Shown: piece after piece, positions 1 to 42,050 of the stretch | Numbering within the stretch: position 1 is the stretch's first letter | How the letters are laid out: each line of letters starts with the position of its first letter | Translations under genes and position numbers: made by a program | The notes under the pieces: generated by a model | What the model saw: only the letters and a program-made list of their open reading frames with translations | What the model was told of the DNA's origin: nothing | Databases searched by the model: none | NCBI GenBank assembly: GCA_029865195.1 | Contig: JAOUHH010000001.1 | Span: forward strand, 1 to 42,050 | Length of the DNA: 42,050 nucleotides | Direction of reading: 5' to 3' | DNA from: Desulfobulbaceae bacterium | GTDB taxonomy: Bacteria; Desulfobacterota; Desulfobulbia; Desulfobulbales; UBA5123

Positions 1-76
1 GATCTATACCCTCCGGCGGCCTGGCTTTAACCCTGTTGCCTGTTGCCAGGTCGCCGGAGTTTTTACCGGCAGCGCG

Positions 77-310
77 TCACGCCGCCTCGCTGTCGGGCCA
101 GAGTTCTGCCACCGGGCGGTTGATGGCGTCAGCGATCAACTCTTTGCCGGCCATTGTTTTAAGGGTTCCAGAGACATGTCTCGACACCCACGGCCCAGAT
201 TTCTTGGCTTTTTCAGCCAGCTGCGGTCTCCAGTCGCGACCAAGGATGGATACGAGTGCGCCCCTGATCTTGTCTGGTGTCCACTTTGTGTTTGTTTGTG
301 TTGTCTCCAT
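77..310 (-). CDS. Cro/YdaS-like small HTH protein (start refined to METTQTN)
   Basis: 77 aa, divergent from the repressor gene. The C-terminal '...ELIADAINRPVAELWPD' resembles Cro/YdaS-type proteins. ATG is at 308-310. Confidence 0.45.
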   Translation of the reverse strand: METTQTNTKWTPDKIRGALVSILGRDWRPQLAEKAKKSGPWVSRHVSGTLKTMAGKELIADAINRPVAELWPDSEAA

Positions 311-319
311 GCCTACTTT

Positions 320-335
320 TGTAACCCGCGTTACA
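320..335. promoter_or_regulatory. Palindrome TGTAAC-CCGC-GTTACA between the divergent cro-like and cI-like genes (candidate operator)
   Basis: Perfect 6-bp inverted arms with a 4-bp spacer, read directly. It lies in the 66-bp divergent intergenic region. Confidence 0.35.
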
Positions 336-376
336 TTCTGGCGCAAGCAAAAAGTTGACAGAAAGGTGATAATATT

Positions 377-970
377 TTGATTGCAGAACGATTACAGGAA
401 GTTATAGATCGGCTCGGGTGGACGCAAAGTGAGCTTGCGCGGCGGATAGAAACGAATAGGACTGTGGTCAGCAGATGGTTTACTGGTTCCACCCCCCCCA
501 GCCGTCCGAGTCTTAAAAAGATTTGCGACGCCACTGGGTGCGACTTTGAATGGCTTGCAACCGGAAAAACAGCCATGAAGATCGGGCAAGCGCCAGCCCA
601 GGCCCAATCCGTCGCTGAGAACAACTCGAAATACATCACCGGCCATGATCCAGCCACCTCGGCCATCCTTAACACCGCCCTCGATGTCTTGGCCGCCTCC
701 CCCGATCTGGCCAAGACGCTCACGGCCATCATCACCACCCTCGGCAAGGCTGCGGAAGACGCCGCCAATGTAAAGAGGCTCACCAAGTCTCTGCCGCACC
801 TCGAAGAGTACGATCCGGATCTGTCGTCAAGCCACCGGCTGGTGTTCGACTGGATGAAATCGCTGGATGAATTCGCCCTGCAACTCCTGATCACCGAATT
901 GCAGAGCCGCGACAACTTCAAGCGCTGGCTGGAAAAGCGCCACGACGAGCGCGAGCGGAAACGGGCATGA
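377..970 (+). CDS. XRE-family HTH repressor (cI-like), with no recognisable S24 peptidase domain
   Basis: The N-terminus 'IAERLQEVIDRLGWTQSELARRIETNRTVVSRWFTG' is a classic XRE HTH. I saw no Ser-Lys autocleavage motif in the C-terminal part. The start codon appears to be TTG with almost no leader. Confidence 0.75.
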   Translation: MIAERLQEVIDRLGWTQSELARRIETNRTVVSRWFTGSTPPSRPSLKKICDATGCDFEWLATGKTAMKIGQAPAQAQSVAENNSKYITGHDPATSAILNTALDVLAASPDLAKTLTAIITTLGKAAEDAANVKRLTKSLPHLEEYDPDLSSSHRLVFDWMKSLDEFALQLLITELQSRDNFKRWLEKRHDERERKRA

Positions 971-1296
971 GCGACGACCTGCGCCGATTGTTACGGGGTT
1001 GGGTCTCCCAGGCCTCCACTGCGGATCTGGTGTGGCTCATGCTGGTCATTGCCCAGCGCTGCGGCGACGGCTGGGCGACCTTTGTCGAGTCGTGGAAAGA
1101 AGGAAAGGGCAGCGCGGTGTTGACTGTCGAGACATCGGCCGGCCCCGGCACACCTGGCCGCACCCGCCAGACCATCGACGATTTCGAGGCCGAGCTCGAT
1201 CGGCGCGACGATACCGACCCGCCGCCCGGCAATCAAGATCAGGAAGGAAAGCGTTTAGGCTCTTGCCGGGTTGGGTATGGGCAGATGACTATGTGA
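967..1296 (+). CDS. Hypothetical protein, translationally coupled to the repressor gene
   Basis: ATGA overlap with the repressor stop codon. Third codon positions are strongly G/C in this frame. Confidence 0.45.
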   Translation: MSDDLRRLLRGWVSQASTADLVWLMLVIAQRCGDGWATFVESWKEGKGSAVLTVETSAGPGTPGRTRQTIDDFEAELDRRDDTDPPPGNQDQEGKRLGSCRVGYGQMTM

Positions 1297-1364
1297 TGGT
1301 GGTGGTGTTACTACCATTGAAGCAGGGTGCCTCCCCACTTGCCGTTACTCAACGCAACAGTTAA

Positions 1365-1862
1365 ATGGAGGGAATGGTAGATTATCATTCCTATATAGCC
1401 ATGATGCGACGCGACAAAACCATCTACGGGCATCCTCTGCTTGCCTACCGGGCCATGTTCGATGTCTCGTCGGCGGAGATTTGTGTGTTCACCGGCCGGG
1501 CCGACCGCGACTACATGAAAGACATGCTCGGCGCTGCGGTGCGATTTCTCTCCCAGCCCGGCCGGACCTTGCGGCTGGCATGTCAATGCGGCCGGGCCAC
1601 CATTTGCGATTGCGATATCGTGCGGGGCCTCGTTGGCGCCGTCGGCCGCCTGGGTCGCGTAATCGTGTACGACTCCTCCCGCTATCATGGGATGCCGTAT
1701 GTGATGATCGCCGATGGCCGCGGGTACTGCCACGATCAGGGCGACCGCGCCGAAATCAACTACGGCAACGAGTCGGAGTCCGCCCGCTGGCAGACCGACT
1801 TCGACCGGATCGCCGCCAAGAGCCAGGTAGTGATTGATACCCATGAGGGCAACGTGCAATGA
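1365..1862 (+). CDS. Hypothetical protein (lysogeny-module cargo)
   Basis: 165-aa ORF co-oriented with the repressor and integrase. No family recognised. Confidence 0.45.
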   Translation: MEGMVDYHSYIAMMRRDKTIYGHPLLAYRAMFDVSSAEICVFTGRADRDYMKDMLGAAVRFLSQPGRTLRLACQCGRATICDCDIVRGLVGAVGRLGRVIVYDSSRYHGMPYVMIADGRGYCHDQGDRAEINYGNESESARWQTDFDRIAAKSQVVIDTHEGNVQ

Positions 1863-2380
1863 GATGGCTGCTGCTGGTGTTGGCGTTGCTGTCGGGTTGC
1901 GGCCAGGCAACCGATGCGGAACTGATCACCAAGATCGTGGCCGACACCGGCTACTACAGCAAAAAGGCGGATGCCGAGTGGGATGCGGCCATGGCCTCCG
2001 CCTCCGGCGTCAAAGATGTTTCCATGATGCCGGTCGCCGCCACGGCCATCGGCGACCACAACAAGCAACTTGATGCAGCCGTGGTCTGGATCGCCAGGCC
2101 ATATACCCGCACCGCCACCGAGATCGCCAACGCCGACGCCCGCAAGCATGTCCTGCAGGGGATCAACTGTATCCATAATGCCCAAGCCGCCCGGCGTGAA
2201 TTCCTGACCGACCTGCAGACGGCCATGGCCTCCGGCGACCCTGCGGCGGTGGCCGCCGTGGCCGGGAAACACCAGGGATCACTCGGCGCCTGCCAGTCTT
2301 TAATGCTGGTCGGCCTTGGTCATTTCGCCGACGCGAAGAAAATCGCCGGCATGCCGTTGACCATGGACGAGTTCAAATAG
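1859..2380 (+). CDS. Lipoprotein (lipobox LLSGC)
   Basis: 'MRWLLLVLALLSGCGQ' is a signal peptide with a lipobox cysteine. ATGA overlap with the upstream ORF. Confidence 0.65.
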   Translation: MRWLLLVLALLSGCGQATDAELITKIVADTGYYSKKADAEWDAAMASASGVKDVSMMPVAATAIGDHNKQLDAAVVWIARPYTRTATEIANADARKHVLQGINCIHNAQAARREFLTDLQTAMASGDPAAVAAVAGKHQGSLGACQSLMLVGLGHFADAKKIAGMPLTMDEFK

Positions 2381-3466
2381 ATGGCCGTTCGCCCCCACCC
2401 CAAGCAACTCACCGATCCCCGATACTCCCGCACCTGGATCATCGATTATTACCCGCAAGGCCGCAAAGGCAAGCAGTTCAAGCGGCAATTCATCGGCACC
2501 GAAGGCGAGGCCCGCGCCCTCGAGGCGGAACTCCGTCGCGGCCACTCGCTCACGGTTGCGCCGCATCCCAAAATCATCGACCTCCTGCCGGAGTGGCTTG
2601 CCTACTACGCCAACAACCGCGCCGCCTCAACAGTGGCCGACGCCAAAACCTGCCTCAAGCAGCTGGTGCCGTTCTTCGGCATGCTGTTCGTCAATGCCAT
2701 CACGCCCGGGGTGGTTGAACAATACAAGGCCAAGCGCCGCCTGCCTGATCCGGCCACCGGCAGGGCGGCGGTGGGCAAACGCACCGTCAACAAGGAGTTG
2801 TCGTACCTGTCGAGCCTGATCACCTGGGCGACCGACAACAGCCACGCCGCGCCGCTGCCGTTCCGGATCAGGCCGTTCCCCCGGGTGCGATCGCCCAAGC
2901 CCCGCCCCCTTAACCGCGATCAGGTCACGGCGCTGATCAACGCCATCGAACCGGAATACCGCCTGCTGGTGATGATGATGACCGACGGCGGCCTCCGCCG
3001 CAACGAGGCGACCATGGCCACCGCCGAAAACGTGGACCTTGAACTCGGGGTGATATTCGTGAAAGGAAAGGGCGGCCACGAACGCCTGGTGCCGATCCTC
3101 ACCGACCGGCTGCGGGCGGCGCTCGCACACCGCATAAAAGAAACCGGCGGCCGGGGCTACCTCTCGGTAAACCCGGCCACCGGCAAGCCATACTACGGCA
3201 TCCGCAAAGCCCTGCTCCGCGCCGCCACGTCCACCGGCCTCGACAAAAACGTCTACCACCACCTGCTGCGCCACTCATTTGGGACGTCTATGGCCGCCGC
3301 AGGTGTTGACCTCGCCGCGATTCAGGATATAATGGGCCACCGTGACCCGAAAGTCACCAGAATCTACGCCCAACTCGCCGCCGAGGCGCTGAAGGCAGCC
3401 AGCCACAAGGCCGGTTCTTACATGGAGAATTCAACGCCCCCAAAAAACACCGCCACCACGGGATGA
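2381..3466 (+). CDS. int: Tyrosine-type phage integrase
   Basis: 'GGLRRNEA', 'HHLLRHSFGTSMAAAG' and 'IMGHRDPKVTRIY' supply the R...HxxR...H...Y catalytic pattern. It sits next to the tRNA-derived att sequence. Confidence 0.9.
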   Translation: MAVRPHPKQLTDPRYSRTWIIDYYPQGRKGKQFKRQFIGTEGEARALEAELRRGHSLTVAPHPKIIDLLPEWLAYYANNRAASTVADAKTCLKQLVPFFGMLFVNAITPGVVEQYKAKRRLPDPATGRAAVGKRTVNKELSYLSSLITWATDNSHAAPLPFRIRPFPRVRSPKPRPLNRDQVTALINAIEPEYRLLVMMMTDGGLRRNEATMATAENVDLELGVIFVKGKGGHERLVPILTDRLRAALAHRIKETGGRGYLSVNPATGKPYYGIRKALLRAATSTGLDKNVYHHLLRHSFGTSMAAAGVDLAAIQDIMGHRDPKVTRIYAQLAAEALKAASHKAGSYMENSTPPKNTATTG

Positions 3467-3485
3467 TGTGAAACGGCACACATAA

Positions 3486-3530
3486 TTCCTAATCCTGGTG
3501 TCGCATGTTCGAATCATGCCGGGGGCACCA
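3486..3530 (+). other. att core: 3' fragment of tRNA-Arg(CCU), from the anticodon loop to CCA, not a complete tRNA
   Basis: T-arm GCATG-TTCGAAT-CATGC at 3503-3519. Acceptor 3' strand CGGGGGC, then A, then CCA at 3520-3530. Anticodon loop-like 'TTCCTAA' at 3486-3492. No complementary GCCCCCG 5' acceptor strand lies about 70 nt upstream. Confidence 0.6.
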
Positions 3531-3595
3531 ATTAAATCAAGTAGTTGCAGGTTGTTTTCGTGGGGTTGGCTCGCTGTCCCATTTCTTACTTTTTC

Positions 3596-4144
3596 TTACG
3601 TTTTAGGCTCAGGCCATCCCGTGGTAATGTCATAGTCCCGGATGCTGGCCACCTTTTCGTCATCATTTAAATTTTTGTCGGCAACAATTGCGTCGATTGC
3701 GTCCCGATGGCCGCCATCAACCCCGGCGATGGCGGTTTCCGCCACCAGCAATTCCGCTGCATTAGCGGCCACCCGTGCGACGAGATCGCTAACCGAGCAA
3801 CCCCTCGCCTCCGCCTCGCCGACAAGATTGGGCGCGTCGGAGTCGATGCCGCTCGCCTGCCACGCCAGTGCCTCCCCGCGCTTAATCGGCCAACTCGCCA
3901 TCTCTGCCGGTGAGGTGGTGCCTATAATCTCGTTACGTTTTTGCGCGGCCAACTTGGAGCATTGTAGTTTTTTGCATTTGGCGGCATACATGGCCGGTGA
4001 ATACGCTGCGAGAGCGGCATCGAGGGCTGTTTGGCCAACGTCATTACAGATTAATTTGCCATCGTCGTAGTAATAATCGCTAGACCCAGCCGCCACCGCT
4101 ACACCGCGAACATCTTCTGTTGCCACAATTAGAATTACAGCCAT
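3596..4144 (-). CDS. Tail fibre assembly/chaperone-like protein
   Basis: Last gene of the tail operon and overlaps the tail fibre stop. The call rests on position. Confidence 0.45.
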   Translation of the reverse strand: MAVILIVATEDVRGVAVAAGSSDYYYDDGKLICNDVGQTALDAALAAYSPAMYAAKCKKLQCSKLAAQKRNEIIGTTSPAEMASWPIKRGEALAWQASGIDSDAPNLVGEAEARGCSVSDLVARVAANAAELLVAETAIAGVDGGHRDAIDAIVADKNLNDDEKVASIRDYDITTGWPEPKT

Positions 4145-5532
4145 TTGAGTACCCTCACTGAAAATGATCGTGATATATAGTTGATGCTCGATGCCGCGTT
4201 GTGAAACACAAACAATTCCAGGTACTGACCAGCCGCCAACCGCACGACCTGCGCGATTGCTTTTGGCAGCGACAAGTTCTGCCCGTCGACCGGAGTCATA
4301 TCTTCAAATTGGTTCGCCCCGTTGAGATACACCATTTGGCGTCGATAGCCGCTATTATCACCTCCCCACGATCCGTTTATCGAGACGATCACATCACAGG
4401 CAGCGGGGGCGATAAACTTGTTGTTAGCGACATCGAACAACCCGTCAGTGTCATTGTATGTGTCGAATGTCACCTTTGTGGGAGTGCTTGCGGGGATTGA
4501 CTGTGTGGTCTTCGCCACGCTGGCAAACGAGAGCAGCGACGCCGGTCGGACGTTGCCGCCAGCGCCCTGTGTCTTGCTCGGCGGTGTCGTCCATGTCCCT
4601 GCGGTAGCCTCGGTGGCCTCGAAAAAACCGTACACCCGGAACGGGACATTACTGCGGGCTGCGGTGGAGTAGATAGTAGATTTGTTGTCGGCACCGCCTA
4701 CACCACCCTCCGCGACAGTAGAAATTAATTTCGATTCATCAAGGTCGATCCCCCCCCGCGCATTTATCCATGCGACCTCAACAGTACCGCCATTGTTGAT
4801 GAGCAACACCATATACCGCTCAGACACCCCATCCCGCCCTCCGCCGGTAGACCCACTCGAAATAACCGTCGAAATTGGTGCGGCAATATATATGCTATCA
4901 ACTGAGCCATCACCTAGCGTTTGATCACGGAAGTCGATAACCTGCGGCGGCACCGTGATTGTTAATGCGCCACCGGCCACAGTGGCGGTAAATGTTTTTA
5001 TCTCCTTCTCCCGTATCGACTCAAACACCAACTCAGTCGTCCCCAGCGTGATCGCTCCGGTGTTGGTGAGCCACCACACCGTCCCGGCGTTGTCGCCTTC
5101 TGATACCGGGATCTGCATGCGCTTGAGGAATTTGTTGCTGGCGTCCATGTCGGTGCGGCGTGTCCAGGCGCCGCCGGCAACCACGATCCACACGCCGTTT
5201 TCTTTGGCGTCGGTCTGCCCTGCCGCCAGCACTTCGTCTCCGGCTACGCAGGCAACGCCGGAGATGGTTTGCTCGCCGCTTAACGTGAGGTTGGTGGTGG
5301 CCACCACTCGCACCGCGTCGCGCACCAGCATGGAGCGCAGCAGCGCCTGCCAGACTTGGGTGTTGTCGTCGGCGCTCGGGGTGAGGCCCCGCTTGGTGAT
5401 CAGGTTGTCGAGTTCGCGTTGCGGATCCTCGATGGCCTGTGCCGGCACCTTGCTTCCTGCAATGCCCTGGCTCGGATTTTTGTCGATGTACGGATCGCCG
5501 GGGTCGCCCCCGATTGGCGGTGTGTATTCCAT
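4135..5532 (-). CDS. Tail fibre protein with a C1q/TNF-like C-terminal domain (start refined to MEYTPPIGG)
   Basis: ATG at 5530-5532, directly after the gp48-like stop. The N-terminus 'DPYIDKNPSQGIAGSKVPAQAIEDPQRELDNLI' is typical of fibre N-termini. The upstream part of ORF 4135..6072 overlaps the gp48-like gene and is not coding. Confidence 0.75.
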   Translation of the reverse strand: MEYTPPIGGDPGDPYIDKNPSQGIAGSKVPAQAIEDPQRELDNLITKRGLTPSADDNTQVWQALLRSMLVRDAVRVVATTNLTLSGEQTISGVACVAGDEVLAAGQTDAKENGVWIVVAGGAWTRRTDMDASNKFLKRMQIPVSEGDNAGTVWWLTNTGAITLGTTELVFESIREKEIKTFTATVAGGALTITVPPQVIDFRDQTLGDGSVDSIYIAAPISTVISSGSTGGGRDGVSERYMVLLINNGGTVEVAWINARGGIDLDESKLISTVAEGGVGGADNKSTIYSTAARSNVPFRVYGFFEATEATAGTWTTPPSKTQGAGGNVRPASLLSFASVAKTTQSIPASTPTKVTFDTYNDTDGLFDVANNKFIAPAACDVIVSINGSWGGDNSGYRRQMVYLNGANQFEDMTPVDGQNLSLPKAIAQVVRLAAGQYLELFVFHNAASSINYISRSFSVRVLKWL

Positions 5533-5534
5533 TG

Positions 5535-6134
5535 TTAAGCCCCCTCGTAATTGAAGATGAGTTGTGTGTGCGCCGGTTTCAGTTGGTTGCAGATACATTC
5601 GAGCGTGTCGGCGCGGTCGATGTCGCCGAGGGCGTCGCCACACTCGGATTCGCCGCAGACGAAGTCGATTATTTTGGCGTCGGCAACGGTGACCTGCCAC
5701 CAGCTCCGCACCGTGTCGTCGCCGCAGAGCTCGTCGCCGCATTCGCTGTCGTTGCAGATGAACGGCTCGAACTCCTCGATGGTGATCACGTAGCCGAGCC
5801 GCTCGGCCACGGCGATGAAGTAGGCCCGCGACTGGCCGCCCAATTCGGTGAGCCGTTGTTCCAGCGCTTCGTGCCGTTCCTGCATGGTGTCGATGTCGCC
5901 GGAGCAGGAGTCCGGCAGTCCGGCCACCCGTTCCCAATCCTCGAGCAGTTCGAGGGCGGTGCGCGGGTCGGCTTCGTTGAGCAGGTCTTCGGCCCGCTCG
6001 TCGATTCTCGCCAGTTCCTCGGAGATCCCGCCGAGCAGGGCGGACAGTTCCGAGGTGAGCACACGCGGCCATGCCGCCCCGGTGGGCAGCAGCGCCTGCA
6101 GCATGCTCAAATAGTCAGCGGCGGTCATTGCCAT
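5535..6134 (-). CDS. Mu gp48-like tail protein (DUF2313 type)
   Basis: 'DYLSMLQALLPTGAAWPR...LLEDWERVAGLPD' is the characteristic N-terminal pattern. It follows the baseplate J gene. Confidence 0.8.
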   Translation of the reverse strand: MAMTAADYLSMLQALLPTGAAWPRVLTSELSALLGGISEELARIDERAEDLLNEADPRTALELLEDWERVAGLPDSCSGDIDTMQERHEALEQRLTELGGQSRAYFIAVAERLGYVITIEEFEPFICNDSECGDELCGDDTVRSWWQVTVADAKIIDFVCGESECGDALGDIDRADTLECICNQLKPAHTQLIFNYEGA

Positions 6135-7198
6135 GTGATGGTCCCCATGGTGCTGATCTGGCCGGCGGTCAAGGTGACGTCGGCGGCAGGGCTCACCAGG
6201 CTATGGTCTGTTTCCCCGGCGGCGATGGAGATGGCCTCGGCGATATGGGTGAGCAGGATGGTGCCGCTGCCCGCGCCGTCGTCGACCTCGGCCTCCCGCT
6301 GCAGCAGGTCGGTGAGTTCTGTTTCCACCGCTGTCCGCACCGTGGTTGTGTCCGGGGTGAGGGCGATGGTGAAGTTGAGCGCCACGCCGGTGGGGGCGAA
6401 CACCTCGGCACCGGCGGCCGCAACCGGCCGGACTTCGTCGATGTAGTCCTGCACGGTGGTCACCATGGCGGCATCCGGGATGATGGGGCTGGCGTCGTCG
6501 CAGACAAAGCTGATCCCCACTGTGCCGTCGCCGAGCCATTGCGGGAACACCCACGCCCGGGTGACCCCGGCCACTTCCAGCGCCCAGGCCTTGTAATCAG
6601 CCTTGGAGCCACCCTGCGGCGGTTGCTGGATACGATCGAGCAGTCTTTCGCGCAGCGCGTCGTCGCTTTCCTGGTCGGCGCCGCCGGTGAGTCCGCCCGC
6701 GGCCACGGTGCCGGTGGAACTGACCCCGGCCAGCGGCGACACAATGGTCAACGAGGTGCCGGCGTCGCAGTTGCCGTCCGCTCCTGCATTGTCTGTGGTG
6801 GCGGTGACGTCGGCGGTGGCCGTGCCGCCGGAGATGGTGACCTCGGCGTCGGTGGTATATTCCACGCCGTCGGCCCTTTGCAGTAAGGTCTCCGCCGGGA
6901 TCACCGAGTTGTCGGTGCCGGTGAAGCTCACCTGCCCGGTGGCGCTGCTGGCCGCCTTGCGCGGCACCTTCCAGATCGCGCACCAGCGTTCCAGGTAGGA
7001 AAGCTCGGCGGTGTCCGGCATCAGCTGCCGGGAAAGGTAGTCGAGATGGCCGTGCAGGATGTGCGCCGCCCCGGCGATAACCTTGGCAATCACCCCGAGG
7101 ACGGTGCGGCGCAGGGCAGAGGCCCCCTCCATGCGTGTTTCTATGTCGCCCTTCACCCGGGCGAGGATCTCGGCGAGAGTCGGTCGGTTAAATGCCAT
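6125..7198 (-). CDS. Baseplate J-like protein (Mu gp47 type)
   Basis: Size and gene order fit the gp45-gp46-gp47-gp48 series. 'LSYLERWCAIWKVPRKAA' resembles Baseplate_J proteins. Confidence 0.85.
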   Translation of the reverse strand: MAFNRPTLAEILARVKGDIETRMEGASALRRTVLGVIAKVIAGAAHILHGHLDYLSRQLMPDTAELSYLERWCAIWKVPRKAASSATGQVSFTGTDNSVIPAETLLQRADGVEYTTDAEVTISGGTATADVTATTDNAGADGNCDAGTSLTIVSPLAGVSSTGTVAAGGLTGGADQESDDALRERLLDRIQQPPQGGSKADYKAWALEVAGVTRAWVFPQWLGDGTVGISFVCDDASPIIPDAAMVTTVQDYIDEVRPVAAAGAEVFAPTGVALNFTIALTPDTTTVRTAVETELTDLLQREAEVDDGAGSGTILLTHIAEAISIAAGETDHSLVSPAADVTLTAGQISTMGTITWQ

Positions 7199-7661
7199 TG
7201 GTGATGGCCTCCCAGATGTTGTCGAACTTGTAGGTCAGTTTCGTGGCGTCCGGTTTGTTTATCTCCACCAGCATGCCGAGGGCGCCCATGGCGATCCACT
7301 CGGTGGTGACGATCACCTTGGCGGCAACGCCATCGTCAACCAGCCATTGCAGGGCCTCTTCCGCGTATTCCCTGGCCCTGTTCGCCACCTCGGCCGTCTG
7401 CTTTTCGCGGGCCAGCAACCAGAGCCGCGAGCCGATGCGGTCGTCTTCGATGCCGTCCAGCGCCTCGGCCCACCAGCCCCGGCGGTCGGCGGTGCCGTCC
7501 GGCAGTTCGTCGTCCGGGTCGGCCCGGCGGTCGGTGAAGAGCGACAGGATCACCGCCGTCTGCAGGGTTTCGTCGGTGGTCAGGTCGTAGCCGGCCAGCC
7601 CGATGTCGATCATCTGCAGGTTGTTGCCCAGGTCTTTGATGATGAGCCCGATGTCGGCCAT
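7188..7661 (-). CDS. Mu gp46-like baseplate protein
   Basis: 'GYDLTTDETLQTAVILSLFTDRRADPDDELPDG..RRGWW' matches the GP46 family pattern. Confidence 0.8.
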   Translation of the reverse strand: MADIGLIIKDLGNNLQMIDIGLAGYDLTTDETLQTAVILSLFTDRRADPDDELPDGTADRRGWWAEALDGIEDDRIGSRLWLLAREKQTAEVANRAREYAEEALQWLVDDGVAAKVIVTTEWIAMGALGMLVEINKPDATKLTYKFDNIWEAITNGI

Positions 7662-7664
7662 GGG

Positions 7665-8270
7665 TTATCCTATCGTCTGGGTCGGCTGGTCGGTCGGGCC
7701 GCCGTTGTCGTTCTCGCCATGGACGTGCGAGTCGTACACGGTGCGGAACTCTTCCATGGTCTTGCCGTCGGTGTCGCAGCGGTCCTTGATCTCGCCGGTG
7801 CATTCGAGCAGCGGTGTTTCCAGCCTTACCTTGGACGAGGCCACCACCGTCACCAGCGGCGCGGTGAGTTTCGCGTCGACCGCCGCGTCGGCGATGATGT
7901 GATCGCAGCCGTAGGCGTGGATGGTTTTGTCACGTTTCAGGTGGATGGCTTGCCCCTGGTCGTCGTACAGGGCCACCTCTCCGGCCTCAAGCCCCTTGAG
8001 CCGGTAGCGCCGGTCGCCGGTGGCGATGACGATGCCATGCTCCCGGTTGCCGCCGATAAACACGGCGATGCCCTCGGCCTGCCCTTTCGGCACCGAGGTG
8101 AAGCCGTATTCCTGATACCGCTCGCAGGTCCGCACCTCGTCGCCGAGCAGCTTGATCTGGACGCCCTGCTCCTTGGGTGAGTCGTCCACCAGGGCGATCA
8201 CGCAGCGGCCTACCATCATCATCACCCGCCGTTGCAACGGCGCCATCAGCTTGTTGAATGTTCTCACCAT
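7665..8270 (-). CDS. Baseplate assembly/spike protein (Mu gp45 / P2 gpV type)
   Basis: 'MAPLQRRVMMMVGRCVI...VQIKLLGDEV...YGFTSVP' is the typical gpV N-terminus. Confidence 0.8.
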   Translation of the reverse strand: MVRTFNKLMAPLQRRVMMMVGRCVIALVDDSPKEQGVQIKLLGDEVRTCERYQEYGFTSVPKGQAEGIAVFIGGNREHGIVIATGDRRYRLKGLEAGEVALYDDQGQAIHLKRDKTIHAYGCDHIIADAAVDAKLTAPLVTVVASSKVRLETPLLECTGEIKDRCDTDGKTMEEFRTVYDSHVHGENDNGGPTDQPTQTIG

Positions 8271-8279
8271 GCGCTGTCG

Positions 8280-9308
8280 TCATCCTTTTTTTGCTTCGGC
8301 CAGCGGCAGCAGTTTGAAGGCCGCCGGGTCGGTGATGGTCAGTTCGCTCACGGTGCCGTTTTCGTCGATGATCGAGTTCACCGCGACGAGCAGCATGTCG
8401 CGCTGGATGTCAAGGCTCGGCAACCGGCAGGGGACGATGGTGTTGGGCGTCCAGGGCCCGGTTTTGTGATGCCAGCCCTGCACGGTCACGGTGGCTCGAC
8501 TGCTGCGGCCGGCGCGGACAGCCGCTTCCCATCTGGCCCGGTCTTTATAGGTGACGCCGTTGCCCATCCCCTCCGCGATCACGATCAGCGGCCGGTAGCG
8601 CGTCACGCCCGGATCGGTCGCATAAGCCTGCGGCTGGGCGTTCTGTTCCGGGGTGGAAAAATCATCTCCGGCCGCCTGGCCCTTGATGATGTATTTGCTG
8701 TATCGGTCCTTCATCCCGAGTTGCGCCGATCCGCGCTTGCAGTTCTCGCCCTCGATCAGCGGGGTGGATACCCTTGCCGTCCCGGCCCTGGTCAGCAGCA
8801 GGCCGCCCTGGGAGTCCGACACCGGCAGCAACGCCCGGTAGCGGCACACCCGCTCGATGGCCTCGAAGGCCGTCTCGCCGGGCTGCAGGGCAAACTGACC
8901 GATCACCTTGCCGACATCGGCATTCGCCGTCACCGGGATACCGAACGGCTTGCAGATGTCGGCGCAGATTTGTCGGGCGGTGCGGTTGTTCCATTGACCC
9001 GATCCGCATATCGCCGAGCAGTCCACCAGATCGCCGGTCTTGTCGCGGCCGGTGACCGTCACGGTGTGTTCTTTGTCGTCGAAGCTCGGCGCCCCCTCGT
9101 CGACGTAGCCGGTGATCAACAGATCGCCGTCGGCCCGCAGCACACAGGCATCACCGCGTCTGATCTTGCGTGGGGTGGACTGCTCCGGCCAGCGCTCGGT
9201 GACCTTGAGGTCGAACGATCCGGAGACGGTCTCAATCGACCGGGTGACCCGGATCTCTTTCCAGCCCCCATAAGCCGCGCCGCCGATATGCAAACGGACA
9301 TCAGGCAT
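8280..9308 (-). CDS. Baseplate hub / tail protein (Mu gpP, P2 gpD-like)
   Basis: 342 aa, positioned between the DNA-circulation and gp45-like genes. Confidence 0.8.
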   Translation of the reverse strand: MPDVRLHIGGAAYGGWKEIRVTRSIETVSGSFDLKVTERWPEQSTPRKIRRGDACVLRADGDLLITGYVDEGAPSFDDKEHTVTVTGRDKTGDLVDCSAICGSGQWNNRTARQICADICKPFGIPVTANADVGKVIGQFALQPGETAFEAIERVCRYRALLPVSDSQGGLLLTRAGTARVSTPLIEGENCKRGSAQLGMKDRYSKYIIKGQAAGDDFSTPEQNAQPQAYATDPGVTRYRPLIVIAEGMGNGVTYKDRARWEAAVRAGRSSRATVTVQGWHHKTGPWTPNTIVPCRLPSLDIQRDMLLVAVNSIIDENGTVSELTITDPAAFKLLPLAEAKKG

Positions 9309-10539
9309 CTGTCAGCACCTCCAACGGTGTGCCGCCGGGCAGGAAGCCGGGATGCCCGATGTCGTTGCGGGCGATGATGTCGGCGTCGCGGCTTGCGTCG
9401 TCGTATTCCCGATATGCCAGCACCAGTGCCGGGGTGGTCTGCTCCGGCGTTACCGTTTTCACCCGCGGCGTGGTGGCGGCGCGGGTGTTGATGTCGGCGA
9501 TAAACGCGGCCCGCAGGTTGCTCATGGCGATATAGGTGTCATCGTCGGCGGTTTCCATCTCCGTCTCCAGCCGGTCGGCCACCTCGTTGCGGATCTCCAC
9601 CACCTTGTTGTAGTTGTCGACGCCTCCCGGCTGGTAGCCGGGGTCGCTCGGCGGACGGAAGGCCATGCCCGACACCGACCGGGCCGCCTCGATGGCCGAC
9701 ACCTGCCGCACCATGGCGGCTATCGCCTCCTGGTTGGCCGCCTGCTGCCTGCGACTTGCCGTTGTCGACGGCACATAGGGCAGGGTGTCGCCGTGGCTGA
9801 ACAGCGCCCGGCACATCCGCAAGGCGGACAACGGCCTGGACGGCAAGGCGACAAGGTCACCGATCAGCCCGGCAATGCCGTCGGCCAGGTCGACAGGGGA
9901 CCGGATCAGGGAAGCGACCCGGCCGGCGACGGAGTTCAGCGACGAGACAAACGTGATCGCCCCGGCCGGGGTTTCCGGCAGCAGGTCGCGCACGGCGTCT
10001 ATGGCCGCAAGGGCATCAGACACCGCAGTCGCGGCGGACTCGGCGACAAAGGCCGGGAATCCGCTCACCGTGAATTGATCGGCGAACCCGGCCTCGACCG
10101 CGACAATGGCGGCGTCGGCCTTGCTGTCGACGTTGGCGGCGGTGTCAACGGCGGTGGATGGTTCCGCGTTGGCCCCGGCCTCGGCAAAGGTGACCGAGAA
10201 CCTGGCCATGCCGCCCTCGGCGGTGGTCTCGCGGGGGCCACGGGCAGAAACCACCTCGACCATCTTGGTGCCAAGCCATGGATGCACCAGCTTGCCGGCG
10301 CCCGGTTGGTCCAATGCGGCGATCAACTTGTCGCGGGCGGCCATGTAATCGGGGCCGAGCACGAACAGTTCTACCGTCCACTGCTTGGCCTTGGCGCCGA
10401 GGTCTTCACGGTACGGCTGGTCGCGGAACGGGAAGGAGTGCTCGGCCAGACGGCGACCGAGGCCGTCACCGTCGGATGAATCGGTCTGGAATGCAATGCC
10501 CCGATAAGAACCGGGGCGAAGCTGTTCGCGCCATCCCAT
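9301..10539 (-). CDS. Mu gpN-like DNA circulation protein
   Basis: 'WREQLRPGSYRGIAFQTDSSDGDGLGRRLAEHSFPFRDQPYREDLG' is the characteristic N-terminal domain. Confidence 0.8.
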   Translation of the reverse strand: MGWREQLRPGSYRGIAFQTDSSDGDGLGRRLAEHSFPFRDQPYREDLGAKAKQWTVELFVLGPDYMAARDKLIAALDQPGAGKLVHPWLGTKMVEVVSARGPRETTAEGGMARFSVTFAEAGANAEPSTAVDTAANVDSKADAAIVAVEAGFADQFTVSGFPAFVAESAATAVSDALAAIDAVRDLLPETPAGAITFVSSLNSVAGRVASLIRSPVDLADGIAGLIGDLVALPSRPLSALRMCRALFSHGDTLPYVPSTTASRRQQAANQEAIAAMVRQVSAIEAARSVSGMAFRPPSDPGYQPGGVDNYNKVVEIRNEVADRLETEMETADDDTYIAMSNLRAAFIADINTRAATTPRVKTVTPEQTTPALVLAYREYDDASRDADIIARNDIGHPGFLPGGTPLEVLTDA

Positions 10540-12299
10540 CAGTAAGCCCCCGCCATGGTCACGCCGGTGTCGACATCGACCTGCATGCCGGCAGCGGACA
10601 TTCTTTTCACTTTGGCGCGGGTGCCGTCGCTGCTGTTGACCTCGATTGCGACCTTTGCCTCCTGGCTGCCGACGATGGCGGCCAGGCGGGCGATGGCCTC
10701 GCCGATCTTGTCCTGCGTCTTGGTTCCCTGCAGCAGGTATTTGTTGATGAGCATGCCGAGGCCGTACCCCGCGCCGCCGGTCACGCCGACCATGGCGGCG
10801 GACGTTGCCATCCCGGCCGCGCCGGTTGCGCCGAGAGCGCCCACACTGGTGCCGCCGAGGCCAAGCAGCTTGGCCCCGTATTTGCGGAGCATGCCGGCGG
10901 AACGGCCTGCGGCCGATCCTTGCCCGCCACCAAGGCCGAAGCCATCGGAGCCGGGCAGCATGGAAAGATGCTTGTTGACCACATATACAGGGATCGGGCC
11001 GGAGCCGCCGAGCATCCCGCCGCCGGCCGCGCCGCCCTTGCCGCCGAAACCGAACAACCGGCGGGCCTTGTTGGCGATAACCAGGCCGCCGAGACCGACC
11101 GCCATGCCGGTGCCGACCTTCAATACTTTGTCCAGGGTTTCAGGGTTGATACTGTTGAGCGCGTCGGCGGCGCTTTGGATGGCCTTAGTGAGGTTGCTTT
11201 CGGCGAACCGTTCCCACGCCGTGGCGAGTGCTGTCACCGACCTAGCTGCATCGGCTGCGGCGGTGGCGCTATCTTTTACGGTGACTGTACCGTTAGCCTG
11301 CAGGTTCATAAACTTCTGCAGGCTGGCGACAGAGCCGGTGCGTTTGTATTCTGATGCCATAGCGTTGAAAGCACGGATCGCCTCGGCGTCGAACACCTTA
11401 GAGAGCACGGTCTGATTGCCTTTTGCCTTGGTGATGATGTCGACCATCAGGTCGTTGATGGGACGCAGGATCTCCTTGCCTTCCTTCAGCGCCTTGGGGT
11501 CGAACACCTGGATGCCGCCCTTGGCGAGTTTGTTGATCTTCTGCTTGTCGGCCATGGTCCGCATCACCGCTTCAAAGGCGGTGGCCGCCTGCTCTGGGTT
11601 GCCGGTGCCCTGCCGGACCACCTGCAGAGTGGCTCCTAATTCGCGCACAGCCTGCAACCCACCCCGGCCGGTGGCCGTGTAAGCTGCGAACACGCGGGGG
11701 CCAAGGTTGGCGAGGTTCTGTAAAGTGAACGCGCCCTCCTTGCCCTGCACATTGAGGATGTCCAGCGCCTCGAGGACTTCCTTGGGCTTGATGATGCCCA
11801 TCTTCTGAAACTCGGACATGATCCCGCCGATGTCGCGGCCTTCCGCCCCGGTGGCCGACATAGCCAGGCCGATGTTGCGGATGTTGGCCTCGGCGAAACG
11901 CAGGTCGCCGGTGCGTTCGACGATCTCGTCAACCGCATCGACGATCCCGGCCGGATCGAGCCTGATTTCCGGGGCGCGGGCTGCTTCGTATATTTTCTCT
12001 TTAAGGTGTTCGATGGTGGTGGCGGAGGCGTTGGCCTGAATGCCGAGGCGGGTGAAGCGGGTTTGCAGGCCGGTCACCATGCGATAGGTGCCGACACCTG
12101 CCGCGCCGGTCAGCAGGGCGGTGTATTTGTTGCCGACGGCATCGAGCCCTCGGCTTACCTGCCGCGCCGCCGGCGACAGCCGCGACAAGCTGCGGACGCC
12201 GCGGTTGCTGAGATCCTCCATGGAGTTGCCGAACCGACGGGCCTTGTCCTGAAGGTTGCCGACCATGTCGACGGCGATGGTTGATCTCACTTCGCTCAT
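10539..12299 (-). CDS. Tail tape measure protein
   Basis: 586 aa, helical with Gly-rich stretches, positioned after the tail chaperone. ATGA overlap with the next gene. Confidence 0.9.
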   Translation of the reverse strand: MSEVRSTIAVDMVGNLQDKARRFGNSMEDLSNRGVRSLSRLSPAARQVSRGLDAVGNKYTALLTGAAGVGTYRMVTGLQTRFTRLGIQANASATTIEHLKEKIYEAARAPEIRLDPAGIVDAVDEIVERTGDLRFAEANIRNIGLAMSATGAEGRDIGGIMSEFQKMGIIKPKEVLEALDILNVQGKEGAFTLQNLANLGPRVFAAYTATGRGGLQAVRELGATLQVVRQGTGNPEQAATAFEAVMRTMADKQKINKLAKGGIQVFDPKALKEGKEILRPINDLMVDIITKAKGNQTVLSKVFDAEAIRAFNAMASEYKRTGSVASLQKFMNLQANGTVTVKDSATAAADAARSVTALATAWERFAESNLTKAIQSAADALNSINPETLDKVLKVGTGMAVGLGGLVIANKARRLFGFGGKGGAAGGGMLGGSGPIPVYVVNKHLSMLPGSDGFGLGGGQGSAAGRSAGMLRKYGAKLLGLGGTSVGALGATGAAGMATSAAMVGVTGGAGYGLGMLINKYLLQGTKTQDKIGEAIARLAAIVGSQEAKVAIEVNSSDGTRAKVKRMSAAGMQVDVDTGVTMAGAY

Positions 12300-12410
12300 G
12301 TATCAACGCTCTCGATGATCTTGATCTGTCGCAAAAATGCCCGCACAGTGAGGGCGACTACGTCGGCGCGCTGCCATCCTGCCCGGCGAATAAACACCGC
12401 GGCGCTCCGT

Positions 12411-12776
12411 TCAATCGCCGGATGGAGCGCCGTCATCTCGCCCCCGGTCAGTCACCGTGCCGAGGGTCAGTTTGTCGAGCTTGTCGGCCTCACGTTGCAG
12501 GGCCTCGAAGTCGTCGCGGTGGAGCCGCTTGATCTCATTCACGGCGAGCGGCCCTGGGTAATCTCCGATGCGGACGATCTGCCGGCGTAAAGTATGCAAA
12601 CCCATCATGGTCGGGCTGCTCACCAGGGCGTAGCCGTCAGGGGTTGGCACCGCCCGCTCGGATTCCTCCTGGGCGGCGATGATGTCAGCGAGGGTGACCT
12701 CGCGCAACTCCGCCTGGGTGTGTTTCACGTCGCCGATGGTCAGGCCGTGGGCGAGTTCAACGGTTACGGTCGCCAT
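12411..12776 (-). CDS. Tail assembly chaperone (Mu gp41 / P2 gpE type)
   Basis: Positioned between the tube and tape measure genes. A fully open alternative frame bridges the gap to the tape measure start (see findings). Confidence 0.65.
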   Translation of the reverse strand: MATVTVELAHGLTIGDVKHTQAELREVTLADIIAAQEESERAVPTPDGYALVSSPTMMGLHTLRRQIVRIGDYPGPLAVNEIKRLHRDDFEALQREADKLDKLTLGTVTDRGRDDGAPSGD

Positions 12777-12777
12777 A

Positions 12778-13137
12778 TCACATCATCTCCTCGGCGGCCG
12801 GGCCTTCAAAGGTCAGTTTGACCTTGCCGCCGTCACCAGCAGTCAGCTGCGGGGTGTCGGTGATCCAGGCATCCTTGATCACGTAGCTCTGGCCGGTGTC
12901 GCAATCGAAGGTCAAGGTGGCGCCGCTGATCTGGCCGAGTTCGGCAAGGCTGGTGTCCTTGTCGTAGGCGATCTCGCACTCGACCTTCGACTGCCGGAGT
13001 TCCTCGCTGAATCCGATATTCAGATCGGTGATGACCGACTTGCGGGCGATGCCGCCGGGGTCCATGCTCGCGCCGGGCCGGCTGTTGAGCACCTTGCCGT
13101 CGTACTTGATGGTGGCGATCCCAAGTCTCTTTGACAT
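12778..13137 (-). CDS. Tail tube protein
   Basis: 119 aa, immediately after the sheath gene. Confidence 0.75.
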   Translation of the reverse strand: MSKRLGIATIKYDGKVLNSRPGASMDPGGIARKSVITDLNIGFSEELRQSKVECEIAYDKDTSLAELGQISGATLTFDCDTGQSYVIKDAWITDTPQLTAGDGGKVKLTFEGPAAEEMM

Positions 13138-13190
13138 GATGGTTCTCTCCTTTGAAGAGGCCCGGCCTGACTGCGGCCGGGCTCAATCGG

Positions 13191-14666
13191 TTACACGATA
13201 AACTGCATCTGCTCTGCGAAGACGCGGAACTGGTTGACCAGATCCGGCGGGGCGAGCACGTTGACGCGGTTGCGGTCGTTGACGTCACGCTCGACAACCA
13301 GATCGGCCTTGTACTGGTCGATGTTCTCGACCAGACCGGCCAGTTCCCACTCCTTGAACAACGCGATCAGCTCGTTCCTGATCACCTTGGGCGTCACGAT
13401 CTTCTGCCCGGCGCCGTAGTTGGTGCCGTCGTCTGCCAGTTTGTGGCGCGGGAACTTCTGGGTTATCCGGGCGCGGGTTGAATAGCGCAGGTACGAGAGC
13501 GTCGCCGGGGTGTTGACGTCCAGATAGCTCGGATCGGCGACCCCGTAGGCGTTCTCCTGGTACATGGTGATGAGCCGCTCGATGAGCACCCGGCCGCCGG
13601 AGTCGACGGTGTGGGTGGCAATGCCGTCATACAGCAGCAGGTTGCGCTCTTCCATGGTCCAGCGATCCTCAATGGCCGGCGGCAAAACCCCATCGAGCAC
13701 CAGGGTCTGCAGCGGCCGGGCCGGGTCGATGGCGAGGCTGTGAGCGGCCTCGGCGGCCACGGCGGCGGCCCACACATAGGGCGGGGTGGGCGAGATGCCG
13801 GTCCCCATGCAGGTGACCAGCAGGCTGTTGCGGCCGTCGCCGAAGGTCTGGGTGGCGGCCTGGGTGCCGCGATAAGCGGCGTAGGCAATTCCGTCGATCT
13901 GGCGGGTCGGTCCCCAGCGGTCGGTGAGCTCGGTTTCCAGCGCGGTCAGGTTGGCCGAGTCGGTGTACGGCATGACGATGTGGTTCCACCACTCGTCGCC
14001 GAGCACGGCGACGGCGTCTGCAATATCAGGATTGCCGGTGCCGCCGGTCATGGCGGTGACGGTGGTGGTCAGGCCGGTGGGGGTCTTCTCGTCCTGGTAA
14101 TAATTGACACGGAGGTCGATGCCGTTGCCGGTTTCACCCTTCCAGCGGGCGGTGATGTCCACCTGCTCCGGAACGCCACCGTTCACGGCTGCGGTCACCG
14201 GCAGCGAGGTGTCGGCGTTGATTGCGGCGACCACGGCGGTGGCAATGCTGCTCAATGTCTGCGCGGCGGCAATCGCCACCCGGACCCGGTTGCCTGCGAT
14301 ATACAGGTTGAGGGTGCCGGCGGCGGTGACGGCGCCACCGAAAAGGATGTTGCCAGCGGCGGCTACGCCCGCGACGTCGTCATCGAGCAGGATGCCCCAT
14401 GTCTCGGTGAAGCGGTTGTTGAGCTTGAGGGCGTTGATCATGTGGCTGAACATCGAGCCACGGCCTGCTGCGGCCTCGGCATGGCCGGGAGAGTTGACCC
14501 GGAACGGCACCTCGGCGGCCTGCTCACCGGCGGCCAACCGCTGGCCGATGACCAGAATCTTGTGCATGATGCCGGGCGTACCGGATACGGCCCGCTCGTT
14601 GTTAAATTCAACGTAGGCCAGCGGCACCCGCAGTTGACTCGGAATAGAATCGAATGAGATCGGCAT
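13191..14666 (-). CDS. Contractile tail sheath protein
   Basis: 491 aa. The N-terminus 'IPSQLRVPLAYVEFNN...KILVIGQ' is typical of Mu gpL / P2 FI-type sheaths. Confidence 0.9.
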   Translation of the reverse strand: MPISFDSIPSQLRVPLAYVEFNNERAVSGTPGIMHKILVIGQRLAAGEQAAEVPFRVNSPGHAEAAAGRGSMFSHMINALKLNNRFTETWGILLDDDVAGVAAAGNILFGGAVTAAGTLNLYIAGNRVRVAIAAAQTLSSIATAVVAAINADTSLPVTAAVNGGVPEQVDITARWKGETGNGIDLRVNYYQDEKTPTGLTTTVTAMTGGTGNPDIADAVAVLGDEWWNHIVMPYTDSANLTALETELTDRWGPTRQIDGIAYAAYRGTQAATQTFGDGRNSLLVTCMGTGISPTPPYVWAAAVAAEAAHSLAIDPARPLQTLVLDGVLPPAIEDRWTMEERNLLLYDGIATHTVDSGGRVLIERLITMYQENAYGVADPSYLDVNTPATLSYLRYSTRARITQKFPRHKLADDGTNYGAGQKIVTPKVIRNELIALFKEWELAGLVENIDQYKADLVVERDVNDRNRVNVLAPPDLVNQFRVFAEQMQFIV

Positions 14667-14669
14667 TTA

Positions 14670-14858
14670 TCATTCCCCCTTCTTGGCGTTGATCTTTTTC
14701 GGGGCGTTGGCCTGGACGGCATCGCCATCTTTCAGGCGGCGCAACCAGTAGGCGGTGCGCGGCACCAGTTCCCCATCCTCGGCCAGGCGACTGCCGTCCG
14801 GCTTGCGAACGAGCAGACCAGGGCCGGGTTTGACAAAAATTTCGTTGCTGTTCGGCAT
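14670..14858 (-). CDS. Small Mu gp38-like protein (DUF2635 type)
   Basis: 'VRKPDGSRLAEDGELVPRTAYWLRRLKDGDA' fits the family pattern. It lies upstream of the sheath gene. Confidence 0.6.
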   Translation of the reverse strand: MPNSNEIFVKPGPGLLVRKPDGSRLAEDGELVPRTAYWLRRLKDGDAVQANAPKKINAKKGE

Positions 14859-14873
14859 GGTTGCCCCCTTCTG

Positions 14874-15431
14874 TTATGTTTGCGGGATGTTGAGATCGTC
14901 GACGGCGTCAATCTGTCCGTCCGGCGTTGCCATATCCCACTCGGTATGCGTCCGCAGGAAGTCGTCGAGGGTGTCGACATCAACCTGGCCGCGGGTAAAC
15001 TCGATCTGTAAATCAATCACGGTGAAACATGTCGGCGCGGCGGCGCCCTCGTCGTTGCTCGATGCGGTTATGTCGAGCCGGTCGACGGTGTCGCCGAGGC
15101 CGGTGTCGCCGTAGATGGCATCCTCGATCAGTTCCTCGGCGACCAGCTGCTCCGCCACCACCAGCTCTGATTTCGGCTGATAAAAGCCGAAGTACAACCG
15201 AACCTGCGGCTGGCACATGATGCCGCCGCTGATCTGGGTGCGTTTGCCTCGGCTCGGGCAGGTGATCAGCACCAGCGGCAACTCCGAGGCGTGGATCTCG
15301 GTGCGGCGTCGGAAGCTGATCCGCGCCGCCACGTTCTTGCCCCATTGCTGCTGTGCAAAGGCCTGCAACGGCTCGTTGCCGGTGATCTGAACGGCCAGGT
15401 TGTCGAGCGCGGTCTTGAGGGTGGTGGTCAT
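14874..15431 (-). CDS. Tail completion / gp37-like virion protein
   Basis: Called on position in a FluMu-like gene order. No strong motif. Confidence 0.5.
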   Translation of the reverse strand: MTTTLKTALDNLAVQITGNEPLQAFAQQQWGKNVAARISFRRRTEIHASELPLVLITCPSRGKRTQISGGIMCQPQVRLYFGFYQPKSELVVAEQLVAEELIEDAIYGDTGLGDTVDRLDITASSNDEGAAAPTCFTVIDLQIEFTRGQVDVDTLDDFLRTHTEWDMATPDGQIDAVDDLNIPQT

Positions 15432-16000
15432 TTCGTTCCCCTGAATGCCTGAATGGCCTGGGCCAAGGCCCCACCGGCCGGAGCCTGGCCGACTGCCAGA
15501 CTGTAGCGGGCCTTCTTCTCGTCGGTGCGCTTGCCGAAATAGCGGTCAACCCAGGCGATCACCGGGCCGAGCAGCGCCAGGATAGTCATGTGGGAGCCGT
15601 TGATCTTCTCCAGGGTGGCCGCATTGTTGGTGACGATGGCCGACACCCAGGCGGACATGAACGCCACGATGGAGAGCAGCACCACGATGGACGCCCACTT
15701 GGCGATCCATGGGCGGGTGCTGTTGCCGGTGGCGTCGGCCTTGGCCAGCGAATCGACAATGCGCGACCATGCGTCGATGTCGGCAATCTCGACGTCCAGC
15801 TGCTTGGTGAGGATGGCGAACTGCTGGTCCGGCGGCAGGGTCTGGATGGCAGAATGCACATCCTGGCCGGTGGCCGTGGCCGGGAGTTGTTTGTCGGCGG
15901 GCAGCAGGGAGTTGATCATGCCGATGATCGGCGCCGCAGTCGGACACGCTACACTGAGAGCCGTTGATCCTGCCTTGAGCAGCACATCGAGGAGTTTCAT
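15428..16000 (-). CDS. Putative holin (3-TM, GTA-holin-like; start refined to MKLLDVLL)
   Basis: ATG at 15998-16000, 1 nt after the endolysin stop. Hydrophobic segments lie in the C-terminal half. Confidence 0.5.
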   Translation of the reverse strand: MKLLDVLLKAGSTALSVACPTAAPIIGMINSLLPADKQLPATATGQDVHSAIQTLPPDQQFAILTKQLDVEIADIDAWSRIVDSLAKADATGNSTRPWIAKWASIVVLLSIVAFMSAWVSAIVTNNAATLEKINGSHMTILALLGPVIAWVDRYFGKRTDEKKARYSLAVGQAPAGGALAQAIQAFRGTK

Positions 16001-16001
16001 A

Positions 16002-16505
16002 TCATCTCTCCCAAACTCTGGTGAGCCAGCCGCCGAACCACTTTTCGAGTTTAGGGTTGTTCTCCACGCACTCGACATAGTGGCCGAACTGCAGGCCGTT
16101 CAAGGTTTTCAGGATGCGTTCGGGCCGGGACGCCTGGTTGATGGCGGCGATGGTCCCCGACCCGATGACGCCGTCGACAACCAGATCGCGGTTGCCGTCG
16201 TTCCAGTTGGTCAGGTTGTAGGCCCGTTGCAGCCAGCGCATGACCTTGGGGCCGATGTTGACCATGGAGTCAAACACCTCCTCGGCAATGGCCTGATCGA
16301 CGATCTCGTCAAGTCGGGCCTTATCCCAGAAATCGCGCTTATAGATGCCCATGGCCTGGGTGATGGTCAGCGCGGCGATATTGAGGCTCGGATAACTCCG
16401 CTTGCTGATCCCGTATTTGGTCTCGCCGCCGGGATCGGCCGGGTCGTTGACGTAGCCGCCCTCGACGCCGATCAGGGCCTTGAATGCTTTTTCAAATTCG
16501 GCCAT
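16002..16505 (-). CDS. Endolysin, GH108 lysozyme with a peptidoglycan-binding domain (start refined to MAEFEKAF)
   Basis: 'EGGYVNDPADPGGETKYGI' is the GH108 signature. 'VVDGVIGSGTIAAIN' resembles a PG_binding_3 domain. Confidence 0.85.
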   Translation of the reverse strand: MAEFEKAFKALIGVEGGYVNDPADPGGETKYGISKRSYPSLNIAALTITQAMGIYKRDFWDKARLDEIVDQAIAEEVFDSMVNIGPKVMRWLQRAYNLTNWNDGNRDLVVDGVIGSGTIAAINQASRPERILKTLNGLQFGHYVECVENNPKLEKWFGGWLTRVWER

Positions 16506-16507
16506 GA

Positions 16508-16765
16508 TCAATTCACCAGTCCTTTGAGGTCTTCCTCGCTGACTTCTCCGCCGGTGGCCATCACCACCAGGACGCGCTTGATCGCCTTGACGTCGTTTCG
16601 CAGTTCCTTGGCCGCGCACTGCTCGCAGTCCTTGATCTTGACGAAGCCTGGCGCGGTCAGGCGGCCGAAAACCAGCCCGACCGAAAGTTTCAACACCTCG
16701 TATGAGGCAACCGAGACCATGAACATGGCCATGGCCTGCACCCCGGAAAGATCCGCGAGATTCAT
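16508..16765 (-). CDS. Small membrane protein (holin or antiholin candidate)
   Basis: One clear hydrophobic helix, 'AMAMFMVSVASYEVLKLSVGLVF'. It lies directly upstream of the endolysin. Confidence 0.35.
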   Translation of the reverse strand: MNLADLSGVQAMAMFMVSVASYEVLKLSVGLVFGRLTAPGFVKIKDCEQCAAKELRNDVKAIKRVLVVMATGGEVSEEDLKGLVN

Positions 16766-17226
16766 TTGCCCACCTTTTTCAGTTCGTCGCCGAGCTCGTC
16801 GTCCATGATCGATGCCATGCGGTCACCTTCGTTGAAGCGCTCAAGGGCGTCGTCGGCGAATGACCGGGGGCCGTGGGCGCTGGATGAGTTGGCGCCGTCG
16901 TGGATCACTGTGGCGTAGCGGGCAGAATCAAACAGCATGGCGTCGAGATCGCCGGTTGTGAACACCGCGCCGTTGGCTGTCTTTGTCTGGCGTGGTTCGA
17001 GAAAATCGAGATGACTGCGGAGATGGCCGGTCACCACCGGCACCGGGTATCCGCCTGTATCGCCACCGGGGCCGCTCAACAGGTCATAAGCCTCACGGTG
17101 AACGCCTCTGACGATGCGCGTCAACCCGCGGCGGACAGCGGCGGGGGCATTGGCGGCGAAACGGTCAAACCCGCCGACGATCGCCTTGCTGCCCTTGATG
17201 TCAACGCGGACTTCAAGCATTATCAT
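16762..17226 (-). CDS. HK97 gp10-like head-tail joining protein
   Basis: Its position and 'GGYPVPVVTGHLRSHL' fit the gp10 family pattern. Confidence 0.6.
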   Translation of the reverse strand: MIMLEVRVDIKGSKAIVGGFDRFAANAPAAVRRGLTRIVRGVHREAYDLLSGPGGDTGGYPVPVVTGHLRSHLDFLEPRQTKTANGAVFTTGDLDAMLFDSARYATVIHDGANSSSAHGPRSFADDALERFNEGDRMASIMDDELGDELKKVGK

Positions 17227-17638
17227 CCTCGAAATGGCTGGTGATTACCGCGCCGCAGGCGAAGTCGGAAGCATCGGACACCGCCGAGGCGGCAAGCCGA
17301 TCGATGAGGCCCTGCGCCTCGGCGAGCATGGCGCGTTTCTGCTTATCGAGCGCCGTTGTCTCCGGCTCCTGGCCGTTGGGCACGGCGTTCCCGGCAATCG
17401 ACACGATCCGCCGCTGGAACAGTTCAGCCGCGACGAGGCACTTTTCGGCCCGCTTGACATAAGCAGCGGTCGCCGTGACGGCCGAAGCGTAGGCGGTCGC
17501 GCCGACCCGCACTTCCAGCAGCATGGCCTGCTCGTCGATAACACCCTGCAGCCACGCATCGAAGGTGGCGGCAGTCAGGCTGAACTGCTCGGGGGTGAAC
17601 CCGAGATTCTTGATATCGTCGAGAGAAACCTTGCCCAT
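17213..17638 (-). CDS. Head-tail connector/adaptor protein
   Basis: 141 aa, directly after the major capsid gene. Confidence 0.5.
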   Translation of the reverse strand: MGKVSLDDIKNLGFTPEQFSLTAATFDAWLQGVIDEQAMLLEVRVGATAYASAVTATAAYVKRAEKCLVAAELFQRRIVSIAGNAVPNGQEPETTALDKQKRAMLAEAQGLIDRLAASAVSDASDFACGAVITSHFEDDNA

Positions 17639-17656
17639 GGCGGCACCGGCAGAGCA

Positions 17657-17678
17657 GGGCGGGGATCATCCCCCGCCC
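17657..17678 (-). terminator. GC-rich stem-loop after the capsid gene (weak terminator or attenuator, no U-run)
   Basis: GGGCGGGG paired with CCCCGCCC, read directly. Confidence 0.3.
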
Positions 17679-17692
17679 GCCCTGGTTATTGG

Positions 17693-18676
17693 TTAAGAGA
17701 GAGCGCAGCGCTTGTGCTGCTTGCTTTCGCCGATGGCGCCGTTATACGCACCGGTCCAGACATGGTCCGCGCCGAGTACCAGTTCGTTGCGCTGGGCCGG
17801 GCGGGCGTTGAGGTCTTCCCACTCGCCCTTCTTGTTCTTGAGGCCGGGCAGCGACACGTAATAGCTGGTGCTGGCGATCTTGGCGGTGGGGATGACGCCC
17901 TTGATGTTGTAGGTGATCTGGTTGTTGTTGGAGTTGGCGTTGACAAAACTCGCGGCCAGCGCCTTGTAGATGCGGGACATCAGTATCGGGTGGCAGGTGA
18001 TGTAGAAACCACTGCCGGCCGAGACGCTGTAGCCGGCAGCTTCCATCTCGGTGACGATGGCGGCGCAGGCGTTGTTGATGGTGGTGACGTCGTCGGTGGC
18101 GAACGCCTGGTTGATCCCAGCGCCCATGGCTGCCATCAGGCCATAGAAGAGATCGGCCTTTTGGTTATACCAGTTGTTGAAGGTGTCCTTGGTCAGGTCA
18201 TCAATCAGGTAATACTTGTTGAAACGGAGCCAGTCGTCCTCGATGGCGAAGCCGCCGATGAAACGGAGCAGGCCGACCTGTGACTTGGCGCTGGAAGGCA
18301 GGCGCGAGAGTTTGGCCTCTTCGCCGGTCTTTTTCTGGTAGAAGGTGACGCCGCCGGAGATGTCGAGCATCTCGAAGGTGTCGTTGGAGCTGGCCCGCAT
18401 GTCCACGTCGGCGAACAGGGCCTCATAGCCTCGATCCGGAGACTCGACGGTGTCGCTTCCGACCATGACGATGGGCGGACCGGAGGCGACGAGGTTCGGG
18501 TCGATACCGATGATCTTCTGGCCCTGCACGGACCCGGCGGCGACCATCTTGACCGAGTCGGCGGCGATGGCCTTGAAACCCTGGCAGACGGCGTCATAGA
18601 TGGCGACTTTCTGGAGATTGGCGGGAACCTTGCTCAACTTATCCCAGTCGATGAACTGCTTTCCGTTGATGATCAT
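17693..18676 (-). CDS. Major capsid protein
   Basis: 327 aa, following the protease/scaffold and decoration genes. Confidence 0.8.
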   Translation of the reverse strand: MIINGKQFIDWDKLSKVPANLQKVAIYDAVCQGFKAIAADSVKMVAAGSVQGQKIIGIDPNLVASGPPIVMVGSDTVESPDRGYEALFADVDMRASSNDTFEMLDISGGVTFYQKKTGEEAKLSRLPSSAKSQVGLLRFIGGFAIEDDWLRFNKYYLIDDLTKDTFNNWYNQKADLFYGLMAAMGAGINQAFATDDVTTINNACAAIVTEMEAAGYSVSAGSGFYITCHPILMSRIYKALAASFVNANSNNNQITYNIKGVIPTAKIASTSYYVSLPGLKNKKGEWEDLNARPAQRNELVLGADHVWTGAYNGAIGESKQHKRCALS

Positions 18677-18719
18677 GTTGTTACTCCTTGCTGGTGTTCG
18701 CGGTTAATCAAGGGGCCGC

Positions 18720-19352
18720 TTAATTTTCGTTGAGCATCACCATGACTTCGTCGTCGTCATCGGTGGTCGGTTCGGCGGATTTGCCGATCTTGCTGTTGGC
18801 CTGGGTAACGGCGAGGGTGAACTTGTCGCCGACCACGAAGTCGGTGGCGCCGTCGTTGATGGTAAAGGCGACAAAGCCGTTGGCATAGGCAACGCCGACC
18901 TCGGCGTCTGCCATCCGGCCGGACTTGGAGCCGATCACCGAGAAGGTGCCGCCATTGGCGGCGGCGGCGATGCACAGCAGGGTCCAGCTCTCGGCCACGG
19001 CGTTGGCGCCGACTGCTTCGCCGGTCACGGTGCCGTTGCCGGTGTTGCCGCCGTCGGCTACCGCGTCGGCGGCGGACATGCCCTTGGACTCGGTGGCCAC
19101 GCCGTTGGTGGCGTCCCAGAAACATTCCTTGCCGTCGGCGATGGCGCTGCTTGCGCCGGTGGTTTTCGGGAAGGATGCCCGGCCCCGGTAGATGTAGACG
19201 TTCTCGACGTTGGCGAGGGCGGCGGATACCGCGATCAGGATGTCGCCGTTGACCACGATGATCTCGTTGGCGGCTACGGCGGCGTTGTGGGTATGCTTGC
19301 GGGTCCGCAGATGCTGGACGCCGTCACGGGGGGTTGCGAGTTCGTTTGCCAT
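18720..19352 (-). CDS. Head decoration protein (DUF2190-like N-terminus with an extra Gly/Ala-rich domain)
   Basis: Lies just upstream of the capsid gene. 'VVNGDILIAVSAALANVENVYIYRGRASFPK...ECFWD' fits the decoration-protein pattern. Confidence 0.6.
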   Translation of the reverse strand: MANELATPRDGVQHLRTRKHTHNAAVAANEIIVVNGDILIAVSAALANVENVYIYRGRASFPKTTGASSAIADGKECFWDATNGVATESKGMSAADAVADGGNTGNGTVTGEAVGANAVAESWTLLCIAAAANGGTFSVIGSKSGRMADAEVGVAYANGFVAFTINDGATDFVVGDKFTLAVTQANSKIGKSAEPTTDDDDEVMVMLNEN

Positions 19353-19404
19353 GTTCGTTCTCCGTGTAATGAGTTAGGAGGTGAATATCGTTGCGCGGTG
19401 CCGT

Positions 19405-20550
19405 TTACTTGCTGTCGCGGGGCACCAGCGGATTCTTTGAGCCGGTGAAGGCGGCGTCGGTGGAGTCTGCCGACTTGTCGCGGCGGTCGTCGCCCTCAAG
19501 CTGGCCACCGTCCGGGAACTTCTCGTTCATCCGTTTCTGCAGGCCCTTCACTTCCTGCCCCAGGAACTCGACGTCGAACGTGGCGGCGAATCCCTTGGTC
19601 TTGGTCTTGGCCTCTTCAGTCTGCTCGATCTCGCCGAGGGCGGCCTTCATCCGGACATAGTCGGCAATCAGGCCATCCTGAAACTGCTTGCCGAGGGCGG
19701 CCATGGCCTTGGATTCCTCGACCTGGCCGGTGAGTTCGGTGATCTTGGCGTCCTTGGCTGCAATGACGGATTTGACGGACTCGGTGATCTGGTCGTCGGT
19801 GGTGTCGTCGCCGAAGGATTTACCCAACACGGCGCCCAACATCTTCTTGAGTGCGTTCATACCTTTTCCTCTCTGTTGTGGTTGGTTGCCTTCGTCGGCA
19901 TCTGCGCCGGACTTGGCGGATTTTTGCGAGGTTGCCCCCTGCTGCGCTCCGAGCCAGACAAGCGACCCCTCGGTGGCCTCACCGGGGCCGGTGTATTCCC
20001 AGAACATGGTTTCGCCGTGCTTGCCCTTTACCGGGGCCATGTCGGCGGCGATGAAAGAAATCGACCAATGGCGATAAGTGCCGCCGTTGATGTTGGCGAG
20101 GATGTCCTCGACGCTCGGCGTCTTGATCACGTAGTACCAGGCCCACAGCACCTTGACGGCGGCAACGCCGTCAGGCAGGCGCGGGTCTTCGCCGGTGAGC
20201 TCCTTGAATTTCTCCGGGCTGATCTGCTCGGTGGTGGCGTCGAAATAGAGGCCCAGCGGCAGATAGTCGCGGCGGGCGTGGAAATACAGGGTGGATTTGC
20301 CGGGCAGGGTGGTGGCGAAATCGTCGAGCAGCGCCTCGTTGAAGCGTTCCCGGTCGCGGTCAACGCCGTTGTGTGCCAGCAACTGCTTGCGGACAAAGAC
20401 GGCCTCGGCGGTGACGGCCTCAAGGGCGTAGCGGTTGATCTTGGCAAGGATGTCGTCGGTGATCTCGACACCGGCGGCAGTGGCCTTGAGTCCGCTGCCT
20501 GCCGACTTGCTCCGGATCTCGCCGGGGTTGTATGTGCTCTGGCCGGCCAT
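19405..20550 (-). CDS. Prohead protease fused to a scaffold-like C-terminus
   Basis: The N-terminal part has 'DRDRERFNEALLDDFATTLPGKSTLYFH', which is protease-like. The C-terminal part is a charged coiled coil. Confidence 0.6.
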   Translation of the reverse strand: MAGQSTYNPGEIRSKSAGSGLKATAAGVEITDDILAKINRYALEAVTAEAVFVRKQLLAHNGVDRDRERFNEALLDDFATTLPGKSTLYFHARRDYLPLGLYFDATTEQISPEKFKELTGEDPRLPDGVAAVKVLWAWYYVIKTPSVEDILANINGGTYRHWSISFIAADMAPVKGKHGETMFWEYTGPGEATEGSLVWLGAQQGATSQKSAKSGADADEGNQPQQRGKGMNALKKMLGAVLGKSFGDDTTDDQITESVKSVIAAKDAKITELTGQVEESKAMAALGKQFQDGLIADYVRMKAALGEIEQTEEAKTKTKGFAATFDVEFLGQEVKGLQKRMNEKFPDGGQLEGDDRRDKSADSTDAAFTGSKNPLVPRDSK

Positions 20551-21086
20551 CAGTCTTTTTTCCCTTTCTTCATCATGGCCAGCACATGCTCGCCGGTGAT
20601 GACCTTGGACTGCAGGCGGGTGGCCGGCTCGACCGCTTTCTCTTCCCCGGCTGCGGCGGGAGCATCATCAGCTGGGGCAGGGGTGGTGCGGATGAGTTCG
20701 GCGATCTTGCCGTTGGCCTCTTTCAGCGAGGCGGCAAGGGTTTTGTTGTCGGCATGGGCGGACTCAAGGGCGGCGGTCATTTCATCCTTGGCCTGGCGGC
20801 CTGCCTCGTGGGCTGCCTGGTGGGCGGCAAGCATGCCCTCGGCAGCGTCGCGCTCATCGGCGGAGATGTCGAAACCAAGAAGGTTTTCAAGGGCCGCCAC
20901 TTCCGGCTTTCCTTCTTCGGTGTACTCGTCGGCCGCCAACTCGGTGATCGCGCTGCAGATCATCTTCATACGCACAAGGGCGCGGCGGGTGGATGTAGGA
21001 TCGCTTTCGGCGTCCTTCTGGCCCTCAACGCCAGAACCCTTGAAGTCCTTGCCGTCGGTAGTGATCTTGTCGCTCTTTTTCGCCAT
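20550..21086 (-). CDS. Head-module protein, function unclear (possibly scaffold-related)
   Basis: First gene of the head-tail operon. ATGA coupling to the protease gene. Confidence 0.4.
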   Translation of the reverse strand: MAKKSDKITTDGKDFKGSGVEGQKDAESDPTSTRRALVRMKMICSAITELAADEYTEEGKPEVAALENLLGFDISADERDAAEGMLAAHQAAHEAGRQAKDEMTAALESAHADNKTLAASLKEANGKIAELIRTTPAPADDAPAAAGEEKAVEPATRLQSKVITGEHVLAMMKKGKKD

Positions 21087-21154
21087 GGGCCTGTCCTCCG
21101 TGCTGCATAGAAAGAGATGAAAAAGTTCTACTTTTTAAGGGGTTCTCTTTCTCG

Positions 21155-21199
21155 TAGCAGGTAAGCGGGACGCAGGCTGGCAGAGGATGTCACTTTGTG
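21155..21199 (-). promoter_or_regulatory. Conserved late-operon element, copy A, upstream of the head-tail operon
   Basis: 38 of 45 positions match 28067-28111 without gaps (counted by hand), including GCAGGCTGGCAGAGG and TGTCACTTT. Confidence 0.45.
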
Positions 21200-21220
21200 C
21201 GGGTGGGGGGGATGGGCAAC

Positions 21221-21245
21221 AAAAAACCCCGCCGGGATGGGCGGG
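21221..21245 (-). terminator. Rho-independent terminator ending the antirepressor transcription unit
   Basis: On the minus strand: CCCCGCC-loop-GGCGGGG followed by TTTTTT. Confidence 0.6.
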
Positions 21246-21273
21246 GTTAGGTGGGCGAGCGGTGATGGGCTGG

Positions 21274-21498
21274 CTACTTCGTGACGACTGAAAGCCGCCC
21301 CTTGGCTCCTTGTCTTTTGAGATAATCGTGATAGCCGGGCTGGGAGAGCAGACGCCCGGAAACAAGAATCAACTCCAAAAGGTCGCAGGTTTCAAGAAAA
21401 CCTACAATCGACCTTCTCCAATGGCATGCCGCCTTTGAGTGGCGACCGCCTTGATCGGCTGGGGGTCTTACCGGCAAACGGACGATGGTGGCGCTCAT
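21274..21498 (-). CDS. Hypothetical small protein coupled to the antirepressor gene
   Basis: ATGA overlap with the antirepressor stop. Coding status is uncertain. Confidence 0.3.
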   Translation of the reverse strand: MSATIVRLPVRPPADQGGRHSKAACHWRRSIVGFLETCDLLELILVSGRLLSQPGYHDYLKRQGAKGRLSVVTK

Positions 21499-22376
21499 GC
21501 TTCACCCCCTTCCGCCATATCGGCAAACCGGACAAAGCGGTGATAGCGGTAACCGTGGGCGATCTTGCGGCAAGGCTCGCGCCGCCATCCCAAAAACGCC
21601 AGCGATTCTGACTCGCGGGAAAAGAGTGTTCCAAGGTGCTTTGGGTTTCTGAAGATGAGCGGCAACCTGGGCGCCCGCCCGGCGGCGATGAACGCCCCGA
21701 AGAACTGTGCCGTGGTGCCCTGCAGCCATTGGCCGTCAGGCCCGGTGCCGGTTTCAAGGCCGCAGCCGTTCGGTGGTGATGGCAGCAGCAGGGAAAGATA
21801 CTGCGACAGGGTGGCGGCCACGTCCGAGGCGGCAGGGTCCGGCGATTCGATTTCCTCCAGCAGGTCGGCAACCGGCATGCCGGTGAAGAAGTGCAGCGCC
21901 CGAAGGCTGGCCTTGCCCTTGAGGTACTTGTCCGCCTCGCGGCACAGAGCCGAGATGGCGTCCATGGAAAGGCCAGGGGAGGGCAAGGCCGCGCCTCCGG
22001 CATACTGCATCCGTTCGGCCCTGCCGGTGGTCCAATATTGCCACAGGGCGTCGTCGCATTCGTTTTGATAAGAGAGGATTTTTTCCCGGAGTTCTGGGCG
22101 GACTTTCTTGTGATTGATGGTGGCCAGGAACCCGGCAACCTTGCGGATGGGGATGCAGATGGTTTCTTGAATCCCTCCTGCGGAAGGCGTTGTGATAATC
22201 ACAACACCCCATCGATCATTGTTATTCTGTAATTTCACATACTGACTTGCCCAGTTTAGCCCCATGTTCTCAATGATCGGCCTGACCGGGGCGAAGGGTT
22301 CGCCGTTGTGGTCAACGGCAAAGATGGTGTCCCCGTGAAAAGGGACTGGTTCAAGTTGTTTGGCTTGCGCGGACAT
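21495..22376 (-). CDS. Antirepressor-like protein with a P22 Ant N-terminal-type domain (start refined to MSAQAKQ)
   Basis: 'PFHGDTIFAVDHNGEPFAPVRPIIENMGLNWASQYVKL' fits the P22_AR_N pattern. AGGAG lies 8 nt upstream of the ATG at 22374-22376. Confidence 0.7.
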   Translation of the reverse strand: MSAQAKQLEPVPFHGDTIFAVDHNGEPFAPVRPIIENMGLNWASQYVKLQNNNDRWGVVIITTPSAGGIQETICIPIRKVAGFLATINHKKVRPELREKILSYQNECDDALWQYWTTGRAERMQYAGGAALPSPGLSMDAISALCREADKYLKGKASLRALHFFTGMPVADLLEEIESPDPAASDVAATLSQYLSLLLPSPPNGCGLETGTGPDGQWLQGTTAQFFGAFIAAGRAPRLPLIFRNPKHLGTLFSRESESLAFLGWRREPCRKIAHGYRYHRFVRFADMAEGGEA

Positions 22377-22533
22377 GGCGGCTTCTCCTTTGTTGGGGTA
22401 AGAACTCCCCGCCCTCTGCGCTTCCAAACACAAAAAGGGCGGAACCGTACGGGTTGGAAGACCGGAACAAAGGAACCGGCGAGCCGAAGCTCCCCGCACG
22501 GCCCACCCAAAAGGTAAGCTATGCTGCGGACAC

Positions 22534-22559
22534 AAAAAAACCACCTGCACTGGGGGTGG
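22534..22559 (-). terminator. Intrinsic terminator/attenuator inside the antirepressor leader
   Basis: On the minus strand: CCACC-9 nt-GGTGG followed by seven T. It is nested inside an 8-bp outer stem (22526-22533 paired with 22565-22572). Confidence 0.45.
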
Positions 22560-22623
22560 CGGTGGTGTCCGCCTTTGTTTCCGGGCTTCCAAACCCGGTA
22601 GCGGATTTTGCCGCTACACCCCC

Positions 22624-22652
22624 AAGTTATCTCCTGGTTTTTCTATTGTCAA
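22624..22652 (-). promoter_or_regulatory. Sigma70-type promoter pointing toward the antirepressor gene
   Basis: On the minus strand: TTGACA (22652-22647), 17 nt, TAACTT (22629-22624). Confidence 0.5.
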
Positions 22653-22653
22653 T

Positions 22654-22698
22654 AATTAAATGTGCGGTTAGGGTACACACCTTACCGCACATTTAATT
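22654..22698. repeat. Perfect 15-bp inverted repeat AATTAAATGTGCGGT-N15-ACCGCACATTTAATT (candidate operator)
   Basis: Read directly. It abuts the -35 of the promoter above. Its core is shared with sites at 31493-31589 and 42031-42044. Confidence 0.6.
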
Positions 22699-22707
22699 AC
22701 ATAGGCC

Positions 22708-23091
22708 ATGTATAACTATACCAGATGTCCACATTGCGAAAGACTATACAAACTCGGCGATAAAAAACTCCAAATTATTGGGCAAGAGTTTGCTTGTCGC
22801 TGCGGCCAGCGTTTTGTTGCAACGGCGATAGAGGGAATACTACTTAAAGAGGACATCAAACGTGCATGCAAATTTAACCTCCTCTCGGTTGACTACATTA
22901 ACAAAGAATCAAAAAGGGATTCATTGCCGTTTGGGGTTCTTTTTGAAGAGTTTATGGATATGGTAAAGGATCACGCAATAACAAAATTGATTCGTGACCA
23001 CATAAACAAAAACAGATCAAGCTGGCGGAAACTATCAACAAAGGATGTTGAGGAAATTATAGACAACTTCAAAAAGAATAACGACCGATAG
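22708..23091 (+). CDS. Zinc-ribbon protein; AT-rich cargo gene on the opposite strand from its neighbours
   Basis: 'CPHCERLYKLGDKKLQIIGQEFACRCGQRF' is a CxxC...CxC zinc ribbon. It is the only plus-strand gene inside the late region. Confidence 0.6.
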   Translation: MYNYTRCPHCERLYKLGDKKLQIIGQEFACRCGQRFVATAIEGILLKEDIKRACKFNLLSVDYINKESKRDSLPFGVLFEEFMDMVKDHAITKLIRDHINKNRSSWRKLSTKDVEEIIDNFKKNNDR

Positions 23092-23093
23092 TT

Positions 23094-23483
23094 TCACGGC
23101 AACCCAATGCCGTTACTATCGACCGCCCAAGCATCAATCGGTAGATTGTAGTGTTCAATCGTGCTGTTTAAGCGCAGCCAGTATTTACGATCTTTGGGGG
23201 TCTCAAGTATCAAGACGATACCAGCTTTTTTGCCGGTTTGAAGCGAGTAATAAAGTGCTTGCCCTATCGCTTCGGCCCACTTTTTCCCGAAATCAAACTC
23301 AACGGCGTTCGTTGCCGTGAGGCAGTCGCAACGGGTTTGATCAGGCAACACGACTTCCTGAACTCCGCGCTGCTCCTCACACCATTGCTGCTGATACCAC
23401 TTTTCCTTATGGATTGTCTTGCTTGCTGCCGTGAACGGGCACAGCACCATTAAGGCGATGGTTATTACGATTGTTTTTTTCAT
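23094..23483 (-). CDS. Secreted small protein with a possible PD-(D/E)xK-like motif (start refined to MKKTIVITIAL)
   Basis: Signal-peptide-like N-terminus. 'RCDCLTATNAVEFDFGKKWAE'. AT-richer by eye. ATG at 23481-23483. Confidence 0.55.
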   Translation of the reverse strand: MKKTIVITIALMVLCPFTAASKTIHKEKWYQQQWCEEQRGVQEVVLPDQTRCDCLTATNAVEFDFGKKWAEAIGQALYYSLQTGKKAGIVLILETPKDRKYWLRLNSTIEHYNLPIDAWAVDSNGIGLP

Positions 23484-23514
23484 AAAACTACAATATCCCA
23501 GCCGGCCCAAAAAA

Positions 23515-25575
23515 TCACGCCTCACTTTTCGCCGGGCGACTGCTGCACCGGCATCTTGGGTGGGTATCGCGGACCGGCAGGGGGCATTTGTCGATGTCAT
23601 ACTCCCCGGCCAGGCTGCGGCACATATCGCAGGCATCAGGGGCCGGGGCGAAATCCAGCCGCTTGAGGCCGCGCTCTTTCCATTCGGCATGCTTGGCGCT
23701 TTCCGCCGCCATCGCCATTTCAGACCTTGCCAGCCGCTGCCAGTCGGCGTTCTTGTCGGTGAACAGCTTTTCCAGCCTGCGGGCCACCTCCACCGGGTTG
23801 CTGCCCGCGATGACGTGGGCCTCCATCTCCGGCAGGATCTTGTTGCGGAGCGCCTTGGTGGCGTTGTCCTTGACCAGATCAAAGCCATCCTTGACCAGCT
23901 TGTCGAAGATGCCGTGGTTCTTGAGGATCGACAACAGCGTCACCTCGTCTTCAACCATCCGGGCCGCCCGGATCACCCCGGCGCTGAACGCCTGGCCGTA
24001 GAACCAATACACCGGCGATTCCTTTGACGCCGGGTTGTAGGCGGCAAGCCATGTTTTCAACTCGGCGTCGATCAGGCCGCGCTGCTCGGCAGACATCGAA
24101 AAGCCAGGCGGGTCGCCTTCTTCTTTCGCGCCCCTGGCCTGATCGAGCCCGAGGATGGTCTTCACCCGGGCGAGCAGATCGGCCCAATCACCCTGCAGGC
24201 GCTTTTCGTACTCTTCCTCGAGGCTGTCCACCTCCGGCCACTCCTCCGCCCGCCGGCCCTCCTTGCAGCCGCAGGACTTGGCCGCCTTGACCGTCTCGCC
24301 GGGCAGCTTGAACGATTTTTCACCATGCACGGCCAGCGCCTTGCCGATGGAGAGGTCGCGCACATCGAGGGCGATGCCGAGGGTCTCGGCGTTCTGAACG
24401 TGGTACATGTCGGCCTGGGCGTTGAGGAACCGGGCCTGCGCCTGGGCGACAACGTCGTGCAGGTTGACCTGCTCGAATTCGAGCCACCAGTCGCCCTTCT
24501 TCCAGGTGTAGCCGCGCAGCAGGAGCATGGTCTGCACCAGACGGGTAAAAGACGGTAGTTTGGCGGCCTGCCTGGTGACGACATCGGCCAGCACCATCTC
24601 GACCTCGAAGTTGGCGAGGCGCTCGGTGGTGGACCAGTGCAGCCCGAGCATCCACGGCGGCAGGCCTGTTTTACTGACGATCTGCTCCAACACATGTCGA
24701 GACGGGACTTCCATCTCCAGCACCTGGCCGTCGGCGCCGATGATCTTGATATCGATGTCGCTGTCCTTGTCGATGGCGCGGATAAAGTCGGCAGATTTGC
24801 CCGCCCGTTTTGCCCGCACGGCGGCGTCGAACTCGGTGGCCATCTGATCGCGGCGGGTCTTGTGGTCGGCGCCGTCCCGTTTGCTGGTTTTATAGGTGAC
24901 CGAATAGCTCGGATCGCCAAACCGCTCCCAGACGTTGAGCAGCGAGTTGTGCATGGTGGCGAGGACCTTGGCCACGAACTCGCAGGAGCGGAGCATGGGG
25001 GTGCCGTGGGGGTTCTGGTTCTCGTTGCCGATGGAGAAATACATCAGGTTGTCGCGCTTGAGGAGCCGCCAGTCCAGGTCGGCGGAGGCCTTCTGCAGGA
25101 TATCGATGCCGCCGGCCGGGCTTTGACGCCGGAATTTGATGAACTTGGAGTCCGCCACCCGCAGGCCGATAATGTCGCGGCGGGCCTTGTCGGTGATGAA
25201 CTCACCCAGGCCGAATCCCTGCTCGAATGCCTCGTTGCTCACGTTGGCGTGGAAGGCCTGCAGGCCGGTCTGCAGATCGTTGACCGCCACATTGTCCTTC
25301 CAGTCGTTGATTATATCCACCAGTTTGTCGTTGTTGCCCTTGACGACGATGTGGCCGTCCAGCGACACCAGCCGGCCGATGGCGGCATCCACGATCGGGA
25401 TCGCCTCCCGCAGGAACTCGTAGAACGATGCCTCGACGTTGCGGGGGATGAATGACTGAAAGTAAGGGGTGAACGGCCCCTGGCCGTCGTTGGGCCGGAG
25501 TTGCACCCCGTTGGTGAAGGCGGCGTCCTTGGCGAAAAACCCCTTGGCGCGGGTAAGCAGGTTGGGAAAGTTCAT
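23515..25575 (-). CDS. Portal protein fused to a Mu F / SPP1 gp7-like head morphogenesis domain
   Basis: 686 aa, after terL. The C-terminal 'WQRLARSEMAMAAESAKHAEWKERG...CDMCRSLAGEYD...PPVRDTHPRCRC' resembles MuF. Confidence 0.8.
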   Translation of the reverse strand: MNFPNLLTRAKGFFAKDAAFTNGVQLRPNDGQGPFTPYFQSFIPRNVEASFYEFLREAIPIVDAAIGRLVSLDGHIVVKGNNDKLVDIINDWKDNVAVNDLQTGLQAFHANVSNEAFEQGFGLGEFITDKARRDIIGLRVADSKFIKFRRQSPAGGIDILQKASADLDWRLLKRDNLMYFSIGNENQNPHGTPMLRSCEFVAKVLATMHNSLLNVWERFGDPSYSVTYKTSKRDGADHKTRRDQMATEFDAAVRAKRAGKSADFIRAIDKDSDIDIKIIGADGQVLEMEVPSRHVLEQIVSKTGLPPWMLGLHWSTTERLANFEVEMVLADVVTRQAAKLPSFTRLVQTMLLLRGYTWKKGDWWLEFEQVNLHDVVAQAQARFLNAQADMYHVQNAETLGIALDVRDLSIGKALAVHGEKSFKLPGETVKAAKSCGCKEGRRAEEWPEVDSLEEEYEKRLQGDWADLLARVKTILGLDQARGAKEEGDPPGFSMSAEQRGLIDAELKTWLAAYNPASKESPVYWFYGQAFSAGVIRAARMVEDEVTLLSILKNHGIFDKLVKDGFDLVKDNATKALRNKILPEMEAHVIAGSNPVEVARRLEKLFTDKNADWQRLARSEMAMAAESAKHAEWKERGLKRLDFAPAPDACDMCRSLAGEYDIDKCPLPVRDTHPRCRCSSRPAKSEA

Positions 25576-27356
25576 GCGAAAATATCCTCCACGGTTTCGG
25601 CCATGATGTGGGCCAGTATCTGGGCGCGGTCGGCGTCGATCAGATGATCGTCGTCCTTGCGGAATATGCGGTGCTTCTGCCCCATGCGGACAGTGTGGTT
25701 GGTGTAGTAGTGGATGATGTCCGGGTCCGGTGGGATCTCCAGCTGCTGTCGCTGCATCTTCTTGACCAGGAGATCGGTGGCCAGTTCCTTGAGGGTGATC
25801 CGCGACGGCTTGCCGGTCTTGTTATCGATGAGCGGGGCGCCATCCTCGGAGACGTTGTCGGTGGTGGACTCGAACTGGAAGCCGCGCAGCCGGTGTTCGT
25901 ACTCCTTGGCATCGTAGATCGCCAGCCCTTGCAGGTCGTGCGCCACCGCCGACCCGGCGTTGCCGAAGTCCGTGCCCCACTTGAGCGACTCCATCGGCCC
26001 ATAGACATCATCCATGGCGTTGAGCGCCTGGCACTGCTGGTCGTAGGTGACGTGCTTGAGTTGCAGCCGGGCGACCCAGCGCTCCTGCTTGCCGATGATG
26101 TTCTTGACGATGATCTCGGTGGGGTCGCCGGAAAAGCCGAGATCGCCGCCGCCGCGCTTGAGGCCTGGCACGGCAACGAAGAACGAGCGGAGCAGGCGGG
26201 TGAAATCAGACTGGCCGGAGTCGTCGGCATCAAAAAAGGTGGCCTGCGGGTAGTAGGTATCGATCAGGCTGACCGGGATCGCATGCGGCTCGCCGTGGGC
26301 CATGCCCATCTCGCAGCGGTAGCCGGTGACGATCACCTCGCCGTGGCTGGAGTCGACAAGGATTTTCAGGCAGCGGTAGGCGTCGATCTGCCGGATGCAA
26401 TGTTTCAGATGATGCCAGGGGAAGACAGTATTTTCCGGATCCCCGTCTTCGCCGAGGACGTTGTGCTGGTATCCCGGAGAATCTTCTCCACCGTATTGCT
26501 CGACGTAGAATTTTCGCCGCTCGTCGGTCCAGTAAGGAGGCGGCATAAGGGTTTTTGCCCACTTGAAAAGCCGGAAGTTAAGATGTTTTGCAACGCCTTG
26601 GTCATTGTCGTCCTCCTTGTTGCCGGCGGCCCGCTGGCCGAGTTTGTAGAATTCGCAGGAGCGGTCGCCGTCCGGCACCGAATAGATGCGGCCGACGGCG
26701 GTGGGCTTCATGGCCCGCCAGAATTCGCTGAACTGTTTGGGGTTCTTGCACTTGGCCGCCTCGTCCATGATGGCGAAGGTCCGCACATGGACGCCACGGA
26801 ACGCCTCGCCATCGTGGCCGGCCGGGCGAAAATCCACCTTGAAGCCGTTGCGGAAATAGAATGCGTGGTGCGGGTGCTTCTTGTGCCGGACCAGATCACG
26901 GGCCAGATCGTCATTCCAGGAGAACTGGTCGGTCATCGCCTCGATGATCTCGTCCAGGTGGGTCTGCTGCGGGGCGGCGATCAGGCCGGAGCCGTTGGGG
27001 GTGGTGTATGCCCGATGCAGCACCCAGGCGACAATCTCGCGGGTCTTGCCGACCTCCGCCCCGCACTTGTGGACGGTTGACCCGTCGTGGCGCAGGGACT
27101 CGATCTGATAATCAAAAAAGGAGTATGGGTCGAGGTGGTCCGGGTCTTCCGGCTCGTGCATGAATGCAGTACACCAGAGCAGGGCGTCGGCGCCGATGAT
27201 CGCCAGCTGGAACTGTTCGAGCGATTCAAAAGGCGGCGGCAGTTCGCCGCGGCTCACCTGCTGCCATGTCCAGTCGAGGGACTCGAGTGTTTGCTCGAAC
27301 ACCTCCGGCGGCACGATGACGCCTTTGCCAGCGTCGGCAATCCGGATAGGCTCCAT
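25572..27356 (-). CDS. terL: Terminase large subunit
   Basis: Walker A-like 'CGAEVGKTRE' and Walker B-like 'TFAIMDEAA'. 594 aa. ATGA coupling to the portal gene. Confidence 0.9.
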   Translation of the reverse strand: MEPIRIADAGKGVIVPPEVFEQTLESLDWTWQQVSRGELPPPFESLEQFQLAIIGADALLWCTAFMHEPEDPDHLDPYSFFDYQIESLRHDGSTVHKCGAEVGKTREIVAWVLHRAYTTPNGSGLIAAPQQTHLDEIIEAMTDQFSWNDDLARDLVRHKKHPHHAFYFRNGFKVDFRPAGHDGEAFRGVHVRTFAIMDEAAKCKNPKQFSEFWRAMKPTAVGRIYSVPDGDRSCEFYKLGQRAAGNKEDDNDQGVAKHLNFRLFKWAKTLMPPPYWTDERRKFYVEQYGGEDSPGYQHNVLGEDGDPENTVFPWHHLKHCIRQIDAYRCLKILVDSSHGEVIVTGYRCEMGMAHGEPHAIPVSLIDTYYPQATFFDADDSGQSDFTRLLRSFFVAVPGLKRGGGDLGFSGDPTEIIVKNIIGKQERWVARLQLKHVTYDQQCQALNAMDDVYGPMESLKWGTDFGNAGSAVAHDLQGLAIYDAKEYEHRLRGFQFESTTDNVSEDGAPLIDNKTGKPSRITLKELATDLLVKKMQRQQLEIPPDPDIIHYYTNHTVRMGQKHRIFRKDDDHLIDADRAQILAHIMAETVEDIFA

Positions 27357-27359
27357 GGC

Positions 27360-28043
27360 CTACCCCTCTTGTTTCGAGGCTTTGGCGGCGGCCAACTGCC
27401 TGCCGGCAGCGCCGAGCAACTCGCCGATGGTCTTGGCGGCCTCCTGTTCGCCCTCCGCCTTGGCCTGCGCCTTGGGTGTGATCAAGAACTGGTCGGGGGT
27501 GAGGTTGAGGTCTTGTATCATCTTCGGCAAGGCAAGCAGGGCCGGGTGGAGTTTGAATTTTTCGGTGACGCCGCCCTTGCCGACTGTTTTTTCCTTGAGC
27601 ACCACCCCATCCTGGATGATCGCCTGCTGCAGCATCTCGAGGATGTTGATGCAGTTGGCGATGTTGGCCGCGGCGATCTCCTGAAAGCCGCCCGCGTTGT
27701 CCTTGGGGTTTTTGATGGCGTCGTGGATGATGTGAATGGTGGCGAGCAGTTCGGCCTTGTCGAGGCAATCTTTGCCGGCAACGGTGGCGTTTTCGGTGAC
27801 CAGCTGGCACGGGTATTTATCGCAGGTGGACTTGCAGGGCTTGATGCGGGATATAAACGACGAGGCGTACTGGCCGGTCTTCCAGGCGTTGCGCTTGCCG
27901 ACCATGCCGGGCTTGGGCTGCAGCGCGGCCTGACGGCGTTGCTCCAGCGCGGCCGCGCTCAAGGTGTAGTTGCGTTTTACCTTGGCGGCGGCCGGAATGC
28001 CGAGTTCTTCGGTGGTGGTGTTGTCGTCTTTGTCGTCTGCCAC
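27360..28043 (-). CDS. Terminase small subunit (positional call; GTG start)
   Basis: Directly upstream of terL. The RBS AAGGGGGA precedes the GTG at 28041-28043. Confidence 0.55.
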   Translation of the reverse strand: MADDKDDNTTTEELGIPAAAKVKRNYTLSAAALEQRRQAALQPKPGMVGKRNAWKTGQYASSFISRIKPCKSTCDKYPCQLVTENATVAGKDCLDKAELLATIHIIHDAIKNPKDNAGGFQEIAAANIANCINILEMLQQAIIQDGVVLKEKTVGKGGVTEKFKLHPALLALPKMIQDLNLTPDQFLITPKAQAKAEGEQEAAKTIGELLGAAGRQLAAAKASKQEG

Positions 28044-28066
28044 TGATTATCCCCCTTCACCTGCGA

Positions 28067-28111
28067 TAGCAGAGAAAGGGGACTCAGGCTGGCAGAGGGT
28101 GTCACTTTATG
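28067..28111 (-). promoter_or_regulatory. Conserved late-operon element, copy B, upstream of the packaging operon
   Basis: 38 of 45 positions match 21155-21199. It lies 23 nt upstream of the terS start codon. Confidence 0.45.
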
Positions 28112-28167
28112 GAGACATAACTGTCGCTACACCAGACACCGCTGTGCGGTGCTGGTGAGCTTTTTTG

Positions 28168-28509
28168 TTATACCGTAGGCATCGCCGCAGCTTCAGCGAC
28201 AGCCCTTTCCTTCTCCAGATGCATGTAATCGACAATTTTGTGGGCGTGGGAATCGAGAAACTTCATTATCTTTTCCGCCCGACTGTGCCAGCATTCGCAA
28301 TCAAGCACATACTGAGCGCCCTCGAATGACAAAAAACCAACCGCGTAATCGAGCTCAACAGCATCAGCCATCCCCCTGTAGCCCTCAAGTTCTCCGTCCT
28401 CCCAATCCCATCCTCCGTCGGGGTTGTAAAACACCGCCCCACAGGCACATTGCCCGGTGGAACTCCCCAAGCCATCACCAAAAGCTTGCTCAAATGATTT
28501 TAAGTCCAT
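28168..28509 (-). CDS. Hypothetical protein (AT-richer early/middle cluster)
   Basis: ORF with ATG at 28507-28509. Cys/Trp-rich. No family recognised. Confidence 0.45.
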   Translation of the reverse strand: MDLKSFEQAFGDGLGSSTGQCACGAVFYNPDGGWDWEDGELEGYRGMADAVELDYAVGFLSFEGAQYVLDCECWHSRAEKIMKFLDSHAHKIVDYMHLEKERAVAEAAAMPTV

Positions 28510-28591
28510 GGTATAACCAATCACTCCAGCGGACCAGGGTCAGCGCGGGTTATCCAGCCAGGCCCGGTGGCTGGTCCGCTGAATTCAAGAG

Positions 28592-28810
28592 TTAGCGAGA
28601 GATAATTCCCTCTATCTTCTCCTTCAAAAGGTCTTCGTCGGCAGTGTCGCAGATTAGCGCCAACTCCATTCCGTAGCTTCCCAGGCGCACCCCGTCGATT
28701 ATTTCAACCAATTCAAGAATTGAGTCATACATTTCGTCCGAGATAACCTTTTTGGTACTGTGGGTGTTCACTGTTACGCATTTCCACAATTCAAAATCAT
28801 ATTCATTCAT
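28592..28810 (-). CDS. Hypothetical small acidic protein
   Basis: ATG at 28808-28810, preceded by GAGG. Confidence 0.45.
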   Translation of the reverse strand: MNEYDFELWKCVTVNTHSTKKVISDEMYDSILELVEIIDGVRLGSYGMELALICDTADEDLLKEKIEGIISR

Positions 28811-28918
28811 GTCGTGCCTCGTCGTATTATGGTATTCGCTAACCCGTCGCTTCACTGGAACGCGGGTAGCTAGGGTATGTTTACTGGCAGCACGTTGGCG
28901 CGTCCAGTGAGCTAATCG

Positions 28919-29206
28919 TTATGCCACTATCAATTCTTGCACTTTTTGCAAAGCGGCGATAACTTCCCCTACCTCTTCTTTAGTCATCAGAGTTTCGCCT
29001 TCTTCCACTGTCAGGCTTATTGCGTTGCACTTTCTAAATTCGTCGTGCAATGGGTAAATCTGTATATTCTTAGTCCGGCCAGCAATAACGCACCCTTGGT
29101 CAACTTTGTGCAAGGTGCCATAACAAGGCACTGCACTTGACGCCTGCGGCGTCGGAGTTGGTGCATCCAGTATGGGGTCTACTGTTCTCAATGGTCTTTG
29201 GCTCAT
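28919..29206 (-). CDS. Hypothetical protein
   Basis: ATG at 29204-29206, preceded by AAGGGAAA. Confidence 0.45.
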   Translation of the reverse strand: MSQRPLRTVDPILDAPTPTPQASSAVPCYGTLHKVDQGCVIAGRTKNIQIYPLHDEFRKCNAISLTVEEGETLMTKEEVGEVIAALQKVQELIVA

Positions 29207-29240
29207 AGTTTTCCCTTTCAGTCGCAAGTGAGTTTAGACG

Positions 29241-29531
29241 TTATCTTGCTCTGTGTTTGAATTTTTCCATTTGCTTTTCAATCGTCAAGCCTTCCTTTTT
29301 AAACCGAGTTTCAGCGTAGCAATTTGAGCAACTGAAAATCACTTCCCCCAATAACGCCCTGTGGTCAATCGTGCCTCCGCAATGGGCGCAAGACAACAAA
29401 TCATTCAAAACGACGGGTACACATTCGGGTTGTTGGAGGCTTGCGGGTTCACCAAAAAAATCACATGTCCCGCAACCAATCTTCACACATGGTTTCCGGC
29501 CATCACCAGTAAACAAACATTTCTTGGCCAT
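29241..29531 (-). CDS. Cys-rich (zinc-ribbon-like) small protein
   Basis: 'GCGTCDF', 'CAHCGG' and 'CSNCY' motifs. Confidence 0.5.
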   Translation of the reverse strand: MAKKCLFTGDGRKPCVKIGCGTCDFFGEPASLQQPECVPVVLNDLLSCAHCGGTIDHRALLGEVIFSCSNCYAETRFKKEGLTIEKQMEKFKHRAR

Positions 29532-29579
29532 CTACTACCTCCTGTTATGTGTACCGCGTCTTAATTCAGGCGTTATGCC

Positions 29580-29858
29580 TTAAGCATCCAATGCGGCCCT
29601 TGCTTCTTTTTGCCACCACAAAAGGTCTGTGTCTTGGGTTCGGCTGGCAATGCGGCTAAGCACTTTTTCGTATTCGCGTTTCTTGCATGTATCACATGCG
29701 TAATCCGCAAAGCGTGGGCACCCGCAGGAAGGGCAAAGCAAAACAGCAAGCTCTGCCCCTGATTCAACCTTAAAAATGGCATAACAAGGCGTTTGAGAAT
29801 CGACGCGCGAACATGCGCGTTGCTCGGTTGCCTCTAATGCGTGTCTTTCGTTATCCAT
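29580..29858 (-). CDS. Cys-rich small protein
   Basis: 'CPSCGCP...CDTCKK'. ATG at 29856-29858, preceded by AAGGA. Confidence 0.5.
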   Translation of the reverse strand: MDNERHALEATEQRACSRVDSQTPCYAIFKVESGAELAVLLCPSCGCPRFADYACDTCKKREYEKVLSRIASRTQDTDLLWWQKEARAALDA

Positions 29859-29899
29859 CTTTTTTATCCTTTGCGCAGGCGCGCGTCTCAACTTTGGCG

Positions 29900-30109
29900 T
29901 TAGCCAGCCGCCGGCCGACTAACGTAATCTCTTGTAATATGGTTATTGTTTTTGTCGAAATACATTGATTCGGAAAAGTCTCCGGTATCACAATTGTCAC
30001 AAACTATTTCCACCCTTGTAGCGTCTTCTGGGTCTACCGGGGCCCTTGGTGTCTGTTTTTGGCGCTTGCATTTTGGACACCTCAATGTCAAGTATTCGCT
30101 CATTTTCAC
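29900..30109 (-). CDS. Zinc-ribbon small protein
   Basis: 'CPKCKR...CDNCDTGD'. ATGA coupling with the Mor-like gene. Confidence 0.5.
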   Translation of the reverse strand: MKMSEYLTLRCPKCKRQKQTPRAPVDPEDATRVEIVCDNCDTGDFSESMYFDKNNNHITRDYVSRPAAG

Positions 30110-30375
30110 CCCTCATTCACAATTCGTCTGATCTGTCTGGGGCAAAGGCCGAACCGTTCGGCCAGTTCGCCCACGTTGGCGCCGTTGAATAGGAGGCGGA
30201 TGCGGTGGTCGCGGGCCTCCCGGTTGAGCTCGTCCATGGTCGGCACCGTGATCCGGAAACCACCGAGCTCTTCGACCAACACCAGCATAATCGCGGCGCC
30301 AGCCTCCGCGCCAAACTCCTGCACCAGCCTGGCGGCGTATTGATCAATCAGTTCCCTGTTCTCGGCCCTCGACAC
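30106..30375 (-). CDS. Mor/C-family transcriptional activator-like protein
   Basis: The C-terminal HTH 'RIRLLFNGANVGELAERFGLCPRQIRRIV' fits the Mor family pattern. Confidence 0.65.
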   Translation of the reverse strand: MSRAENRELIDQYAARLVQEFGAEAGAAIMLVLVEELGGFRITVPTMDELNREARDHRIRLLFNGANVGELAERFGLCPRQIRRIVNEG

Positions 30376-31384
30376 TGGTGGCGCCCCCTTGAGTATAAAG
30401 TTGTTCCCATGTGCGCCAATAATCCCTCAAACTGCGGTACTCCTGATTGACCCGGCCGCGCCTCGGTAAATAACGGTCGGTGGTTGCTATGTTCTTGTGT
30501 CCGAGCCTGGCCGCGATTGCGGCGATGGTGAAGCCGCGCACAAAAAGCAGGTCGCTGCCGTGGGTGGCCCGGAACATGTGCGAGTGGATCCGTGGCTTGC
30601 GGACTCCGGCGGCGGTGGCTAGTTCTTTGACCAGGCGGTCGATGTCGTTGCCGGAAAGACGGCGGCCGACCAGTTGGTCGTTTTTGCGATAGCTGACAAA
30701 CAGCGGGTCGTCGATCTTCGCGCCCTGGGTGATCCGCACATTGAGCCAGCGGCGGATGAACACCGCCGGCGCGGCCCAGAGATCCACGGCCCGGCTGTGG
30801 CCCTGCTTGCCGATCTCTTCGTTGACCAGGATGTCGACATAGTGGCCATCGTCGACAAGGTCGGCCAGCCGCAGGCCGCACAACTCGCCAACCCGGAGAC
30901 CGGCAAAAGCCATTACGATCAGGATACAGGTGTCGCGCAGTCCCTTCTCGGTGGTCGGCGGGCTGGCCTCGAAAAACTTGATCACCTCGCCCCGGGTAAA
31001 ATACTGGATCATCTTCGGCTTGATGCGCGGCCTGGGGATCTGCGCTGTGATGTCCTCGGTGGCCAGTTTCTCATACACCAGGAACCGCCAGAACCCGGAC
31101 AACGCCCCGAGCTTGGTGTGGCGCGTGTATGTGCCGTTGCGGCGGTCGTAGTATAGATGCTTGAGCCATGCCTCGACGTCCTCGCGGGTGACCGACTCGA
31201 TGGCGGTGGTGCGGCCGTCCTGGTTGAGCCAGTCGAAGAACAGAGACACCCGGCGCTGATAATCGCCGACGCTCCGCTTGGTGAGGCCGCGCAGCACCAC
31301 AAGATGGTGGCCGTATTGTTCGAGCAGGTCGTCTAGCATCCCCCCCGCGCCCCCCCGGGAATAAGGTCTGAAAAACAGGCCCAA
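30344..31384 (-). CDS. Second tyrosine recombinase (XerC/D-like integrase); start may be at 31339
   Basis: 'AGLRVGELCGL', 'HMFRATHGS' and 'LGHKNIATTDRYL' are catalytic motifs. It also has an N-terminal SAM-like core-binding domain. Confidence 0.85.
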   Translation of the reverse strand: MGLFFRPYSRGGAGGMLDDLLEQYGHHLVVLRGLTKRSVGDYQRRVSLFFDWLNQDGRTTAIESVTREDVEAWLKHLYYDRRNGTYTRHTKLGALSGFWRFLVYEKLATEDITAQIPRPRIKPKMIQYFTRGEVIKFFEASPPTTEKGLRDTCILIVMAFAGLRVGELCGLRLADLVDDGHYVDILVNEEIGKQGHSRAVDLWAAPAVFIRRWLNVRITQGAKIDDPLFVSYRKNDQLVGRRLSGNDIDRLVKELATAAGVRKPRIHSHMFRATHGSDLLFVRGFTIAAIAARLGHKNIATTDRYLPRRGRVNQEYRSLRDYWRTWEQLYTQGGATSVEGREQGTD

Positions 31385-31492
31385 TTTAGAGGAGCCACTC
31401 GGTGGAGGTTGGAGGGGGTTGGGCTGAATCTTTTAGGGGGGGGTGGGGTACAGGTCAGCCCCAGACCCGACCATTCCCGACTCATTCCAATA

Positions 31493-31506
31493 CTTACCGC
31501 ACATTT
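31493..31506. promoter_or_regulatory. 14-mer CTTACCGCACATTT, identical to 22681-22694, next to an extended -10-like TGaTAACAT on the minus strand
   Basis: Read directly. It lies about 110-150 bp upstream of the recombinase start. Confidence 0.45.
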
Positions 31507-31558
31507 CATGTTATCAGCCTCCCGCTATCCCTTGGTATCCCGTATGATGCCCAACCAT

Positions 31559-31589
31559 TAACCGCACAATTTATTACTATGTGCGGTTA
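31559..31589. repeat. Inverted repeat TAACCGCACA-N11-TGTGCGGTTA (lox/dif-like or operator-like site)
   Basis: Perfect 10-bp arms. It can also be read as imperfect 12-bp arms with a 7-bp AT-rich spacer. Confidence 0.5.
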
Positions 31590-31846
31590 GAATGATTCCG
31601 TTATTCCGTCTATTATTTGCTACACGTTCCTAATAAGAAAAAAGAGAGAGACAACAGGGTGGTTTTCCCCTTTCCCCCCGGTTCTTTCAGCCGATTTCAT
31701 ACTATTACTAAGTAACCCCATATTAGGTATCTTCTCTCCCGCTAAACGAGGCCGGCGGCGGGTGCAGCGGCCCTCATGGGCGGGTAAAGGGAACAGCGGC
31801 CGCGCCCGGTCTTAGCTGTTTTGCGCCCCCCGAGGCGCTTTTTCAG

Positions 31847-32155
31847 TTGCACCCTAGCACCCTATTTTGTAAAGTGGCGTTTCTCCGACGTTTTTCTTGG
31901 GTGCATTTCAAAAAGCAGGCCCAAGAGTTGCACCCAACTTGCACCCACTTGCACCCAACTTGCACCCAACTTGCACCCAATCTAAATAACTAAAATTAAA
32001 TATAAAAATAAGGTTTGGGTGCAAGGGTGCAAGTGTTTCAGAAATGCGCCCGCCATCTCTGCAAAACACTAAGAAAAAAGGGGTGAGGTCTGGTTTTTTG
32101 ACAAATCCACCCTTTTGCCGTGTTTTTGCACCCACCAGCTTGCACCCACTTGCAC
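31847..32155. repeat. Iteron cluster with an AT-rich tract: candidate replication origin
   Basis: TTGCACCCA occurs five times in tandem at 31928, 31939, 31949, 31960 and 31971, spaced 10-11 bp. Further copies lie at 31847, 32126 and 32140, with a partial copy at 32150. Inverted copies lie at 31898, 32016 and 32024. AT-rich tract at 31981-32014. Confidence 0.7.
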
Positions 32156-32158
32156 TTT

Positions 32159-32731
32159 TCATGCTTCGTACACCAATAAAGCCGCGTCTACCAGCCAACG
32201 GGCAAAGGCTGGGACTGTTGCCGCCCGCTGGTGCTTGCTCATTAGTTGTTGCCGTCTCCGGTCGCCGCCCTGGTCATGCAACCGGTATGGGATAACAAGT
32301 TTTTCAGTCTTCACCCGTGAGAAACAGAGCCATGTTGCCTTTCTCATCGGGTATCCCCACCAGGCTTGCCATACAGAGATTGTCTTCATGTCCCCGACCG
32401 ATTGGCCTGGGCGTGGGAGGCCCGCCGCATCGAAAAGCCGGGAATGGGCCGGATGCTCCAACACGCCCCCACATTCCCGCAACTGGTCTGCACACCACAA
32501 GCCAAGCTCTTTCTCTCCCGGTAACGGTTTTGCTTGGTGCCCGCAATAGGCGCTCCATGCCCTGCACGGAGGATGGGCCACAATTGGCATCCCCCCTACA
32601 AATGATTTGGCATCCCGCCGCATGTCGTAGGCCTCGACCTCATGCATACTCTTATAGAAACTATTATTGGAGCAGCATAATACCGCCACGGTCTTGGTTG
32701 TGTCGCTGTCGTGGATGGCTATTCTCATCAT
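32159..32731 (-). CDS. 190-aa protein with C5-cytosine-methyltransferase-like motifs IV, VI, VIII and X, but no motif I or target-recognition domain
   Basis: 'HPPCRAWS' resembles PCQ motif IV. 'GGVLEHP' resembles ENV. 'WGYPMRKATWL' resembles QxRxR. 'QRAATVPAFARWL' resembles GNxVP. Resemblance judged by eye only. Confidence 0.45.
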   Translation of the reverse strand: MMRIAIHDSDTTKTVAVLCCSNNSFYKSMHEVEAYDMRRDAKSFVGGMPIVAHPPCRAWSAYCGHQAKPLPGEKELGLWCADQLRECGGVLEHPAHSRLFDAAGLPRPGQSVGDMKTISVWQAWWGYPMRKATWLCFSRVKTEKLVIPYRLHDQGGDRRRQQLMSKHQRAATVPAFARWLVDAALLVYEA

Positions 32732-33743
32732 TCACACAACCCGTAAATTGAAGAACACTTCGGCGGGGCTAGTGATTCGATCAGCCCGAATTGCCGCCCC
32801 CCCCGTACCGTGCGCGACCAATTAACCACATCGTCAATCATTGGCATTGGTAGATGGTGTTGCTTTTGGTGCTGTCCCGGCGTTTTGTCCGCAGCAAAAA
32901 AGGATGAGATACCTCGTTTGCTGCACAACCCAACTAACCGCTCCCACTCCCTGATCCGGTCTATCTCTCCCGGGAACCGCCAGGCAATGTTCCGGATCTC
33001 ATCTTTCCCGGCATGGATACACGGCATGCAACCGACCCGGCCACAACCCATCGAATACAATGGGTTTGGTTTGATGCCGTGCCGCCGGTGCATGGCAAAC
33101 ACTCGCTCTGCCGACCAACCAAGGATAGGGCGGACAATGATAAACTCCGGTGCCAGCCGCTCGATTTGCGGCATTTTTGCCCGGTCTGGTGATTCATCTG
33201 CCCGAACCCCTTGCCAAGACATCACTTTGTAGCCATCGGCCAAGAGAGGCACACCGCGACCTGATCGTCGATCAATTCCCGTTTCAACTCCTGTGAGCAG
33301 AAACGCGCCCGAGTGGAAGGGAACCGGCCCTTTAGAATGCACAGGTCAAGAAACGGGTTGCCGGTTGGGTACATATTCTCCAGCGCCCGGCGTTTTGCTT
33401 TGTTGGACCACCGGACCTTGCGGCCAGCACCAGTTTTCTTTTTGATCGGCTTCCCTTCGTCGTCCCGGCCTACAGTGACATACTTGTATTTCCTGCCGGT
33501 GCGCTGATCGTTGGCCACAAATGCGCGGTGCTTGAGTATCCGCTTGCTGAAATCGGCCTTAACCCGGACAATCGGCCCGGTCTTTTCTTCGAGGTAATCA
33601 AGATAATCATAGGTGGACTGGTGCTCGTTGCCGGTGTCCGCAAACACAGCGATATGAGGGATACCCTTCTCAATGGCAACCAGGCGCGTTGCGCCGGAGT
33701 CTTTGCCGCCGGAAACGGAAATAACGTGGATGGTTTCCATCAC
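32728..33743 (-). pseudogene. PAPS-reductase-family (PP-loop ATP pyrophosphatase) gene split into two frames
   Basis: ORF 33222..33743 carries the 'SVSGGKDS' PP-loop and 'CSQELK'. ORF 32728..33342 continues with 'SWQGVRADESPDR...GCMPC' in the adjacent reading frame. The junction is near 33255-33285. Confidence 0.7.
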
Positions 33744-36700
33744 CGCACCACCGTATGCCTAAATTTCAAAAACCTTTGCCCATGCACCACCTTGGAGTGC
33801 ATCTTGCCGTCTTTCCCCGGCACCAGATCCCAACCGCCTTTTTTAAGCAGCGGCAGGTCGTTCTTGAGCCTGGCGCCCAACTTTGCCCCGGTGTCATAGG
33901 GGTTGTGCTTGCCGTTGTTGCGGCAGAATCGGTCGAACACCAGGGCCAGTTCCTTGCTGGTCGTCTCAAACTCGATGTGGCTGGTCGTGCAGTCGTTTTC
34001 GGTGTCGTACACCGGCTTGGTCTTCACCATATCCAGGCCGTATTCCGGATGCGTCCACTCAAACACCGGCTCGTCGTAGCCGATTTTGTCTTTCAGTGGC
34101 AGGCTCAACTCCCGCATCTTGAGCATGTATTCCCGCACCACGCCGTCCAACAGCTTCAGGATGTTATTGCTGCCGATCTCGGTGTCCTTGGCCTTGGTGT
34201 TCTGGTAGTCGATCCACGCCTTGCGGATCTCCTTTTCGCCGGTCTCAATGCCGTGCCGGAAATCGTCCTCGCCGTAAAACGGCATGTGCGGCAGGGTCTT
34301 TTCGAGCAGCAGCATCATCAGCGCCCAGAACTCGTTCATCCGGTCCTTGGAGTGGCCCCGGTACTCTTTCTGCAGGATGGTGATGTATTCCCGGCGCCGG
34401 GCCAGGTTGGGCAGTATCTCTTTCTGAATCAGCTTGATAAACGCCGAGAGGATCAGATCGCGCTTTTTCACCAGCGCCCTGGTCACCTCGTCTTCGATAA
34501 AGTCGTCGCTCTGCCATTCTTTGCCGAACTCGATGTCCACCGTCCGGTTGATCAACTCCGGCTTGGTGAACGGCTCGATGGCGGTGATCAGCACCAGCGC
34601 CCGCGGGCTTTCCTCTGTGGTGTCGCTTTCGGTGCCGCCGGCGCGTTTGGATTTCTGGCCCCTGGTGGCGGCCAGCAACAGAAATTTGAGGATGGATTTG
34701 GTAACGTCGTCGCTTTCGAGGTTGTCGATCACCAGGATGGGGTTTTGCGCGGCCATGGAGTAAGCCGCCGCCGCGCTCGGGTCTTCGAGGTGGCCGTCGC
34801 CGTACAGCAACACGGTGATCAGCTTGGCCGCGGTACTCTTGCCGCAGCCGCTGCCGCCTGAAAACTTCATGTGGCCCTGGCTCGATACCAGATCGAGCAG
34901 CACAAAGGTGAGCAGCCAGCAGGTGATCAGGTAGCGCTGCTCCGGCGCGCAGGTGAAGGCGTCCTGCACCAGTTCCTTGTAGGCGACAAACCCCTCATGG
35001 ATATCGGCATCGGGCCGGAAGTTGAACGGCTGGATCTTCTTGCTGCTCTGCAGGAGGACCGAATCTTCGTTGAGCCCGTTGGGGATCTCGCTTATCCCGC
35101 CCTTTGCCGACATCTTGATGATGGTGTTGCCCGGTGAATTCAGGTTGATGAAGATCGAGTCGGTGGCCAGATCGGTATGCACCCACCGGGCCACGTCGAT
35201 CTTGCGGCCGGCGTTGTAGCCCTCGCTGGCCAGCGATTCCCACACACTCGGCCCCGGCGCCAGGTTGGGCAGCAGCATGGTGTGGCGTTTCATCAGGGCG
35301 TTGAATGGCCGGTTGTTGCCCACTTCATAAATCTGGTGGTTCAGGAGCAGATACACCTTGTTGGCCGCATTCCAGAAAAACCGGCCATCCCTGGCCATCT
35401 CCTTGTAGATGATCGCGGCCAGGGCGTTCGGCTCGACGTTCTTGGGCCCGCCCATGTTCTCGATATAGACACTCACCAGCCGCCGGAGCTCCAGGCCGTT
35501 TTCAATCTGGTGGCGGATCCCTTTTTCGGTGAAGCCGATGCCCTCCATCTTTTCGATGTATATCTGCTGCTGAACATCCGCCTCGGTGGCCACCAGCCGG
35601 AACACCTCCATCTCTTTCAGGTGGTCGAACCGTTCCTCAAGGGTCGCCAGCCGCCCGGCCCGGCCGATCTCCCATGTGAGATAGTCGACCGCCTCGTCCA
35701 TCAGCCGCTTGATCTCCTTGCGCCGGTCGCCCTCGAAGCCGCGCAGGTAGTCGTCCGGGTCTTTCACGGTGTCGGGGTAGGTGATCACCCGGACGTTTAT
35801 CTCCGGCATCAGCGCCCGGCATATCTTCCGCACGTAGCCGATCCCCTTGGCAAACGGCTTGCCCGGTTCCTCGTCGTTGTCCATCCAGAGGTAGAGCTTT
35901 TTGCCCCTGCAGGCGCTCTTGAGGTGTTTGATCTGCTCGTCGCTGATCTGGCCGATCATGCCGACCACGTTCTTGGTCTTGGTGTCGATCACCGAGAGCG
36001 TGTCGTCCTCGCCCTCAACCAGGATGAGCTCCTGGAACTTCTCCATGGCCTCCTGGTTGTAGAACCGCCACTGCTTGTGCCGTTTCTCGGCCGGCAGCTG
36101 GTAGGCAAGTTTCTTGGCCGGGTCTTTCATGGTGAAATGCAGCACCCGCCCGCGCTCGATGTGGGGGTAAATCGCCAACCCCTTGCCGAAAAAGTCGAGC
36201 ACCCTGGCCGCGCCTTCAATATCCTTTTCGCGGGCCAGCCCGGCGTCGATGATCTCGGCCGGGGTGTAGCCCTTGCTCTGCAGGTGGTCGATCAGCTGGC
36301 CGTCCGACCAGCCAACCTTCATGGCCTTGAGCACCTCCATGTCGTGGCCGCGGGTCTCGGTGAGGTATGCCTTGCCGCCGTTCACCAGCATGTGGCCGTG
36401 GTAGTAGTCGGCGGCATCGAGCATCAACTTGTCGCGGCGGCTCAAACGCACTTCCGGGGCCTTCTTGCGCTCGGTGAGGGCAATGCCTGCCAACCCGGCG
36501 GCCATCTTGAGCGCCTCGCCCTTGTCCAGGCTGTGAAACAGTTCCAGAAAGGTGAACACGTCGCCGCCCGCACCGCACTGAAAGCACTTGAACAGCTGCT
36601 CGTTGTCCTGGATGGAAAAACACCCATGCCCGCTACACATCGGGCACTGCTCAAGGTGCTTTCCCTTCATCTGAAAACCGGACTCGGCAGTAATGACGGC

Positions 36701-36745
36701 CTTGATGTTCAGCGCCGGCTTGACAAGTTCAAAGTCGCTGCTCAT
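33740..36745 (-). CDS. Primase-helicase: CHC2 zinc finger, TOPRIM and P-loop NTPase domains
   Basis: 'CPMCSGHGCFSI...FKCFQCGAGGDVFTF' is a DnaG-type zinc finger. 'ILVEGEDDTLSV' is TOPRIM. 'GGSGCGKST' is Walker A and 'ILVIDNLESDD' is Walker B. Confidence 0.9.
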   Translation of the reverse strand: MSSDFELVKPALNIKAVITAESGFQMKGKHLEQCPMCSGHGCFSIQDNEQLFKCFQCGAGGDVFTFLELFHSLDKGEALKMAAGLAGIALTERKKAPEVRLSRRDKLMLDAADYYHGHMLVNGGKAYLTETRGHDMEVLKAMKVGWSDGQLIDHLQSKGYTPAEIIDAGLAREKDIEGAARVLDFFGKGLAIYPHIERGRVLHFTMKDPAKKLAYQLPAEKRHKQWRFYNQEAMEKFQELILVEGEDDTLSVIDTKTKNVVGMIGQISDEQIKHLKSACRGKKLYLWMDNDEEPGKPFAKGIGYVRKICRALMPEINVRVITYPDTVKDPDDYLRGFEGDRRKEIKRLMDEAVDYLTWEIGRAGRLATLEERFDHLKEMEVFRLVATEADVQQQIYIEKMEGIGFTEKGIRHQIENGLELRRLVSVYIENMGGPKNVEPNALAAIIYKEMARDGRFFWNAANKVYLLLNHQIYEVGNNRPFNALMKRHTMLLPNLAPGPSVWESLASEGYNAGRKIDVARWVHTDLATDSIFINLNSPGNTIIKMSAKGGISEIPNGLNEDSVLLQSSKKIQPFNFRPDADIHEGFVAYKELVQDAFTCAPEQRYLITCWLLTFVLLDLVSSQGHMKFSGGSGCGKSTAAKLITVLLYGDGHLEDPSAAAAYSMAAQNPILVIDNLESDDVTKSILKFLLLAATRGQKSKRAGGTESDTTEESPRALVLITAIEPFTKPELINRTVDIEFGKEWQSDDFIEDEVTRALVKKRDLILSAFIKLIQKEILPNLARRREYITILQKEYRGHSKDRMNEFWALMMLLLEKTLPHMPFYGEDDFRHGIETGEKEIRKAWIDYQNTKAKDTEIGSNNILKLLDGVVREYMLKMRELSLPLKDKIGYDEPVFEWTHPEYGLDMVKTKPVYDTENDCTTSHIEFETTSKELALVFDRFCRNNGKHNPYDTGAKLGARLKNDLPLLKKGGWDLVPGKDGKMHSKVVHGQRFLKFRHTVVR

Positions 36746-36748
36746 TGG

Positions 36749-36931
36749 TTATGCCTTTGTTTGTTGCTTTTGGAAGTTGACCCCGGCATCGAATACCTTT
36801 TTGAACTCTCGCACCATGTCTTCGGGGTCTTGTTCACACCACCACTCGACAACCTTTTTGCCGTCAACGGAGATGGCGATGTAGTTCTCGCGGTCGTCAT
36901 ATTCGTGGGTGATTGCAGGTTCGTCGCTCAT
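36749..36931 (-). CDS. Hypothetical small acidic protein
   Basis: 60-aa ORF in operon context. Confidence 0.4.
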   Translation of the reverse strand: MSDEPAITHEYDDRENYIAISVDGKKVVEWWCEQDPEDMVREFKKVFDAGVNFQKQQTKA

Positions 36932-36934
36932 TGG

Positions 36935-37099
36935 TTATCTCACCGAACATTTCAATTTGCGGCGGGCCTTTCTGGCTTTAGCTTGCCGTTGTTGTTTGCT
37001 TGCCTTGGGGGCCGGGGCGGCGGTGTATGTTGCCTTATACGGCCAATGGCCGAAGAGGCGCTGAAGGAAAGATGGCTGTTGTTTGAGGTTGGTGCTCAT
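36935..37099 (-). CDS. Possible 54-aa highly basic peptide (below the ORF-track cut-off)
   Basis: Hand translation gives MSTNLKQQPSFLQRLFGHWPYK...KARRKLKCSVR. It fills an otherwise empty gap. Confidence 0.25.
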   Translation of the reverse strand: MSTNLKQQPSFLQRLFGHWPYKATYTAAPAPKASKQQRQAKARKARRKLKCSVR

Positions 37100-37111
37100 T
37101 GGTGTTGCTCC

Positions 37112-37345
37112 CTAGAAGTGTCTGTTGGCTCGCCGCGCCGCCTTTGCTAATTGTTGTTTCTTTTTTCTGCGCCCCGCAGCCCACTTTGATAGTTGTCCGC
37201 CAGAGGTTTTGCTGACCGTTGCTTCTGGCCTTCCAGCAAGTACCCGCCGTGCGGCACGATTAAGGTGTTGTGGGACGGGTTCGTAGCCGTCCATGTTTCC
37301 TTCGAAGAGTGCCCGGTCGACAATGTGGTTTGTTGAAGTGTTCAT
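37112..37345 (-). CDS. Hypothetical basic protein
   Basis: 77-aa ORF in operon context. Confidence 0.4.
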   Translation of the reverse strand: MNTSTNHIVDRALFEGNMDGYEPVPQHLNRAARRVLAGRPEATVSKTSGGQLSKWAAGRRKKKQQLAKAARRANRHF

Positions 37346-37363
37346 GCCTTGTTGCCTCCTTGT

Positions 37364-37933
37364 CTACGCCGCATTCCGCAGCTTTTCGTCTCGTTGCAGC
37401 TGTTCGGCCACCGGGGTGTATTTCTCCCCATGCAGTCCCATGAAGGCCAGATGCGCCTGGACTTCGATCAGCCAAAGCCGTTGGGTCTGGGTGGCGCGGG
37501 CAATCTCCACATACTTGCCGCGCCTGCCGCGATCCATGTATTCGTCAATCTCGCCGGAAAGGTTCCCCAGGATCAGGTAGAGCCAGATCGGGTAAAGGGT
37601 GGTGCTGAGTTTGTCGGGCCGGAACAGGCGCGAGAGCGGCATGCCGTGCCTGCCGGCATGGTGTCGGCTGTGGCCGAGGATCTCCACCGCCACCTTGTTG
37701 CCGAACGCGCCAAACCGCCGCCACCATGCCGCGATCCGCTCCGGGTGTTCCTCGCCCTCGTCGCCGTCCATGTTGGGGCTGCCCCAATAGCCGAGATCGT
37801 GGGTGATGATCGCCGCCCATTCGTGCAGCCGCGGCCATTGCCGGTAGAGGATCAACCAAGCCCACGCCACCAGCACCGGGTGGATGATGAATTGATGAAC
37901 GCCGAAAAGAACCGAGCGGGTGCCTATTTTCAT
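37364..37933 (-). CDS. Hypothetical protein with HD-like histidine/aspartate motifs
   Basis: 'ITHDLGYWG', 'EEHPER' and 'GHSRHHAG'. The functional guess is weak. Confidence 0.45.
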   Translation of the reverse strand: MKIGTRSVLFGVHQFIIHPVLVAWAWLILYRQWPRLHEWAAIITHDLGYWGSPNMDGDEGEEHPERIAAWWRRFGAFGNKVAVEILGHSRHHAGRHGMPLSRLFRPDKLSTTLYPIWLYLILGNLSGEIDEYMDRGRRGKYVEIARATQTQRLWLIEVQAHLAFMGLHGEKYTPVAEQLQRDEKLRNAA

Positions 37934-37951
37934 CGCGAGGCCCTCTTGTCT

Positions 37952-38152
37952 TTAATTGTCGAGTTCGATTTCGGCACTATCGGCCACACGGTATTCGTGG
38001 CCGCAATCATCACAGTTCGTAACCTCGCCCCGTGGATCTCCAACCCACCCGCGCTGTTCACGTCCACAATGTGGGCAGCGGACCATTTGGGTCTCTGCGT
38101 AGATTACTTCGGCCTCTTTCATTTTCTTTTGTGTCTCGCTCATGCGCGTCAT
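37952..38152 (-). CDS. Zinc-ribbon small protein
   Basis: 'CPHCGRE...CDDCGHE'. Confidence 0.5.
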   Translation of the reverse strand: MTRMSETQKKMKEAEVIYAETQMVRCPHCGREQRGWVGDPRGEVTNCDDCGHEYRVADSAEIELDN

Positions 38153-38173
38153 GCCTCCTGTTGTGAGTCGCCA

Positions 38174-38392
38174 TTAAAACGGCACCCATTCATTGCCAAA
38201 TCTTTCTGCATATATTTTCTTTCCAGCATTGAGCATTCCATACAAACGGTCGCCGGTTGGTTTGTGCTTCAATGAGAAGTTCCTAGCAAGATGCCCCATC
38301 TCGTCGATAGCCTCATAGGCTTCTTTCTTTGTGGCCTTACCAAGAAACCGCCGCCACCCTTCTTCCGTTTCCATCTCGACTTTACATGCCAT
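38174..38392 (-). CDS. Hypothetical small protein
   Basis: 72-aa ORF in operon context. Confidence 0.4.
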   Translation of the reverse strand: MACKVEMETEEGWRRFLGKATKKEAYEAIDEMGHLARNFSLKHKPTGDRLYGMLNAGKKIYAERFGNEWVPF

Positions 38393-38404
38393 ATCTCGCC
38401 ACCC

Positions 38405-38611
38405 TTACATCTGATCCCTGATCCCAATCGCGCAGGGCATCACCACCGTGATCACCTTGCCGACTTCCGGCTCACCGCAGATCAGGTCGCGGTGTGCCTC
38501 AATGATTGGCGCTGTTGCCCCAGGCCCCAGCGCCACGGCCCATGTGTCCGGCCCGGTGATTGCCACACCGGAGATCACGAAATCCTGAGTGGCGATAACC
38601 TCGGCCATCAA
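38405..38611 (-). CDS. Hypothetical small protein
   Basis: ATGA coupling with the upstream gene. Confidence 0.4.
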   Translation of the reverse strand: MMAEVIATQDFVISGVAITGPDTWAVALGPGATAPIIEAHRDLICGEPEVGKVITVVMPCAIGIRDQM

Positions 38612-39201
38612 AACCCCTCCACGATGCGGCTGCGGTGTATAATGGGCCGCACCTCGCCGGTGCTGGCTCCATACTCGTCCTCGCCGTGCCCTTGCTGCAT
38701 GTAGCCTTTCACCTCAACGACCATGTCGCGCAGCATCCCTGCCACCAGTTGGCCGTCAAGCGCCCATACGTCAAAATCTTCCTCCTGGGCGTCGTGTCCG
38801 GCCTGGCCGGGGCGCGAAAGGTGCAGGGAGAGCCGCCACTTGTCGCCGATCTGGGCCAAGTCCGTCACCTTGCCGACCAGCACGAAAGCGGCGCGAGGTG
38901 GCTGATCGGGCGCCGGTTCCCATCCATAAAAGGTGAAGTTGCTCATAATCTCTTCGCGGGCCTCATACTGGCCGAAGTACCCACGCATCCGCACGACTTG
39001 GTCGGGGTGGTCGCCGTGGTGGTCGATCAGGCCGTCGATCTTCTCCGCGCCGAATATCCGGCCATAGGCCCGCACCGATCCATGCTTGCCGGAGCAGTCG
39101 AGCGTCACCATCAGATACGGGGCGCCGTTTTGGGTACTCTTCCGCTCCAGTTCCTTGGTCCGGCCCCAGACGTTGCCTGCGTTAAAATGCTTTATTGCCA
39201 C
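38608..39201 (-). CDS. Hypothetical protein, possibly an OB-fold ssDNA-binding protein
   Basis: The N-terminus 'NAGNVWGRTKELERKSTQNGAPYLMVTL' resembles the first strands of SSB. Weak. Confidence 0.4.
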   Translation of the reverse strand: MAIKHFNAGNVWGRTKELERKSTQNGAPYLMVTLDCSGKHGSVRAYGRIFGAEKIDGLIDHHGDHPDQVVRMRGYFGQYEAREEIMSNFTFYGWEPAPDQPPRAAFVLVGKVTDLAQIGDKWRLSLHLSRPGQAGHDAQEEDFDVWALDGQLVAGMLRDMVVEVKGYMQQGHGEDEYGASTGEVRPIIHRSRIVEGF

Positions 39202-39388
39202 TGTCTCCCCCCTGGTTGAATAGGCTCATTTGCCCCTTGCCGGAGCGCTGTTTCTCGATGTCGCGGATGAATCCCATCGCCCGCCGTTGTCCCCGCATCC
39301 TCAACAACACCGCCGCCGCCCGCCGCTCGAATTCGTTCGCCTCGAGGCGGTCAAGTTCAATCTGGATGCTGGCGTCGGTGGTGGCCAT
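39182..39388 (-). CDS. Hypothetical small protein
   Basis: 68-aa ORF in operon context. Confidence 0.4.
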   Translation of the reverse strand: MATTDASIQIELDRLEANEFERRAAAVLLRMRGQRRAMGFIRDIEKQRSGKGQMSLFNQGGDSGNKAF

Positions 39389-39391
39389 TGG

Positions 39392-39706
39392 TTATGCCGC
39401 CTTTTTGTTCCAGAAAGGGTGCCAGTACCTGCTGGTGTCATACTTGTGAACTGCGAGGACTGTGACAATAGCGTCTTCGCTTTGGTTGTTGTTTATATCC
39501 TTTGCCAGAAAGTCTCGTATTACCGCCCACGACACATCATCACCATCACACGTCAGGCTTTGTTGGCCGTAAACGATGAAATCCATTTTGCTTGTCGTCC
39601 AGGTGTATGAAACATCAAGCGAACTCTTTTTTATGGTGCAGTAATTTTGAAAGAGAACGACCAGTATGAATGCGGCCAACCAAACCCAAAACACATCAAT
39701 TTTCAT
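39392..39706 (-). CDS. Membrane-anchored small protein, AT-richer cargo gene (start refined to MKIDVFWV)
   Basis: GGAGG lies 7 nt upstream of the ATG at 39704-39706. N-terminal transmembrane helix 'VFWVWLAAFILVVLF'. Confidence 0.5.
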   Translation of the reverse strand: MKIDVFWVWLAAFILVVLFQNYCTIKKSSLDVSYTWTTSKMDFIVYGQQSLTCDGDDVSWAVIRDFLAKDINNNQSEDAIVTVLAVHKYDTSRYWHPFWNKKAA

Positions 39707-39745
39707 GCAAAATCCTCCAGTTAATAATTCCATTGAAATGAACCC

Positions 39746-40381
39746 TCAAATCCCTCCCACCCGCTCCATCTGTTCCTTGGTCGGCTTGGTGTAGATCATG
39801 GTTGATGAAAACGCCTTGTGACGGAGTTGCTCGGCGCAAAATTGCAGTTTTTGCTGCTGTTCTTCCGGCAGCAGGTTGATCAGGTCGGCGATGATCCGGT
39901 GCGCCTTCGTGTGCCGCAGGGCATGCGGGGTGTAGATGTTGATCCCCGCCTCGCGGCACCAGTTCCCCATCAGGTCGTTAAAGGTCCGCGCCCCGATCCG
40001 TCCGCCCTTCTTGCTCACAAAGAGCGGGGCGTCGGCGGCCAGGCTTTCGCCCCATGTCCGCTTGCGGCGCAGGTGCGCGGCCAGAATCTCGCGCAGGTCT
40101 TTGTTCATGTAAACGGCGCCGGTCGCTCCCTTCTTGGCGATCCGCTCGTCGACCACCAGCTGGTTCTTGATGGTCACGCCGTTGTCGGTTACGTCGCCCA
40201 CGTTCAGGGCGATGGCCTCGCCGCGCCGCAGGGCGGTGTGGCGGCACATCTTGAGCAGGGCGAAGTCGCGCTCCGCCTGCTTGCCCTTGCGGCCTTTGAT
40301 GGTCGCAAAGAGCGCTTTTTCTTCCGCCTCGGTCAGGTAGTTTTCCCCGGCCCTGGTCTGGATAGGGTTGTTCATGGTCAT
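39746..40381 (-). CDS. Third, small (211 aa) tyrosine recombinase without an N-terminal core-binding domain
   Basis: 'TALRRGEAIAL', 'HALRHTKAH' and 'LRHKAFSSTMIYT'. GGGAGG precedes the ATG at 40379-40381. Confidence 0.8.
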   Translation of the reverse strand: MTMNNPIQTRAGENYLTEAEEKALFATIKGRKGKQAERDFALLKMCRHTALRRGEAIALNVGDVTDNGVTIKNQLVVDERIAKKGATGAVYMNKDLREILAAHLRRKRTWGESLAADAPLFVSKKGGRIGARTFNDLMGNWCREAGINIYTPHALRHTKAHRIIADLINLLPEEQQQKLQFCAEQLRHKAFSSTMIYTKPTKEQMERVGGI

Positions 40382-40683
40382 GGATTGCCTCCCGTTGCTG
40401 TTGGTTGTGCCTCGAAGGTCTCGCGGGGCAGGCGGCGAGGCATACCGCTTTTCGGGGCGCACTCCCTATCCCCGCGATTCCAGATGATGAACCCGACCAC
40501 CGACGTGGCCAGATAAAAGCAAAAAAGAGCCACCGCCGGCCAGTTGCCGACCCGGTAAAACGCGCCGATCCAGCCGATGTTGGCGAATATCCACACACCC
40601 TGCCCACTGCGGCGGCGGGCCATATTGAGCACCGCGCCGGTCATGCTGAGTCCGGTGAGCATCCAGGTCGGCTCAAGAGGCAT
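40378..40683 (-). CDS. Small integral membrane protein (about 3 TM helices)
   Basis: Hydrophobic segments with conserved Trp and Gly residues. ATGA coupling to the recombinase gene. Confidence 0.45.
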   Translation of the reverse strand: MPLEPTWMLTGLSMTGAVLNMARRRSGQGVWIFANIGWIGAFYRVGNWPAVALFCFYLATSVVGFIIWNRGDRECAPKSGMPRRLPRETFEAQPTATGGNP

Positions 40684-40882
40684 AATTGCCTCCCTCGCCG
40701 CAGCGCCACCGCCCGTCTTTCACCGTATTGGCGAACGGGCATGGCTGTTTGCAGGCGTCGCAGTCTTGCTGTGACGGCAGGTTTTTGCGCTTGCCTCCCA
40801 CCGGGCAGCGGCGGGGACGGTAGGCGGGTGGGTTGGCGGCCGACGGGGCGTTGATGTGGCCGATGATGGTTGCTTGGGTCAT
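40673..40882 (-). CDS. Cys-rich small protein
   Basis: 'CPVGG...CDACKQPCP...RWRCG'. Confidence 0.4.
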   Translation of the reverse strand: MTQATIIGHINAPSAANPPAYRPRRCPVGGKRKNLPSQQDCDACKQPCPFANTVKDGRWRCGEGGNYAS

Positions 40883-41037
40883 GGCATCACCTTGAAGTTG
40901 ATGCCGGCCACCAGTTCAGGCGGGCATGCTGGTTGGGCCGCCCACAACAAGAGATAGGCGGAGCCGAGCACGGCGGCGATGATCACCGCCGCAAATAAAC
41001 CCGCCGCCGCGGTCTTGATGCTGTCGGCCCCGCTCAT
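40879..41037 (-). CDS. 52-aa single-TM peptide (below the ORF-track cut-off)
   Basis: Hand translation gives MSGADSIKTAAAGLFAAVIIAAVLGSAYLLLWAAQ... ATGA overlaps occur at both ends. Confidence 0.35.
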   Translation of the reverse strand: MSGADSIKTAAAGLFAAVIIAAVLGSAYLLLWAAQPACPPELVAGINFKVMP

Positions 41038-41237
41038 GCGGCCACCGCCTGGGGCAATCCGCCCCTGCGCTGGCCGGTGAGGTGTTTGTTGTACTGGCGC
41101 TCAAGAAACGCCAAGGCGAGGTTGATGGTCGAAGGGGTGCAGCCCCGTTGGCACAGGTTGCGGGTGAGGGCCTTGGCGCGGCGAAGTGCCGCTGCTTCCT
41201 GGTCGAATTCGTGAGATGTTTTATGCGCGTTTGCCAT
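41034..41237 (-). CDS. Hypothetical small protein
   Basis: 67-aa ORF in operon context. Confidence 0.4.
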   Translation of the reverse strand: MANAHKTSHEFDQEAAALRRAKALTRNLCQRGCTPSTINLALAFLERQYNKHLTGQRRGGLPQAVAA

Positions 41238-41433
41238 GGTGTTGTGCCTCCAGTTGCTGTTGGTTGTGCCTGGTCAGGGCGTCTGTGTTTCCCGCGTTGA
41301 TTTCGGCGGCCAGCATCTTGACTTTGAACAGGTCCATCGCCGCCTCTTCCTTGCGGAGGACCATCGCCGCAAGGGTCTGGCTAAGTTCGGCGACCTTCCT
41401 TTCAAGTGCTTCGATGCGGGCCATGTCGCTCAC
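41221..41433 (-). CDS. Hypothetical coiled-coil protein
   Basis: 'IEALERKVAELSQTLAAM'. ATGA coupling to the CII-like gene. Confidence 0.4.
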   Translation of the reverse strand: MSDMARIEALERKVAELSQTLAAMVLRKEEAAMDLFKVKMLAAEINAGNTDALTRHNQQQLEAQHHGKRA

Positions 41434-41942
41434 GGTAACTTTCCCCCGTTGTCGGCGGCGCAGCGTACCGAGTGGATGTACGCCATGGTCTGCCGGACAA
41501 GGTCCATCCCCTCTTTTTCGATGGCCGCCGCGTCCTTGTGTGAGGCGTGGCCGTCGGCCAGCCTTTGGCTTGCAGCCTGAGTGAGGTCGCTGAACTCCTT
41601 GATGGTCTTGAGCAGTTCCTTGTTGAGGGCCTCAAGGCACTTGGGCGCGGTCGGCAGCGGCAGGGCGATATGGTCGACGGCGTGGCAGATGTGGTACAGG
41701 GCCGCGAAATTCTGAGACAGCCGCAAAGTGGGGATGAATCTCCCGAGTTGGAACTCAAGTTCTGGAATGTTCGGATTGACCGAGTTGGCCAGTGTTGAGT
41801 AGCTGCACCCAAGTTCCTCGGCCATGGCCTTCATTGGTGTGTTGCCGTGGTGAACGGTTTCGTACAGCGCCTCTTTCAGGGTCGAGTAGCGCACGGTGTT
41901 GAACGGGCTGCCTGCGTATGGGTTTCTGGTTGCATCGCTCAT
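41430..41942 (-). CDS. Phage 186 CII-type (CP76 family) regulatory protein
   Basis: 'MKAMAEELGCSYSTLANSVNPNIPELEFQLGRFIPTLRLSQNFAALYHICHAVDHIALPLP' parallels my recollection of 186 CII 'MAKLAERAGMNVQTLRNKLNPEQPHQF...'. Confidence 0.65.
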   Translation of the reverse strand: MSDATRNPYAGSPFNTVRYSTLKEALYETVHHGNTPMKAMAEELGCSYSTLANSVNPNIPELEFQLGRFIPTLRLSQNFAALYHICHAVDHIALPLPTAPKCLEALNKELLKTIKEFSDLTQAASQRLADGHASHKDAAAIEKEGMDLVRQTMAYIHSVRCAADNGGKLP

Positions 41943-42030
41943 GGTAGAAATCCTGTGTTCGGTTCTACTTTTATATGTTGAACTGCTTGGTTACACTCGA
42001 TAGTGAGGCGTTGGTGTAGTTGCCGTGGCG

Positions 42031-42044
42031 CTCACCGCACATTT
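42031..42044. promoter_or_regulatory. Third copy of the 14-mer (CTCACCGCACATTT, one mismatch), upstream of the CII-like gene
   Basis: Read directly. It lies about 90-100 bp upstream of the start at 41942. Confidence 0.4.
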
Positions 42045-42050
42045 GTCCTT

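Follow-up and report, generated by a model that had tools for sequence, protein, structure and literature searches.

A probable P1 immI/Gifsy-1 isrK-type immunity cassette in the leader of a phage antirepressor gene

The leader of the antirepressor gene in the analysed stretch of DNA (the window, 42,050 nt of a Desulfobulbaceae contig) very likely belongs to a self-contained immunity cassette of the P1 immI/Gifsy-1 isrK type, which occupies positions ∼22700–21218 on the minus strand. Three Rfam families scored above their curated gathering thresholds in a scan of the window; the matches lie in one row on the minus strand, directly 5′ of ant, with c4-a1b1/isrK coming first and C4 following. A preliminary description had assigned to the antirepressor its own promoter, a structured leader of ∼240 nt and an internal terminator, and the sequence supports this assignment: all the leader features listed there were recovered, in the 330 bp between a divergent ORF (22708) and the ATG at 22376. 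It had overlooked the C4 RNA, which is the central actor. With this RNA included, the ∼240-nt leader looks like a complete copy of a described RNA switch, real, functional-looking and an ordinary member of its family. The family membership, the exact complementarity of the pairing segments, their co-variation across relatives and the part-by-part match with P1 and Gifsy-1 are directly established. What was an unannotated gap of 330 bp becomes a fully assigned regulatory cassette, the parts of which are collected in Table 1.

Table 1. Positions of the features of the cassette and of the related motif copies in the window.
Feature	Position	Strand	Remarks
Palindrome, candidate operator	22653..22699	.	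20-nt arms, 19/20 complementary, 7-nt centre; abuts the −35 hexamer
Promoter (predicted)	22624..22652	-	−35 TTGACA 22652-22647, 17-nt spacer, −10 TAACTT 22629-22624
Predicted IsrK-like short RNA, ∼84 nt	22534..22617	-	Rfam isrK 59 bits (threshold 50)
Hairpin 1, GUAGCGG/CCGCUAC	22617-22598	-	in short RNA
Hairpin 2, CCGGG/CCCGG	22598-22581	-	displays a1 in its loop
a1, UUGGAAG	22586..22592	-	loop of hairpin 2; complementary to C4 a′
b1, AACAAAGG	22572..22579	-	linker; complementary to C4 b′
GGCGG/CCGCC hairpin	22573-22558	-	part of short RNA
Outer stem, GCGGACAC 22572-22565 / GUGUCCGC 22533-22526	22526..22572	-	encloses terminator
Terminator hairpin, CCACC/GGUGG	22559-22541	-	followed by U7, 22540-22534
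C4 antisense RNA	22435..22514	-	Rfam C4 (RF01695) 51.5 bits (threshold 45)
b′, CCUUUGUU	22473-22466	-	loop of C4 hairpin 2
a′, CUUCCAA	22460-22454	-	C4 junction
a2, UUGGAAG	22421..22427	-	complementary to C4 a′
b2, AACAAAGGA	22394-22386	-	overlaps Shine-Dalgarno AAGGAG (22390-22385); complementary to C4 b′
Antirepressor gene, 293 aa	21495..22376	-	P22_AR_N, PF10547, E = 1e-39, residues 10-120
74-aa ORF	21274..21498	-	overlaps ant stop codon (ATGA); gene status uncertain
Intrinsic terminator, strong	21218..21248	-	9-bp stem, 7 G-C pairs, T-run; closes the unit
ACCGCACA motif, three further copies	31493..31590	.	31493-31506 and inverted pair 31559-31590
Motif copy	42031..42044	.	89 nt upstream of CII (CP76)-like gene

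The C4 RNA and its complementary sites

The match to C4 covers the full length of the model (positions 1–87) and lies only 6.5 bits above the threshold; in the Rfam alignment, a deletion of 3 nt in the outer stem leaves three non-canonical pairs. An Rfam C4 search of the 2.74-Mb genome yielded this copy as the sole one. The 80-nt piece folds into a long closing stem and two hairpins (−43.7 kcal/mol), with loop b′ and junction a′ single-stranded. From an alignment with the annotated C4 of P1, the mature RNA is predicted to extend from about 22508 to 22438. In P1, C4 is cut out of a longer precursor, RNase P acting at the 5′ end.

The two single-stranded segments of C4 are exactly complementary to a1, b1, a2 and b2 over 7, 8, 7 and 9 nt, respectively. 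The sites a1 and b1 form an upstream decoy pair, and a2 and b2 form the downstream pair. The Shine-Dalgarno sequence that b2 overlaps lies 8 nt 5′ of the antirepressor ATG, and the b′:b2 duplex has an energy of −11.4 kcal/mol. A repeat analysis of the leader gave two direct-repeat families (D1 and D2) and five inverted pairs (I1–I5); I1 is the palindrome, I4 the outer stem, and I2, I3 and I5 involve a1, b2 and b1, respectively, while D2 comprises b1 and b2. The CUUCCAAAC repeats seen earlier make up family D1 (22415-22429 and 22580-22594) and correspond to a1 and a2 in the opposite-strand reading, and the repeated CTTCCAAAC of the leader corresponds to D1 and D2 together. The pattern TTGGAAG-N(5-35)-ACAAAGG has three occurrences in the 2.74-Mb genome, all of them in the window, where 0.01 would be expected; the three sites are a1b1, a2b2 and C4 itself. 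The energies of the full-length C4:target duplexes (−57 and −59 kcal/mol, versus shuffled means of about −47±5 kcal/mol, in a G+C-rich sequence) are uninformative, and exact complementarity and co-variation were therefore used.

Folded in silico, the leader is more stable than its shuffled versions (z = −4.55; none of 200 shuffles was as good). In the minimum-energy fold of the whole leader a1 and b1 pair with a′ and b′ in cis, and the Shine-Dalgarno sequence is left unpaired; the net sign of regulation would thus depend on folding kinetics and processing. This fold can be likened to the inactive “structure A” of Gifsy-1.

Co-variation was assessed across relatives of the cassette. The set combined 80 IMG/VR loci picked out by a C4-core pattern with P1 and with one phage of Pseudomonas aeruginosa and two of Bordetella avium; it yielded 68 non-redundant modules, among which 26 a′/b′ specificities occur. 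All four targets were complementary over at least 6 nt in 91% of the 68 modules, compared with 1.7% in a control in which a′/b′ was taken from a module of another specificity. A hairpin and T-run lie between b1 and C4 in 58 of the 68, and the terminator is surrounded by an outer stem of 7 bp or more in 77% of the modules, versus 18% in a flank-swap control. C4 modules also occur in two genomes of the host's order, each with other specificities of its own. The first ORF after b2 encodes a small Icd-like protein in 44 of 64 modules and a large protein in the other 20; all ten distinct large ORFs that were tested are of antirepressor types (Bro-N, ORF6N+P22_AR_C, Rha, AntA, ANT). In this small survey the cassette is a portable controller: it precedes no fewer than six unrelated families of antirepressors, and in about one third of the cases icd is missing.

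P22_AR_N proteins elsewhere are mostly without the cassette. The best relatives of Ant are at most 55% identical, over the N-domain only, and no C4 scored above threshold at the 32 loci of these proteins; Bordetella phage IFTN8 has the sole sub-threshold copy among them (42 bits). The protein-coding calls over the RNA region in public records of related Bordetella phages are probably wrong. A search for a close phage relative with a conserved copy of this exact cassette found none: a copy in a public assembly (L034) is 100% identical and hence uninformative, and the prophage is absent from the same-genus genomes.

Promoter, short RNA and the proposed gate

The promoter had been described as near-consensus. 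This holds for the −35 hexamer, which is perfect, but not for the −10 hexamer, in which only three of six positions agree (T1, A2 and T6), and a consensus scan gave no call. The promoter was called because its position matches those of P1c4 in P1, PisrK in Gifsy-1 and the promoters of the Pseudomonas and Bordetella phage modules, where TTGACn-17/18-TAnnnT is found at an equal distance from hairpin 1. The related pattern TTGAYn-17/18-TAnnnT occurs 31–32 nt 5′ of a1 in 23 of 64 modules. The predicted start, G22617, coincides with position 1 of the isrK model and lies 241 nt 5′ of the ATG. The P1c4 promoter of P1, which was defined experimentally, is also labelled P51b.

A short RNA of about 85 nt had been suggested, and the match to isrK (RF01394) predicts one of nearly that size (Table 1). 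It has the three hairpins of this family, the last of them before a U-run, here U7. The c4-a1b1 family (RF03163) matches positions 22630-22578 on the minus strand with 52.5 bits (threshold 46.7), and in agreement with this model the promoter is immediately followed by two hairpins, the second of which carries a1 in its loop, and b1 comes just 3′ of it. Further hallmarks of the isrK family are the coexistence of a terminated short transcript with a read-through one and binding to Hfq. The terminator hairpin in the window is weak (5 bp, a 9-nt loop and a fold energy of −5.5 kcal/mol), and the short RNA may thus make up a minor part of the transcripts. The stronger GGCGG/CCGCC hairpin partly competes with it, the two overlapping by 2 nt (22559-22558). 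The 8-bp outer stem that had been noticed around the terminator is likewise present; the region has a fold energy of −23 kcal/mol, and the stem can form in read-through transcripts only. With compensatory variants (ACAC/GUGU, ACAA/UUGU, AUA/UAU and AUGA/UCGU), it recurs in P1, Gifsy-1, the Pseudomonas and Bordetella phages and most IMG/VR modules, and it is absent from the isrK and c4-a1b1 models of Rfam.

The preliminary description had offered a short RNA and attenuation or antitermination as two readings. They are not alternatives, as both are layers of one known system, and attenuation or antitermination would not be the sole gate: the position of b2 points to pairing of C4 over the Shine-Dalgarno sequence of the antirepressor as the main one. 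The terminator and the short RNA would be accessory layers around a gate formed by antisense RNA at the ribosome-binding site. For the transcript ends, the processing and the direction of regulation we infer the following course. Transcription would start at ∼22617 from a sigma-70 promoter, and part of the transcripts would stop at the weak U7 terminator, giving an RNA of ∼84 nt that displays the decoys a1 and b1. The remaining transcripts would read through and carry both C4 and the antirepressor mRNA, and C4 would probably be cut out of this precursor, as in P1. C4 may then use its junction a′ to pair with a2 and its loop b′ to pair with b2, and since b2 covers the Shine-Dalgarno sequence, translation of the antirepressor would be blocked as long as C4 is in excess. 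The short a1/b1 RNA, and also the a1/b1 segment in cis, would titrate C4; more promoter activity or a shifted ratio of termination to read-through would free translation of the antirepressor, which would then inactivate the phage repressor, its presumed target.

A variant of this scheme, unlikely but the best placed of the competing explanations, resembles the CI RNA of phage P4: pairing of C4 with a1/b1, a2/b2 or both on the nascent RNA would lead to premature termination, at U7 or, once translation is blocked, through Rho, and control would be mainly transcriptional, perhaps with masking in addition. In P1 the translational block of icd reportedly leads to polarity on ant (ascribed to Biere et al., 1992), which counts for this variant, and b1 abuts the GGCGG hairpin and an arm of the outer stem; C4 at b1 would, however, disturb just 1–2 bp of the adjoining hairpins, which gives no clear structural switch, and the location of b2 over the Shine-Dalgarno sequence favours translation as the level primarily controlled. 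The target-RNA-target layout is the same as that of seqA-CI-seqC in P4, an analogy already drawn for Gifsy-1 (PMC4825925). There, a small processed CI RNA lies between the complementary seqA and seqC in one transcript (PMC4825925). P4 immunity works by premature termination of transcription of replication genes and not on the ribosome-binding site of an antirepressor. A pure cis attenuator or antiterminator, in which passage of U7 alone decides by way of alternative hairpins or a protein antiterminator and no RNA acts in trans, is very improbable: it could draw on the overlapping hairpins, the weakness of the terminator and the conservation of the latter in the modules, but it leaves the C4 match, the complementarity of four sites, b2 over the Shine-Dalgarno sequence and the co-variation in the family unexplained, and termination belongs to the known system as one of its layers and does not compete with it.

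The antirepressor unit compared with known systems

The antirepressor matches PHROG 524 ‘anti-repressor Ant’ (E = 5e-53) in addition to P22_AR_N. Residues 125–293 gave no Pfam match, P22_AR_C included, and no relative in the PDB was found by sequence. The protein is unrelated to Ant1 of P1 (best BLASTP E = 0.15), and it adds a P22_AR_N-type antirepressor to the proteins under the guard of C4. An icd gene of the P1 type is absent, b2 being directly followed by the 293-aa ORF. The 74-aa ORF that comes after ant could not be assigned to a family and was not called by the public gene caller. The unit is located between the portal and scaffold genes in the head-gene cluster, adjoining an AT-rich gene pair; we regard the cassette as an autonomous insert because it has a strong terminator of its own (21248-21218) after the 74-codon ORF, which is coupled to ant. 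A TTG-initiated ORF of 365 codons that runs through the leader in the frame of ant (21495-22592) was rejected as an open-frame artefact without plausible start context.

For the immI operon of the P1/P7 type, the annotated record of P1 contains the Oc4/Op51 operator, the P2c4/P1c4 promoters, a1, b1, a 77-nt C4, a2, b2, icd and ant1/ant2. The order operator, promoter, a1, b1, C4, a2, b2, gene is identical to that of the window, where the palindrome (candidate operator) takes the place of the repressor operator upstream of the promoter. The spacing from a1 to b1 is 14 nt in both, and so is, at 10 nt, the gap between b2 and the start codon. A hairpin and U-run, flanked by a GCGGACA/UGUCCG outer stem, separate b1 from C4 in P1 as well. 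In contrast to P1, the window lacks icd, and the ribosome-binding site masked by b2 is that of the antirepressor itself, which is of the P22_AR_N type; the pairing letters differ; one promoter is visible; and a 47-bp palindrome stands where P1 has an asymmetric C1 site of 17 bp. Experimental precedent for the C4 switch is reportedly found in the work of Citron & Schuster (1990, Cell 62:591), as cited in PMC8201110. The principle dates back to 1990, and the present case adds little that is new to it.

Gifsy-1 has the closest architecture because it has no icd, as in the window. Rfam places isrK (79 bits) and, 25 nt later, C4 (69 bits) there, the gap before C4 being ∼20–25 nt in Gifsy-1 and the window alike; the C4 region is the orf45/STnc1160 of the IsrK paper (Hershko-Shalev et al. 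2016, PMC4825925). The b2 of Gifsy-1 (UCACCGGAGG) lies directly over the Shine-Dalgarno sequence of anrP, as b2 does over that of ant, and both loci have an a1/b1-hairpin short RNA that ends (in the window, by prediction) at a leaky terminator and a promoter with a TTGACA −35 hexamer. In Gifsy-1 the short IsrK RNA is made by termination and a fraction of the transcripts reads through; the short RNA activates translation of the antirepressor in trans, and the isrK promoter is required for spontaneous induction of the prophage in stationary phase (PMC4825925). The published model includes a 45-codon ORF and translational coupling (PMC4825925). The antirepressors (ORF6N-type AnrP versus P22_AR_N), the pairing specificity and the host differ. 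The immI region of P22 shares the antirepressor N-domain PF10547 and the use of an antisense RNA that limits translation of ant. There ant is under the control of Mnt, Arc and the sar antisense RNA, whereas C4 in the window is encoded on the same strand and would act in trans. Transcription of sar in P22 comes from the opposite strand and runs across the ribosome-binding site of ant.

We give hardly any credence to a decayed or silent remnant, that is, a recognisable cassette that no longer regulates anything in the phage. The weak −10 hexamer (3/6), the weak terminator, the C4 score near threshold and the odd site inside the head-gene cluster, beside AT-rich genes, would fit such a remnant, but the four targets are perfectly complementary and decay would break complementarity first; moreover, ant has an intact ORF preceded by a good and well-spaced Shine-Dalgarno sequence, and the unit has its own strong terminator.

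Candidate operator, repressor and induction

The preliminary description had called the promoter operator-controlled. The palindrome next to the −35 hexamer does exist, and copies of its motif are found at two further regulatory regions of the contig, but as an operator it is a candidate only. Its core motif is AAATGTGCGGTwAG. Four exact copies of the core AAATGTGCGGT are present on the contig and none elsewhere in the MAG; an 11-mer of the motif is restricted to the contig within the whole MAG, and the 8-mer core occurs 7 times versus 2.1 expected. Six sites, four exact and two degenerate, align as wAATnAAATGTGCGGTwAG. They precede three minus-strand units, namely ant, an operon of a Xer-like recombinase and a Mor-like activator (30109-30375; the operon lies downstream of the copies in 31493..31590) and the CII (CP76)-like gene (41433-41942). 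The promoter region of the cI-like gene itself lacks the motif and has a different palindrome, TGTAACCCGCGTTACA. A scan of IMG/VR with the operator motif gave 37 single unrelated matches and no relatives. A host uptake sequence or a motif of a host regulon was rejected, the 11-mer being found on this contig only, and so was an intrinsic terminator, as the palindrome has no U-run and lies between divergent starts. A further copy of the 8-mer core, at 28143, was set aside; it lies inside an unrelated hairpin and its flanks are not in common with those of the other sites. The palindrome probably ties the antirepressor promoter to a phage DNA-binding protein; the cI-like, CII-like and Mor-like proteins of the contig are candidates. 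The dispersed motif resembles the scattered C1 operators of P1, one of which is at the c4 promoter.

The cI-like repressor had been described as lacking an autocleavage domain, and this was borne out: the protein (377-967, 197 aa) contains HTH_3 only and no Peptidase_S24. Its HTH is weakly similar to those of the Gifsy-1 and Gifsy-2 repressors. The gene heads a cI...int operon opposite the CII-like gene, a layout similar to that of coliphage 186 and K139. The repressors of coliphage 186 and K139 are not self-cleaving. The likeness to 186 (CI/Tum) and to the Gifsy phages (GfoA/GfhA) extends to a repressor of ∼190–200 aa with an N-terminal HTH and no S24 domain, in a phage that has a cI...int lysogeny operon, a CII of the CP76 type and a separate antirepressor. 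Since the cI-like protein has no S24 domain, induction via the antirepressor is plausible, and by analogy with these phages it would have precedent.

Tum of 186 and GfoA/GfhA of the Gifsy phages are LexA-controlled antirepressors, whereas a search for the CTGT-N8-ACAG box found none anywhere in the window; control would here be exerted by the RNA cassette and a candidate DNA-binding protein. A domain search of the MAG for LexA_DNA_bind and Peptidase_S24 also found none. Because all three same-genus genomes have S24 proteins, their absence from the MAG is most likely due to the 93% completeness of the assembly, and the idea of a host without LexA was dropped.

The preliminary description had supposed that this region would be the induction switch itself. 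That the C4/decoy cassette and the contig-specific ACCGCACA candidate operator are the actual induction trigger in a 186/K139-like phage, responding to a signal other than SOS, seems to us quite doubtful. Such a signal could act via a protein that binds the operator or via the proportion of short and read-through RNA. On this view the outer stem that recurs family-wide around the leaky terminator would be functional, its role being to set that proportion. The homologous locus of Gifsy-1 contributes to induction of that prophage (PMC4825925).

Surroundings of the antirepressor unit

The antirepressor gene ant and its leader lie in a long block of minus-strand genes, in which a 127-aa, AT-rich ORF encoding a zinc-ribbon protein is the sole gene on the plus strand. 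This ORF is omitted from the public gene calls, and its only PHROG match is weak and to a family of unknown function. Because it begins 9 bp from the palindrome that abuts the −35 element of the ant promoter, this candidate operator could control a divergent promoter as well. On the other side, the stop codon of ant is overlapped (ATGA) by a 74-codon ORF, downstream of which lies a strong intrinsic terminator. Given this terminator and the U7 terminator in the ant leader, late transcription entering from the portal gene could continue into the scaffold and capsid genes only through antitermination or if it were started afresh at another promoter.

Features noted in the window
Feature	Position	Strand	Remark
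Cro/Apl-like ORF	about 77-309	-	divergent from the cI-like gene
Palindrome TGTAACCCGCGTTACA	320-335		between the Cro/Apl-like ORF and the cI-like gene
Intrinsic terminator, strong	21218-21248	-	downstream of the 74-codon ORF
74-codon ORF	21274-21498	-	overlaps the ant stop
Zinc-ribbon ORF	22708-23091	+	127 aa
int-alpA RNA	40410-40476	-	Rfam match, 43.8 bits (threshold 35.8)

Related loci in Gifsy-1 and Bordetella phages

In Gifsy-1, the region between isrK and anrP (NC_010392.1, 34131-34316, minus strand) gave a 69-bit match to the Rfam model of the antisense RNA C4; this region was treated as orf45/STnc1160 in the IsrK paper (PMC4825925). Since a site complementary to C4 directly covers the Shine-Dalgarno sequence of anrP, the match suggests that classical C4 masking may operate in Gifsy-1 alongside the published orf45-coupling model. 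The a1b1/C4 RNA region is also found upstream of the antirepressor genes of Bordetella phages vB_BaM-IFTN3 (locus L003, 2207-2716), IFTN7 and IFTN9, where the public records place an opposite-strand CDS, labeled 'hypothetical protein' or 'integrase', across it. These are probably spurious protein calls.

Host LexA, contig ends and repeats

Neither LexA_DNA_bind nor Peptidase_S24 was matched in the whole host assembly (93% complete), and S24 proteins are present in all three genomes of the same genus; the missing matches probably reflect an assembly gap.

Positions 1-380 and 41430-42050 look like a single early region, interrupted by the contig ends, and no overlap was found between the two termini. 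In a circular genome, the leftward operon of the Cro/Apl-like ORF would run on into the CII(CP76)-like gene, which lies at the opposite end of the contig. The int-alpA RNA match adjoins the gene of a 238-aa tyrosine recombinase (39749-40462).

About five tandem, iteron-like copies of TTGCACCCAAC are present at ~31925-31985. The 500-bp non-coding stretch that holds them, together with three copies of the ACCGCACA motif of the candidate operator, may be a replication origin; it is flanked by a gene for an Xer-like recombinase and by a methylase-like, PAPS-reductase and primase block.

Follow-up and report, generated by a model that had tools for sequence, protein, structure and literature searches.

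An active site-specific recombinase needs a site on which to act, and such sites normally adjoin the gene for the enzyme. TnpI binds a single motif that is present as an inverted core pair and as accessory copies upstream of tnpI (PMC2847244); in Tn5401, extra copies of the motif are found elsewhere in the element, and TnpI modulates promoters that lie inside its site (PMC7157771). XerS with difSL and XerH with difH are gene-plus-site modules, and the canonical Xer site, for which dif may be compared, measures 28 bp, with 11-bp arms and a 6-bp A/T center (PMC2731167). Among the regulators of temperate phages, the C1 protein of P1 binds 22 dispersed asymmetric 17-bp operators and controls the late activator Lpa among others (PMC8546580), and the CII protein of 186 binds half-sites centered at -38 and -58, i.e., 20 bp apart (PMC6593788).

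The window described here, the whole stretch of 42,050 nucleotides that was analyzed, represents a temperate phage of 42 kb, complete and circularly contiguous, from a Desulfobulbaceae MAG, and it contains an arrangement reminiscent of TnpI and its IRS: one motif, present as an inverted core pair and a same-orientation accessory copy, all directly upstream of a recombinase gene. It differs from the IRS in belonging to a phage and not to a Tn3-family transposon (the window encodes a primase, Mor, terminase, and portal and has a replication origin, with no transposase), in having one accessory copy at 65 bp instead of two adjacent direct-repeat copies, and in having an 11-6-11 core instead of two 14-bp repeats with a 4-bp spacer. 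Further, the recombinase is co-transcribed with Mor and shows no detectable close relation to TnpI. With the single-recombinase Xer modules (XerS/difSL, XerH/difH, and archaeal XerA/dif), the locus shares a full catalytic set and a site of about 28 bp with 11-bp arms and a 6-bp center. Unlike these modules, it is phage-borne, and its neighbor is a replication origin instead of a chromosome terminus; in addition to the core, it has one half-site at a constant spacing and others at promoters; it shows no evidence of FtsK dependence; and its recombinase scores far below the NCBIfam equivalog cutoffs (XerD, 126 bits against 330; XerC, 118 against 335; XerA, 115 against 220; XerS, 45 against 267).

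The phage and its relatives

The ends of the window join, as the sequence of one relative (L016) runs through position 42050 into position 1. Coding sequence makes up 92% of the window, leaving 8% noncoding. No near-identical DNA was found in GenBank phages or in complete Escherichia coli genomes, and all tblastn matches of the recombinase to GenBank phages were below 30% identity; the phage therefore has no cultured relative. A scan of genome contigs recovered only two relatives, both of them MAGs. The family to which it belongs comprises temperate phages of Desulfobacterota, with sulfate-reducing and cable-bacteria relatives, and is uncharacterized. Its conserved module has the order primase, iteron origin, dif-like site, Xer-like recombinase, Mor, and terminase. 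An apparently conserved ORF of 54 aa at 31821-31985 was rejected as a gene, and the stretch instead consists of the origin iterons.

A recurrent motif in noncoding DNA

A first-pass annotation of the window had reported a 14-bp motif recurring at three intergenic regions, and the copies are indeed there. CTTACCGCACATTT and its close variants occur six times at three noncoding places (22654-22698, 31493-31589, and 42031-42044), against about 0.2 copies expected. The exact 14-mer lies at 22681-22694 and 31493-31506, both on the plus strand, and versions with one mismatch lie at 42031-42044 (plus) and 22658-22671 (minus); at two or fewer mismatches there are 5 matches against 0.18 expected, a count reached by none of 100 shuffles. 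The consensus, 5'-wwAwTGTGCGGTwAG-3', covers about 14 to 17 bp. Its core, ACCGCACA, is found seven times in the window against 2.1 expected; the copy at 28143-28150 was set aside as a chance match within a terminator-like hairpin and with unrelated flanks. All six strong copies (S1 to S6) fall within the noncoding 8%. This location, the enrichment, and the likeness of the recombinase-side copies within each phage across 12 relatives uphold the proposal that they are sites of one sequence-specific factor and not a generic repeat. A PWM scan brought up a possible weak copy, S8 (36939-36952, CTCACCGAACATTT; minus strand, AAATGTTCGGTGAG), which is located where one small early gene gives way to the next and overlaps both the end of the former and the Shine-Dalgarno sequence of the latter; it scored 22.1 and 15.4, within the range of the true sites and clearly higher than anything in the background (maximum of about 13).

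The motif is seen singly and as inverted pairs in both orders and with differing spacings, with the A/T-rich ends pointing outward in the palindrome at 22.6 kb and inward in that at 31.5 kb. Such a mixture of single copies and inverted pairs of both orders fits binding by a monomer rather than by a fixed dimer. Hand analysis showed no consistent -10 spacing over the six copies, and the idea that the motif supplies the -35 or the -10 of a shared promoter was rejected. LexA, CRP, or another host factor was rejected as the binder because the motif varies among related phages.

The palindrome at the anti-repressor operon

The palindrome at 22654-22698 (S1/S2) has perfect 15-bp arms (AATTAAATGTGCGGT and ACCGCACATTTAATT) and a 15-bp, partly palindromic spacer, and stops 1 bp short of a minus-strand TTGACA (22647-22652), in agreement with its earlier description as abutting a -35 element. 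In it, two motif copies are arranged with their GTTAG ends toward each other and their cores 30 bp apart. The TTGACA hexamer (22652 to 22647) is followed, after a 17-bp spacer, by a weak -10, TAACTT (22629 to 22624), together forming an immI-like operon promoter (22624-22652, minus strand). As this -10 matches the consensus at only three of six positions, the consensus scanner does not call the promoter; two relatives (L002 and L006) have a TTGACA in the same place ahead of the C4 RNA. The leader that follows (22435-22630, minus strand) contains c4-a1b1 (22578-22630), an isrK-like element (22534-22617), and a C4 antisense RNA (22435-22514), with gathering-level matches to the Rfam families RF03163 (52.5 bits), RF01394 (59 bits), and RF01695 (51.5 bits). 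Downstream lies the gene for the 293-aa anti-repressor Ant (21495-22376, minus strand; Pfam P22_AR_N, E = 1e-39; PHROG anti-repressor Ant, E = 5e-53). The first-pass annotation was hence right to place an antirepressor here, with the correction that the unit opens with a C4 antisense RNA of the P1 type, together with the a1/b1 targets of that RNA. On the other side, 14 bp past S2, a divergent ORF of 127 aa begins (22708-23091, plus strand), which has only weak Zn-ribbon matches and no homologue in the loci of the relatives.

Given the inverted order of the half-sites and the 15-bp spacer, the palindrome is best taken as a regulatory site and not as a crossover site, and we predict S1/S2 to be an operator of the C4/ant promoter, and possibly also of the divergent 127-aa gene. 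It is specific to this phage, being absent from the C4 promoters of L002 and L006. Its hairpin energy is -26 to -27 kcal/mol (z of -5 to -6); the palindromes at 22.6 and 31.5 kb both fold stably, the scanner called an intrinsic terminator at neither, and no U-run is found outside the stem. A scan of viral sequences with the 22.6-kb palindrome and its flanks gave no matches. The palindrome by itself gave 66, and at least 10 of the 12 with two PWM-scoring sites were unrelated, coming from low-GC phages in which neither the recombinase nor the other regulatory proteins of the window have a homologue. The corresponding scan with the 31.5-kb core recovered the two known relatives together with unrelated Pasteurellaceae-like phages; there, the palindrome simply serves as a terminator behind an ant-like gene and is similar to the uptake signal sequence AAGTGCGGT.

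The dif-like site upstream of the recombinase gene

Copies S5 and S4 form a 28-bp dif-like palindrome at 31560-31587, which on the minus strand reads ACCGCACATAG, TAATAA, ATTGTGCGGTT, i.e., an 11-bp arm, a 6-bp center, and an 11-bp arm. In the slightly wider form in which it had first been noticed (31559-31589), the 10-bp arms are present, and the cores, then put at about 20 bp apart, measure 19 bp from center to center. The inner 3 to 4 bp of the arms are asymmetric (CATAA versus CTTTT), and the 11-6-11 reading is our choice over the alternative of 8-bp arms with a 13-bp spacer. A site of about 28 bp with inverted arms of about 11 bp and a 6-bp A/T center is found in the window and in the 12 relatives, about 220 to 250 bp upstream of the recombinase start codon in every relative in which the region is readable. 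We predict that 31560-31587 is the core site of the adjacent recombinase and that the single copy S3 (31493-31506, minus strand), which lies 65 bp from the gene-proximal arm and in the same orientation, is an accessory or regulatory half-site. Because the palindrome is intact within the integrated prophages L006 and L014, it was rejected as an attP used for integration; no recombination product was seen at it.

In the leader, the elements follow each other in the order ACGGAAT repeats, palindrome, single copy, C-rich/G-rich leader, and recombinase gene. The two ACGGAAT direct repeats (31595-31609, minus strand) lie directly upstream of the palindrome and are conserved in alignments A1 and A3, with three repeats in L010; no protein binding them was identified. 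TATAAT/TATAAA-like hexamers occupy the center of the core, and a TAGnTT-like -10 is found at the single copy; the consensus scanner found no full sigma-70 promoter at the 31.5-kb site, only -10-like hexamers. S3 overlaps the -10-like TAAGTA as well as the start codon (AUG) of an upstream ORF of 58 codons (31333-31509, minus strand; MKCAVS...PPPP...GGARGGC), whose stop codon overlaps the ATG of the recombinase gene (ATGCTAG). This ORF is open in the window and in L001, L002, L005, L006 (read by hand), and L014, in the last of which it is a called gene. RNAalifold, applied to 10 loci, predicts that a C-tract (31436-31448) pairs with a G-tract (31340-31356) over the recombinase ribosome-binding site.

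The recombinase and Mor operon

The gene downstream of the site encodes an Xer-like tyrosine recombinase of 331 aa (30344-31339, minus strand) with the two-domain layout of XerC/D (Pfam Phage_integrase and Phage_int_SAM_1). Its best solved relative is XerD (1A0P, E = 8e-16, aligned over residues 5-290), and R148, K177, H253, R256, H280, and Y289 are invariant in five homologues, by which residues the enzyme is catalytically intact. An integron integrase acting at attI was rejected, as the integron-integrase model scores 50 bits against a cutoff of 265 and there is no cassette array. The end of the gene is overlapped by that for an 89-aa late transcription activator (30106-30375, minus strand; Pfam Mor, 45.7 bits against a cutoff of 24.9; PHROG late transcriptional activator), and the two therefore form one operon. 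This activator belongs to the Mor family, and an Ogr/186-B identity was rejected. In every relative, the recombinase gene is succeeded by a small Mor-homologous gene, and the Pfam Mor domain is detected in each of the six loci for which genes are called. Upstream of terS, the late promoter contains a dyad, AAAGTGACAC-N13-GAGTCCC (GTGTCAC in L004), at 28078-28108, which hardly varies among phages with different recombinase-side motifs; as this dyad is also distinct from the motif, Mor looks unlikely as the motif binder.

The early operon encodes a second, short tyrosine recombinase of 238 aa (39746-40462), whose matches to the Xer models are confined to the catalytic half and which is conserved in the early operons of L004, L005, L006, L013, L014, and L015. 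It and a 197-aa protein (38608-39201) are among the conserved early proteins that are universal in the family. Mor and several of these early proteins are as universal as the Xer-like recombinase, which counts against assigning the motif to the latter.

Conservation and co-variation of the motif among relatives

In each of the 12 distinct relatives (15 loci with a readable region), the recombinase gene is directly preceded by the palindrome and the single copy in unchanged order, with the palindrome at the same position and in the same geometry (L001/L007, L002/3, L004, L005, L006, L008, L013, L014, L015, L018, and L019), while the recombinase itself declines from 71% to 43% identity. In 10 distinct relatives, 65 bp separate the single copy from the palindrome; in L015, the distance is 64 bp. 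The family consensus of the palindrome is ACCGCACATAA, TTATAA, AAAGTGCGGTT, and the motif changes from phage to phage, variants including GTGCGG, GTGACG, GTGCCG, GTGTGG, CGCGGT, and GTGCGA. Among the recombinase-side copies of 12 phages, differences per 10 nt average 1.94 within a phage and 3.67 between phages (permutation p < 1e-4), and the arm-to-arm and arm-to-single pairings exceed nearly all shuffles. As the motif varies among phages with its three copies changing together, we think it likely to be read by a phage-specific binding protein. The same co-variation is equally predicted by a hairpin in the leader RNA.

Conservation in the relatives does not extend to the sites beyond the recombinase leader, whose function is therefore argued from position alone. 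L006 has extra motif copies of its own upstream of low-GC accessory genes, and recruitment of the site to other promoters is hence not unique to the present phage.

The copy in the early operon

Since the ends of the window join, the single copy S6 (42031-42044; minus strand, AAATGTGCGGTGAG) lies between the Cro/Apl-like gene (310 to 77) and the CII-like gene (41942 to 41430), within the early operon. The earlier statement that each copy lies upstream of a minus-strand unit is thus right for the copies at 22.6 and 31.5 kb, and is wrong for this one, which is inside an operon and not at its start. S6 is kept next to cII in L016, whose cI and cro are different genes. In the cI/cro switch of the window (310-377) there is no copy of the motif; a different palindrome, GTAACCCGCGTTAC, is found instead.

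Which protein reads the motif

Taking these findings together, we tentatively favor the Xer-like recombinase as the protein that binds the motif, one monomer to each copy, and put the likelihood of this at a little under even. Several lines point in this direction: the linkage of site and gene, the phage-specific variation, the geometry of the site, the active residues, the signs of monomer-type binding, the precedents cited above, and the disfavored standing of the other candidates. The one direct link between the motif and the recombinase is adjacency. We postulate that the ancestral, family-wide target would be that directly upstream of the recombinase gene, where the inverted copies would provide the 11-6-11 dif-like core at which strand exchange could occur (31560-31587), and the third copy, 65 bp downstream, may hold an extra, noncatalytic recombinase subunit. 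As the copies overlap promoter-like elements, their occupancy should throttle the recombinase-Mor (middle) operon and hence the timing of the late genes. In the present phage, the half-site may then have been recruited as a back-to-back pair that abuts the -35 of the C4-RNA/anti-repressor promoter and stands 14 bp before the divergent small gene, and as a single copy, or perhaps two, within the early operon. The half-sites at 22.6 kb would serve as operators or roadblocks and not for crossover. Binding would thus repress, and the core site would recombine, for instance, in resolving replicon multimers next to the origin. The suggestion of the first-pass annotation that the copies are recombinase targets remains the best fit with one amendment: only the 31.5-kb palindrome has crossover geometry, and the others would be noncatalytic sites. 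The wider claim, that a recombinase acts as a regulator on its own leader, setting late timing, and has taken over C4/ant and part of the early operon, has no counterpart in studied phages, and we regard it as possible but doubtful.

The recombinase might instead be just the first gene of a regulated operon, with the copies acting as asymmetric operators for the monomer of a further phage repressor in the manner of P1 C1, so that the anti-repressor operon, the late-activator (Mor) operon, and part of the early operon would be shut in lysogens. We consider this unlikely, though it draws on a real parallel. One protein steering the ant and late-activator operons through dispersed asymmetric sites matches the logic of C1, whose sites likewise occur singly or as inverted pairs at the ant operon and the late-activator gene, and the C4 RNA/Ant circuit, with the a1/b1 targets upstream of the anti-repressor gene, is shared by P1 and this phage (PMC8546580). 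The arms of the palindrome flank a -10-like hexamer, the single copy overlaps another, and S1 adjoins the -35 of the ant promoter. Co-variation of operator and repressor is classical among heteroimmune phages, and the lysogeny operon encodes three family-less proteins that are possible DNA binders (967-1296, 1365-1862, and 1859-2380). Against these points, apart from cI, the Cro/Apl-like protein, CII, and Mor, no C1-like or other regulator was matched in Pfam, PHROGs, or NCBIfam, although a diverged analogue of C1 may exist; the motif is unrelated to the C1 operator consensus ATTGCTCTAATAAATTT; and P1 has 22 sites, against six or seven here. The late activator here is Mor-type, whereas that of P1 is Lpa, and no icd-like ORF lies between C4 and ant, where P1 has the order C4 RNA, icd, ant. 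A repressor would also leave the cI/cro switch free of its motif and the active recombinase with no visible site, and an operator needs neither the fixed 65-bp spacing nor the 11-6-11 geometry. A rather improbable account has the three copies upstream of the recombinase gene acting in the mRNA and not in DNA: the left arm would form a hairpin with the right arm or else pair with the single copy where the upstream ORF begins, setting translation of that ORF and, through the C-tract:G-tract helix, of the recombinase, and the 22.6-kb palindrome would be a separate hairpin, for example, an insulator or terminator between the late and ant operons. RNAalifold does predict the arm hairpin together with the C:G helix in the 10 loci, with left:right and left:single pairing at 85% and 83% and covariation scores that were attained in 2 and 1 of the 500 shuffles, respectively, but the same pair statistics are expected of any DNA palindrome. 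The arm differences on the sense strand are mostly G.U in the seven central pairs (5 G.U against 2 mismatches; 7 against 15 over the 10-pair arms), an excess (5 G.U against 1 C.A) that by our calculation is not significant (about 0.1 in a one-sided sign test). The fold of the 22.6-kb element and the use of a similar palindrome as a plain terminator in the Pasteurellaceae-like phages also suit this account; yet outside the stem itself the 22.6-kb hairpin lacks a U-tract, and its position is upstream of the ant promoter, and the account leaves unexplained why its arms and the lone 42-kb copy share 13 or 14 of 14 bases with the leader copy, flanks outside the stems included.

The regulators named in the first-pass annotation, namely, the 186-type CII-like activator, the cI-like repressor, and the Cro/Apl-like protein, look unlikely, and as a group we give them a slim chance of being the binder. 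For cI and Cro, this follows from the switch having no copy and from the retention of S6 in L016 beside a different cI and cro. For CII, there is more to be said: a Phage_CP76 (CII) protein is encoded after the Cro/Apl-like gene as in 186, the one motif copy in the Apl-CII interval is where 186 has pE, pointing toward cI, and the 31.5-kb cores, 19 bp apart, are separated by about two helical turns like the half-sites of 186 CII (PMC6593788), with a TAATAT hexamer in L014 and L015 where, by hand count, the 186 geometry places the -10. The 186 spacing, however, fits only that palindrome, and not the 22.6-kb pair, which is 30 bp apart and in the reversed order, or the single copies S3 and S6. Moreover, CII does not co-occur with the conserved sites in the relatives: it has one detectable homologue in 5.8 billion proteins, on a 5.8-kb contig, with none in L006 and L007 (whose motif is identical), while the module is kept at 43 to 71% recombinase identity. 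CII would also be required to switch on the late activator Mor. The faintest prospect is the short 238-aa recombinase, acting alone or as a partner of the Xer-like enzyme in the way XerC and XerD act at dif. Its conservation in the early operon and the differing inner bases of the core arms, as in two-recombinase dif sites (PMC2731167), are in its favor; it lacks an N-terminal DNA-binding domain, its gene is not adjacent to the sites, and the outer 8 to 10 bp of both arms are the identical motif, which suggests a single protein.

Implications

If the Xer-like recombinase is indeed the binder, this would be a phage case of a site-specific recombinase doubling as a regulator, a role mainly documented for transposon resolvases. 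The enzyme would then be wired into two decisions of a temperate phage, the firing of the late genes through Mor and the production of the anti-repressor. The findings also define a conserved module in a phage family for which nothing is known experimentally.

A repeated motif within a conserved module at the Xer-like recombinase gene

The 14-mer CTTACCGCACATTT occurs exactly at 22681-22694 and 31493-31506 and with one mismatch at 42031-42044, as the first-pass annotation had it, and an inverted one-mismatch copy lies at 22658-22671. At up to two mismatches the window holds five matches against 0.18 expected, a count reached by none of the shuffles, and the core ACCGCACA occurs seven times against 2.1 expected. 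A PWM built from the six good copies also retrieves 36939-36952 (CTCACCGAACATTT), with a wide score gap below. The core copy at 28143 is part of a terminator-like hairpin, its flanks are unrelated, and it was set aside as a chance match. Both palindromes described earlier, at 22654-22698 (perfect 15-bp arms) and 31559-31589, were borne out, as was the intergenic placement: coding sequence takes up some 92% of the window, and all good copies fall within the other 8%.

Relatives of the recombinase were gathered from collections of viruses, genomes, and metagenomes and from a protein database, yielding 12 distinct ones with a readable upstream region (L001/7, L002/3, L004, L005, L006, L008, L013, L014, L015, L018, and L019; 71% to 43% recombinase identity). 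The order of parts is the same in all 12. Direct repeats of ACGGAAT come first, then a palindrome and one further, single copy of its arm sequence; a leader containing a C-tract and a G-tract follows, and after it come the recombinase gene, which overlaps a Mor gene, and the terminase. The single copy is oriented as the proximal arm and lies exactly 65 bp beyond the palindrome (64 bp in L015). The motif varies among phages (GTGCGG in the window, GTGACG in L004, GTGCCG in L005, GTGTGG in L008, CGCGGT in L018, and GTGCGA in L019; that of L006 and L007 is identical to the window's), and within each phage one variant is common to all three copies. Differences per 10 nucleotides amount to 1.94 within phages versus 3.67 between them (permutation p<1e-4), and the arm:arm and arm:single pairings outscore every slid control and nearly every column shuffle. 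Such concerted change implies that whatever reads the copies is phage-specific, which supports the earlier idea that they are sites of one sequence-specific factor.

Similar palindromes in other viruses proved to be unrelated. Nine IMG/VR viral contigs of about 36% GC (L035, L040, L062, L064, L067, L071, L077, L082, and L095) have in common TATATGTGCGGTTATC-N5-ATTCACCGCACAATGC, with the same 8-bp core, but neither the recombinase nor the window's other regulatory proteins have homologues in them. In Pasteurellaceae-like phages from IMG/VR (L022-L024), the counterpart is AACCGCACA-N11-TGTGCGGTT plus a T-run, an ordinary terminator downstream of an ant-like gene, with uptake-signal-like AAGTGCGGT copies nearby; the likeness is coincidental.

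Genomic context

The window is a temperate phage. Its recombinase matches, at 100% identity, a protein encoded on a 42,050-bp contig of a Desulfobulbaceae MAG, so the window is an entire contig. It is also circularly contiguous, since the relative L016 runs from the window's end into its start uninterrupted apart from a 38-bp hairpin insertion (within L016 4540-4610) exactly at the point where the window's contig opens (42050/1). The map comprises a Cro/Apl-like gene (310 to 77), a cI-like HTH repressor (377-970), an integrase (2381-3466), structural genes (4-21 kb), the Ant anti-repressor (22376 to 21495), a P1-type C4 antisense RNA with its a1/b1 targets (22630 to 22435), terminase and portal (23.5-28 kb), a low-GC block (28-30 kb), a Mor-family activator (30375 to 30106), the Xer-like recombinase (31339 to 30344), an iteron origin, a P4-type primase, a short second recombinase (40462 to 39746), and a CII-like (CP76) gene (41942 to 41430). 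This places the 42031-42044 copy between the Cro-like gene and the CII-like gene. The L016 cI/cro cassette differs from the window's, with the join inside the cro gene, which illustrates how modules are exchanged at the immunity region. A strong hairpin with a 13-bp stem (CCGGCGACCTGGC ... GCCAGGCCGCCGG; 13-57, minus strand) and no U-tract stands directly past the Cro/Apl-like stop codon, about 35 bp before the 42-kb copy, and is kept in L016.

The origin (31847-32147) is built from TTGCACCC/GGGTGCAA repeats, eleven in all, which are arrayed both in tandem and in inverted orientation around an A/T-rich stretch (31980-32010), and it presumably serves the P4-like primase (36745 to 33740). An apparent conserved 54-aa gene there, suggested by an ORF finder and tblastn, is actually the iterons. 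A PAPS-reductase-like gene (32728-33743, minus strand) is broken up into two ORFs that overlap (173 and 204 aa), its L014 counterpart being one gene of 266 aa; the cause may be a frameshift, decay to a pseudogene, or misassembly.

Candidate readers of the motif

We tentatively favor the Xer-like recombinase as the best candidate for the binder. Its catalytic residues are all retained, as are the two XerD-like domains, and hence it needs a site. The adjacent palindrome, on the gene strand ACCGCACATAG-TAATAA-ATTGTGCGGTT (family consensus ACCGCACATAA-TTATAA-AAAGTGCGGTT), shares the 28-bp, 11-6-11 geometry of dif sites, and Xer systems with a single recombinase keep the site beside the gene (PMC2731167). 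Further, in Tn4430 and Tn5401 one TnpI motif serves both an inverted core pair and accessory copies upstream of the tnpI gene, and Tn5401 has extra copies elsewhere, with promoters inside the site modulated by TnpI (PMC2847244, PMC7157771). Single copies and pairs of both orders and varied spacings fit monomer-wise binding rather than a fixed dimer. Of the readings proposed earlier, the alternative of recombinase targets fits best, with the qualification that the 22.6-kb pair would be a binding site only: there the GTTAG ends face each other, with 9 bp between the two 14-mers, opposite to the core site with its A/T-rich ends inward, so this pair cannot be a crossover site.

A C1-like repressor distinct from the recognized regulators would produce the same picture, and we consider it possible, if unlikely. 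The parallel with P1 is close, in that P1 has dispersed asymmetric operators at its ant operon and late-activator gene, plus C4 RNA (PMC8546580); the window likewise combines C4 RNA with motif copies at both places. It is rather improbable that the three leader copies act at the RNA level. In RNAalifold predictions the arms form a hairpin, the C-tract pairs with the G-tract in a helix that covers the ribosome-binding site of the recombinase, and, in the central 7 pairs, most differences between the arms are G.U on the sense strand; however, this leaves unexplained why almost the same sequence recurs at 22.6 kb and 42 kb.

The regulators favored by the first-pass annotation, cI, Cro, or CII, now appear quite improbable. 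At the cI/cro switch nothing scores with the PWM, and a palindrome of another kind, GTAACCCGCGTTAC, is present there; L016 keeps the 42-kb copy beside cII despite a different cI (Phage_CI_repr) and cro (HTH_35). For CII, a whole-database search found only one homologue, on a 5.8-kb contig, and L006 and L007, whose motif is identical to the window's, showed none. Still less probable is the short recombinase, possibly as a partner. This third tyrosine recombinase (minus strand; 238 aa) has the catalytic half only, is preceded by an int-alpA RNA motif (RF02996, 43.8 bits; gene and motif together span 39746-40476), and is kept in the early operon of L004, L005, L006, L013, L014, and L015. Mor is likewise an unlikely binder: the late promoter ahead of terS carries another dyad, AAAGTGACAC-N13-GAGTCCC (GTGTCAC in L004), with a -10 resembling TGCTAT after it, and this dyad hardly changes across phages with differing recombinase-side motifs. 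This element (28050-28110, minus strand, in the window) precedes terS in L004, L005, L006, L007, L014, and L015, is perfect in L004 (GTGACAC-N13-GTGTCAC), and is probably the binding site of the Mor-family activator.

The leader also contains an upstream ORF (31333-31509, minus strand; 58 codons) with a PPPP run, whose terminal ATGCTAG overlaps the recombinase start. The C-tract (31436-31448) is predicted at 10 loci to pair with the G-rich ribosome-binding region (G-tract, 31340-31356). This overlap and predicted pairing suggest that recombinase translation is coupled to that of the leader ORF.

Probable recruitment of the site to other promoters

One arm of the 22.6-kb palindrome ends 1 base from a minus-strand TTGACA, confirming the reported -35 abutment, and this position suggests that the palindrome would repress the C4/ant promoter. 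A second target of repression may be the divergent 127-aa gene, whose start lies 14 bp past the second motif copy of the palindrome. In L002 and L006, too, a TTGACA precedes the C4 RNA, but neither phage has the palindrome at that place, which indicates that it was added in the phage of the window. Further copies of L006's own motif stand ahead of accessory genes of low GC content; hence, recruitment of the site to other promoters recurs. The leader of the ant operon (22435-22630, minus strand) is of the P1/P7 immI type, with a1/b1 targets, C4 RNA, and an overlapping isrK match, here in a Desulfobacterota phage; ant follows directly, without an icd-like ORF between. The position of the C4 element varies among relatives (after Mor in L002, in the early operon in L006).

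Thus, the motif is real and has more structure than could be seen at first. If the recombinase is indeed its reader, these phages, a family not studied so far, would carry a recombinase site that is joined by accessory copies and plays a side role in regulation.

Follow-up and report, generated by a model that had tools for sequence, protein, structure and literature searches.

Introduction

Accessory loci carried by phages, known as morons or lysogenic-conversion cargo, have been reviewed elsewhere (PMC7067206). Those of the HK97/lambda type lie in late-operon hotspots between conserved neighbours, are AT-rich, are absent or replaced in related phages and are closed by a terminator. Several temperate phages also encode anti-repressors under elaborate control. 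In the immI locus of P1 and P7 (c4-icd-ant) and in Gifsy-1, a1/b1 hairpins, an isrK-like terminated small RNA and a C4 RNA whose loop pairs with the ribosome-binding site precede the anti-repressor gene. The immI region of P22 (mnt / arc-ant, with the sar RNA) has the small gene mnt divergent from the anti-repressor unit, and all of these systems have a control site on the upstream side of the promoter. A further point of comparison is Glo of Vibrio phage K139, which is encoded in a cI-orf2-glo-int operon and annotated as 'periplasmic protein; involved in phage exclusion'. Finally, the PD-(D/E)xK superfamily includes RecB-like nucleases with a QxxxY helix motif, as well as COG4741-type proteins, described as 'secreted endonuclease related to Holliday junction resolvase'.

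The DNA analyzed here (the window) is a 42,050-nt stretch of a Desulfobulbaceae contig that holds a temperate myovirus-like phage. An earlier note had singled out within it a convergent gene pair between the portal and head genes. We consider it reasonably probable that the region from 21.1 to 23.5 kb is a mosaic cargo block, located in a hotspot between the portal and scaffold/head genes and made of three independent units: an anti-repressor module, a zinc-ribbon gene and a gene for a 129-aa protein. The hotspot would tolerate recombination, and the last two genes would have become neighbours by an accident of insertion. The specific claim about the pair then turns out to be ordinary, since the pair is not a system.

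A gene pair of atypical composition

The zinc-ribbon gene (22708-23091, plus strand, 127 aa) and the 129-aa gene (23094-23483, minus strand, product starting MKKTIV...) are arranged tail to tail. Both ORFs are present as first described, with stop codons 2 bp apart: reading of the sequence leaves 2 nt between the TAG at 23089-23091 and the complement of the TGA at 23094-23096. Judging from conservation, both are real genes, because more than 700 homologues of the 129-aa protein exist and the 127-aa zinc-ribbon protein has full-length relatives with a conserved CPxC...CRC. No terminator lies between the two convergent genes, and the window contains no tRNA genes. The earlier observation that the zinc-ribbon gene lacks an obvious ribosome-binding site is borne out by the sequence upstream of its ATG, where no Shine-Dalgarno sequence can be read. 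The same gene had been called the only plus-strand gene in about 38 kb; a crude and not rigorous GC3-based map of the contig agrees, with no convincing plus-strand gene besides it and the cI-to-integrase operon at 377-3466, whose cI-like repressor gene lies at 377-970.

That the pair is AT-richer than its neighbours is evident from both windowed GC and GC3. In 400-bp windows, GC is 0.40-0.42 at 22600-23200 and 0.60-0.65 in the flanks. The lowest value of the whole 42-kb contig, 0.395 at 22651-23100, covers the zinc-ribbon gene and lies approximately 3.7 standard deviations below the contig mean (0.601, SD 0.056). GC3 is 0.42 in the zinc-ribbon gene, 0.57 in the 129-aa gene and 0.70 in ant, as against 0.82-0.85 in the portal, terminase and capsid genes. 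The shift is thus moderate in the 129-aa gene, while the zinc-ribbon gene is the most AT-rich on the contig.

A variable hotspot at the portal-to-scaffold junction

The left-hand flank of the hotspot is the portal gene (23515..25575, minus strand), whose product has a fused MuF-like C-terminal domain (phrog_30703, E 4.6e-61; phrog_115, E 2.3e-18). The right-hand flank, and first conserved head gene past the insertion, encodes a 178-aa scaffold-like protein matching phrog_2498 (20550..21086, minus strand). Viral contigs yielded 14 relatives of the portal protein at 55-71% identity and one further match that is weak and partial (30%, C-terminal part only). Homologues of the scaffold-like protein were found directly or closely behind the portal gene in four related phages (L014, L025, L016 and L022). 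A Rho-independent terminator with a 9-bp stem, 7 GC pairs and a T-run (21225..21248, minus strand) closes the cargo block and is followed by a head-operon leader of approximately 140 nt; an analogous terminator stands at the same site before the conserved leader in L025 and L014. Cargo regions each end in such a terminator ahead of the conserved head-operon leader.

What lies between the flanks differs from phage to phage. The junction carries no insert in L016 and L022. In L014 and L026 it holds genes for an HExxH-type protein of 232-257 aa and a protein of 59-60 aa, in L025 an AT-rich Fic gene (GC 0.31-0.42 versus 0.59) and in L015 a SAM methyltransferase gene. L017 carries a serine recombinase and other genes, and in L020/L021 the gene for a homologue of the 129-aa protein (42% identity) comes after a lysis cassette. 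Neither gene of the pair is found at the syntenic position in any of the six relatives for which both flanks are sequenced, the junction there being empty or occupied by other cargo. A moron or cargo cassette is expected to have an atypical composition and to be missing at the syntenic site of close relatives, and together these two features strongly support the proposal of the earlier note that the pair is horizontally acquired cargo, here at a variable hotspot, rather than a set of virion components conserved in synteny. The insertion is, however, approximately 2.4 kb long rather than 0.8 kb, and the anti-repressor is part of it. The phage was absent from 40 related host genomes, so that no syntenic prophage was available among the host relatives; the 129-aa gene was likewise missing from them, except for one degraded copy.

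The site between portal and head genes could by itself suggest that both genes encode conserved virion or assembly components of odd composition, and the 129-aa protein does have a match to phrog_24656, annotated 'virion structural protein'. This match is weak (E 0.028) and spans only the signal-peptide region. Given also the absence from the junction in 6/6 relatives, the placement of one gene on the opposite strand and the occurrence of homologues mostly outside structural modules, we regard such a role as extremely improbable.

The block resembles morons in its AT-richness, its place between conserved neighbours, its replacement in relatives and its closing terminator (21225-21248). Unlike typical morons, it is composite, joining an RNA-regulated anti-repressor unit to two unrelated small genes; one of its genes is antisense to the late operon; and its promoters are putative, being weak and read by hand.

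An RNA-regulated anti-repressor module

Proximal to the scaffold-like gene, the block contains an anti-repressor gene, ant (21495..22376, minus strand), encoding a 293-aa protein with a P22_AR_N domain (PF10547, E 1e-39; phrog_524 'anti-repressor Ant', E 4.8e-53) and preceded by AAGGAG 8 nt 5' of the ATG. None of the related phage loci compared carries ant. Upstream, on the same strand, are a C4-type antisense RNA (22435..22514; Rfam RF01695, 51.5 bits, gathering score 45) and an isrK-like small RNA with a1/b1 target hairpins (22534..22630; RF01394, 59 bits, gathering score 50), within which RF03163 (c4-a1b1) also matches at 52.5 bits (gathering score 46.7). The three Rfam models, all above their gathering scores, are thus co-linear on the minus strand upstream of ant. 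The isrK-like region has an internal terminator (CCACC...GGUGG, then U7), and the fold of the leader has a z of -5.5. The loop of C4 at 22461-22474 is complementary to the ribosome-binding region of ant at 22386-22399 (inverted repeat I7, 86% complementary). A putative promoter, read by hand, comprises TTGACA (22652-22647), a 17-nt spacer and TAACTT (22629-22624) on the minus strand (22624..22652); it falls below the threshold of the promoter scanner, and its predicted start near 22617 is the first base of the isrK model.

On the strength of homology, a self-contained C4/isrK anti-repressor control module of the P1/Gifsy type is present, and its layout matches the isrK-orf45-anrP architecture of Gifsy-1 (PMC4825925). 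The C4 loop would pair with the ribosome-binding site of ant, leaving Ant untranslated until the switch is thrown. Several features nevertheless set the module apart. Its Ant is of the P22_AR_N type. Compared with P1/P7 and Gifsy-1, no coupled ORF of the icd or orf45 kind is apparent, and the 58 nt from C4 to the ant ATG leave little room for one. Finally, the module lies in the late region and not, as in the known systems, in the immunity region.

A palindrome at 22653..22699, consisting of two inverted copies of AAATGTGCGGTWAG, abuts the -35 hexamer of the ant unit on its upstream side and spans the promoter/5'UTR region of the zinc-ribbon gene. Its 20-nt arms (22653-22672 and 22680-22699) are 95% complementary and separated by a 7-nt spacer; folded as an RNA hairpin it reaches -27.5 kcal/mol (z = -5.4). 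The earlier note had described an operator palindrome 10 bp from the zinc-ribbon start: the palindrome is indeed located 5' of that ATG, but at a distance of 8 nt. It constitutes the control site upstream of the isrK/C4 RNA and ant module, in a position equivalent to the control sites of P1/P7, Gifsy-1 and P22. The same 14-mer recurs at 31493, 31558, 31577, 36939 and 42031, before other operons. Two other interpretations of the motif were set aside. A cassette bounded by recombinase sites would need a second copy where the AT-rich DNA ends on the portal side, and none was found between 22700 and 31000; as for a promoter element, the sequences downstream of the seven copies do not align.

The zinc-ribbon protein

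The 127-aa protein is predicted to be cytoplasmic and consists of an N-terminal four-cysteine zinc ribbon, a linker and a conserved C-terminal domain of approximately 75 residues with one strand and four helices. Its CPxC...CRC ribbon resembles those of the MJ0042 type (TIGR02098), for example the zinc finger of Caulobacter ZitP. In contrast to these, its scores are below cut-off (TIGR02098, 16.5 bits versus 20.9; PF13717, 16.7 versus 30.3), and the attached C-terminal domain is unique to a family of 12 clusters, in which it is also found without the ribbon. The family is rare, and full-length relatives share 27-37% identity. A first homology search returned only the protein itself, and a scan of viral contigs returned nothing. 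C7, C10, C30 and C32 are kept in all nine full-length members. The AlphaFold2 model (pLDDT 80) shows a four-stranded ribbon, for which Foldseek found only zinc ribbons (LysW, ZitP; E > 0.4), and the C-terminal domain gave neither a PDB profile match nor a Foldseek match.

The settings of relatives offer some hints of function. In one prophage (L029) a gene for a cI-like HTH protein is followed by the zinc-ribbon gene, which faces a convergent 112-aa gene and an Ant gene (phrog_130, E 1.7e-42), followed by an integrase gene. In another (L031) a repressor gene, the zinc-ribbon gene and a gene for a phrog_16260 protein follow one another and face an anti-repressor gene. Other relatives head small operons in defence islands, where the neighbouring genes include TIR, Mrr, BrxR and JetA. 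Because relatives in other prophages come right after a cI-type repressor and beside an anti-repressor gene, we propose that the zinc-ribbon protein may be an accessory factor expressed in the lysogen; it is from gene positions in other phages only that we infer this expression. The gene would be transcribed divergently from the ant promoter across the shared palindromic control site. As most members have an acidic conserved C-terminal domain, the protein probably acts by protein contacts, and it might influence the anti-repressor/immunity decision or put a defence function in readiness. The link between zinc-ribbon and anti-repressor genes was seen in three phages and could merely reflect shared residence in lysogeny modules.

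The divergent small gene holds the position of mnt in P22 immI. Its product could instead be a DNA-binding maintenance repressor that binds the palindrome, tunes or shuts the ant promoter and regulates its own gene. Such an Mnt analogue would suit the palindrome between the two divergent units, where putative -35 hexamers appear from the sequence to overlap, and the presence in two other prophages of a relative co-transcribed with cI beside an anti-repressor gene. The window copy is moreover basic (pI 9.1), and two helices of its model, H79-86 and H89-100, form a pair resembling a helix-turn-helix. On the other hand, the protein has no similarity to the ribbon-helix-helix proteins Mnt and Arc, no HTH, other DNA-binding family or known fold beyond the ribbon was matched, and most members of the family have an acidic C-terminal domain (pI 4.6-5.4). 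Many relatives lie in non-phage defence islands that have no anti-repressor. The 14-nt motif is also present at four further loci, one of them a cluster before a Xer-like recombinase gene (30344-31384), which points to another protein as its ligand. Taken together, these observations make a maintenance repressor unlikely.

Somewhat less likely still is that the gene once led a small defence operon, was orphaned when the effector was lost or replaced, and has no independent function in this phage. A co-oriented gene follows the zinc-ribbon relative in 6/7 loci examined and two such partners recur, a protein of approximately 500 aa (L028/L032) and a phrog_16260 protein (L031/L034), whereas the gene in the window runs directly into a convergent one. 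Its extreme AT content and its sequence-divergent, basic C-terminal domain would also fit such a history. Yet the frame is intact, all family-invariant residues (P74, G76, E81, F82, V114, I118) are kept, and the relative in L029 likewise has no co-directional partner. An accessory factor of the lysogen remains our preferred reading of this gene.

The 129-aa exported protein

The second gene was described as encoding a secreted protein, and a signal peptide can indeed be read in its sequence and in those of all aligned homologues. It consists of MKK, a hydrophobic stretch and TAA/S (MKK-TIVITIALMVLCPFTAA/SK); in the homologues the first 20-25 residues are variable, always hydrophobic and end in AxA-like sites. 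The protein is thus predicted to be Sec-exported and periplasmic, and C35 and C54 are compatible with a disulfide. The remaining part, approximately 105 aa, appears as a restriction-endonuclease-like alpha/beta domain that is not basic (pI ~6). The family comprises more than 700 clusters at 90% identity, with 200 hits in viral contigs, and E27, C35, E43, R51, D53, C54, E62, E71, G74, Q75 and Y79 are invariant. The 'D..T...E.D..K' motif pointed out by the earlier note corresponds to D53, T56, E62, D64 and K68, all invariant or nearly so.

The AlphaFold2 model (pLDDT 84) has an alpha-beta-beta-beta-alpha-beta core, with helices at 26-37, 66-83 and 96-111 and strands at 41-45, 51-55, 59-64, 86-91 and 116-120. 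In the resulting a1-b1-b2-b3-a2-b4-a3-b5 topology, D53 is located on b2, E62 and D64 on b3, and K68 and Q75..Y79 on a2. The suggested likeness to PD-(D/E)xK nucleases finds support in fold topology and conserved acidic residues, but not in the canonical lysine, which is replaced in E62-F-D64: the residue at 64 is D, or E in a single member, rather than K, and a near-invariant K68 follows four residues on. Shared with the superfamily are the core fold, D53 on b2, the E-x-D on b3, K68, Q75xxxY79 and weak matches to endonuclease folds; the protein differs from it in having Asp for lysine and in being predicted to be exported and disulfide-bonded. At best, its catalytic signature would be a permuted or variant PD-(D/E)xK motif.

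Database comparisons were of limited help. No match was obtained in Pfam, NCBIfam, PADLOC or PHROG functions, a PDB profile search gave only E >= 1, and the model had no PDB fold match at E < 0.1, the best nuclease folds found by Foldseek (SfsA, YaeQ, FAAP24, MUS81) being weak (E 0.5-1.4). In BFVD, more than 12 models annotated as endonuclease, REase, ERCC4 or Vsr match at E 0.01-0.7. The top annotated matches there were predicted structures of giant-virus proteins called 'KilA-N' (E 3e-5 to 2e-3, TM ~0.6), none of which is called a nuclease. KilA-N itself was dismissed, as PF04383 matched 0/86 family members even at E <= 10 and PDB Foldseek returned no APSES/Mbp1 structures.

Genes for homologues in other phages are found beside a LexA-like repressor (NrS-4), after cI (Dulem virus 31) and beside a recombinase (RR1-A). 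Across 76 other viral loci, an S24-type repressor or an integrase lies within two ORFs in 18: the repressor in 12 (upstream on the same strand in 10) and the integrase in 8 (downstream on the same strand in 6). Cellular homologues adjoin type I R-M, Dcm/Vsr and helicase/NOV_C genes. The positions in other phages make plausible a prophage-expressed exclusion role, one of those put forward in the earlier note. The Sec-exported, disulfide-stabilized protein, with its restriction-endonuclease-like metal-site fold, could serve in lysogenic conversion. It would work in the periplasm, either on nucleic acid as it arrives or on the process of entry, resulting in exclusion of superinfecting phages or of DNA uptake. 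The nearest described counterpart would be Glo, also a small signal-peptide protein of a temperate phage (137 aa), whose slot between repressor and integrase is held by homologues of the 129-aa protein in many viral contigs. In contrast to glo, the gene in the window lies outside the cI operon. Homology to Glo was rejected: hhalign gave a probability of 1.2% with only the signal peptides aligned, and K139 was not among the tblastn hits. If the protein is a periplasmic exclusion factor, it would hence be analogous to Glo in function and not homologous.

The gene itself follows the portal gene by 31 nt on the late strand, with no recognizable promoter or Shine-Dalgarno sequence, and may simply be a late gene. 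Its product might accordingly be a late-expressed accessory of lysis or release, such as an exported nuclease that removes DNA in the vicinity of lysing cells or a protein that helps to break down the envelope, and not a lysogenic-conversion factor. The homologue in L020/L021, encoded on the late strand after holin, endolysin and spanin-like genes, would agree with such a role. We nonetheless find it improbable, given the repressor or integrase neighbours described above, the lack of lysis genes among the recurring neighbour families in the 76 other viral loci, the homologues located outside prophages in defence islands and the dispensability of the gene in close relatives of the phage.

Functional pair or accidental neighbours

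We infer the functions of both small proteins. The earlier note had raised the possibility of a toxin/immunity pair, in which an exported nuclease-like toxin would be neutralized before export by the cytoplasmic zinc-ribbon protein, or the reverse; a toxin/antitoxin pair would be similar. The genes are adjacent, both AT-shifted, with stops 2 nt apart, and at other loci the zinc-ribbon relatives are followed by proteins that bear nuclease-like motifs: the ~500-aa proteins of L028/L032 end in a DUF559-like motif (recognized by eye, with no Pfam hit), and a 237-aa protein in L033 has a PD..E-like motif. However, the idea was not sustained when each family was searched against the loci of the other. 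Reciprocal tblastn between 14 loci with a homologue of the 129-aa protein and 7 with a zinc-ribbon homologue gave no cross-hits, so the families never co-occur in the other loci fetched, and the partners of each vary from place to place. The families also differ greatly in size (more than 700 homologues versus 12 clusters), and the genes are convergent instead of forming a co-transcribed bicistron. Their different GC3 (0.42 and 0.57) points to separate origins. With no co-occurrence elsewhere, separate partners and differing composition, the pairing looks accidental, and a toxin pair is very unlikely.

Implications for phage cargo and exclusion

Genes for Fic, HExxH-type and methyltransferase proteins and for lysis are exchanged at this hotspot, as is the anti-repressor module seen in the window, which makes the site a useful natural 'landing pad' for studies of moron turnover. 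A broader reading, which we put forward as speculative and quite doubtful, concerns both families. The 129-aa enzymes, deployed by temperate phages and defence islands, would form a nuclease-based periplasmic entry barrier that destroys or blocks DNA arriving from superinfecting phages, transformation or conjugation. Independently of this, the zinc-ribbon proteins might make up a novel class of small lysogeny/defence adaptors tied to anti-repressor control. To our knowledge, a nuclease-based entry barrier in the periplasm is not among the described kinds of defence. The 129-aa family is abundant, very conserved and predicted to be exported, and has no Pfam or PHROG function. Because it recurs in lysogeny operons and in defence islands, looking to it for a new exclusion or defence activity would be cheap and reasonable.

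Two AT-rich convergent genes in a temperate phage genome

The window, a temperate phage, spans the whole of contig C150 in a metagenome-assembled genome of 2.7 Mb. At its left end, a cro-like gene (80-310, minus strand) faces a gene for a cI-like HTH repressor (377-970, plus strand), followed on the same plus strand by three small genes and then the integrase gene, to 3466. Apart from the zinc-ribbon gene described below, the minus strand carries all else: the CII-like, primase, Xer-like recombinase and Mor-like activator genes, terS, terL, a portal-MuF fusion, and the head and tail genes. The early operon (cro-like, then CII-like) apparently exits the contig at the left end (80-310, minus strand) and resumes at the right end (41430-42050), which makes it probable that the contig represents a near-complete, circularly permuted phage genome and not a prophage integrated between host flanks. 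The early region also contains an int-alpA RNA (RF02996; 40410-40476, minus strand; 43.8 bits versus a gathering score of 35.8).

Both ORFs named in the earlier note are real genes, one encoding a zinc-ribbon protein of 127 aa (22708-23091, plus strand) and the other a protein of 129 aa (23094-23483, minus strand). Their stop codons are 2 nt apart and no terminator separates them. The claimed AT-richness was borne out by windowed GC, which reaches its contig minimum of 0.395 at 22651-23100 (400-bp windows; mean 0.601, SD 0.056), and by codon position, with GC3 of 0.42 in the zinc-ribbon gene and 0.57 in the 129-aa gene versus 0.82-0.85 in the portal, terminase and capsid genes. The zinc-ribbon ATG does lack a preceding Shine-Dalgarno sequence, but its distance from the upstream palindrome is 8 nt and not the 10 first counted. 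A second AT-shifted block (28168-30109, minus strand; GC3 0.45-0.58) separates the Mor-like activator gene from terS; with its six small ORFs, several of which have CxxC pairs, it resembles a further cargo or accessory region.

The portal-scaffold junction is a cargo hotspot

The pair lies between the portal gene (23515-25575, minus strand) and a scaffold-like head gene (20550-21086, minus strand). In viral contigs the portal protein has 14 relatives that are 55-71% identical, and a fifteenth match is weak and covers only part of it; the content of the junction varies among those relatives for which both flanks are available. Two loci (L016 and L022) hold the scaffold-like gene only, with a gap of about 0.6 kb. 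Two others (L014, 4837-5610; L026, 9037-9735) encode an HExxH-type protein of 232-257 aa together with a 59-60-aa protein, L025 an AT-rich Fic-motif protein (HPFLDGNGRTAR; 9261-10394, plus strand; GC 0.31-0.42 versus 0.59) and L015 a SAM-methyltransferase-like protein (6645-7259). After the portal gene, L017 carries a serine recombinase (3578-4249) and other genes, and L020/L021 a lysis cassette and then a homologue of the 129-aa protein at 42% identity. The gap in the window is 2.4 kb (21087-23514), larger than the pair, and also holds ant, a P22_AR_N anti-repressor gene (21495-22376, minus strand; PF10547, E 1e-39; phrog_524, E 4.8e-53). None of the relatives examined has the zinc-ribbon gene or ant at the junction. 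In the window, L025 and L014, a Rho-independent terminator closes the cargo and the head-operon leader then begins. With the junction in relatives either empty or occupied by other cargo, the pair is acquired cargo, as had been proposed, at a hotspot, and does not represent virion components conserved at this position in related phages.

An anti-repressor RNA module and a repeated half-site

An isrK/C4/ant module is present beside the pair, and 22435-22630 (minus strand) is a P1/Gifsy-type control module, here in a phage from an environmental metagenome-assembled genome. Three Rfam matches are co-linear between the palindrome and ant on the minus strand: c4-a1b1 (22630-22578; 52.5 bits versus a gathering score of 46.7), isrK (22617-22534; 59 versus 50) and C4 antisense RNA (22514-22435; 51.5 versus 45). 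The isrK-like element ends in CCACC...GGUGG and then U7, the ribosome-binding region of ant (22386-22399) is complementary to the C4 loop (22461-22474; inverted repeat I7), and the ant leader folds much more stably than shuffled sequence (z = -5.5). A putative promoter of the ant unit, read by hand (TTGACA 22652-22647, 17 nt, TAACTT 22629-22624, minus strand), falls below the stricter rule of the promoter scanner and is hence unlisted there; its predicted start, ~22617, coincides with position 1 of the isrK model. The layout of the unit matches that of P1 immI, and it also matches that of isrK-orf45-anrP in Gifsy-1. In the latter, transcription from the isrK promoter yields an sRNA that stops at a terminator, and the mRNA for the anti-repressor arises by read-through (PMC4825925).

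The palindrome, with 20-nt arms (22653-22672 and 22680-22699) around a 7-nt spacer, abuts the upstream side of the predicted ant-unit -35 and, on the plus strand, overlaps the region of any zinc-ribbon promoter or 5'UTR. We can only speculate from the sequence that TTGTCA (22646-22651), 17 nt and TAGGGT (22669-22674) form a candidate plus-strand promoter sharing its -35 with the ant promoter. The 14-nt half-site AAATGTGCGGTWAG occurs at 22658, 22681, 31493, 31558, 31577, 36939 and 42031, with a chance expectation for an exact 14-mer of about 6e-4 occurrences. Copies at 31493, 31558 and 31577 precede the Xer-like recombinase gene, and the motif is likewise upstream of the ant/zinc-ribbon, primase and CII-like genes; a motif search of the window found none at the cI/cro region.

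The 129-aa protein: a nuclease-like topology behind a signal-peptide-like segment

With a cut-off of E <= 1e-3, a word-indexed search yielded 708 clusters. Most are 60-75% identical, their length is about 125 aa, and all are unnamed and free of Pfam domains; a scan of IMG/VR found 200 stretches encoding homologues. The family has a common signal-peptide and cysteine pattern: every member starts with a variable hydrophobic signal-peptide-like segment with small residues at its end, and E27, C35, E43, R51, D53, C54, A60, E62, E71, G74, Q75 and Y79 are invariant down to 30% identity (Y30, Q31, D64, K68 and W69 nearly so). The C35/C54 pair would fit a periplasmic disulfide. An AlphaFold2 model (86 sequences, pLDDT 84) has the order a1-b1-b2-b3-a2-b4-a3-b5, the topology of the restriction-endonuclease-like fold, with D53 on b2, E62/D64 on b3 and K68/Q75/Y79 on a2. 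The acidic residues of the PD-(D/E)xK-like motif suggested earlier are conserved, but the motif is at best a variant, in which the canonical (D/E)-x-K is replaced by E-x-D, with a lysine four residues later. Foldseek against the PDB gave no match below E 0.1, the weak matches including nuclease-fold SfsA, YaeQ, FAAP24/FANCM and MUS81-EME1. Against BFVD, the best match was an unnamed 161-aa viral protein (E 6.7e-9), followed by giant-virus proteins annotated KilA-N (E 3e-5 to 2e-3, TM about 0.6) and by a series of 'endonuclease-like', 'restriction endonuclease', ERCC4, Vsr and PD-(D/E)XK models (E 0.01-0.7). We therefore regard it as a nuclease-like fold with a probable metal site, and as a possible member of the PD-(D/E)xK superfamily. 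Membership in KilA-N was rejected, as no family member matches its profile even at E <= 10. Among homologues P0052, P0002 and P0003, one is extended at its C-terminus by a segment in which a small Cys/His-containing motif (KKYHRAGCRHL...CKVC) was recognised by eye, and in the two others the core domain is internally duplicated.

Within two ORFs of the homologues in 76 viral loci (not all independent, with ORFs called by a simple longest-ORF heuristic), the commonest neighbours were S24-type repressors (12/76, in most cases upstream and co-oriented) and integrases (8/76, in most cases immediately downstream). In 7/76, the homologue is followed by a co-oriented gene for a patatin-like phospholipase (PF01734, E 1.6e-23; L082:4175-5779, L084:4494-6098 and L110/L113:4496-5659 among others), and the two may make up a recurrent two-gene module. 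In deposited phages, the homologue converges on the gene for a LexA-like repressor (Nitratiruptor phage NrS-4), lies two genes downstream of a co-oriented cI (Dulem virus 31) or adjoins a recombinase gene (Rhizobium phage RR1-A). Cellular contexts include positions after type I R-M hsdR beside a prophage, after a DEAD helicase next to NOV_C, and near Dcm/Vsr; one was ordinary. Among 40 relatives of the host, a single degraded copy was found. The cI-orf2-glo-int region of Vibrio phage K139 has the same repressor-x-gene-integrase layout, and its Glo is annotated 'periplasmic protein; involved in phage exclusion'. As hhalign detects no homology to Glo (probability 1.2%), the analogy is confined to position and localisation. 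We tentatively propose that the 129-aa protein is exported and periplasmic, most likely a metal-dependent nuclease-like factor contributing to exclusion of incoming DNA. Its being a late or lysis accessory seems to us less probable still.

The zinc-ribbon family in lysogeny modules and defence islands

A first homology search with the 127-aa protein matched itself alone, and an exhaustive HMMER search together with a profile search defined a 12-cluster family at 27-37% identity. Nine members have the CPxC...CRC N-terminal ribbon and three the C-terminal domain alone; P74, G76, E81, F82, V114 and I118 are invariant, and the ATG at 22708 is consistent with the starts of relatives. In the model (pLDDT 80), a disordered linker joins a ribbon of four strands to a confidently predicted domain with one strand and four helices, and Foldseek matched the ribbon alone (LysW, ZitP; E > 0.4). 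The C-terminal part is acidic in most members (pI 4.6-5.4) and basic in the window's AT-rich copy (pI 9.1), a difference that argues against a conserved DNA-binding role.

In two prophages (L029, L031), the zinc-ribbon gene directly follows a cI-like repressor gene; after it come an anti-repressor gene in convergent orientation (phrog_130, E 1.7e-42, in one case, ORF6N-type in the other) and the integrase gene. Elsewhere it heads small operons with varying partners: a ~500-aa protein, 65% identical between loci, with a C-terminal DUF559-like motif and no Pfam match (units L028:5989-7903 and L032:2049-4007), a phrog_16260 protein of ~200 aa, 66% identical (units L031:5001-6000 and L034:1660-2548), or some other protein. 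Islands around these operons include TIR, Mrr, BrxR/WYL, JetA, IS91 or UmuC-like genes. These conserved two-gene units, seen in IS/defence-island or prophage contexts, are candidates for undescribed small systems. Both families recur in lysogeny modules and defence islands. We tentatively propose that the zinc-ribbon protein is a lysogen-expressed accessory that works by contacting other proteins, or possibly by binding DNA, in an anti-repressor/immunity circuit or in defence. That the gene is instead an orphaned operon head we consider unlikely.

Probable separate or mosaic acquisition at a permissive site

The toxin/immunity pair suggested in the earlier note was not upheld. Neither the 14 loci with a homologue of the 129-aa protein nor the 7 with a zinc-ribbon homologue contain the other family; the 129-aa family is ~60-fold larger than the zinc-ribbon family, and the two convergent genes are unlike in composition. 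When late transcription passes through the 129-aa gene, it would run antisense across the zinc-ribbon gene, and any zinc-ribbon transcript would run antisense into the 129-aa and portal genes. Because these transcripts are antisense to each other, expression of the plus-strand gene and of the late operon should mutually interfere. Given the lack of co-occurrence, the unequal family sizes, the differing composition and the convergent orientation, the simplest reading is that a permissive site acquired the genes separately or in a single mosaic event, and the portal/scaffold junction is a cargo hotspot that deserves a survey of its own.

Follow-up and report, generated by a model that had tools for sequence, protein, structure and literature searches.

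The window analyzed here is a whole contig of 42,050 bp from a 2.7-Mb genome in 377 contigs, and no terminal repeat was found on it. A 0.8-kb gap contains the short repeats, and all genes in its vicinity are on the - strand. Their order is a primase-helicase gene (33740-36745, 1001 aa), a split gene for a PAPS reductase-like protein, a gene for a 190-aa protein assigned to phrog_12600 (32159-32731), the repeat gap, a gene for an XerC/D-like tyrosine recombinase (30344-31339), a gene for a Mor-family activator, and the late genes, where small genes are followed by terS-like, terL, and portal genes. The non-coding gap covers 31385-32158 and reaches to 31340 if the recombinase starts at an ATG. 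The recombinase matches Pfam PF00589 and PF02899, with NCBIfam XerD/XerC-like models below cutoff. Its family has a palindrome of its own, ACCGCACA-N11-TGTGCGGT, which is conserved upstream of the gene and differs from the repeats discussed below; in the window this site (TAACCGCACA-N11-TGTGCGGTTA, 31559-31589) is separate from them. The window ends (42031-42050) in CACCGCACATTTG, which is similar to one half of the ACCGCACA palindromes that precede the gene for the Xer-like recombinase.

Elsewhere, the window has genes for a CI-like repressor, a CII-like protein, and a canonical integrase (2381-3466). Directly after the integrase gene is a sequence resembling the 3' end of a tRNA (GGTGTCGCATGTTCGAATCATGCCGGGGGCACCA, approximately 3497-3533, within 3467-3595), which by its sequence is likely attP. 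Because this site is intact, we take the contig to be the excised form; a search of the rest of the window's own genome found no attB copy. At 22435-22630, directly upstream of an anti-repressor (Ant) gene, Rfam identifies a C4 antisense RNA together with a1/b1 targets and isrK, an arrangement that is a P1/P7-type immunity module within the late region. The interval 39746-40476 holds a short recombinase-like gene. XerC/XerD models match its 238-aa product in their C-terminal half only, and many relatives have a counterpart upstream of the helicase (31-73% identity). An int-alpA RNA motif is located at 40410-40476. When the window was compared to cultured phages with blastn, only fragments of PAPS reductase were matched.

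The repeats, hereafter iterons, are 9-10 bp long, with the form TGGGTGCAA when read on the gene strand. Exact copies of TTGCACCCA occur eight times in the 42-kb window, all of them inside 31928-32148, with seven on the + strand (31928, 31939, 31949, 31960, 31971, 32126, and 32140) and one on the - strand (32016). Dinucleotide-preserving shuffles of the window averaged 0.48 copies and never exceeded 3. No exact copy was found elsewhere in the window, near-matches outside the array were at or below chance level across the 42 kb, and the tandem-dimer pattern was not found elsewhere in the 2.7-Mb genome. Copies with one mismatch are located at 31847 (+, TTGCACCCT), 31898 (-), and 32024 (-), one with two mismatches is at approximately 31856, and a partial copy, TTGCAC, is at 32150. 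Proceeding away from the helicase, the array begins with the proximal iterons (32126-32155, +), made up of two exact copies and the partial one, which in relatives come right after the helicase stop. An inverted pair with an 8-bp offset (32016-32032, -), consisting of the exact copy at 32016 and the one-mismatch copy at 32024, borders an AT-rich tract of 35 nt (31980-32014, delimited as 31980-32015 in our feature list) that has approximately 89% A+T compared to 40% for the window, and that we propose to be a DNA-unwinding element. On its other side are five tandem iterons (31928-31979, +) with spacings of 11, 10, 11, and 11 bp, followed some 30 bp further on by a single inverted iteron (31898-31906, -; the conserved "30<" element). 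The array closes with a distal pair (31847-31864, +; the conserved ">8>" element), in which TTGCACCCT is followed by AGCACCCT and the GCACCC cores lie 8 bp apart. The first-pass annotation had described about eight direct copies plus a partial one and three inverted copies, with five copies in tandem at 10-11 bp and an AT-rich tract flanked by the copies, and this description was accurate.

No DnaA box (allowing up to one mismatch) was present in 31340-32158, no IHF consensus was present in the non-coding gap, an Rfam scan of the array region returned nothing, and promoter and terminator scans were at chance level. The cumulative GC skew turns near 28 kb rather than 32 kb and so says nothing useful about where the origin lies. 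At 32060-32100, in the interval that separates the proximal iterons from the inverted pair, a run of A is followed at a distance of about 14 nt by a run of T (AAAAAAC...CCCTTTTTT). This feature is kept in three relatives (L042, L043, and L045) and could be a terminator of the helicase operon or a bent-DNA element.

We compared the array with 50 related loci from IMG/VR, GTDB genomes, one metagenome contig, and one plasmid, whose helicases are 44-76% identical to that of the window; these loci were fetched with the helicase as query, and the constancy of the helicase among them is partly by construction. The layout is kept in 48 of the 50 loci, namely 28/30 in a first set and 20/20 in a second set that was scanned fully de novo. 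De novo detection recovered exactly five tandem copies at 10-12 bp in 28/30 of the first set, and five or six in all 20 of the second. Read along the gene strand, one to three direct copies come after the helicase stop, and then, after roughly 100 bp, two inverted copies 8 bp apart (the "<8<" element, kept in most relatives), an AT-rich spacer of about 35 nt, the five tandem copies, about 29 bp, one inverted copy, about 45 bp, and finally two direct copies 8 bp apart. The spacer averages 83% A+T in 30 loci, compared to 48% for the loci as a whole, and ranges from 74 to 94% in the 20 further loci. In most loci, the first iteron is found 3-20 nt past the helicase stop codon, and inverted copies flank the tandem set at fixed distances.

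The iteron sequence itself is lineage-specific. There are about 15 types, and all copies within one locus change together; the relatives carry TGGGTGCAAG, GTGGTGCAGT, GGTAGCAGT, TGGTGAAAGT, GGGGGAAAGT, and GGGGGCAG, as well as TGGGTTGAAG, TGGGTGGATG, AAGTGCATG, GGTGCAATC, and TGGTTGCAAG. A layout that stays fixed while the sequence drifts, yet remains uniform within each locus, points to repeats that are read by a protein encoded by the element itself. An exact-pattern scan of IMG/VR returned 33 matches, most of which were two-copy chance matches, and a metagenome scan returned at least two loci. Two contigs are worth describing separately. One relative (L074, 8006-8302), probably a deletion derivative, has an intact primase-helicase gene with no array, recombinase, or Mor, and its terL gene begins 0.3 kb further on. 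The other contig (L021, IMGVR_UViG_3300012018_000235), from an unrelated phage of low GC content, begins with sets of (A)TGGGTGCAA(A) in both orientations (positions 1-300, 13 copies in all), next to a gene for a 201-aa protein whose C-terminus carries a CHC2 primase-type zinc finger; terS and terL come next. It shares the core motif, and a homolog of the window's helicase is not visible, as the contig ends there.

The first-pass annotation had placed the array between the replication genes and a recombinase gene. The recombinase side of this holds, and the recombinase is the usual downstream neighbor of the array, but the gene adjoining the array on the other side, at 32159-32731, is cargo. 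The primase-helicase gene ends at 33740, and in the window it is separated from the array by 1.6 kb holding the split PAPS reductase-like gene and the 190-aa phrog_12600 gene (32159-33743, -). These are not part of the origin machinery, since they are absent from one relative (L042), in which only 17 nt separate the helicase stop from the array, the cargo of other relatives is different, such as a gene for a 406-aa protein at the same position in L043, and homologs of the 190-aa protein occur in unrelated contexts that lack these repeats. The stretch between the helicase stop and the array is a cargo hot spot (32159-33743 in the window, 5097-6317 in L043, and 3458-3975 in L045), occupied in different relatives by the PAPS reductase-like and 190-aa genes, by the 406-aa gene, or by 0.5-2 kb of other DNA, and empty in others. 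The PAPS reductase-like gene (32728-33743) is divided into two overlapping ORFs (173 and 204 aa), each of which aligns with a consecutive portion of phrog_424, and it reads as a frameshift or a pseudogene.

The same annotation had noted no Rep-type initiator, and here we depart from it, as the 1001-aa primase-helicase is a likely candidate on the basis of both its predicted fold and covariation with the iterons. Its N-terminus has a DnaG-type zinc ribbon and a Toprim primase domain (Pfam PF01807 and PF13155), and residues 1-400 match DnaG in the PDB. A P-loop helicase domain follows, with Walker A at approximately residues 630-638. The only profile match of the C-terminal half is to phrog_47, Pfam gave no match, sequence and profile searches against the PDB gave none, and neither did tblastn against a phage collection. 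An AF2 model of residues 540-1001 (pLDDT 87) was compared to known structures with Foldseek. The top match was Cch of SCCmec (5dgk, E 8.7e-10, TM 0.44-0.48), along with SaPI PriRep1 bound to dsDNA (7pds) and the SaPI5 primase-helicase (7ola) at E-values of 2.5e-5 to 1.3e-4, and further matches included NrS-1, ASFV PrimPol, poxvirus D5/E5, and AAV Rep. At the level of fold alone, the model thus places the helicase half with the self-loading initiator helicases, a class of hexameric SF3/MCM-like AAA+ enzymes. The C-terminal domain (residues 885-1001; 33743-34093, -) is modeled as a beta sheet with two helices, ending in a beta hairpin (pLDDT 89.5). Modeled in isolation, it had nothing significant in a Foldseek search of the PDB (best E 0.18), and we propose it as the DNA-binding domain that would read the iterons, possibly as a winged helix.

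To look for residues that track the iteron sequence, we scanned about 990 scored alignment columns in 31 helicases. Residue 986 (V986 in the window, codon 33788-33790), which lies in the terminal beta hairpin, is the only column that separates two iteron classes perfectly, with the qualification that these classes were defined after the protein alignment was seen. Where GGT comes directly before the G(C/A)A core, residue 986 is I, V, T, or C, and where the iterons have GGGG or GGTA, it is K or R. The switches are independent and spread over the tree, as in L071 (inside an I clade), L053 compared to L051, L070 compared to L049, and L052/L068. The distinction between basic and non-basic residues held in 18 of the 20 further loci, in which the K/R cases belong to already sampled lineages and are not independent; L108/L109, a single new lineage with GGTTGCA and R986, is an exception, and L120 has M986. 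The hairpin (965-990) is hypervariable even between pairs with the same iteron, and changes linked to iteron switches fall in 7 of its columns compared to 2-5 in same-iteron controls, which is only modest clustering. In the preceding helix, residue 961 is K, R, or Q with GCAA, GCAG, or GAAA, which is suggestive, but this association is confounded by phylogeny. Sliding-window identity between sister helicases with different iterons revealed no sharply delimited specificity domain. Taken from alignments, the covariation at residue 986 supports DNA contact by the C-terminal domain, and with it the view that the primase-helicase is the likely initiator.

Other proteins encoded nearby were also considered as iteron binders. 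The 190-aa protein was rejected because its homologs occur in unrelated phages that lack these repeats and L042 lacks the gene while retaining the array. The Xer-like recombinase is not the binder either, as L071 keeps a complete array with no recombinase and with Mor directly after, and no recombinase column covaries cleanly; the single column that separates the classes is hypervariable, with no consistent residue classes. For the Mor, terS-like, 197-aa, and 238-aa proteins, there was no clean covarying column or there were too few loci.

We conclude that the interval 31847-32155 very probably serves a temperate phage as its vegetative origin, of a kind similar to those of SaPIs and P4 and bound by the phage's own primase-helicase, and we put the probability of this at roughly 80%. 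The reading draws on the non-random repeats, the conserved architecture, the concerted change of the iterons, the fold class of the helicase, and the covariation at residue 986. It also draws on the observation that the array tracks the helicase gene, with variable cargo between the two and with the recombinase missing from L071, where the array is kept. The proposal of the first-pass annotation that the region is an iteron-type replication origin is thus borne out by the layout in 48/50 relatives, by the concerted iteron change, and by the constant position of the array after a gene whose product is predicted to fold like self-loading initiator helicases. In the mechanism that we envision, a single protein, with a DnaG-type primase fused to an AAA+ helicase like those of Cch and SaPI Rep, would act as both initiator and replicative helicase. 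Its C-terminal domain would bind the iterons, and helicase rings would assemble on the opposed iteron sets that flank the 35-nt AT tract, with the five tandem copies and the one inverted copy perhaps serving the six subunits of one hexamer. The AT tract would then melt, the helicase would load itself with no separate loader, and its own primase domain would prime synthesis. The Xer-like recombinase is probably a resolvase that acts with its own palindrome to resolve multimers of the replicon.

The main residual alternative is that the array binds the primase-helicase but works as a cis-acting enhancer similar to crr of P4, with initiation taking place at another cluster of iterons elsewhere. 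The P4 cluster that directly follows alpha is crr, which is not the site of initiation, and ori is 4.5 kb away; moreover, the window contig is not closed and ends in the immunity region, so that a short stretch is unseen. However, a second cluster is absent from the 42 kb available, and the array has its own AT tract between opposed iterons, like complete SaPI origins. For these reasons, we regard an enhancer role as unlikely.

Even less probable, in our estimation, is that the array is a plasmid-type maintenance element, serving either handcuffing copy control or as a centromere for an episomal prophage. This idea is of interest because of a plasmid. Among 72,556 plasmids, the helicase half had one match, to NC_020305.1 of Desulfocapsa sulfexigens DSM 10523, a circular replicon of 36.75 kb (our locus L088) that encodes ParA, restriction-modification systems, and a Rep protein of its own (15010-16305), and that has no phage structural genes. 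It carries the helicase at 18533-21511, an array of identical architecture at approximately 21613-21925, and a tyrosine recombinase at 22084-23115, and a MAG contig (L075) matches the plasmid with 87% identity across 10.7 kb. In the helicase tree, the plasmid protein groups with that of phage L045 and is nested within the phage clade. The presence of the cassette on this plasmid indicates that it is portable between phages and plasmids. The excised configuration of the window contig, with its attP intact, and the Xer-like recombinase with its own site adjoining the array likewise speak for a maintained episome. Nonetheless, no ParA/ParB/ParM-type partition gene was found in the window with Pfam, PHROGs, or NCBIfam, a canonical integrase and attP are present, and any induced phage would be expected to yield an excised contig. 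A relative within a 179-kb Geobacter MAG contig (G001:C7, loci L084-L086) occurs as an integrated prophage of about 51 kb, spanning 1815-53247 and bounded by perfect 46-bp direct repeats (1815-1860 and 53202-53247), with one end in a tRNA-Pro(GGG) gene and the integrase at the other. The plasmid also has its separate Rep gene, and the cassette may not be what drives its maintenance. Iteron origins are normal for the lytic replication of temperate phages and their satellites. The suggestion that the element may persist as an episome is therefore unsupported, given the absence of ParA/ParB-type genes in the window, the integrase and intact attP, and the integrated relative, and a plasmid that carries the same cassette does not imply that this phage does so.

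Two further explanations have been considered, one of which is that the repeats are accessory, architectural sites of the Xer-like recombinase or arm-type sites of attP. The recombinase gene does come after the array in nearly all loci, and lambda Int is known to use phased arm or accessory sites. Yet the SAM-like domain of the recombinase begins at about residue 6, with no arm-binding domain, and its conserved palindrome differs in sequence from the iterons. The relative in which the array is kept and the recombinase is missing, the lack of consistent residue classes in the only class-separating recombinase column, and the location of the true attP, at the tRNA 3' end beside the other integrase, also argue against this, and we find it very improbable. 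The other is that the repeats are transcription factor operators or terminase (pac/cos) sites. In its favor, the array is positioned at the boundary of the early replication genes with the recombinase, Mor, and late genes, GGGTGCA repeats occur just upstream of terS in two unrelated contigs (L021 and L004), and some contigs end at the array. We likewise find this very improbable, since several genes and 4 kb separate the array from terS in the window, the array occurs on the plasmid with no terminase, the L045 and L042 contigs continue through it, and five phased copies with an AT tract between opposed copies are origin-like.

If the vegetative origin reading is right, it provides a proposed origin and initiator for a large family of uncultured temperate phages, the hosts of which, according to MAG names, include Geobacter/Desulfuromonadales, Thermodesulfovibrionales/Nitrospirae, and Methylococcaceae, and for a module that is also present on one plasmid. 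The approximately 50 natural variants, with one fixed layout and about 15 iteron sequences, form a data set on how self-loading helicases read DNA, and the family yields a prediction at the level of a single residue, I/V compared to K/R at position 986. A minimal replicon derived from the cassette could also serve as a vector backbone in Desulfuromonadales or Desulfobulbales. A broader scenario, which we consider possible but doubtful, is that helicase, iterons, and Xer-like resolvase together form a portable replicon cassette that moves between integrative temperate phages and plasmids, that some phages of the family could thereby gain a facultative plasmid-prophage state, and that the specificity of the cassette is reset through a few residues. 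Were this true, very few residues of the terminal hairpin (for example, position 986) would suffice to reset origin specificity, and the approximately 15 mutually "incompatible" origin types would allow related elements to share a cell without cross-firing.

Among known systems, the closest parallel is with SaPIs and Cch. In SaPIs, the C-terminal domain of Rep binds iterons immediately downstream of rep, these iterons are in opposite orientation around an AT-rich region with a span of about 300 bp, and the origin fires with no separate helicase loader (PMC9371898; bioRxiv 10.64898/2026.10.17.759575). The features that recur in our family are the opposed iterons around an AT-rich center within about 300 bp, the location of the origin immediately 3' of the helicase gene in most relatives (with 1.6 kb of cargo between them in the window), and a helicase that, according to its model, would act as its own initiator. 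Proteins of this group (5dgk, 7pds, and 7ola) give the best structural matches, and primase is fused to helicase as in SaPI PriRep5. Unlike in SaPIs, however, the iterons are 9-10 bp rather than 5-6 nt, and they follow a strictly stereotyped, asymmetric arrangement of two, five, and one copies with outlying pairs. The window protein has no detectable sequence similarity to the SaPI and Cch proteins, its primase is DnaG-type (CHC2 zinc ribbon and Toprim), and its C-terminal domain is not demonstrably a winged helix. SaPIs are also satellites, whereas this element is a full temperate phage (or, in one case, a plasmid).

P4 offers a second parallel, as its alpha protein has three parts, a zinc-ribbon/Toprim primase, a P-loop helicase, and a C-terminal DNA-binding domain (PMC2777425). 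The window protein shares this three-part design, P4 has 8-bp iterons in both orientations, and the gene order in the P4 record (alpha, terminator, crr iterons, attP, int) is similar to the order here. Beyond this, the two diverge: Pfam finds D5_N, DUF5906 (SF3), and Pox_D5 in P4 alpha and none of them in the window protein, and only the zinc ribbon aligns by BLASTP (E 1e-5). P4 needs two clusters, ori and crr, compared to a single one in the unclosed 42-kb contig, and the recombinase neighboring the P4 cluster is its integrase, while the integrase of the window is located elsewhere. An attP with arm-type sites differs as well, in that the neighboring XerC/D-like recombinase here has no arm-binding domain and the attP-like tRNA 3' end is at about 3497-3533.

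The term "plasmid-style", which had been applied to this origin, is apt in that a homologous cassette resides on a real plasmid, NC_020305.1, and in that tandem, helically phased repeats beside an AT-rich unwinding element are also found in classical iteron replicons (P1 oriR/RepA, F, pPS10, and RK2) and in lambda O/ori. It is less apt in other respects, as no Rep_3/RepA- or O-type initiator was found among the scanned window ORFs (Pfam, PHROGs, and NCBIfam), the DnaA box is lacking in 31340-32158, classical iterons are 17-22 bp in length compared to 9-10 bp here, and the phage has neither an incA-like control array nor partition genes. Classical replicons and lambda recruit the host DnaB, whereas the helicase modeled here is proposed to load itself. 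The principle of such an origin is already known from SaPIs and P4, and what is new is a group of phages that carries one.

Follow-up and report, generated by a model that had tools for sequence, protein, structure and literature searches.

The 190-amino acid (AA) protein encoded on the minus strand at positions 32159-32731 of the window, i.e. the whole stretch of 42,050 nt analyzed here, is most likely a minimal enzyme which modifies cytosine at C5 and works on its own, judging from its sequence and a structural model, and its activity is probably that of a methylase. The complete explanation, namely a self-sufficient accessory cytosine-C5 enzyme with a frameshifted PAPS-reductase beside it, is given an even chance. 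Weak profile similarity, a TM of only ~0.45 and the absence of AdoMet signatures count against it.

Organization of the locus

Three genes follow each other on the minus strand in the order primase-helicase, split PAPS-reductase-like gene and 190-AA ORF. The primase-helicase (1001 AA, 33740-36745, minus strand) opens the run. It matches the Pfam families Zn_ribbon_DnaG, Toprim_2 and Toprim as well as phrog_47 (DNA primase, E 1.6e-62), and its translation shows the Walker A sequence GSGCGKST. Its stop codon overlaps the start of the PAPS-reductase-like gene by 4 nt (GTGA), and a further overlap of 4 nt (ATGA) is found between the PAPS-reductase-like gene and the 190-AA ORF. The N-terminal half of the PAPS-reductase-like gene (173 AA, 33222-33743, minus strand) contains the PP-loop SGGKDS and ends at a premature stop past the frameshift. 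The C-terminal half (32728-33342, minus strand) is read in the -1 frame with respect to the N-terminal half and contains 'GVRADES' and 'GCMPC'. All features described in the original prediction, i.e. the split PP-loop gene, the 190-AA ORF and its motifs, are present in the sequence.

The 42-kb contig is temperate-phage-like, a host genome being also possible, and the region is best explained as the tail of the early/replication operon of a temperate phage. Screening of 20 window ORFs gave integrases, regulators and ORFs without a family match only; the primase was annotated separately.

Family and predicted fold of the 190-AA protein

Residues 13-184 of the protein match positions 2-191 of the 203 positions of the phrog_12600 profile (E 8.5e-40). 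This family has 6,474 homologs at E up to 0.001 (~6,500 clusters at 90% identity), for which no Pfam, NCBIfam or PADLOC model exists. The median family length is 195 AA; this value and the profile match over the whole protein rule out a fragment of a Dcm-type gene, and the ORF is regarded as a complete gene, in agreement with the original prediction.

The AlphaFold2 model (pLDDT 91.9, pTM 0.87) comprises a predicted core of ~170 residues with six strands, in which helices A-C and strand 3 are absent. When the model was compared to the PDB with Foldseek, all of the best 50 matches were C5-cytosine methyltransferases (DNMT3A/B, M.HaeIII, M.HhaI, ZMET2, DIM2), with a best E of 5e-4, probabilities mostly of 0.9-1.0 and a query-normalized TM of ~0.45. 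Most of the named matches in BFVD are cytosine or SAM-dependent methyltransferases. According to the model, the protein has a pared-down C5-cytosine-methyltransferase fold, as had been suggested from its motifs, and not an unrelated one.

Similarity on the sequence level is weak. None of 60 family members matched the Pfam C5-methylase family PF00145, even at E up to 10, and an HMM iterated from canonical enzymes did not retrieve phrog_12600. Alignment to a shallow C5 profile using hhalign gave an E of 0.21 with default parameters and of 0.004 with a relaxed setting, and a search of PDB sequences with the family profile gave chance-level matches to Cre recombinase only (E ~0.3). Ten long family members were inspected for fusion partners, yielding one weak ParB_N match in a protein of 742 AA and nothing else. 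An amino-methyltransferase, in which 'HPPC' would be a variant of DPPY, was set aside given the matches to C5 folds, the C5-specific ENV-type Glu and PPC..S context and the absence of FxGxG anywhere in the protein.

Motifs and conservation

The ORF contains the strings 'HPPCRAWS', 'GGVLEHP', 'WWGYPMRKATW' and 'AATVPAF'. The motif equivalents are VAVLC (residues 15-19, motif I-like), HPPC (53-56, motif IV), LEHP (91-94, motif VI), GYPMRK (126-131, motif VIII) and RAATVPAFARWL (169-180, motif X-like). In the hhalign register, VAVLC is placed on DLFAG, HPPC on PCC(Q), LEHP on ENV, GYP..K on GVPQ.R and xxTVP..A..L on GNAVxPP.A..I, with a pairwise P of 0.004 for each half. The motif I strand, motifs IV and VI, the basic residue of motif VIII and the helix of motif X are thereby found in the same order and register as in canonical C5 methyltransferases (PF00145; M.HhaI, M.HaeIII, DNMT3A/B), which share the predicted fold. 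Conservation was counted in 150 representatives of clusters at 50% identity (148 for motif IV), giving 99% for C56, E92 and H53, 98% for K131 and 100% for P55, G88 and G89. Since motif residues are conserved to 98-100% in these representatives, the motifs are not due to chance.

The Pro-Cys nucleophile of motif IV is present, and its surroundings, 'AHPPCRAWS', resemble the motif IV pattern (S/G)PPCQxxS, for which SpCmoX has SPPC and Acica_45 has SPCCQGHS. The Glu of motif VI protonates N3 of cytosine in C5 methyltransferases. This residue is retained at the position aligned to ENV, whereas Asn-Val is replaced by His/Gln-Pro. The basic residues of the motif VIII pattern QxRxR contact the flipped cytosine. 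Of these, a single Lys is left: G126 (98%) and K131 align with GVPQxR, K131 being the sole invariant basic residue, and R130 occurs in 35%. Based on their position and near-invariance, Cys56, Glu92 and Lys131 are taken as the putative machinery for covalent activation of cytosine.

The part expected to bind AdoMet differs most from canonical enzymes. FxGxG of motif I was not found, as stated originally; the VAVLC strand is followed by a glycine-free loop, xxxxSxY. Position 19 is C in 54%, F in 39% and Y in 5% of the sequences, i.e. in 44% it is aromatic like the Phe of FxGxG. Motifs IV, VI and VIII occur in the order originally named, but the assignment of motif X held only in part: the helix is kept (T172-P..FA.WL on AVxPP.A..I), whereas Gly-Asn is absent and R169-x stands in its place. 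Strand 3 with the region of motif III is lacking as well. A normal target-recognition domain is also absent; between motif VIII and the C-terminal helices, about 30 residues (136-165) with little predicted secondary structure were counted, close to the 35 estimated before. At ~170-190 AA, the protein is considerably smaller than canonical C5 methyltransferases with 270-330 AA or more.

Distribution of phrog_12600

Family genes occur on their own in microviruses, in the inovirus fSU1 and in many tailed phages; Mu-like Pseudomonas phages and lambdoid-type contigs are among their carriers. Their usual neighbors are replication-initiator or packaging genes, next to which orphan phage methylases are typically located. 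Clustering of flanking ORFs at 59 loci gave no conserved neighbor beyond one clade of related phages. A genome scan with the family alignment gave 15 loci. In one prophage (L052/L154), the family gene takes the slot in which Acidovorax phage Acica has a canonical C5 methylase.

The only literature found on a phrog_12600 member concerns the annotation of Rhodobacter microvirus Ebor, the Gp8 of which is 33% identical to the 190-AA protein over 94% of its length and has the same size and motifs. Ebor is a ssDNA microvirus of 6.6 kb without a PP-loop gene, in contrast to the window copy, which lies 3' of a PAPS-reductase in a 42-kb contig. Gp8 was named a putative DNA methylase due to an HHpred match with an E of 2.3e-8, nanopore calls of Ebor DNA gave only 1.58% 5mC, and the observed methylation could not be attributed to Gp8 by the authors (PMC11980548). 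The low value of 1.58% would fit either a rare site or the absence of C5 methylation.

Proposed activity and cofactor

In the preferred explanation, Cys56 would attack cytosine in phage DNA at C6, after which a one-carbon group, most simply the methyl group of AdoMet, would be transferred to C5. As only ~30 residues occupy the position of the target-recognition domain, the sequence specificity may be short or relaxed. The enzyme would work without the PAPS-reductase, and its biological role might be to shield phage DNA from host restriction. The use of AdoMet is an assumption, because motif I, the Gly-Asn of motif X and strand 3 with motif III are absent.

A cytosine-C5 enzyme which does not take a methyl group from AdoMet is a minor possibility. 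It might be either a carboxymethyltransferase using Cx-SAM of the host, like CmoX, or an enzyme whose covalent intermediate leads to a cofactor-free activity, for example deamination, addition of an aldehyde or removal of a 5-substituent. FxGxG and the Asn of motif X are missing throughout the family, while S24, Y26, R39 and R169 are 91-99% conserved, and the low 5mC content of Ebor DNA points in the same direction. CmoX is an enzyme of Synechococcus phage S-B43 which shares the C5-methyltransferase fold and an xPPC motif IV with the 190-AA protein; CmoX has the motif IV SPPC, differs from methylases by exactly an Asn-to-Arg change in motif X and is usually found with a phage CmoA in the same contig (PMC12783734). 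R169 of the 190-AA protein lies at or beside this Asn, although the equivalence is taken from a weak alignment, in which the Arg is one residue off, i.e. one residue before the counterpart of the GNAV Asn. Unlike the 190-AA protein, CmoX is of full size (372-residue PDB chain 8YF3) and retains the normal AdoMet-type adenine and ribose contacts (Phe25, Phe48, Glu47, Asp69). Neither a CmoA-like gene nor any other gene of methyltransferase fold was detected in the 20 window ORFs screened. Furthermore, D36 and F/Y19 fit ordinary AdoMet binding.

With somewhat less probability, phrog_12600 as a whole may be a previously unrecognized minimal class of cytosine-C5 enzymes which lost the canonical AdoMet site and have a non-canonical donor (for example carboxy-SAM of the host, via Arg169) or none, and with elaboration of the product by a PP-loop enzyme where the genes are coupled. 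Such elaboration would be limited to the minority of phages with translational coupling and would amount to a novel hypermodification of DNA in two steps.

It is improbable that the substrate is something other than phage DNA, the protein being either a DNMT2-like m5C methyltransferase for tRNA or other RNA, or a non-catalytic binder or decoy for a host factor. DNMT2 is an example of a C5-methyltransferase fold which acts on tRNA, and DNMT2 and a tRNA methyltransferase are among the sequence relatives of a canonical enzyme. The tiny size, the near absence of a target-recognition domain and the presence of the family in ssDNA phages would agree with such a substrate. However, the best fold matches are DNA enzymes, the location beside replication and packaging genes suits DNA modification, and a pseudoenzyme would not be expected to keep Cys, Glu and Lys nearly invariant. 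A cytosine-C5 enzyme acting on phage DNA is preferred here.

Association with PAPS-reductase-like genes

The original prediction saw a candidate DNA-modification pair in the PAPS-reductase-like gene and the 190-AA ORF. A PAPS-reductase-like gene of any kind is located within 0-1 genes of the family gene at four of 74 loci (the window, L040, L047 and L052). When the window is excluded, such a gene is found within 6 kb at three of 73 loci, in each case from a distant subfamily, and ~95% of the family loci have no PP-loop gene. Conversely, none of 82 loci with an Orf84-type PAPS-reductase gene encodes a protein of the 190-AA type within 5 kb. The family is also present in ssDNA phages of 4-11 kb which have no PP-loop gene, and the PAPS-reductase of the window is broken. 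The functional pair was therefore not upheld, and the two proteins probably do not form an obligate pair, because the family nearly always occurs without the PAPS-reductase.

Nor is the arrangement as unfamiliar as it first appeared, given that PAPS-reductase-like genes adjoin DNA methyltransferases in many P2/186-like prophages. Among the 82 PAPS-reductase loci, 24 have a Dam gene upstream within 2.5 kb on the same strand and seven have a canonical C5 methyltransferase nearby. The adjacency in the window is best explained as another case of a loose, recurrent proximity of PP-loop and DNA methyltransferase genes near replication genes.

A two-step hypermodification, in which the C5-methyltransferase-like protein installs a group and the PP-loop ATP-pyrophosphatase adenylates and elaborates it, or alternatively a backbone modification as for DndC/SspD, is considered unlikely. 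Several observations are in its favor. The family gene and a PP-loop gene overlap by ATGA not only in the window but, in opposite order, also in L052, and these 4-nt overlaps would also be compatible with functional coupling. The four family loci with a PAPS-reductase-like gene are independent, and the Dam and C5 counts given above show that DNA methyltransferases are common near PAPS-reductase genes. In addition, the repaired PAPS-reductase-like protein matches the PADLOC models of two proteins acting on DNA, SspD (E 2e-19) and BrxP (E 5e-13). As in the window, an ATP-dependent second enzyme is encoded alongside CmoX. The synthetase domain of asparagine synthetase is a PP-loop enzyme. C5-carboxymethylation followed by ATP-dependent ligation, performed by CmoX and the amide ligase CmoY, gives a precedent for two-step chemistry, and in one cluster of the CmoY type a glutamine-amidase domain resembling the one in asparagine synthetase is present (PMC12783734). 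However, CmoY is an AMP-forming ligase, whereas the partner in the window is PAPS-reductase-like. Apart from the co-occurrence counts, it speaks against two steps that the four loci differ in the subfamily of their PAPS-reductase, that ssDNA phages of 4-11 kb leave no room for a partner, and that the frameshift in the window affects the PAPS-reductase, the 190-AA gene being intact. Most methylase neighbors of Orf84-type genes are adenine methylases and, therefore, chemistry on a cytosine adduct is irrelevant there. Partners of Ssp, Dnd or BREX type 4 phosphorothioation systems (SspABC, DndABDE, BrxABC/PglZ-type) were not detected in the 20 window ORFs screened.

In L052, what looked like a fusion ORF is explained by reading frames which overlap without stops because the genome is GC-rich; the actual arrangement is two genes with the ATGA overlap mentioned.

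The PAPS-reductase-like gene and its frameshift

Both halves of the gene match PF01507 above the gathering cut-off of 22.5 bits (N-terminal half: E 9.7e-7, 29.4 bits; C-terminal half: E 5.9e-16, 59.4 bits), in different frames, so that the original identification as a frameshifted PAPS-reductase/PP-loop gene is correct. The halves also match phrog_424 (E 4.6e-31 and 1.4e-33, respectively) and cover residues 1-163 and 160-338 of the homologs. The homologous part of the C-terminal half begins at ~33249 (PLLADGYKVMSWQGVRADES ... GCMPC ... CSSIYGLCE). Judged by sequence, the gene is a member of the family of phage 186 Orf84 (phrog_424): after repair, it shows 42-48% full-length protein identity to 186 Orf84, P2-like and phiE125 gp57 proteins, and its four Cys (in FCS, CMPC and CSS) are conserved among close homologs. 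Orf84 is annotated as non-essential in phage 186. As in 186, the gene in the window lies beside a replication gene, but it is frameshifted. Its best NCBIfam score for a CysH equivalog is 55.9 bits, below the cut-off of 154, which by sequence excludes a true CysH equivalog of sulfate assimilation.

The halves overlap by ~120 nt and no other lesion was found. To locate the break, every possible repair (149 in total) was scored on an HMM of the homologs, and the sequence was aligned to 12 close homologs. The best repair, with 517 bits, deletes TG from a GTGTG run (33250-33254, minus strand), giving ...ELKRELIDDQVAVPLLADGYKV..., and the spacing from ELK[HR] to PLL is exactly 9 residues in all 12 close homologs. 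This run is the probable frameshift site, with a putative extra TG (+2 nt). Alignment and repair scan together place the lesion at 33250-33255. The frameshift originally expected within 33255-33285 is present in the sequence, at the lower edge of this interval.

The gene is an intact single ORF in all 82 relatives from IMG/VR, and all of the best 120 database homologs listed are full-length. A contig-specific, local frameshift of +2 nt (TG), which would inactivate the gene, fits best; it is considered contig-specific and not programmed because an extra TG is the best fit and relatives are intact. The alternative is an assembly error at the frameshift point. Programmed -1 frameshifting, through which the split PAPS-reductase would be functional, agrees with the -1 frame of the downstream part and with an overlap of the ORFs lacking a second lesion, but was rejected as highly improbable, since a slippery heptamer X_XXY_YYZ was not found in 33244-33290, the relatives are undivided and the top repair is a 2-nt deletion within the GTGTG run.

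Significance

If active, phrog_12600, with ~170 residues, would be much smaller than any other enzyme known to modify C5 of cytosine in DNA. The smallest catalytic domains among the PDB matches have at least 270 residues, and an active phrog_12600 would define the minimal catalytic core of this fold. Its activity would also explain how ssDNA phages with genomes of 4-11 kb have room for a function against restriction. As the AdoMet motifs are missing, and in view of the recent discovery of CmoX, non-methyl chemistry is a reasonable suggestion for the family. phrog_12600 comprises thousands of members without a Pfam model, which leaves a gap in the annotation of phage genomes. There is nothing unusual about the PAPS-reductase part, a common phage gene which is broken in the present contig.

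Repeats 3' of the operon

Directly 3' of the operon, an iteron-like array of ACTTGCACCCA is located at 31926-32155. The repeat search gave five phased direct copies, two inverted copies and two further direct copies. The array is tied to the three-gene run by position only and is a possible candidate for an origin or a regulator-binding site.

Gene layout of the contig

The 42,050-bp metagenomic contig is of the temperate-phage type, with three tyrosine recombinases, a repressor and CII-like and Mor-like regulators. A long run of large ORFs on the minus strand presumably forms the structural module. The tyrosine-recombinase (integrase-family) genes are separate from each other (2381-3466 on the plus strand; 30344-31384 and 39746-40462 on the minus strand). 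The window was searched for tRNA genes and none were found.

The minus strand encodes a primase-helicase of 1001 aa (33740-36745), which is matched by phrog_47 and combines a DnaG zinc ribbon with a Toprim domain and a Walker A motif. On the same strand it is followed by the N-terminal half of a PAPS-reductase-like gene (33222-33743, 173 aa, start MMETIHVISVSGGKDS), by its C-terminal half in the -1 frame (32728-33342, 204 aa, containing GVRADES and GCMPC) and by the 190-aa ORF (32159-32731), a match to phrog_12600. The junctions are 4-nt overlaps (GTGA and ATGA). The motif strings and the gene layout of the original prediction are all present in the window translations. Both halves match Pfam PAPS_reduct above threshold as well as phrog_424, and the first gene is a frameshifted PAPS-reductase (PP-loop) gene, as had been proposed. 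An iteron-like array of ACTTGCACCCA (31926-32155) lies in the 770-bp gap preceding the integrase gene. It comprises five direct copies (31926-31979, phasing ~10.5 bp), two inverted copies (32015-32035) and two further direct copies where the 190-aa ORF ends (32129-32155), and may serve as a replication origin or bind a regulator.

Family and fold of the 190-aa protein

The 190-aa protein had no match in Pfam, NCBIfam or PADLOC. It was matched over its whole length by phrog_12600 (E = 8.5e-40), which is annotated 'unknown function'. The family comprises 6,474 clusters at 90% identity and 1,325 clusters at 50% identity, with a median length of 195 aa. It is thus a family of small proteins, and the 190-aa protein represents it in full. 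That it might be a fragment of a larger, Dcm-type gene is ruled out by the whole-length match and the median length.

The AlphaFold2 model (52 homologues) is confident (pLDDT 91.9, pTM 0.87) and consists of six strands, a long helix at the centre and further helices at the C-terminus. In a Foldseek search against the PDB, the top 50 matches were exclusively C5-cytosine methyltransferases, including DNMT3A/B, M.HaeIII, M.HhaI, ZMET2 and DIM2 (best E = 5e-4, probabilities mostly 0.9-1.0, TM ~0.45 on the query). These matches establish the fold. Most of the named BFVD matches were cytosine or SAM-dependent methyltransferases. Gp8 of the Rhodobacter microvirus Ebor, 33% identical to the 190-aa protein, was independently named a putative DNA methylase by the genome authors due to an HHpred match with E = 2.3e-8 (PMC11980548).

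The profile-profile alignment of the family with a rather shallow canonical C5 profile was weak (E = 0.21 with default settings; pairwise P = 0.004 per half in a relaxed alignment), yet its register was exactly as predicted. The motif I strand VAVLC was aligned with canonical DLFAG, motif IV HPPCRxWS with SPCCQGHS, motif VI GGVLEHP with vvENV, motif VIII WfGhP..K.TWL with hGVPQ.R.R.F and the motif X helix xxTVP..FA.WL with GNAVxPP.A..I, which establishes the motif order. In 150 representatives of the 50%-identity clusters, the catalytic-type residues Cys56 (99%), Glu92 (99%) and Lys131 (98%) are conserved, as are His53, Pro55, Gly88, Gly89, Pro94, Ser97, Tyr26 and Arg39 (98-100%). This pattern, in which the residues for covalent catalysis are near-invariant, indicates an enzyme and no decayed relic.

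Unlike canonical C5 methyltransferases, the 190-aa protein lacks the FxGxG loop, has Arg169-x instead of the motif X Gly-Asn, is devoid in the AlphaFold2 model of strand 3 as well as of most helices in the AdoMet-binding half, and has ~30 residues in place of the target-recognition domain. Among 60 diverse family members, no PF00145 match was obtained at E-values up to 10. Fold, motif register and conservation agree with the prediction of a C5-methyltransferase-like protein without FxGxG. The 190-aa protein thus belongs to a large family without a Pfam, NCBIfam or PADLOC model, a stripped-down variant of the C5-cytosine methyltransferases; it merits experiment, though on present evidence it does not amount to a novel type of system.

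In one long member, P0184 (742 aa), a weak ParB_N match comes after an N-terminal mini C5-methyltransferase-like domain, a layout recalling the ParB-methyltransferase fusions common in phages. Of the two GenBank records for Pseudomonas phage Persinger, one (NC_054149.1) names the homologue 'ParB-like partition protein'. The family gene is seemingly split into two ORFs in two loci from bacterial MAGs (L147, 5749-6705; L149, 5901-6566), which suggests occasional gene decay in prophages.

The split PAPS-reductase-like gene

Over its full length, the repaired PAPS-reductase can be aligned with intact proteins from 64 phage records (42-48% identity), among them Orf84 of phage 186, gp57 of Burkholderia phage phiE125 and proteins of P2-like phages, and both halves lie in a single stop-free ORF in 82/82 relatives fetched with their DNA. 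The best 120 of 7,293 database homologues are proteins of 258-461 aa; query coverage is at least 97% in 117 of these and 82-94% in the other three. The closest is 59% identical, hence no near relative exists among them for base-by-base comparison. All 149 stop-free single-site repairs were scored against an HMM built from homologues. The best repair (517.4 bits) takes two bases out of GTGTG at 33250-33255 and gives ...DDQVAVPLLADGY...; the spacing from ELK(H/R) to PLL is exactly nine residues in 12 close homologues. Programmed frameshifting was rejected, since the frameshift interval contains no X_XXY_YYZ slippery heptamer, the homologues are intact and the best repair removes 2 nt. We conclude that the break is a local +2-nt lesion, due either to a mutation that recently inactivated the gene or to an error in the assembly.

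By NCBIfam the protein is not a CysH equivalog, and the nearest defence-system models in PADLOC were SspD and BrxP. For the phage 186 homologue, the annotation gives non-essential status and 'unknown function'. The gene in the window is an ordinary phage accessory gene, defective here. A further profile, phrog_15238 (215 positions, 'unknown function'), matches the N-terminal half and runs ~45 positions into the C-terminal half; it is therefore a set of N-terminally truncated PAPS-reductase annotations and no distinct protein.

Genomic neighbourhoods

A coupled functional pair, as originally envisaged, is not kept across phage genomes. A family member was found within 5 kb of an Orf84-type PAPS-reductase in 0/82 loci. 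Conversely, phage and metagenome collections supplied 58 family loci besides the window, and in three of these (L040, L047 and L052) a PAPS-reductase-like gene lies within 6 kb, each such gene belonging to a distant subfamily. Fifteen further loci from bacterial genomes added solely the Janthinobacterium sp. BJB426 prophage (L154) already seen as L052. With the window counted, 4/74 family loci (~5%) have a nearby PAPS-reductase. In L052 (5884-7448) the family gene and the PP-loop gene share an ATGA overlap, in reversed order compared to the window, with a GpA replicase before and an integrase after the pair. In L040 (5710-7932) a nucleoside 2-deoxyribosyltransferase-like gene (PF15891) comes after the family gene and before the PAPS-reductase-like gene, the three possibly forming a small nucleotide/DNA-modification cassette; in L047 one gene of no assigned function is interposed. 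The two genes form no pair as a rule, and an obligate pair is not supported.

Close relatives of the 190-aa protein, at 70-76% identity, have quite different neighbourhoods, namely a DnaB/NinB/NinG region, a position beside an N6/N4 methylase or a site that follows an integrase. Family members are further encoded by microviruses of 4.8-6.6 kb (in Ebor just upstream of the replication initiator), by the Xanthomonas inovirus fSU1 of 11 kb (immediately upstream of the replication protein) and by Mu-like Pseudomonas phages, where the gene is flanked by that for a DNA-binding protein and by the one that precedes the portal, a place that, by Mu gene order, would be among the packaging genes. Clustering of flanking ORFs of the family loci gave no conserved partner gene. 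Given this established stand-alone distribution, the 190-aa protein must rely on host-supplied cofactors only. In one related clade (L029-L037) the family gene directly follows prohead protease-like and major capsid-like genes, identified by eye from translations, and is located inside the structural module, outside the early region.

Orf84-type PAPS-reductases themselves (L061-L140) often adjoin DNA methyltransferases. A Dam-class adenine methyltransferase (PF02086, E = 2e-72) is encoded on the same strand, at most 2.5 kb upstream, in 24/82 loci, a canonical C5 methylase nearby in 7/82 and a GpA replicase downstream on the same strand in 48/82; these counts are no independent events, because related P2/186-like prophages dominate the loci. 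An example with Dam is L110 (4060-4968). In Acidovorax phage Acica the PAPS-reductase comes directly after a canonical C5 methylase, which occupies the slot taken by the mini-enzyme in L052. The neighbours in the window thus add a further example to a loose association of methylases with PP-loop genes close to replication genes. The pairing had been regarded as unfamiliar; it is not without precedent.

Proposed activity and cofactor

Cys56 would add to C6 of cytosine, Glu92 and Lys131 would hold and activate the base, and a one-carbon unit, most simply a methyl group from AdoMet, would be transferred to C5. Sequence specificity may be short or relaxed, because almost no recognition domain is present, and the modification might shield phage DNA from restriction. 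We give this scheme as a whole an even chance. Nanopore calls for Ebor DNA gave 1.58% 5mC (PMC11980548), compatible with either a rare site or absence of C5 methylation.

The main uncertainty in the mechanism is the cofactor. The recently discovered CmoX, a phage homologue of C5 methyltransferases, carries an SPPC motif and, in place of the motif X Asn, an Arg that binds carboxy-SAM; ATP-dependent ligases act after it (PMC12783734). A C5-methyltransferase fold is, accordingly, able to change its donor. No CmoA-like gene was detected among 20 window ORFs screened. In the family, Arg169 (91% conserved) adjoins the position aligned with the Asn that is Arg in CmoX, a likeness which may be a lead to carboxy-SAM use.
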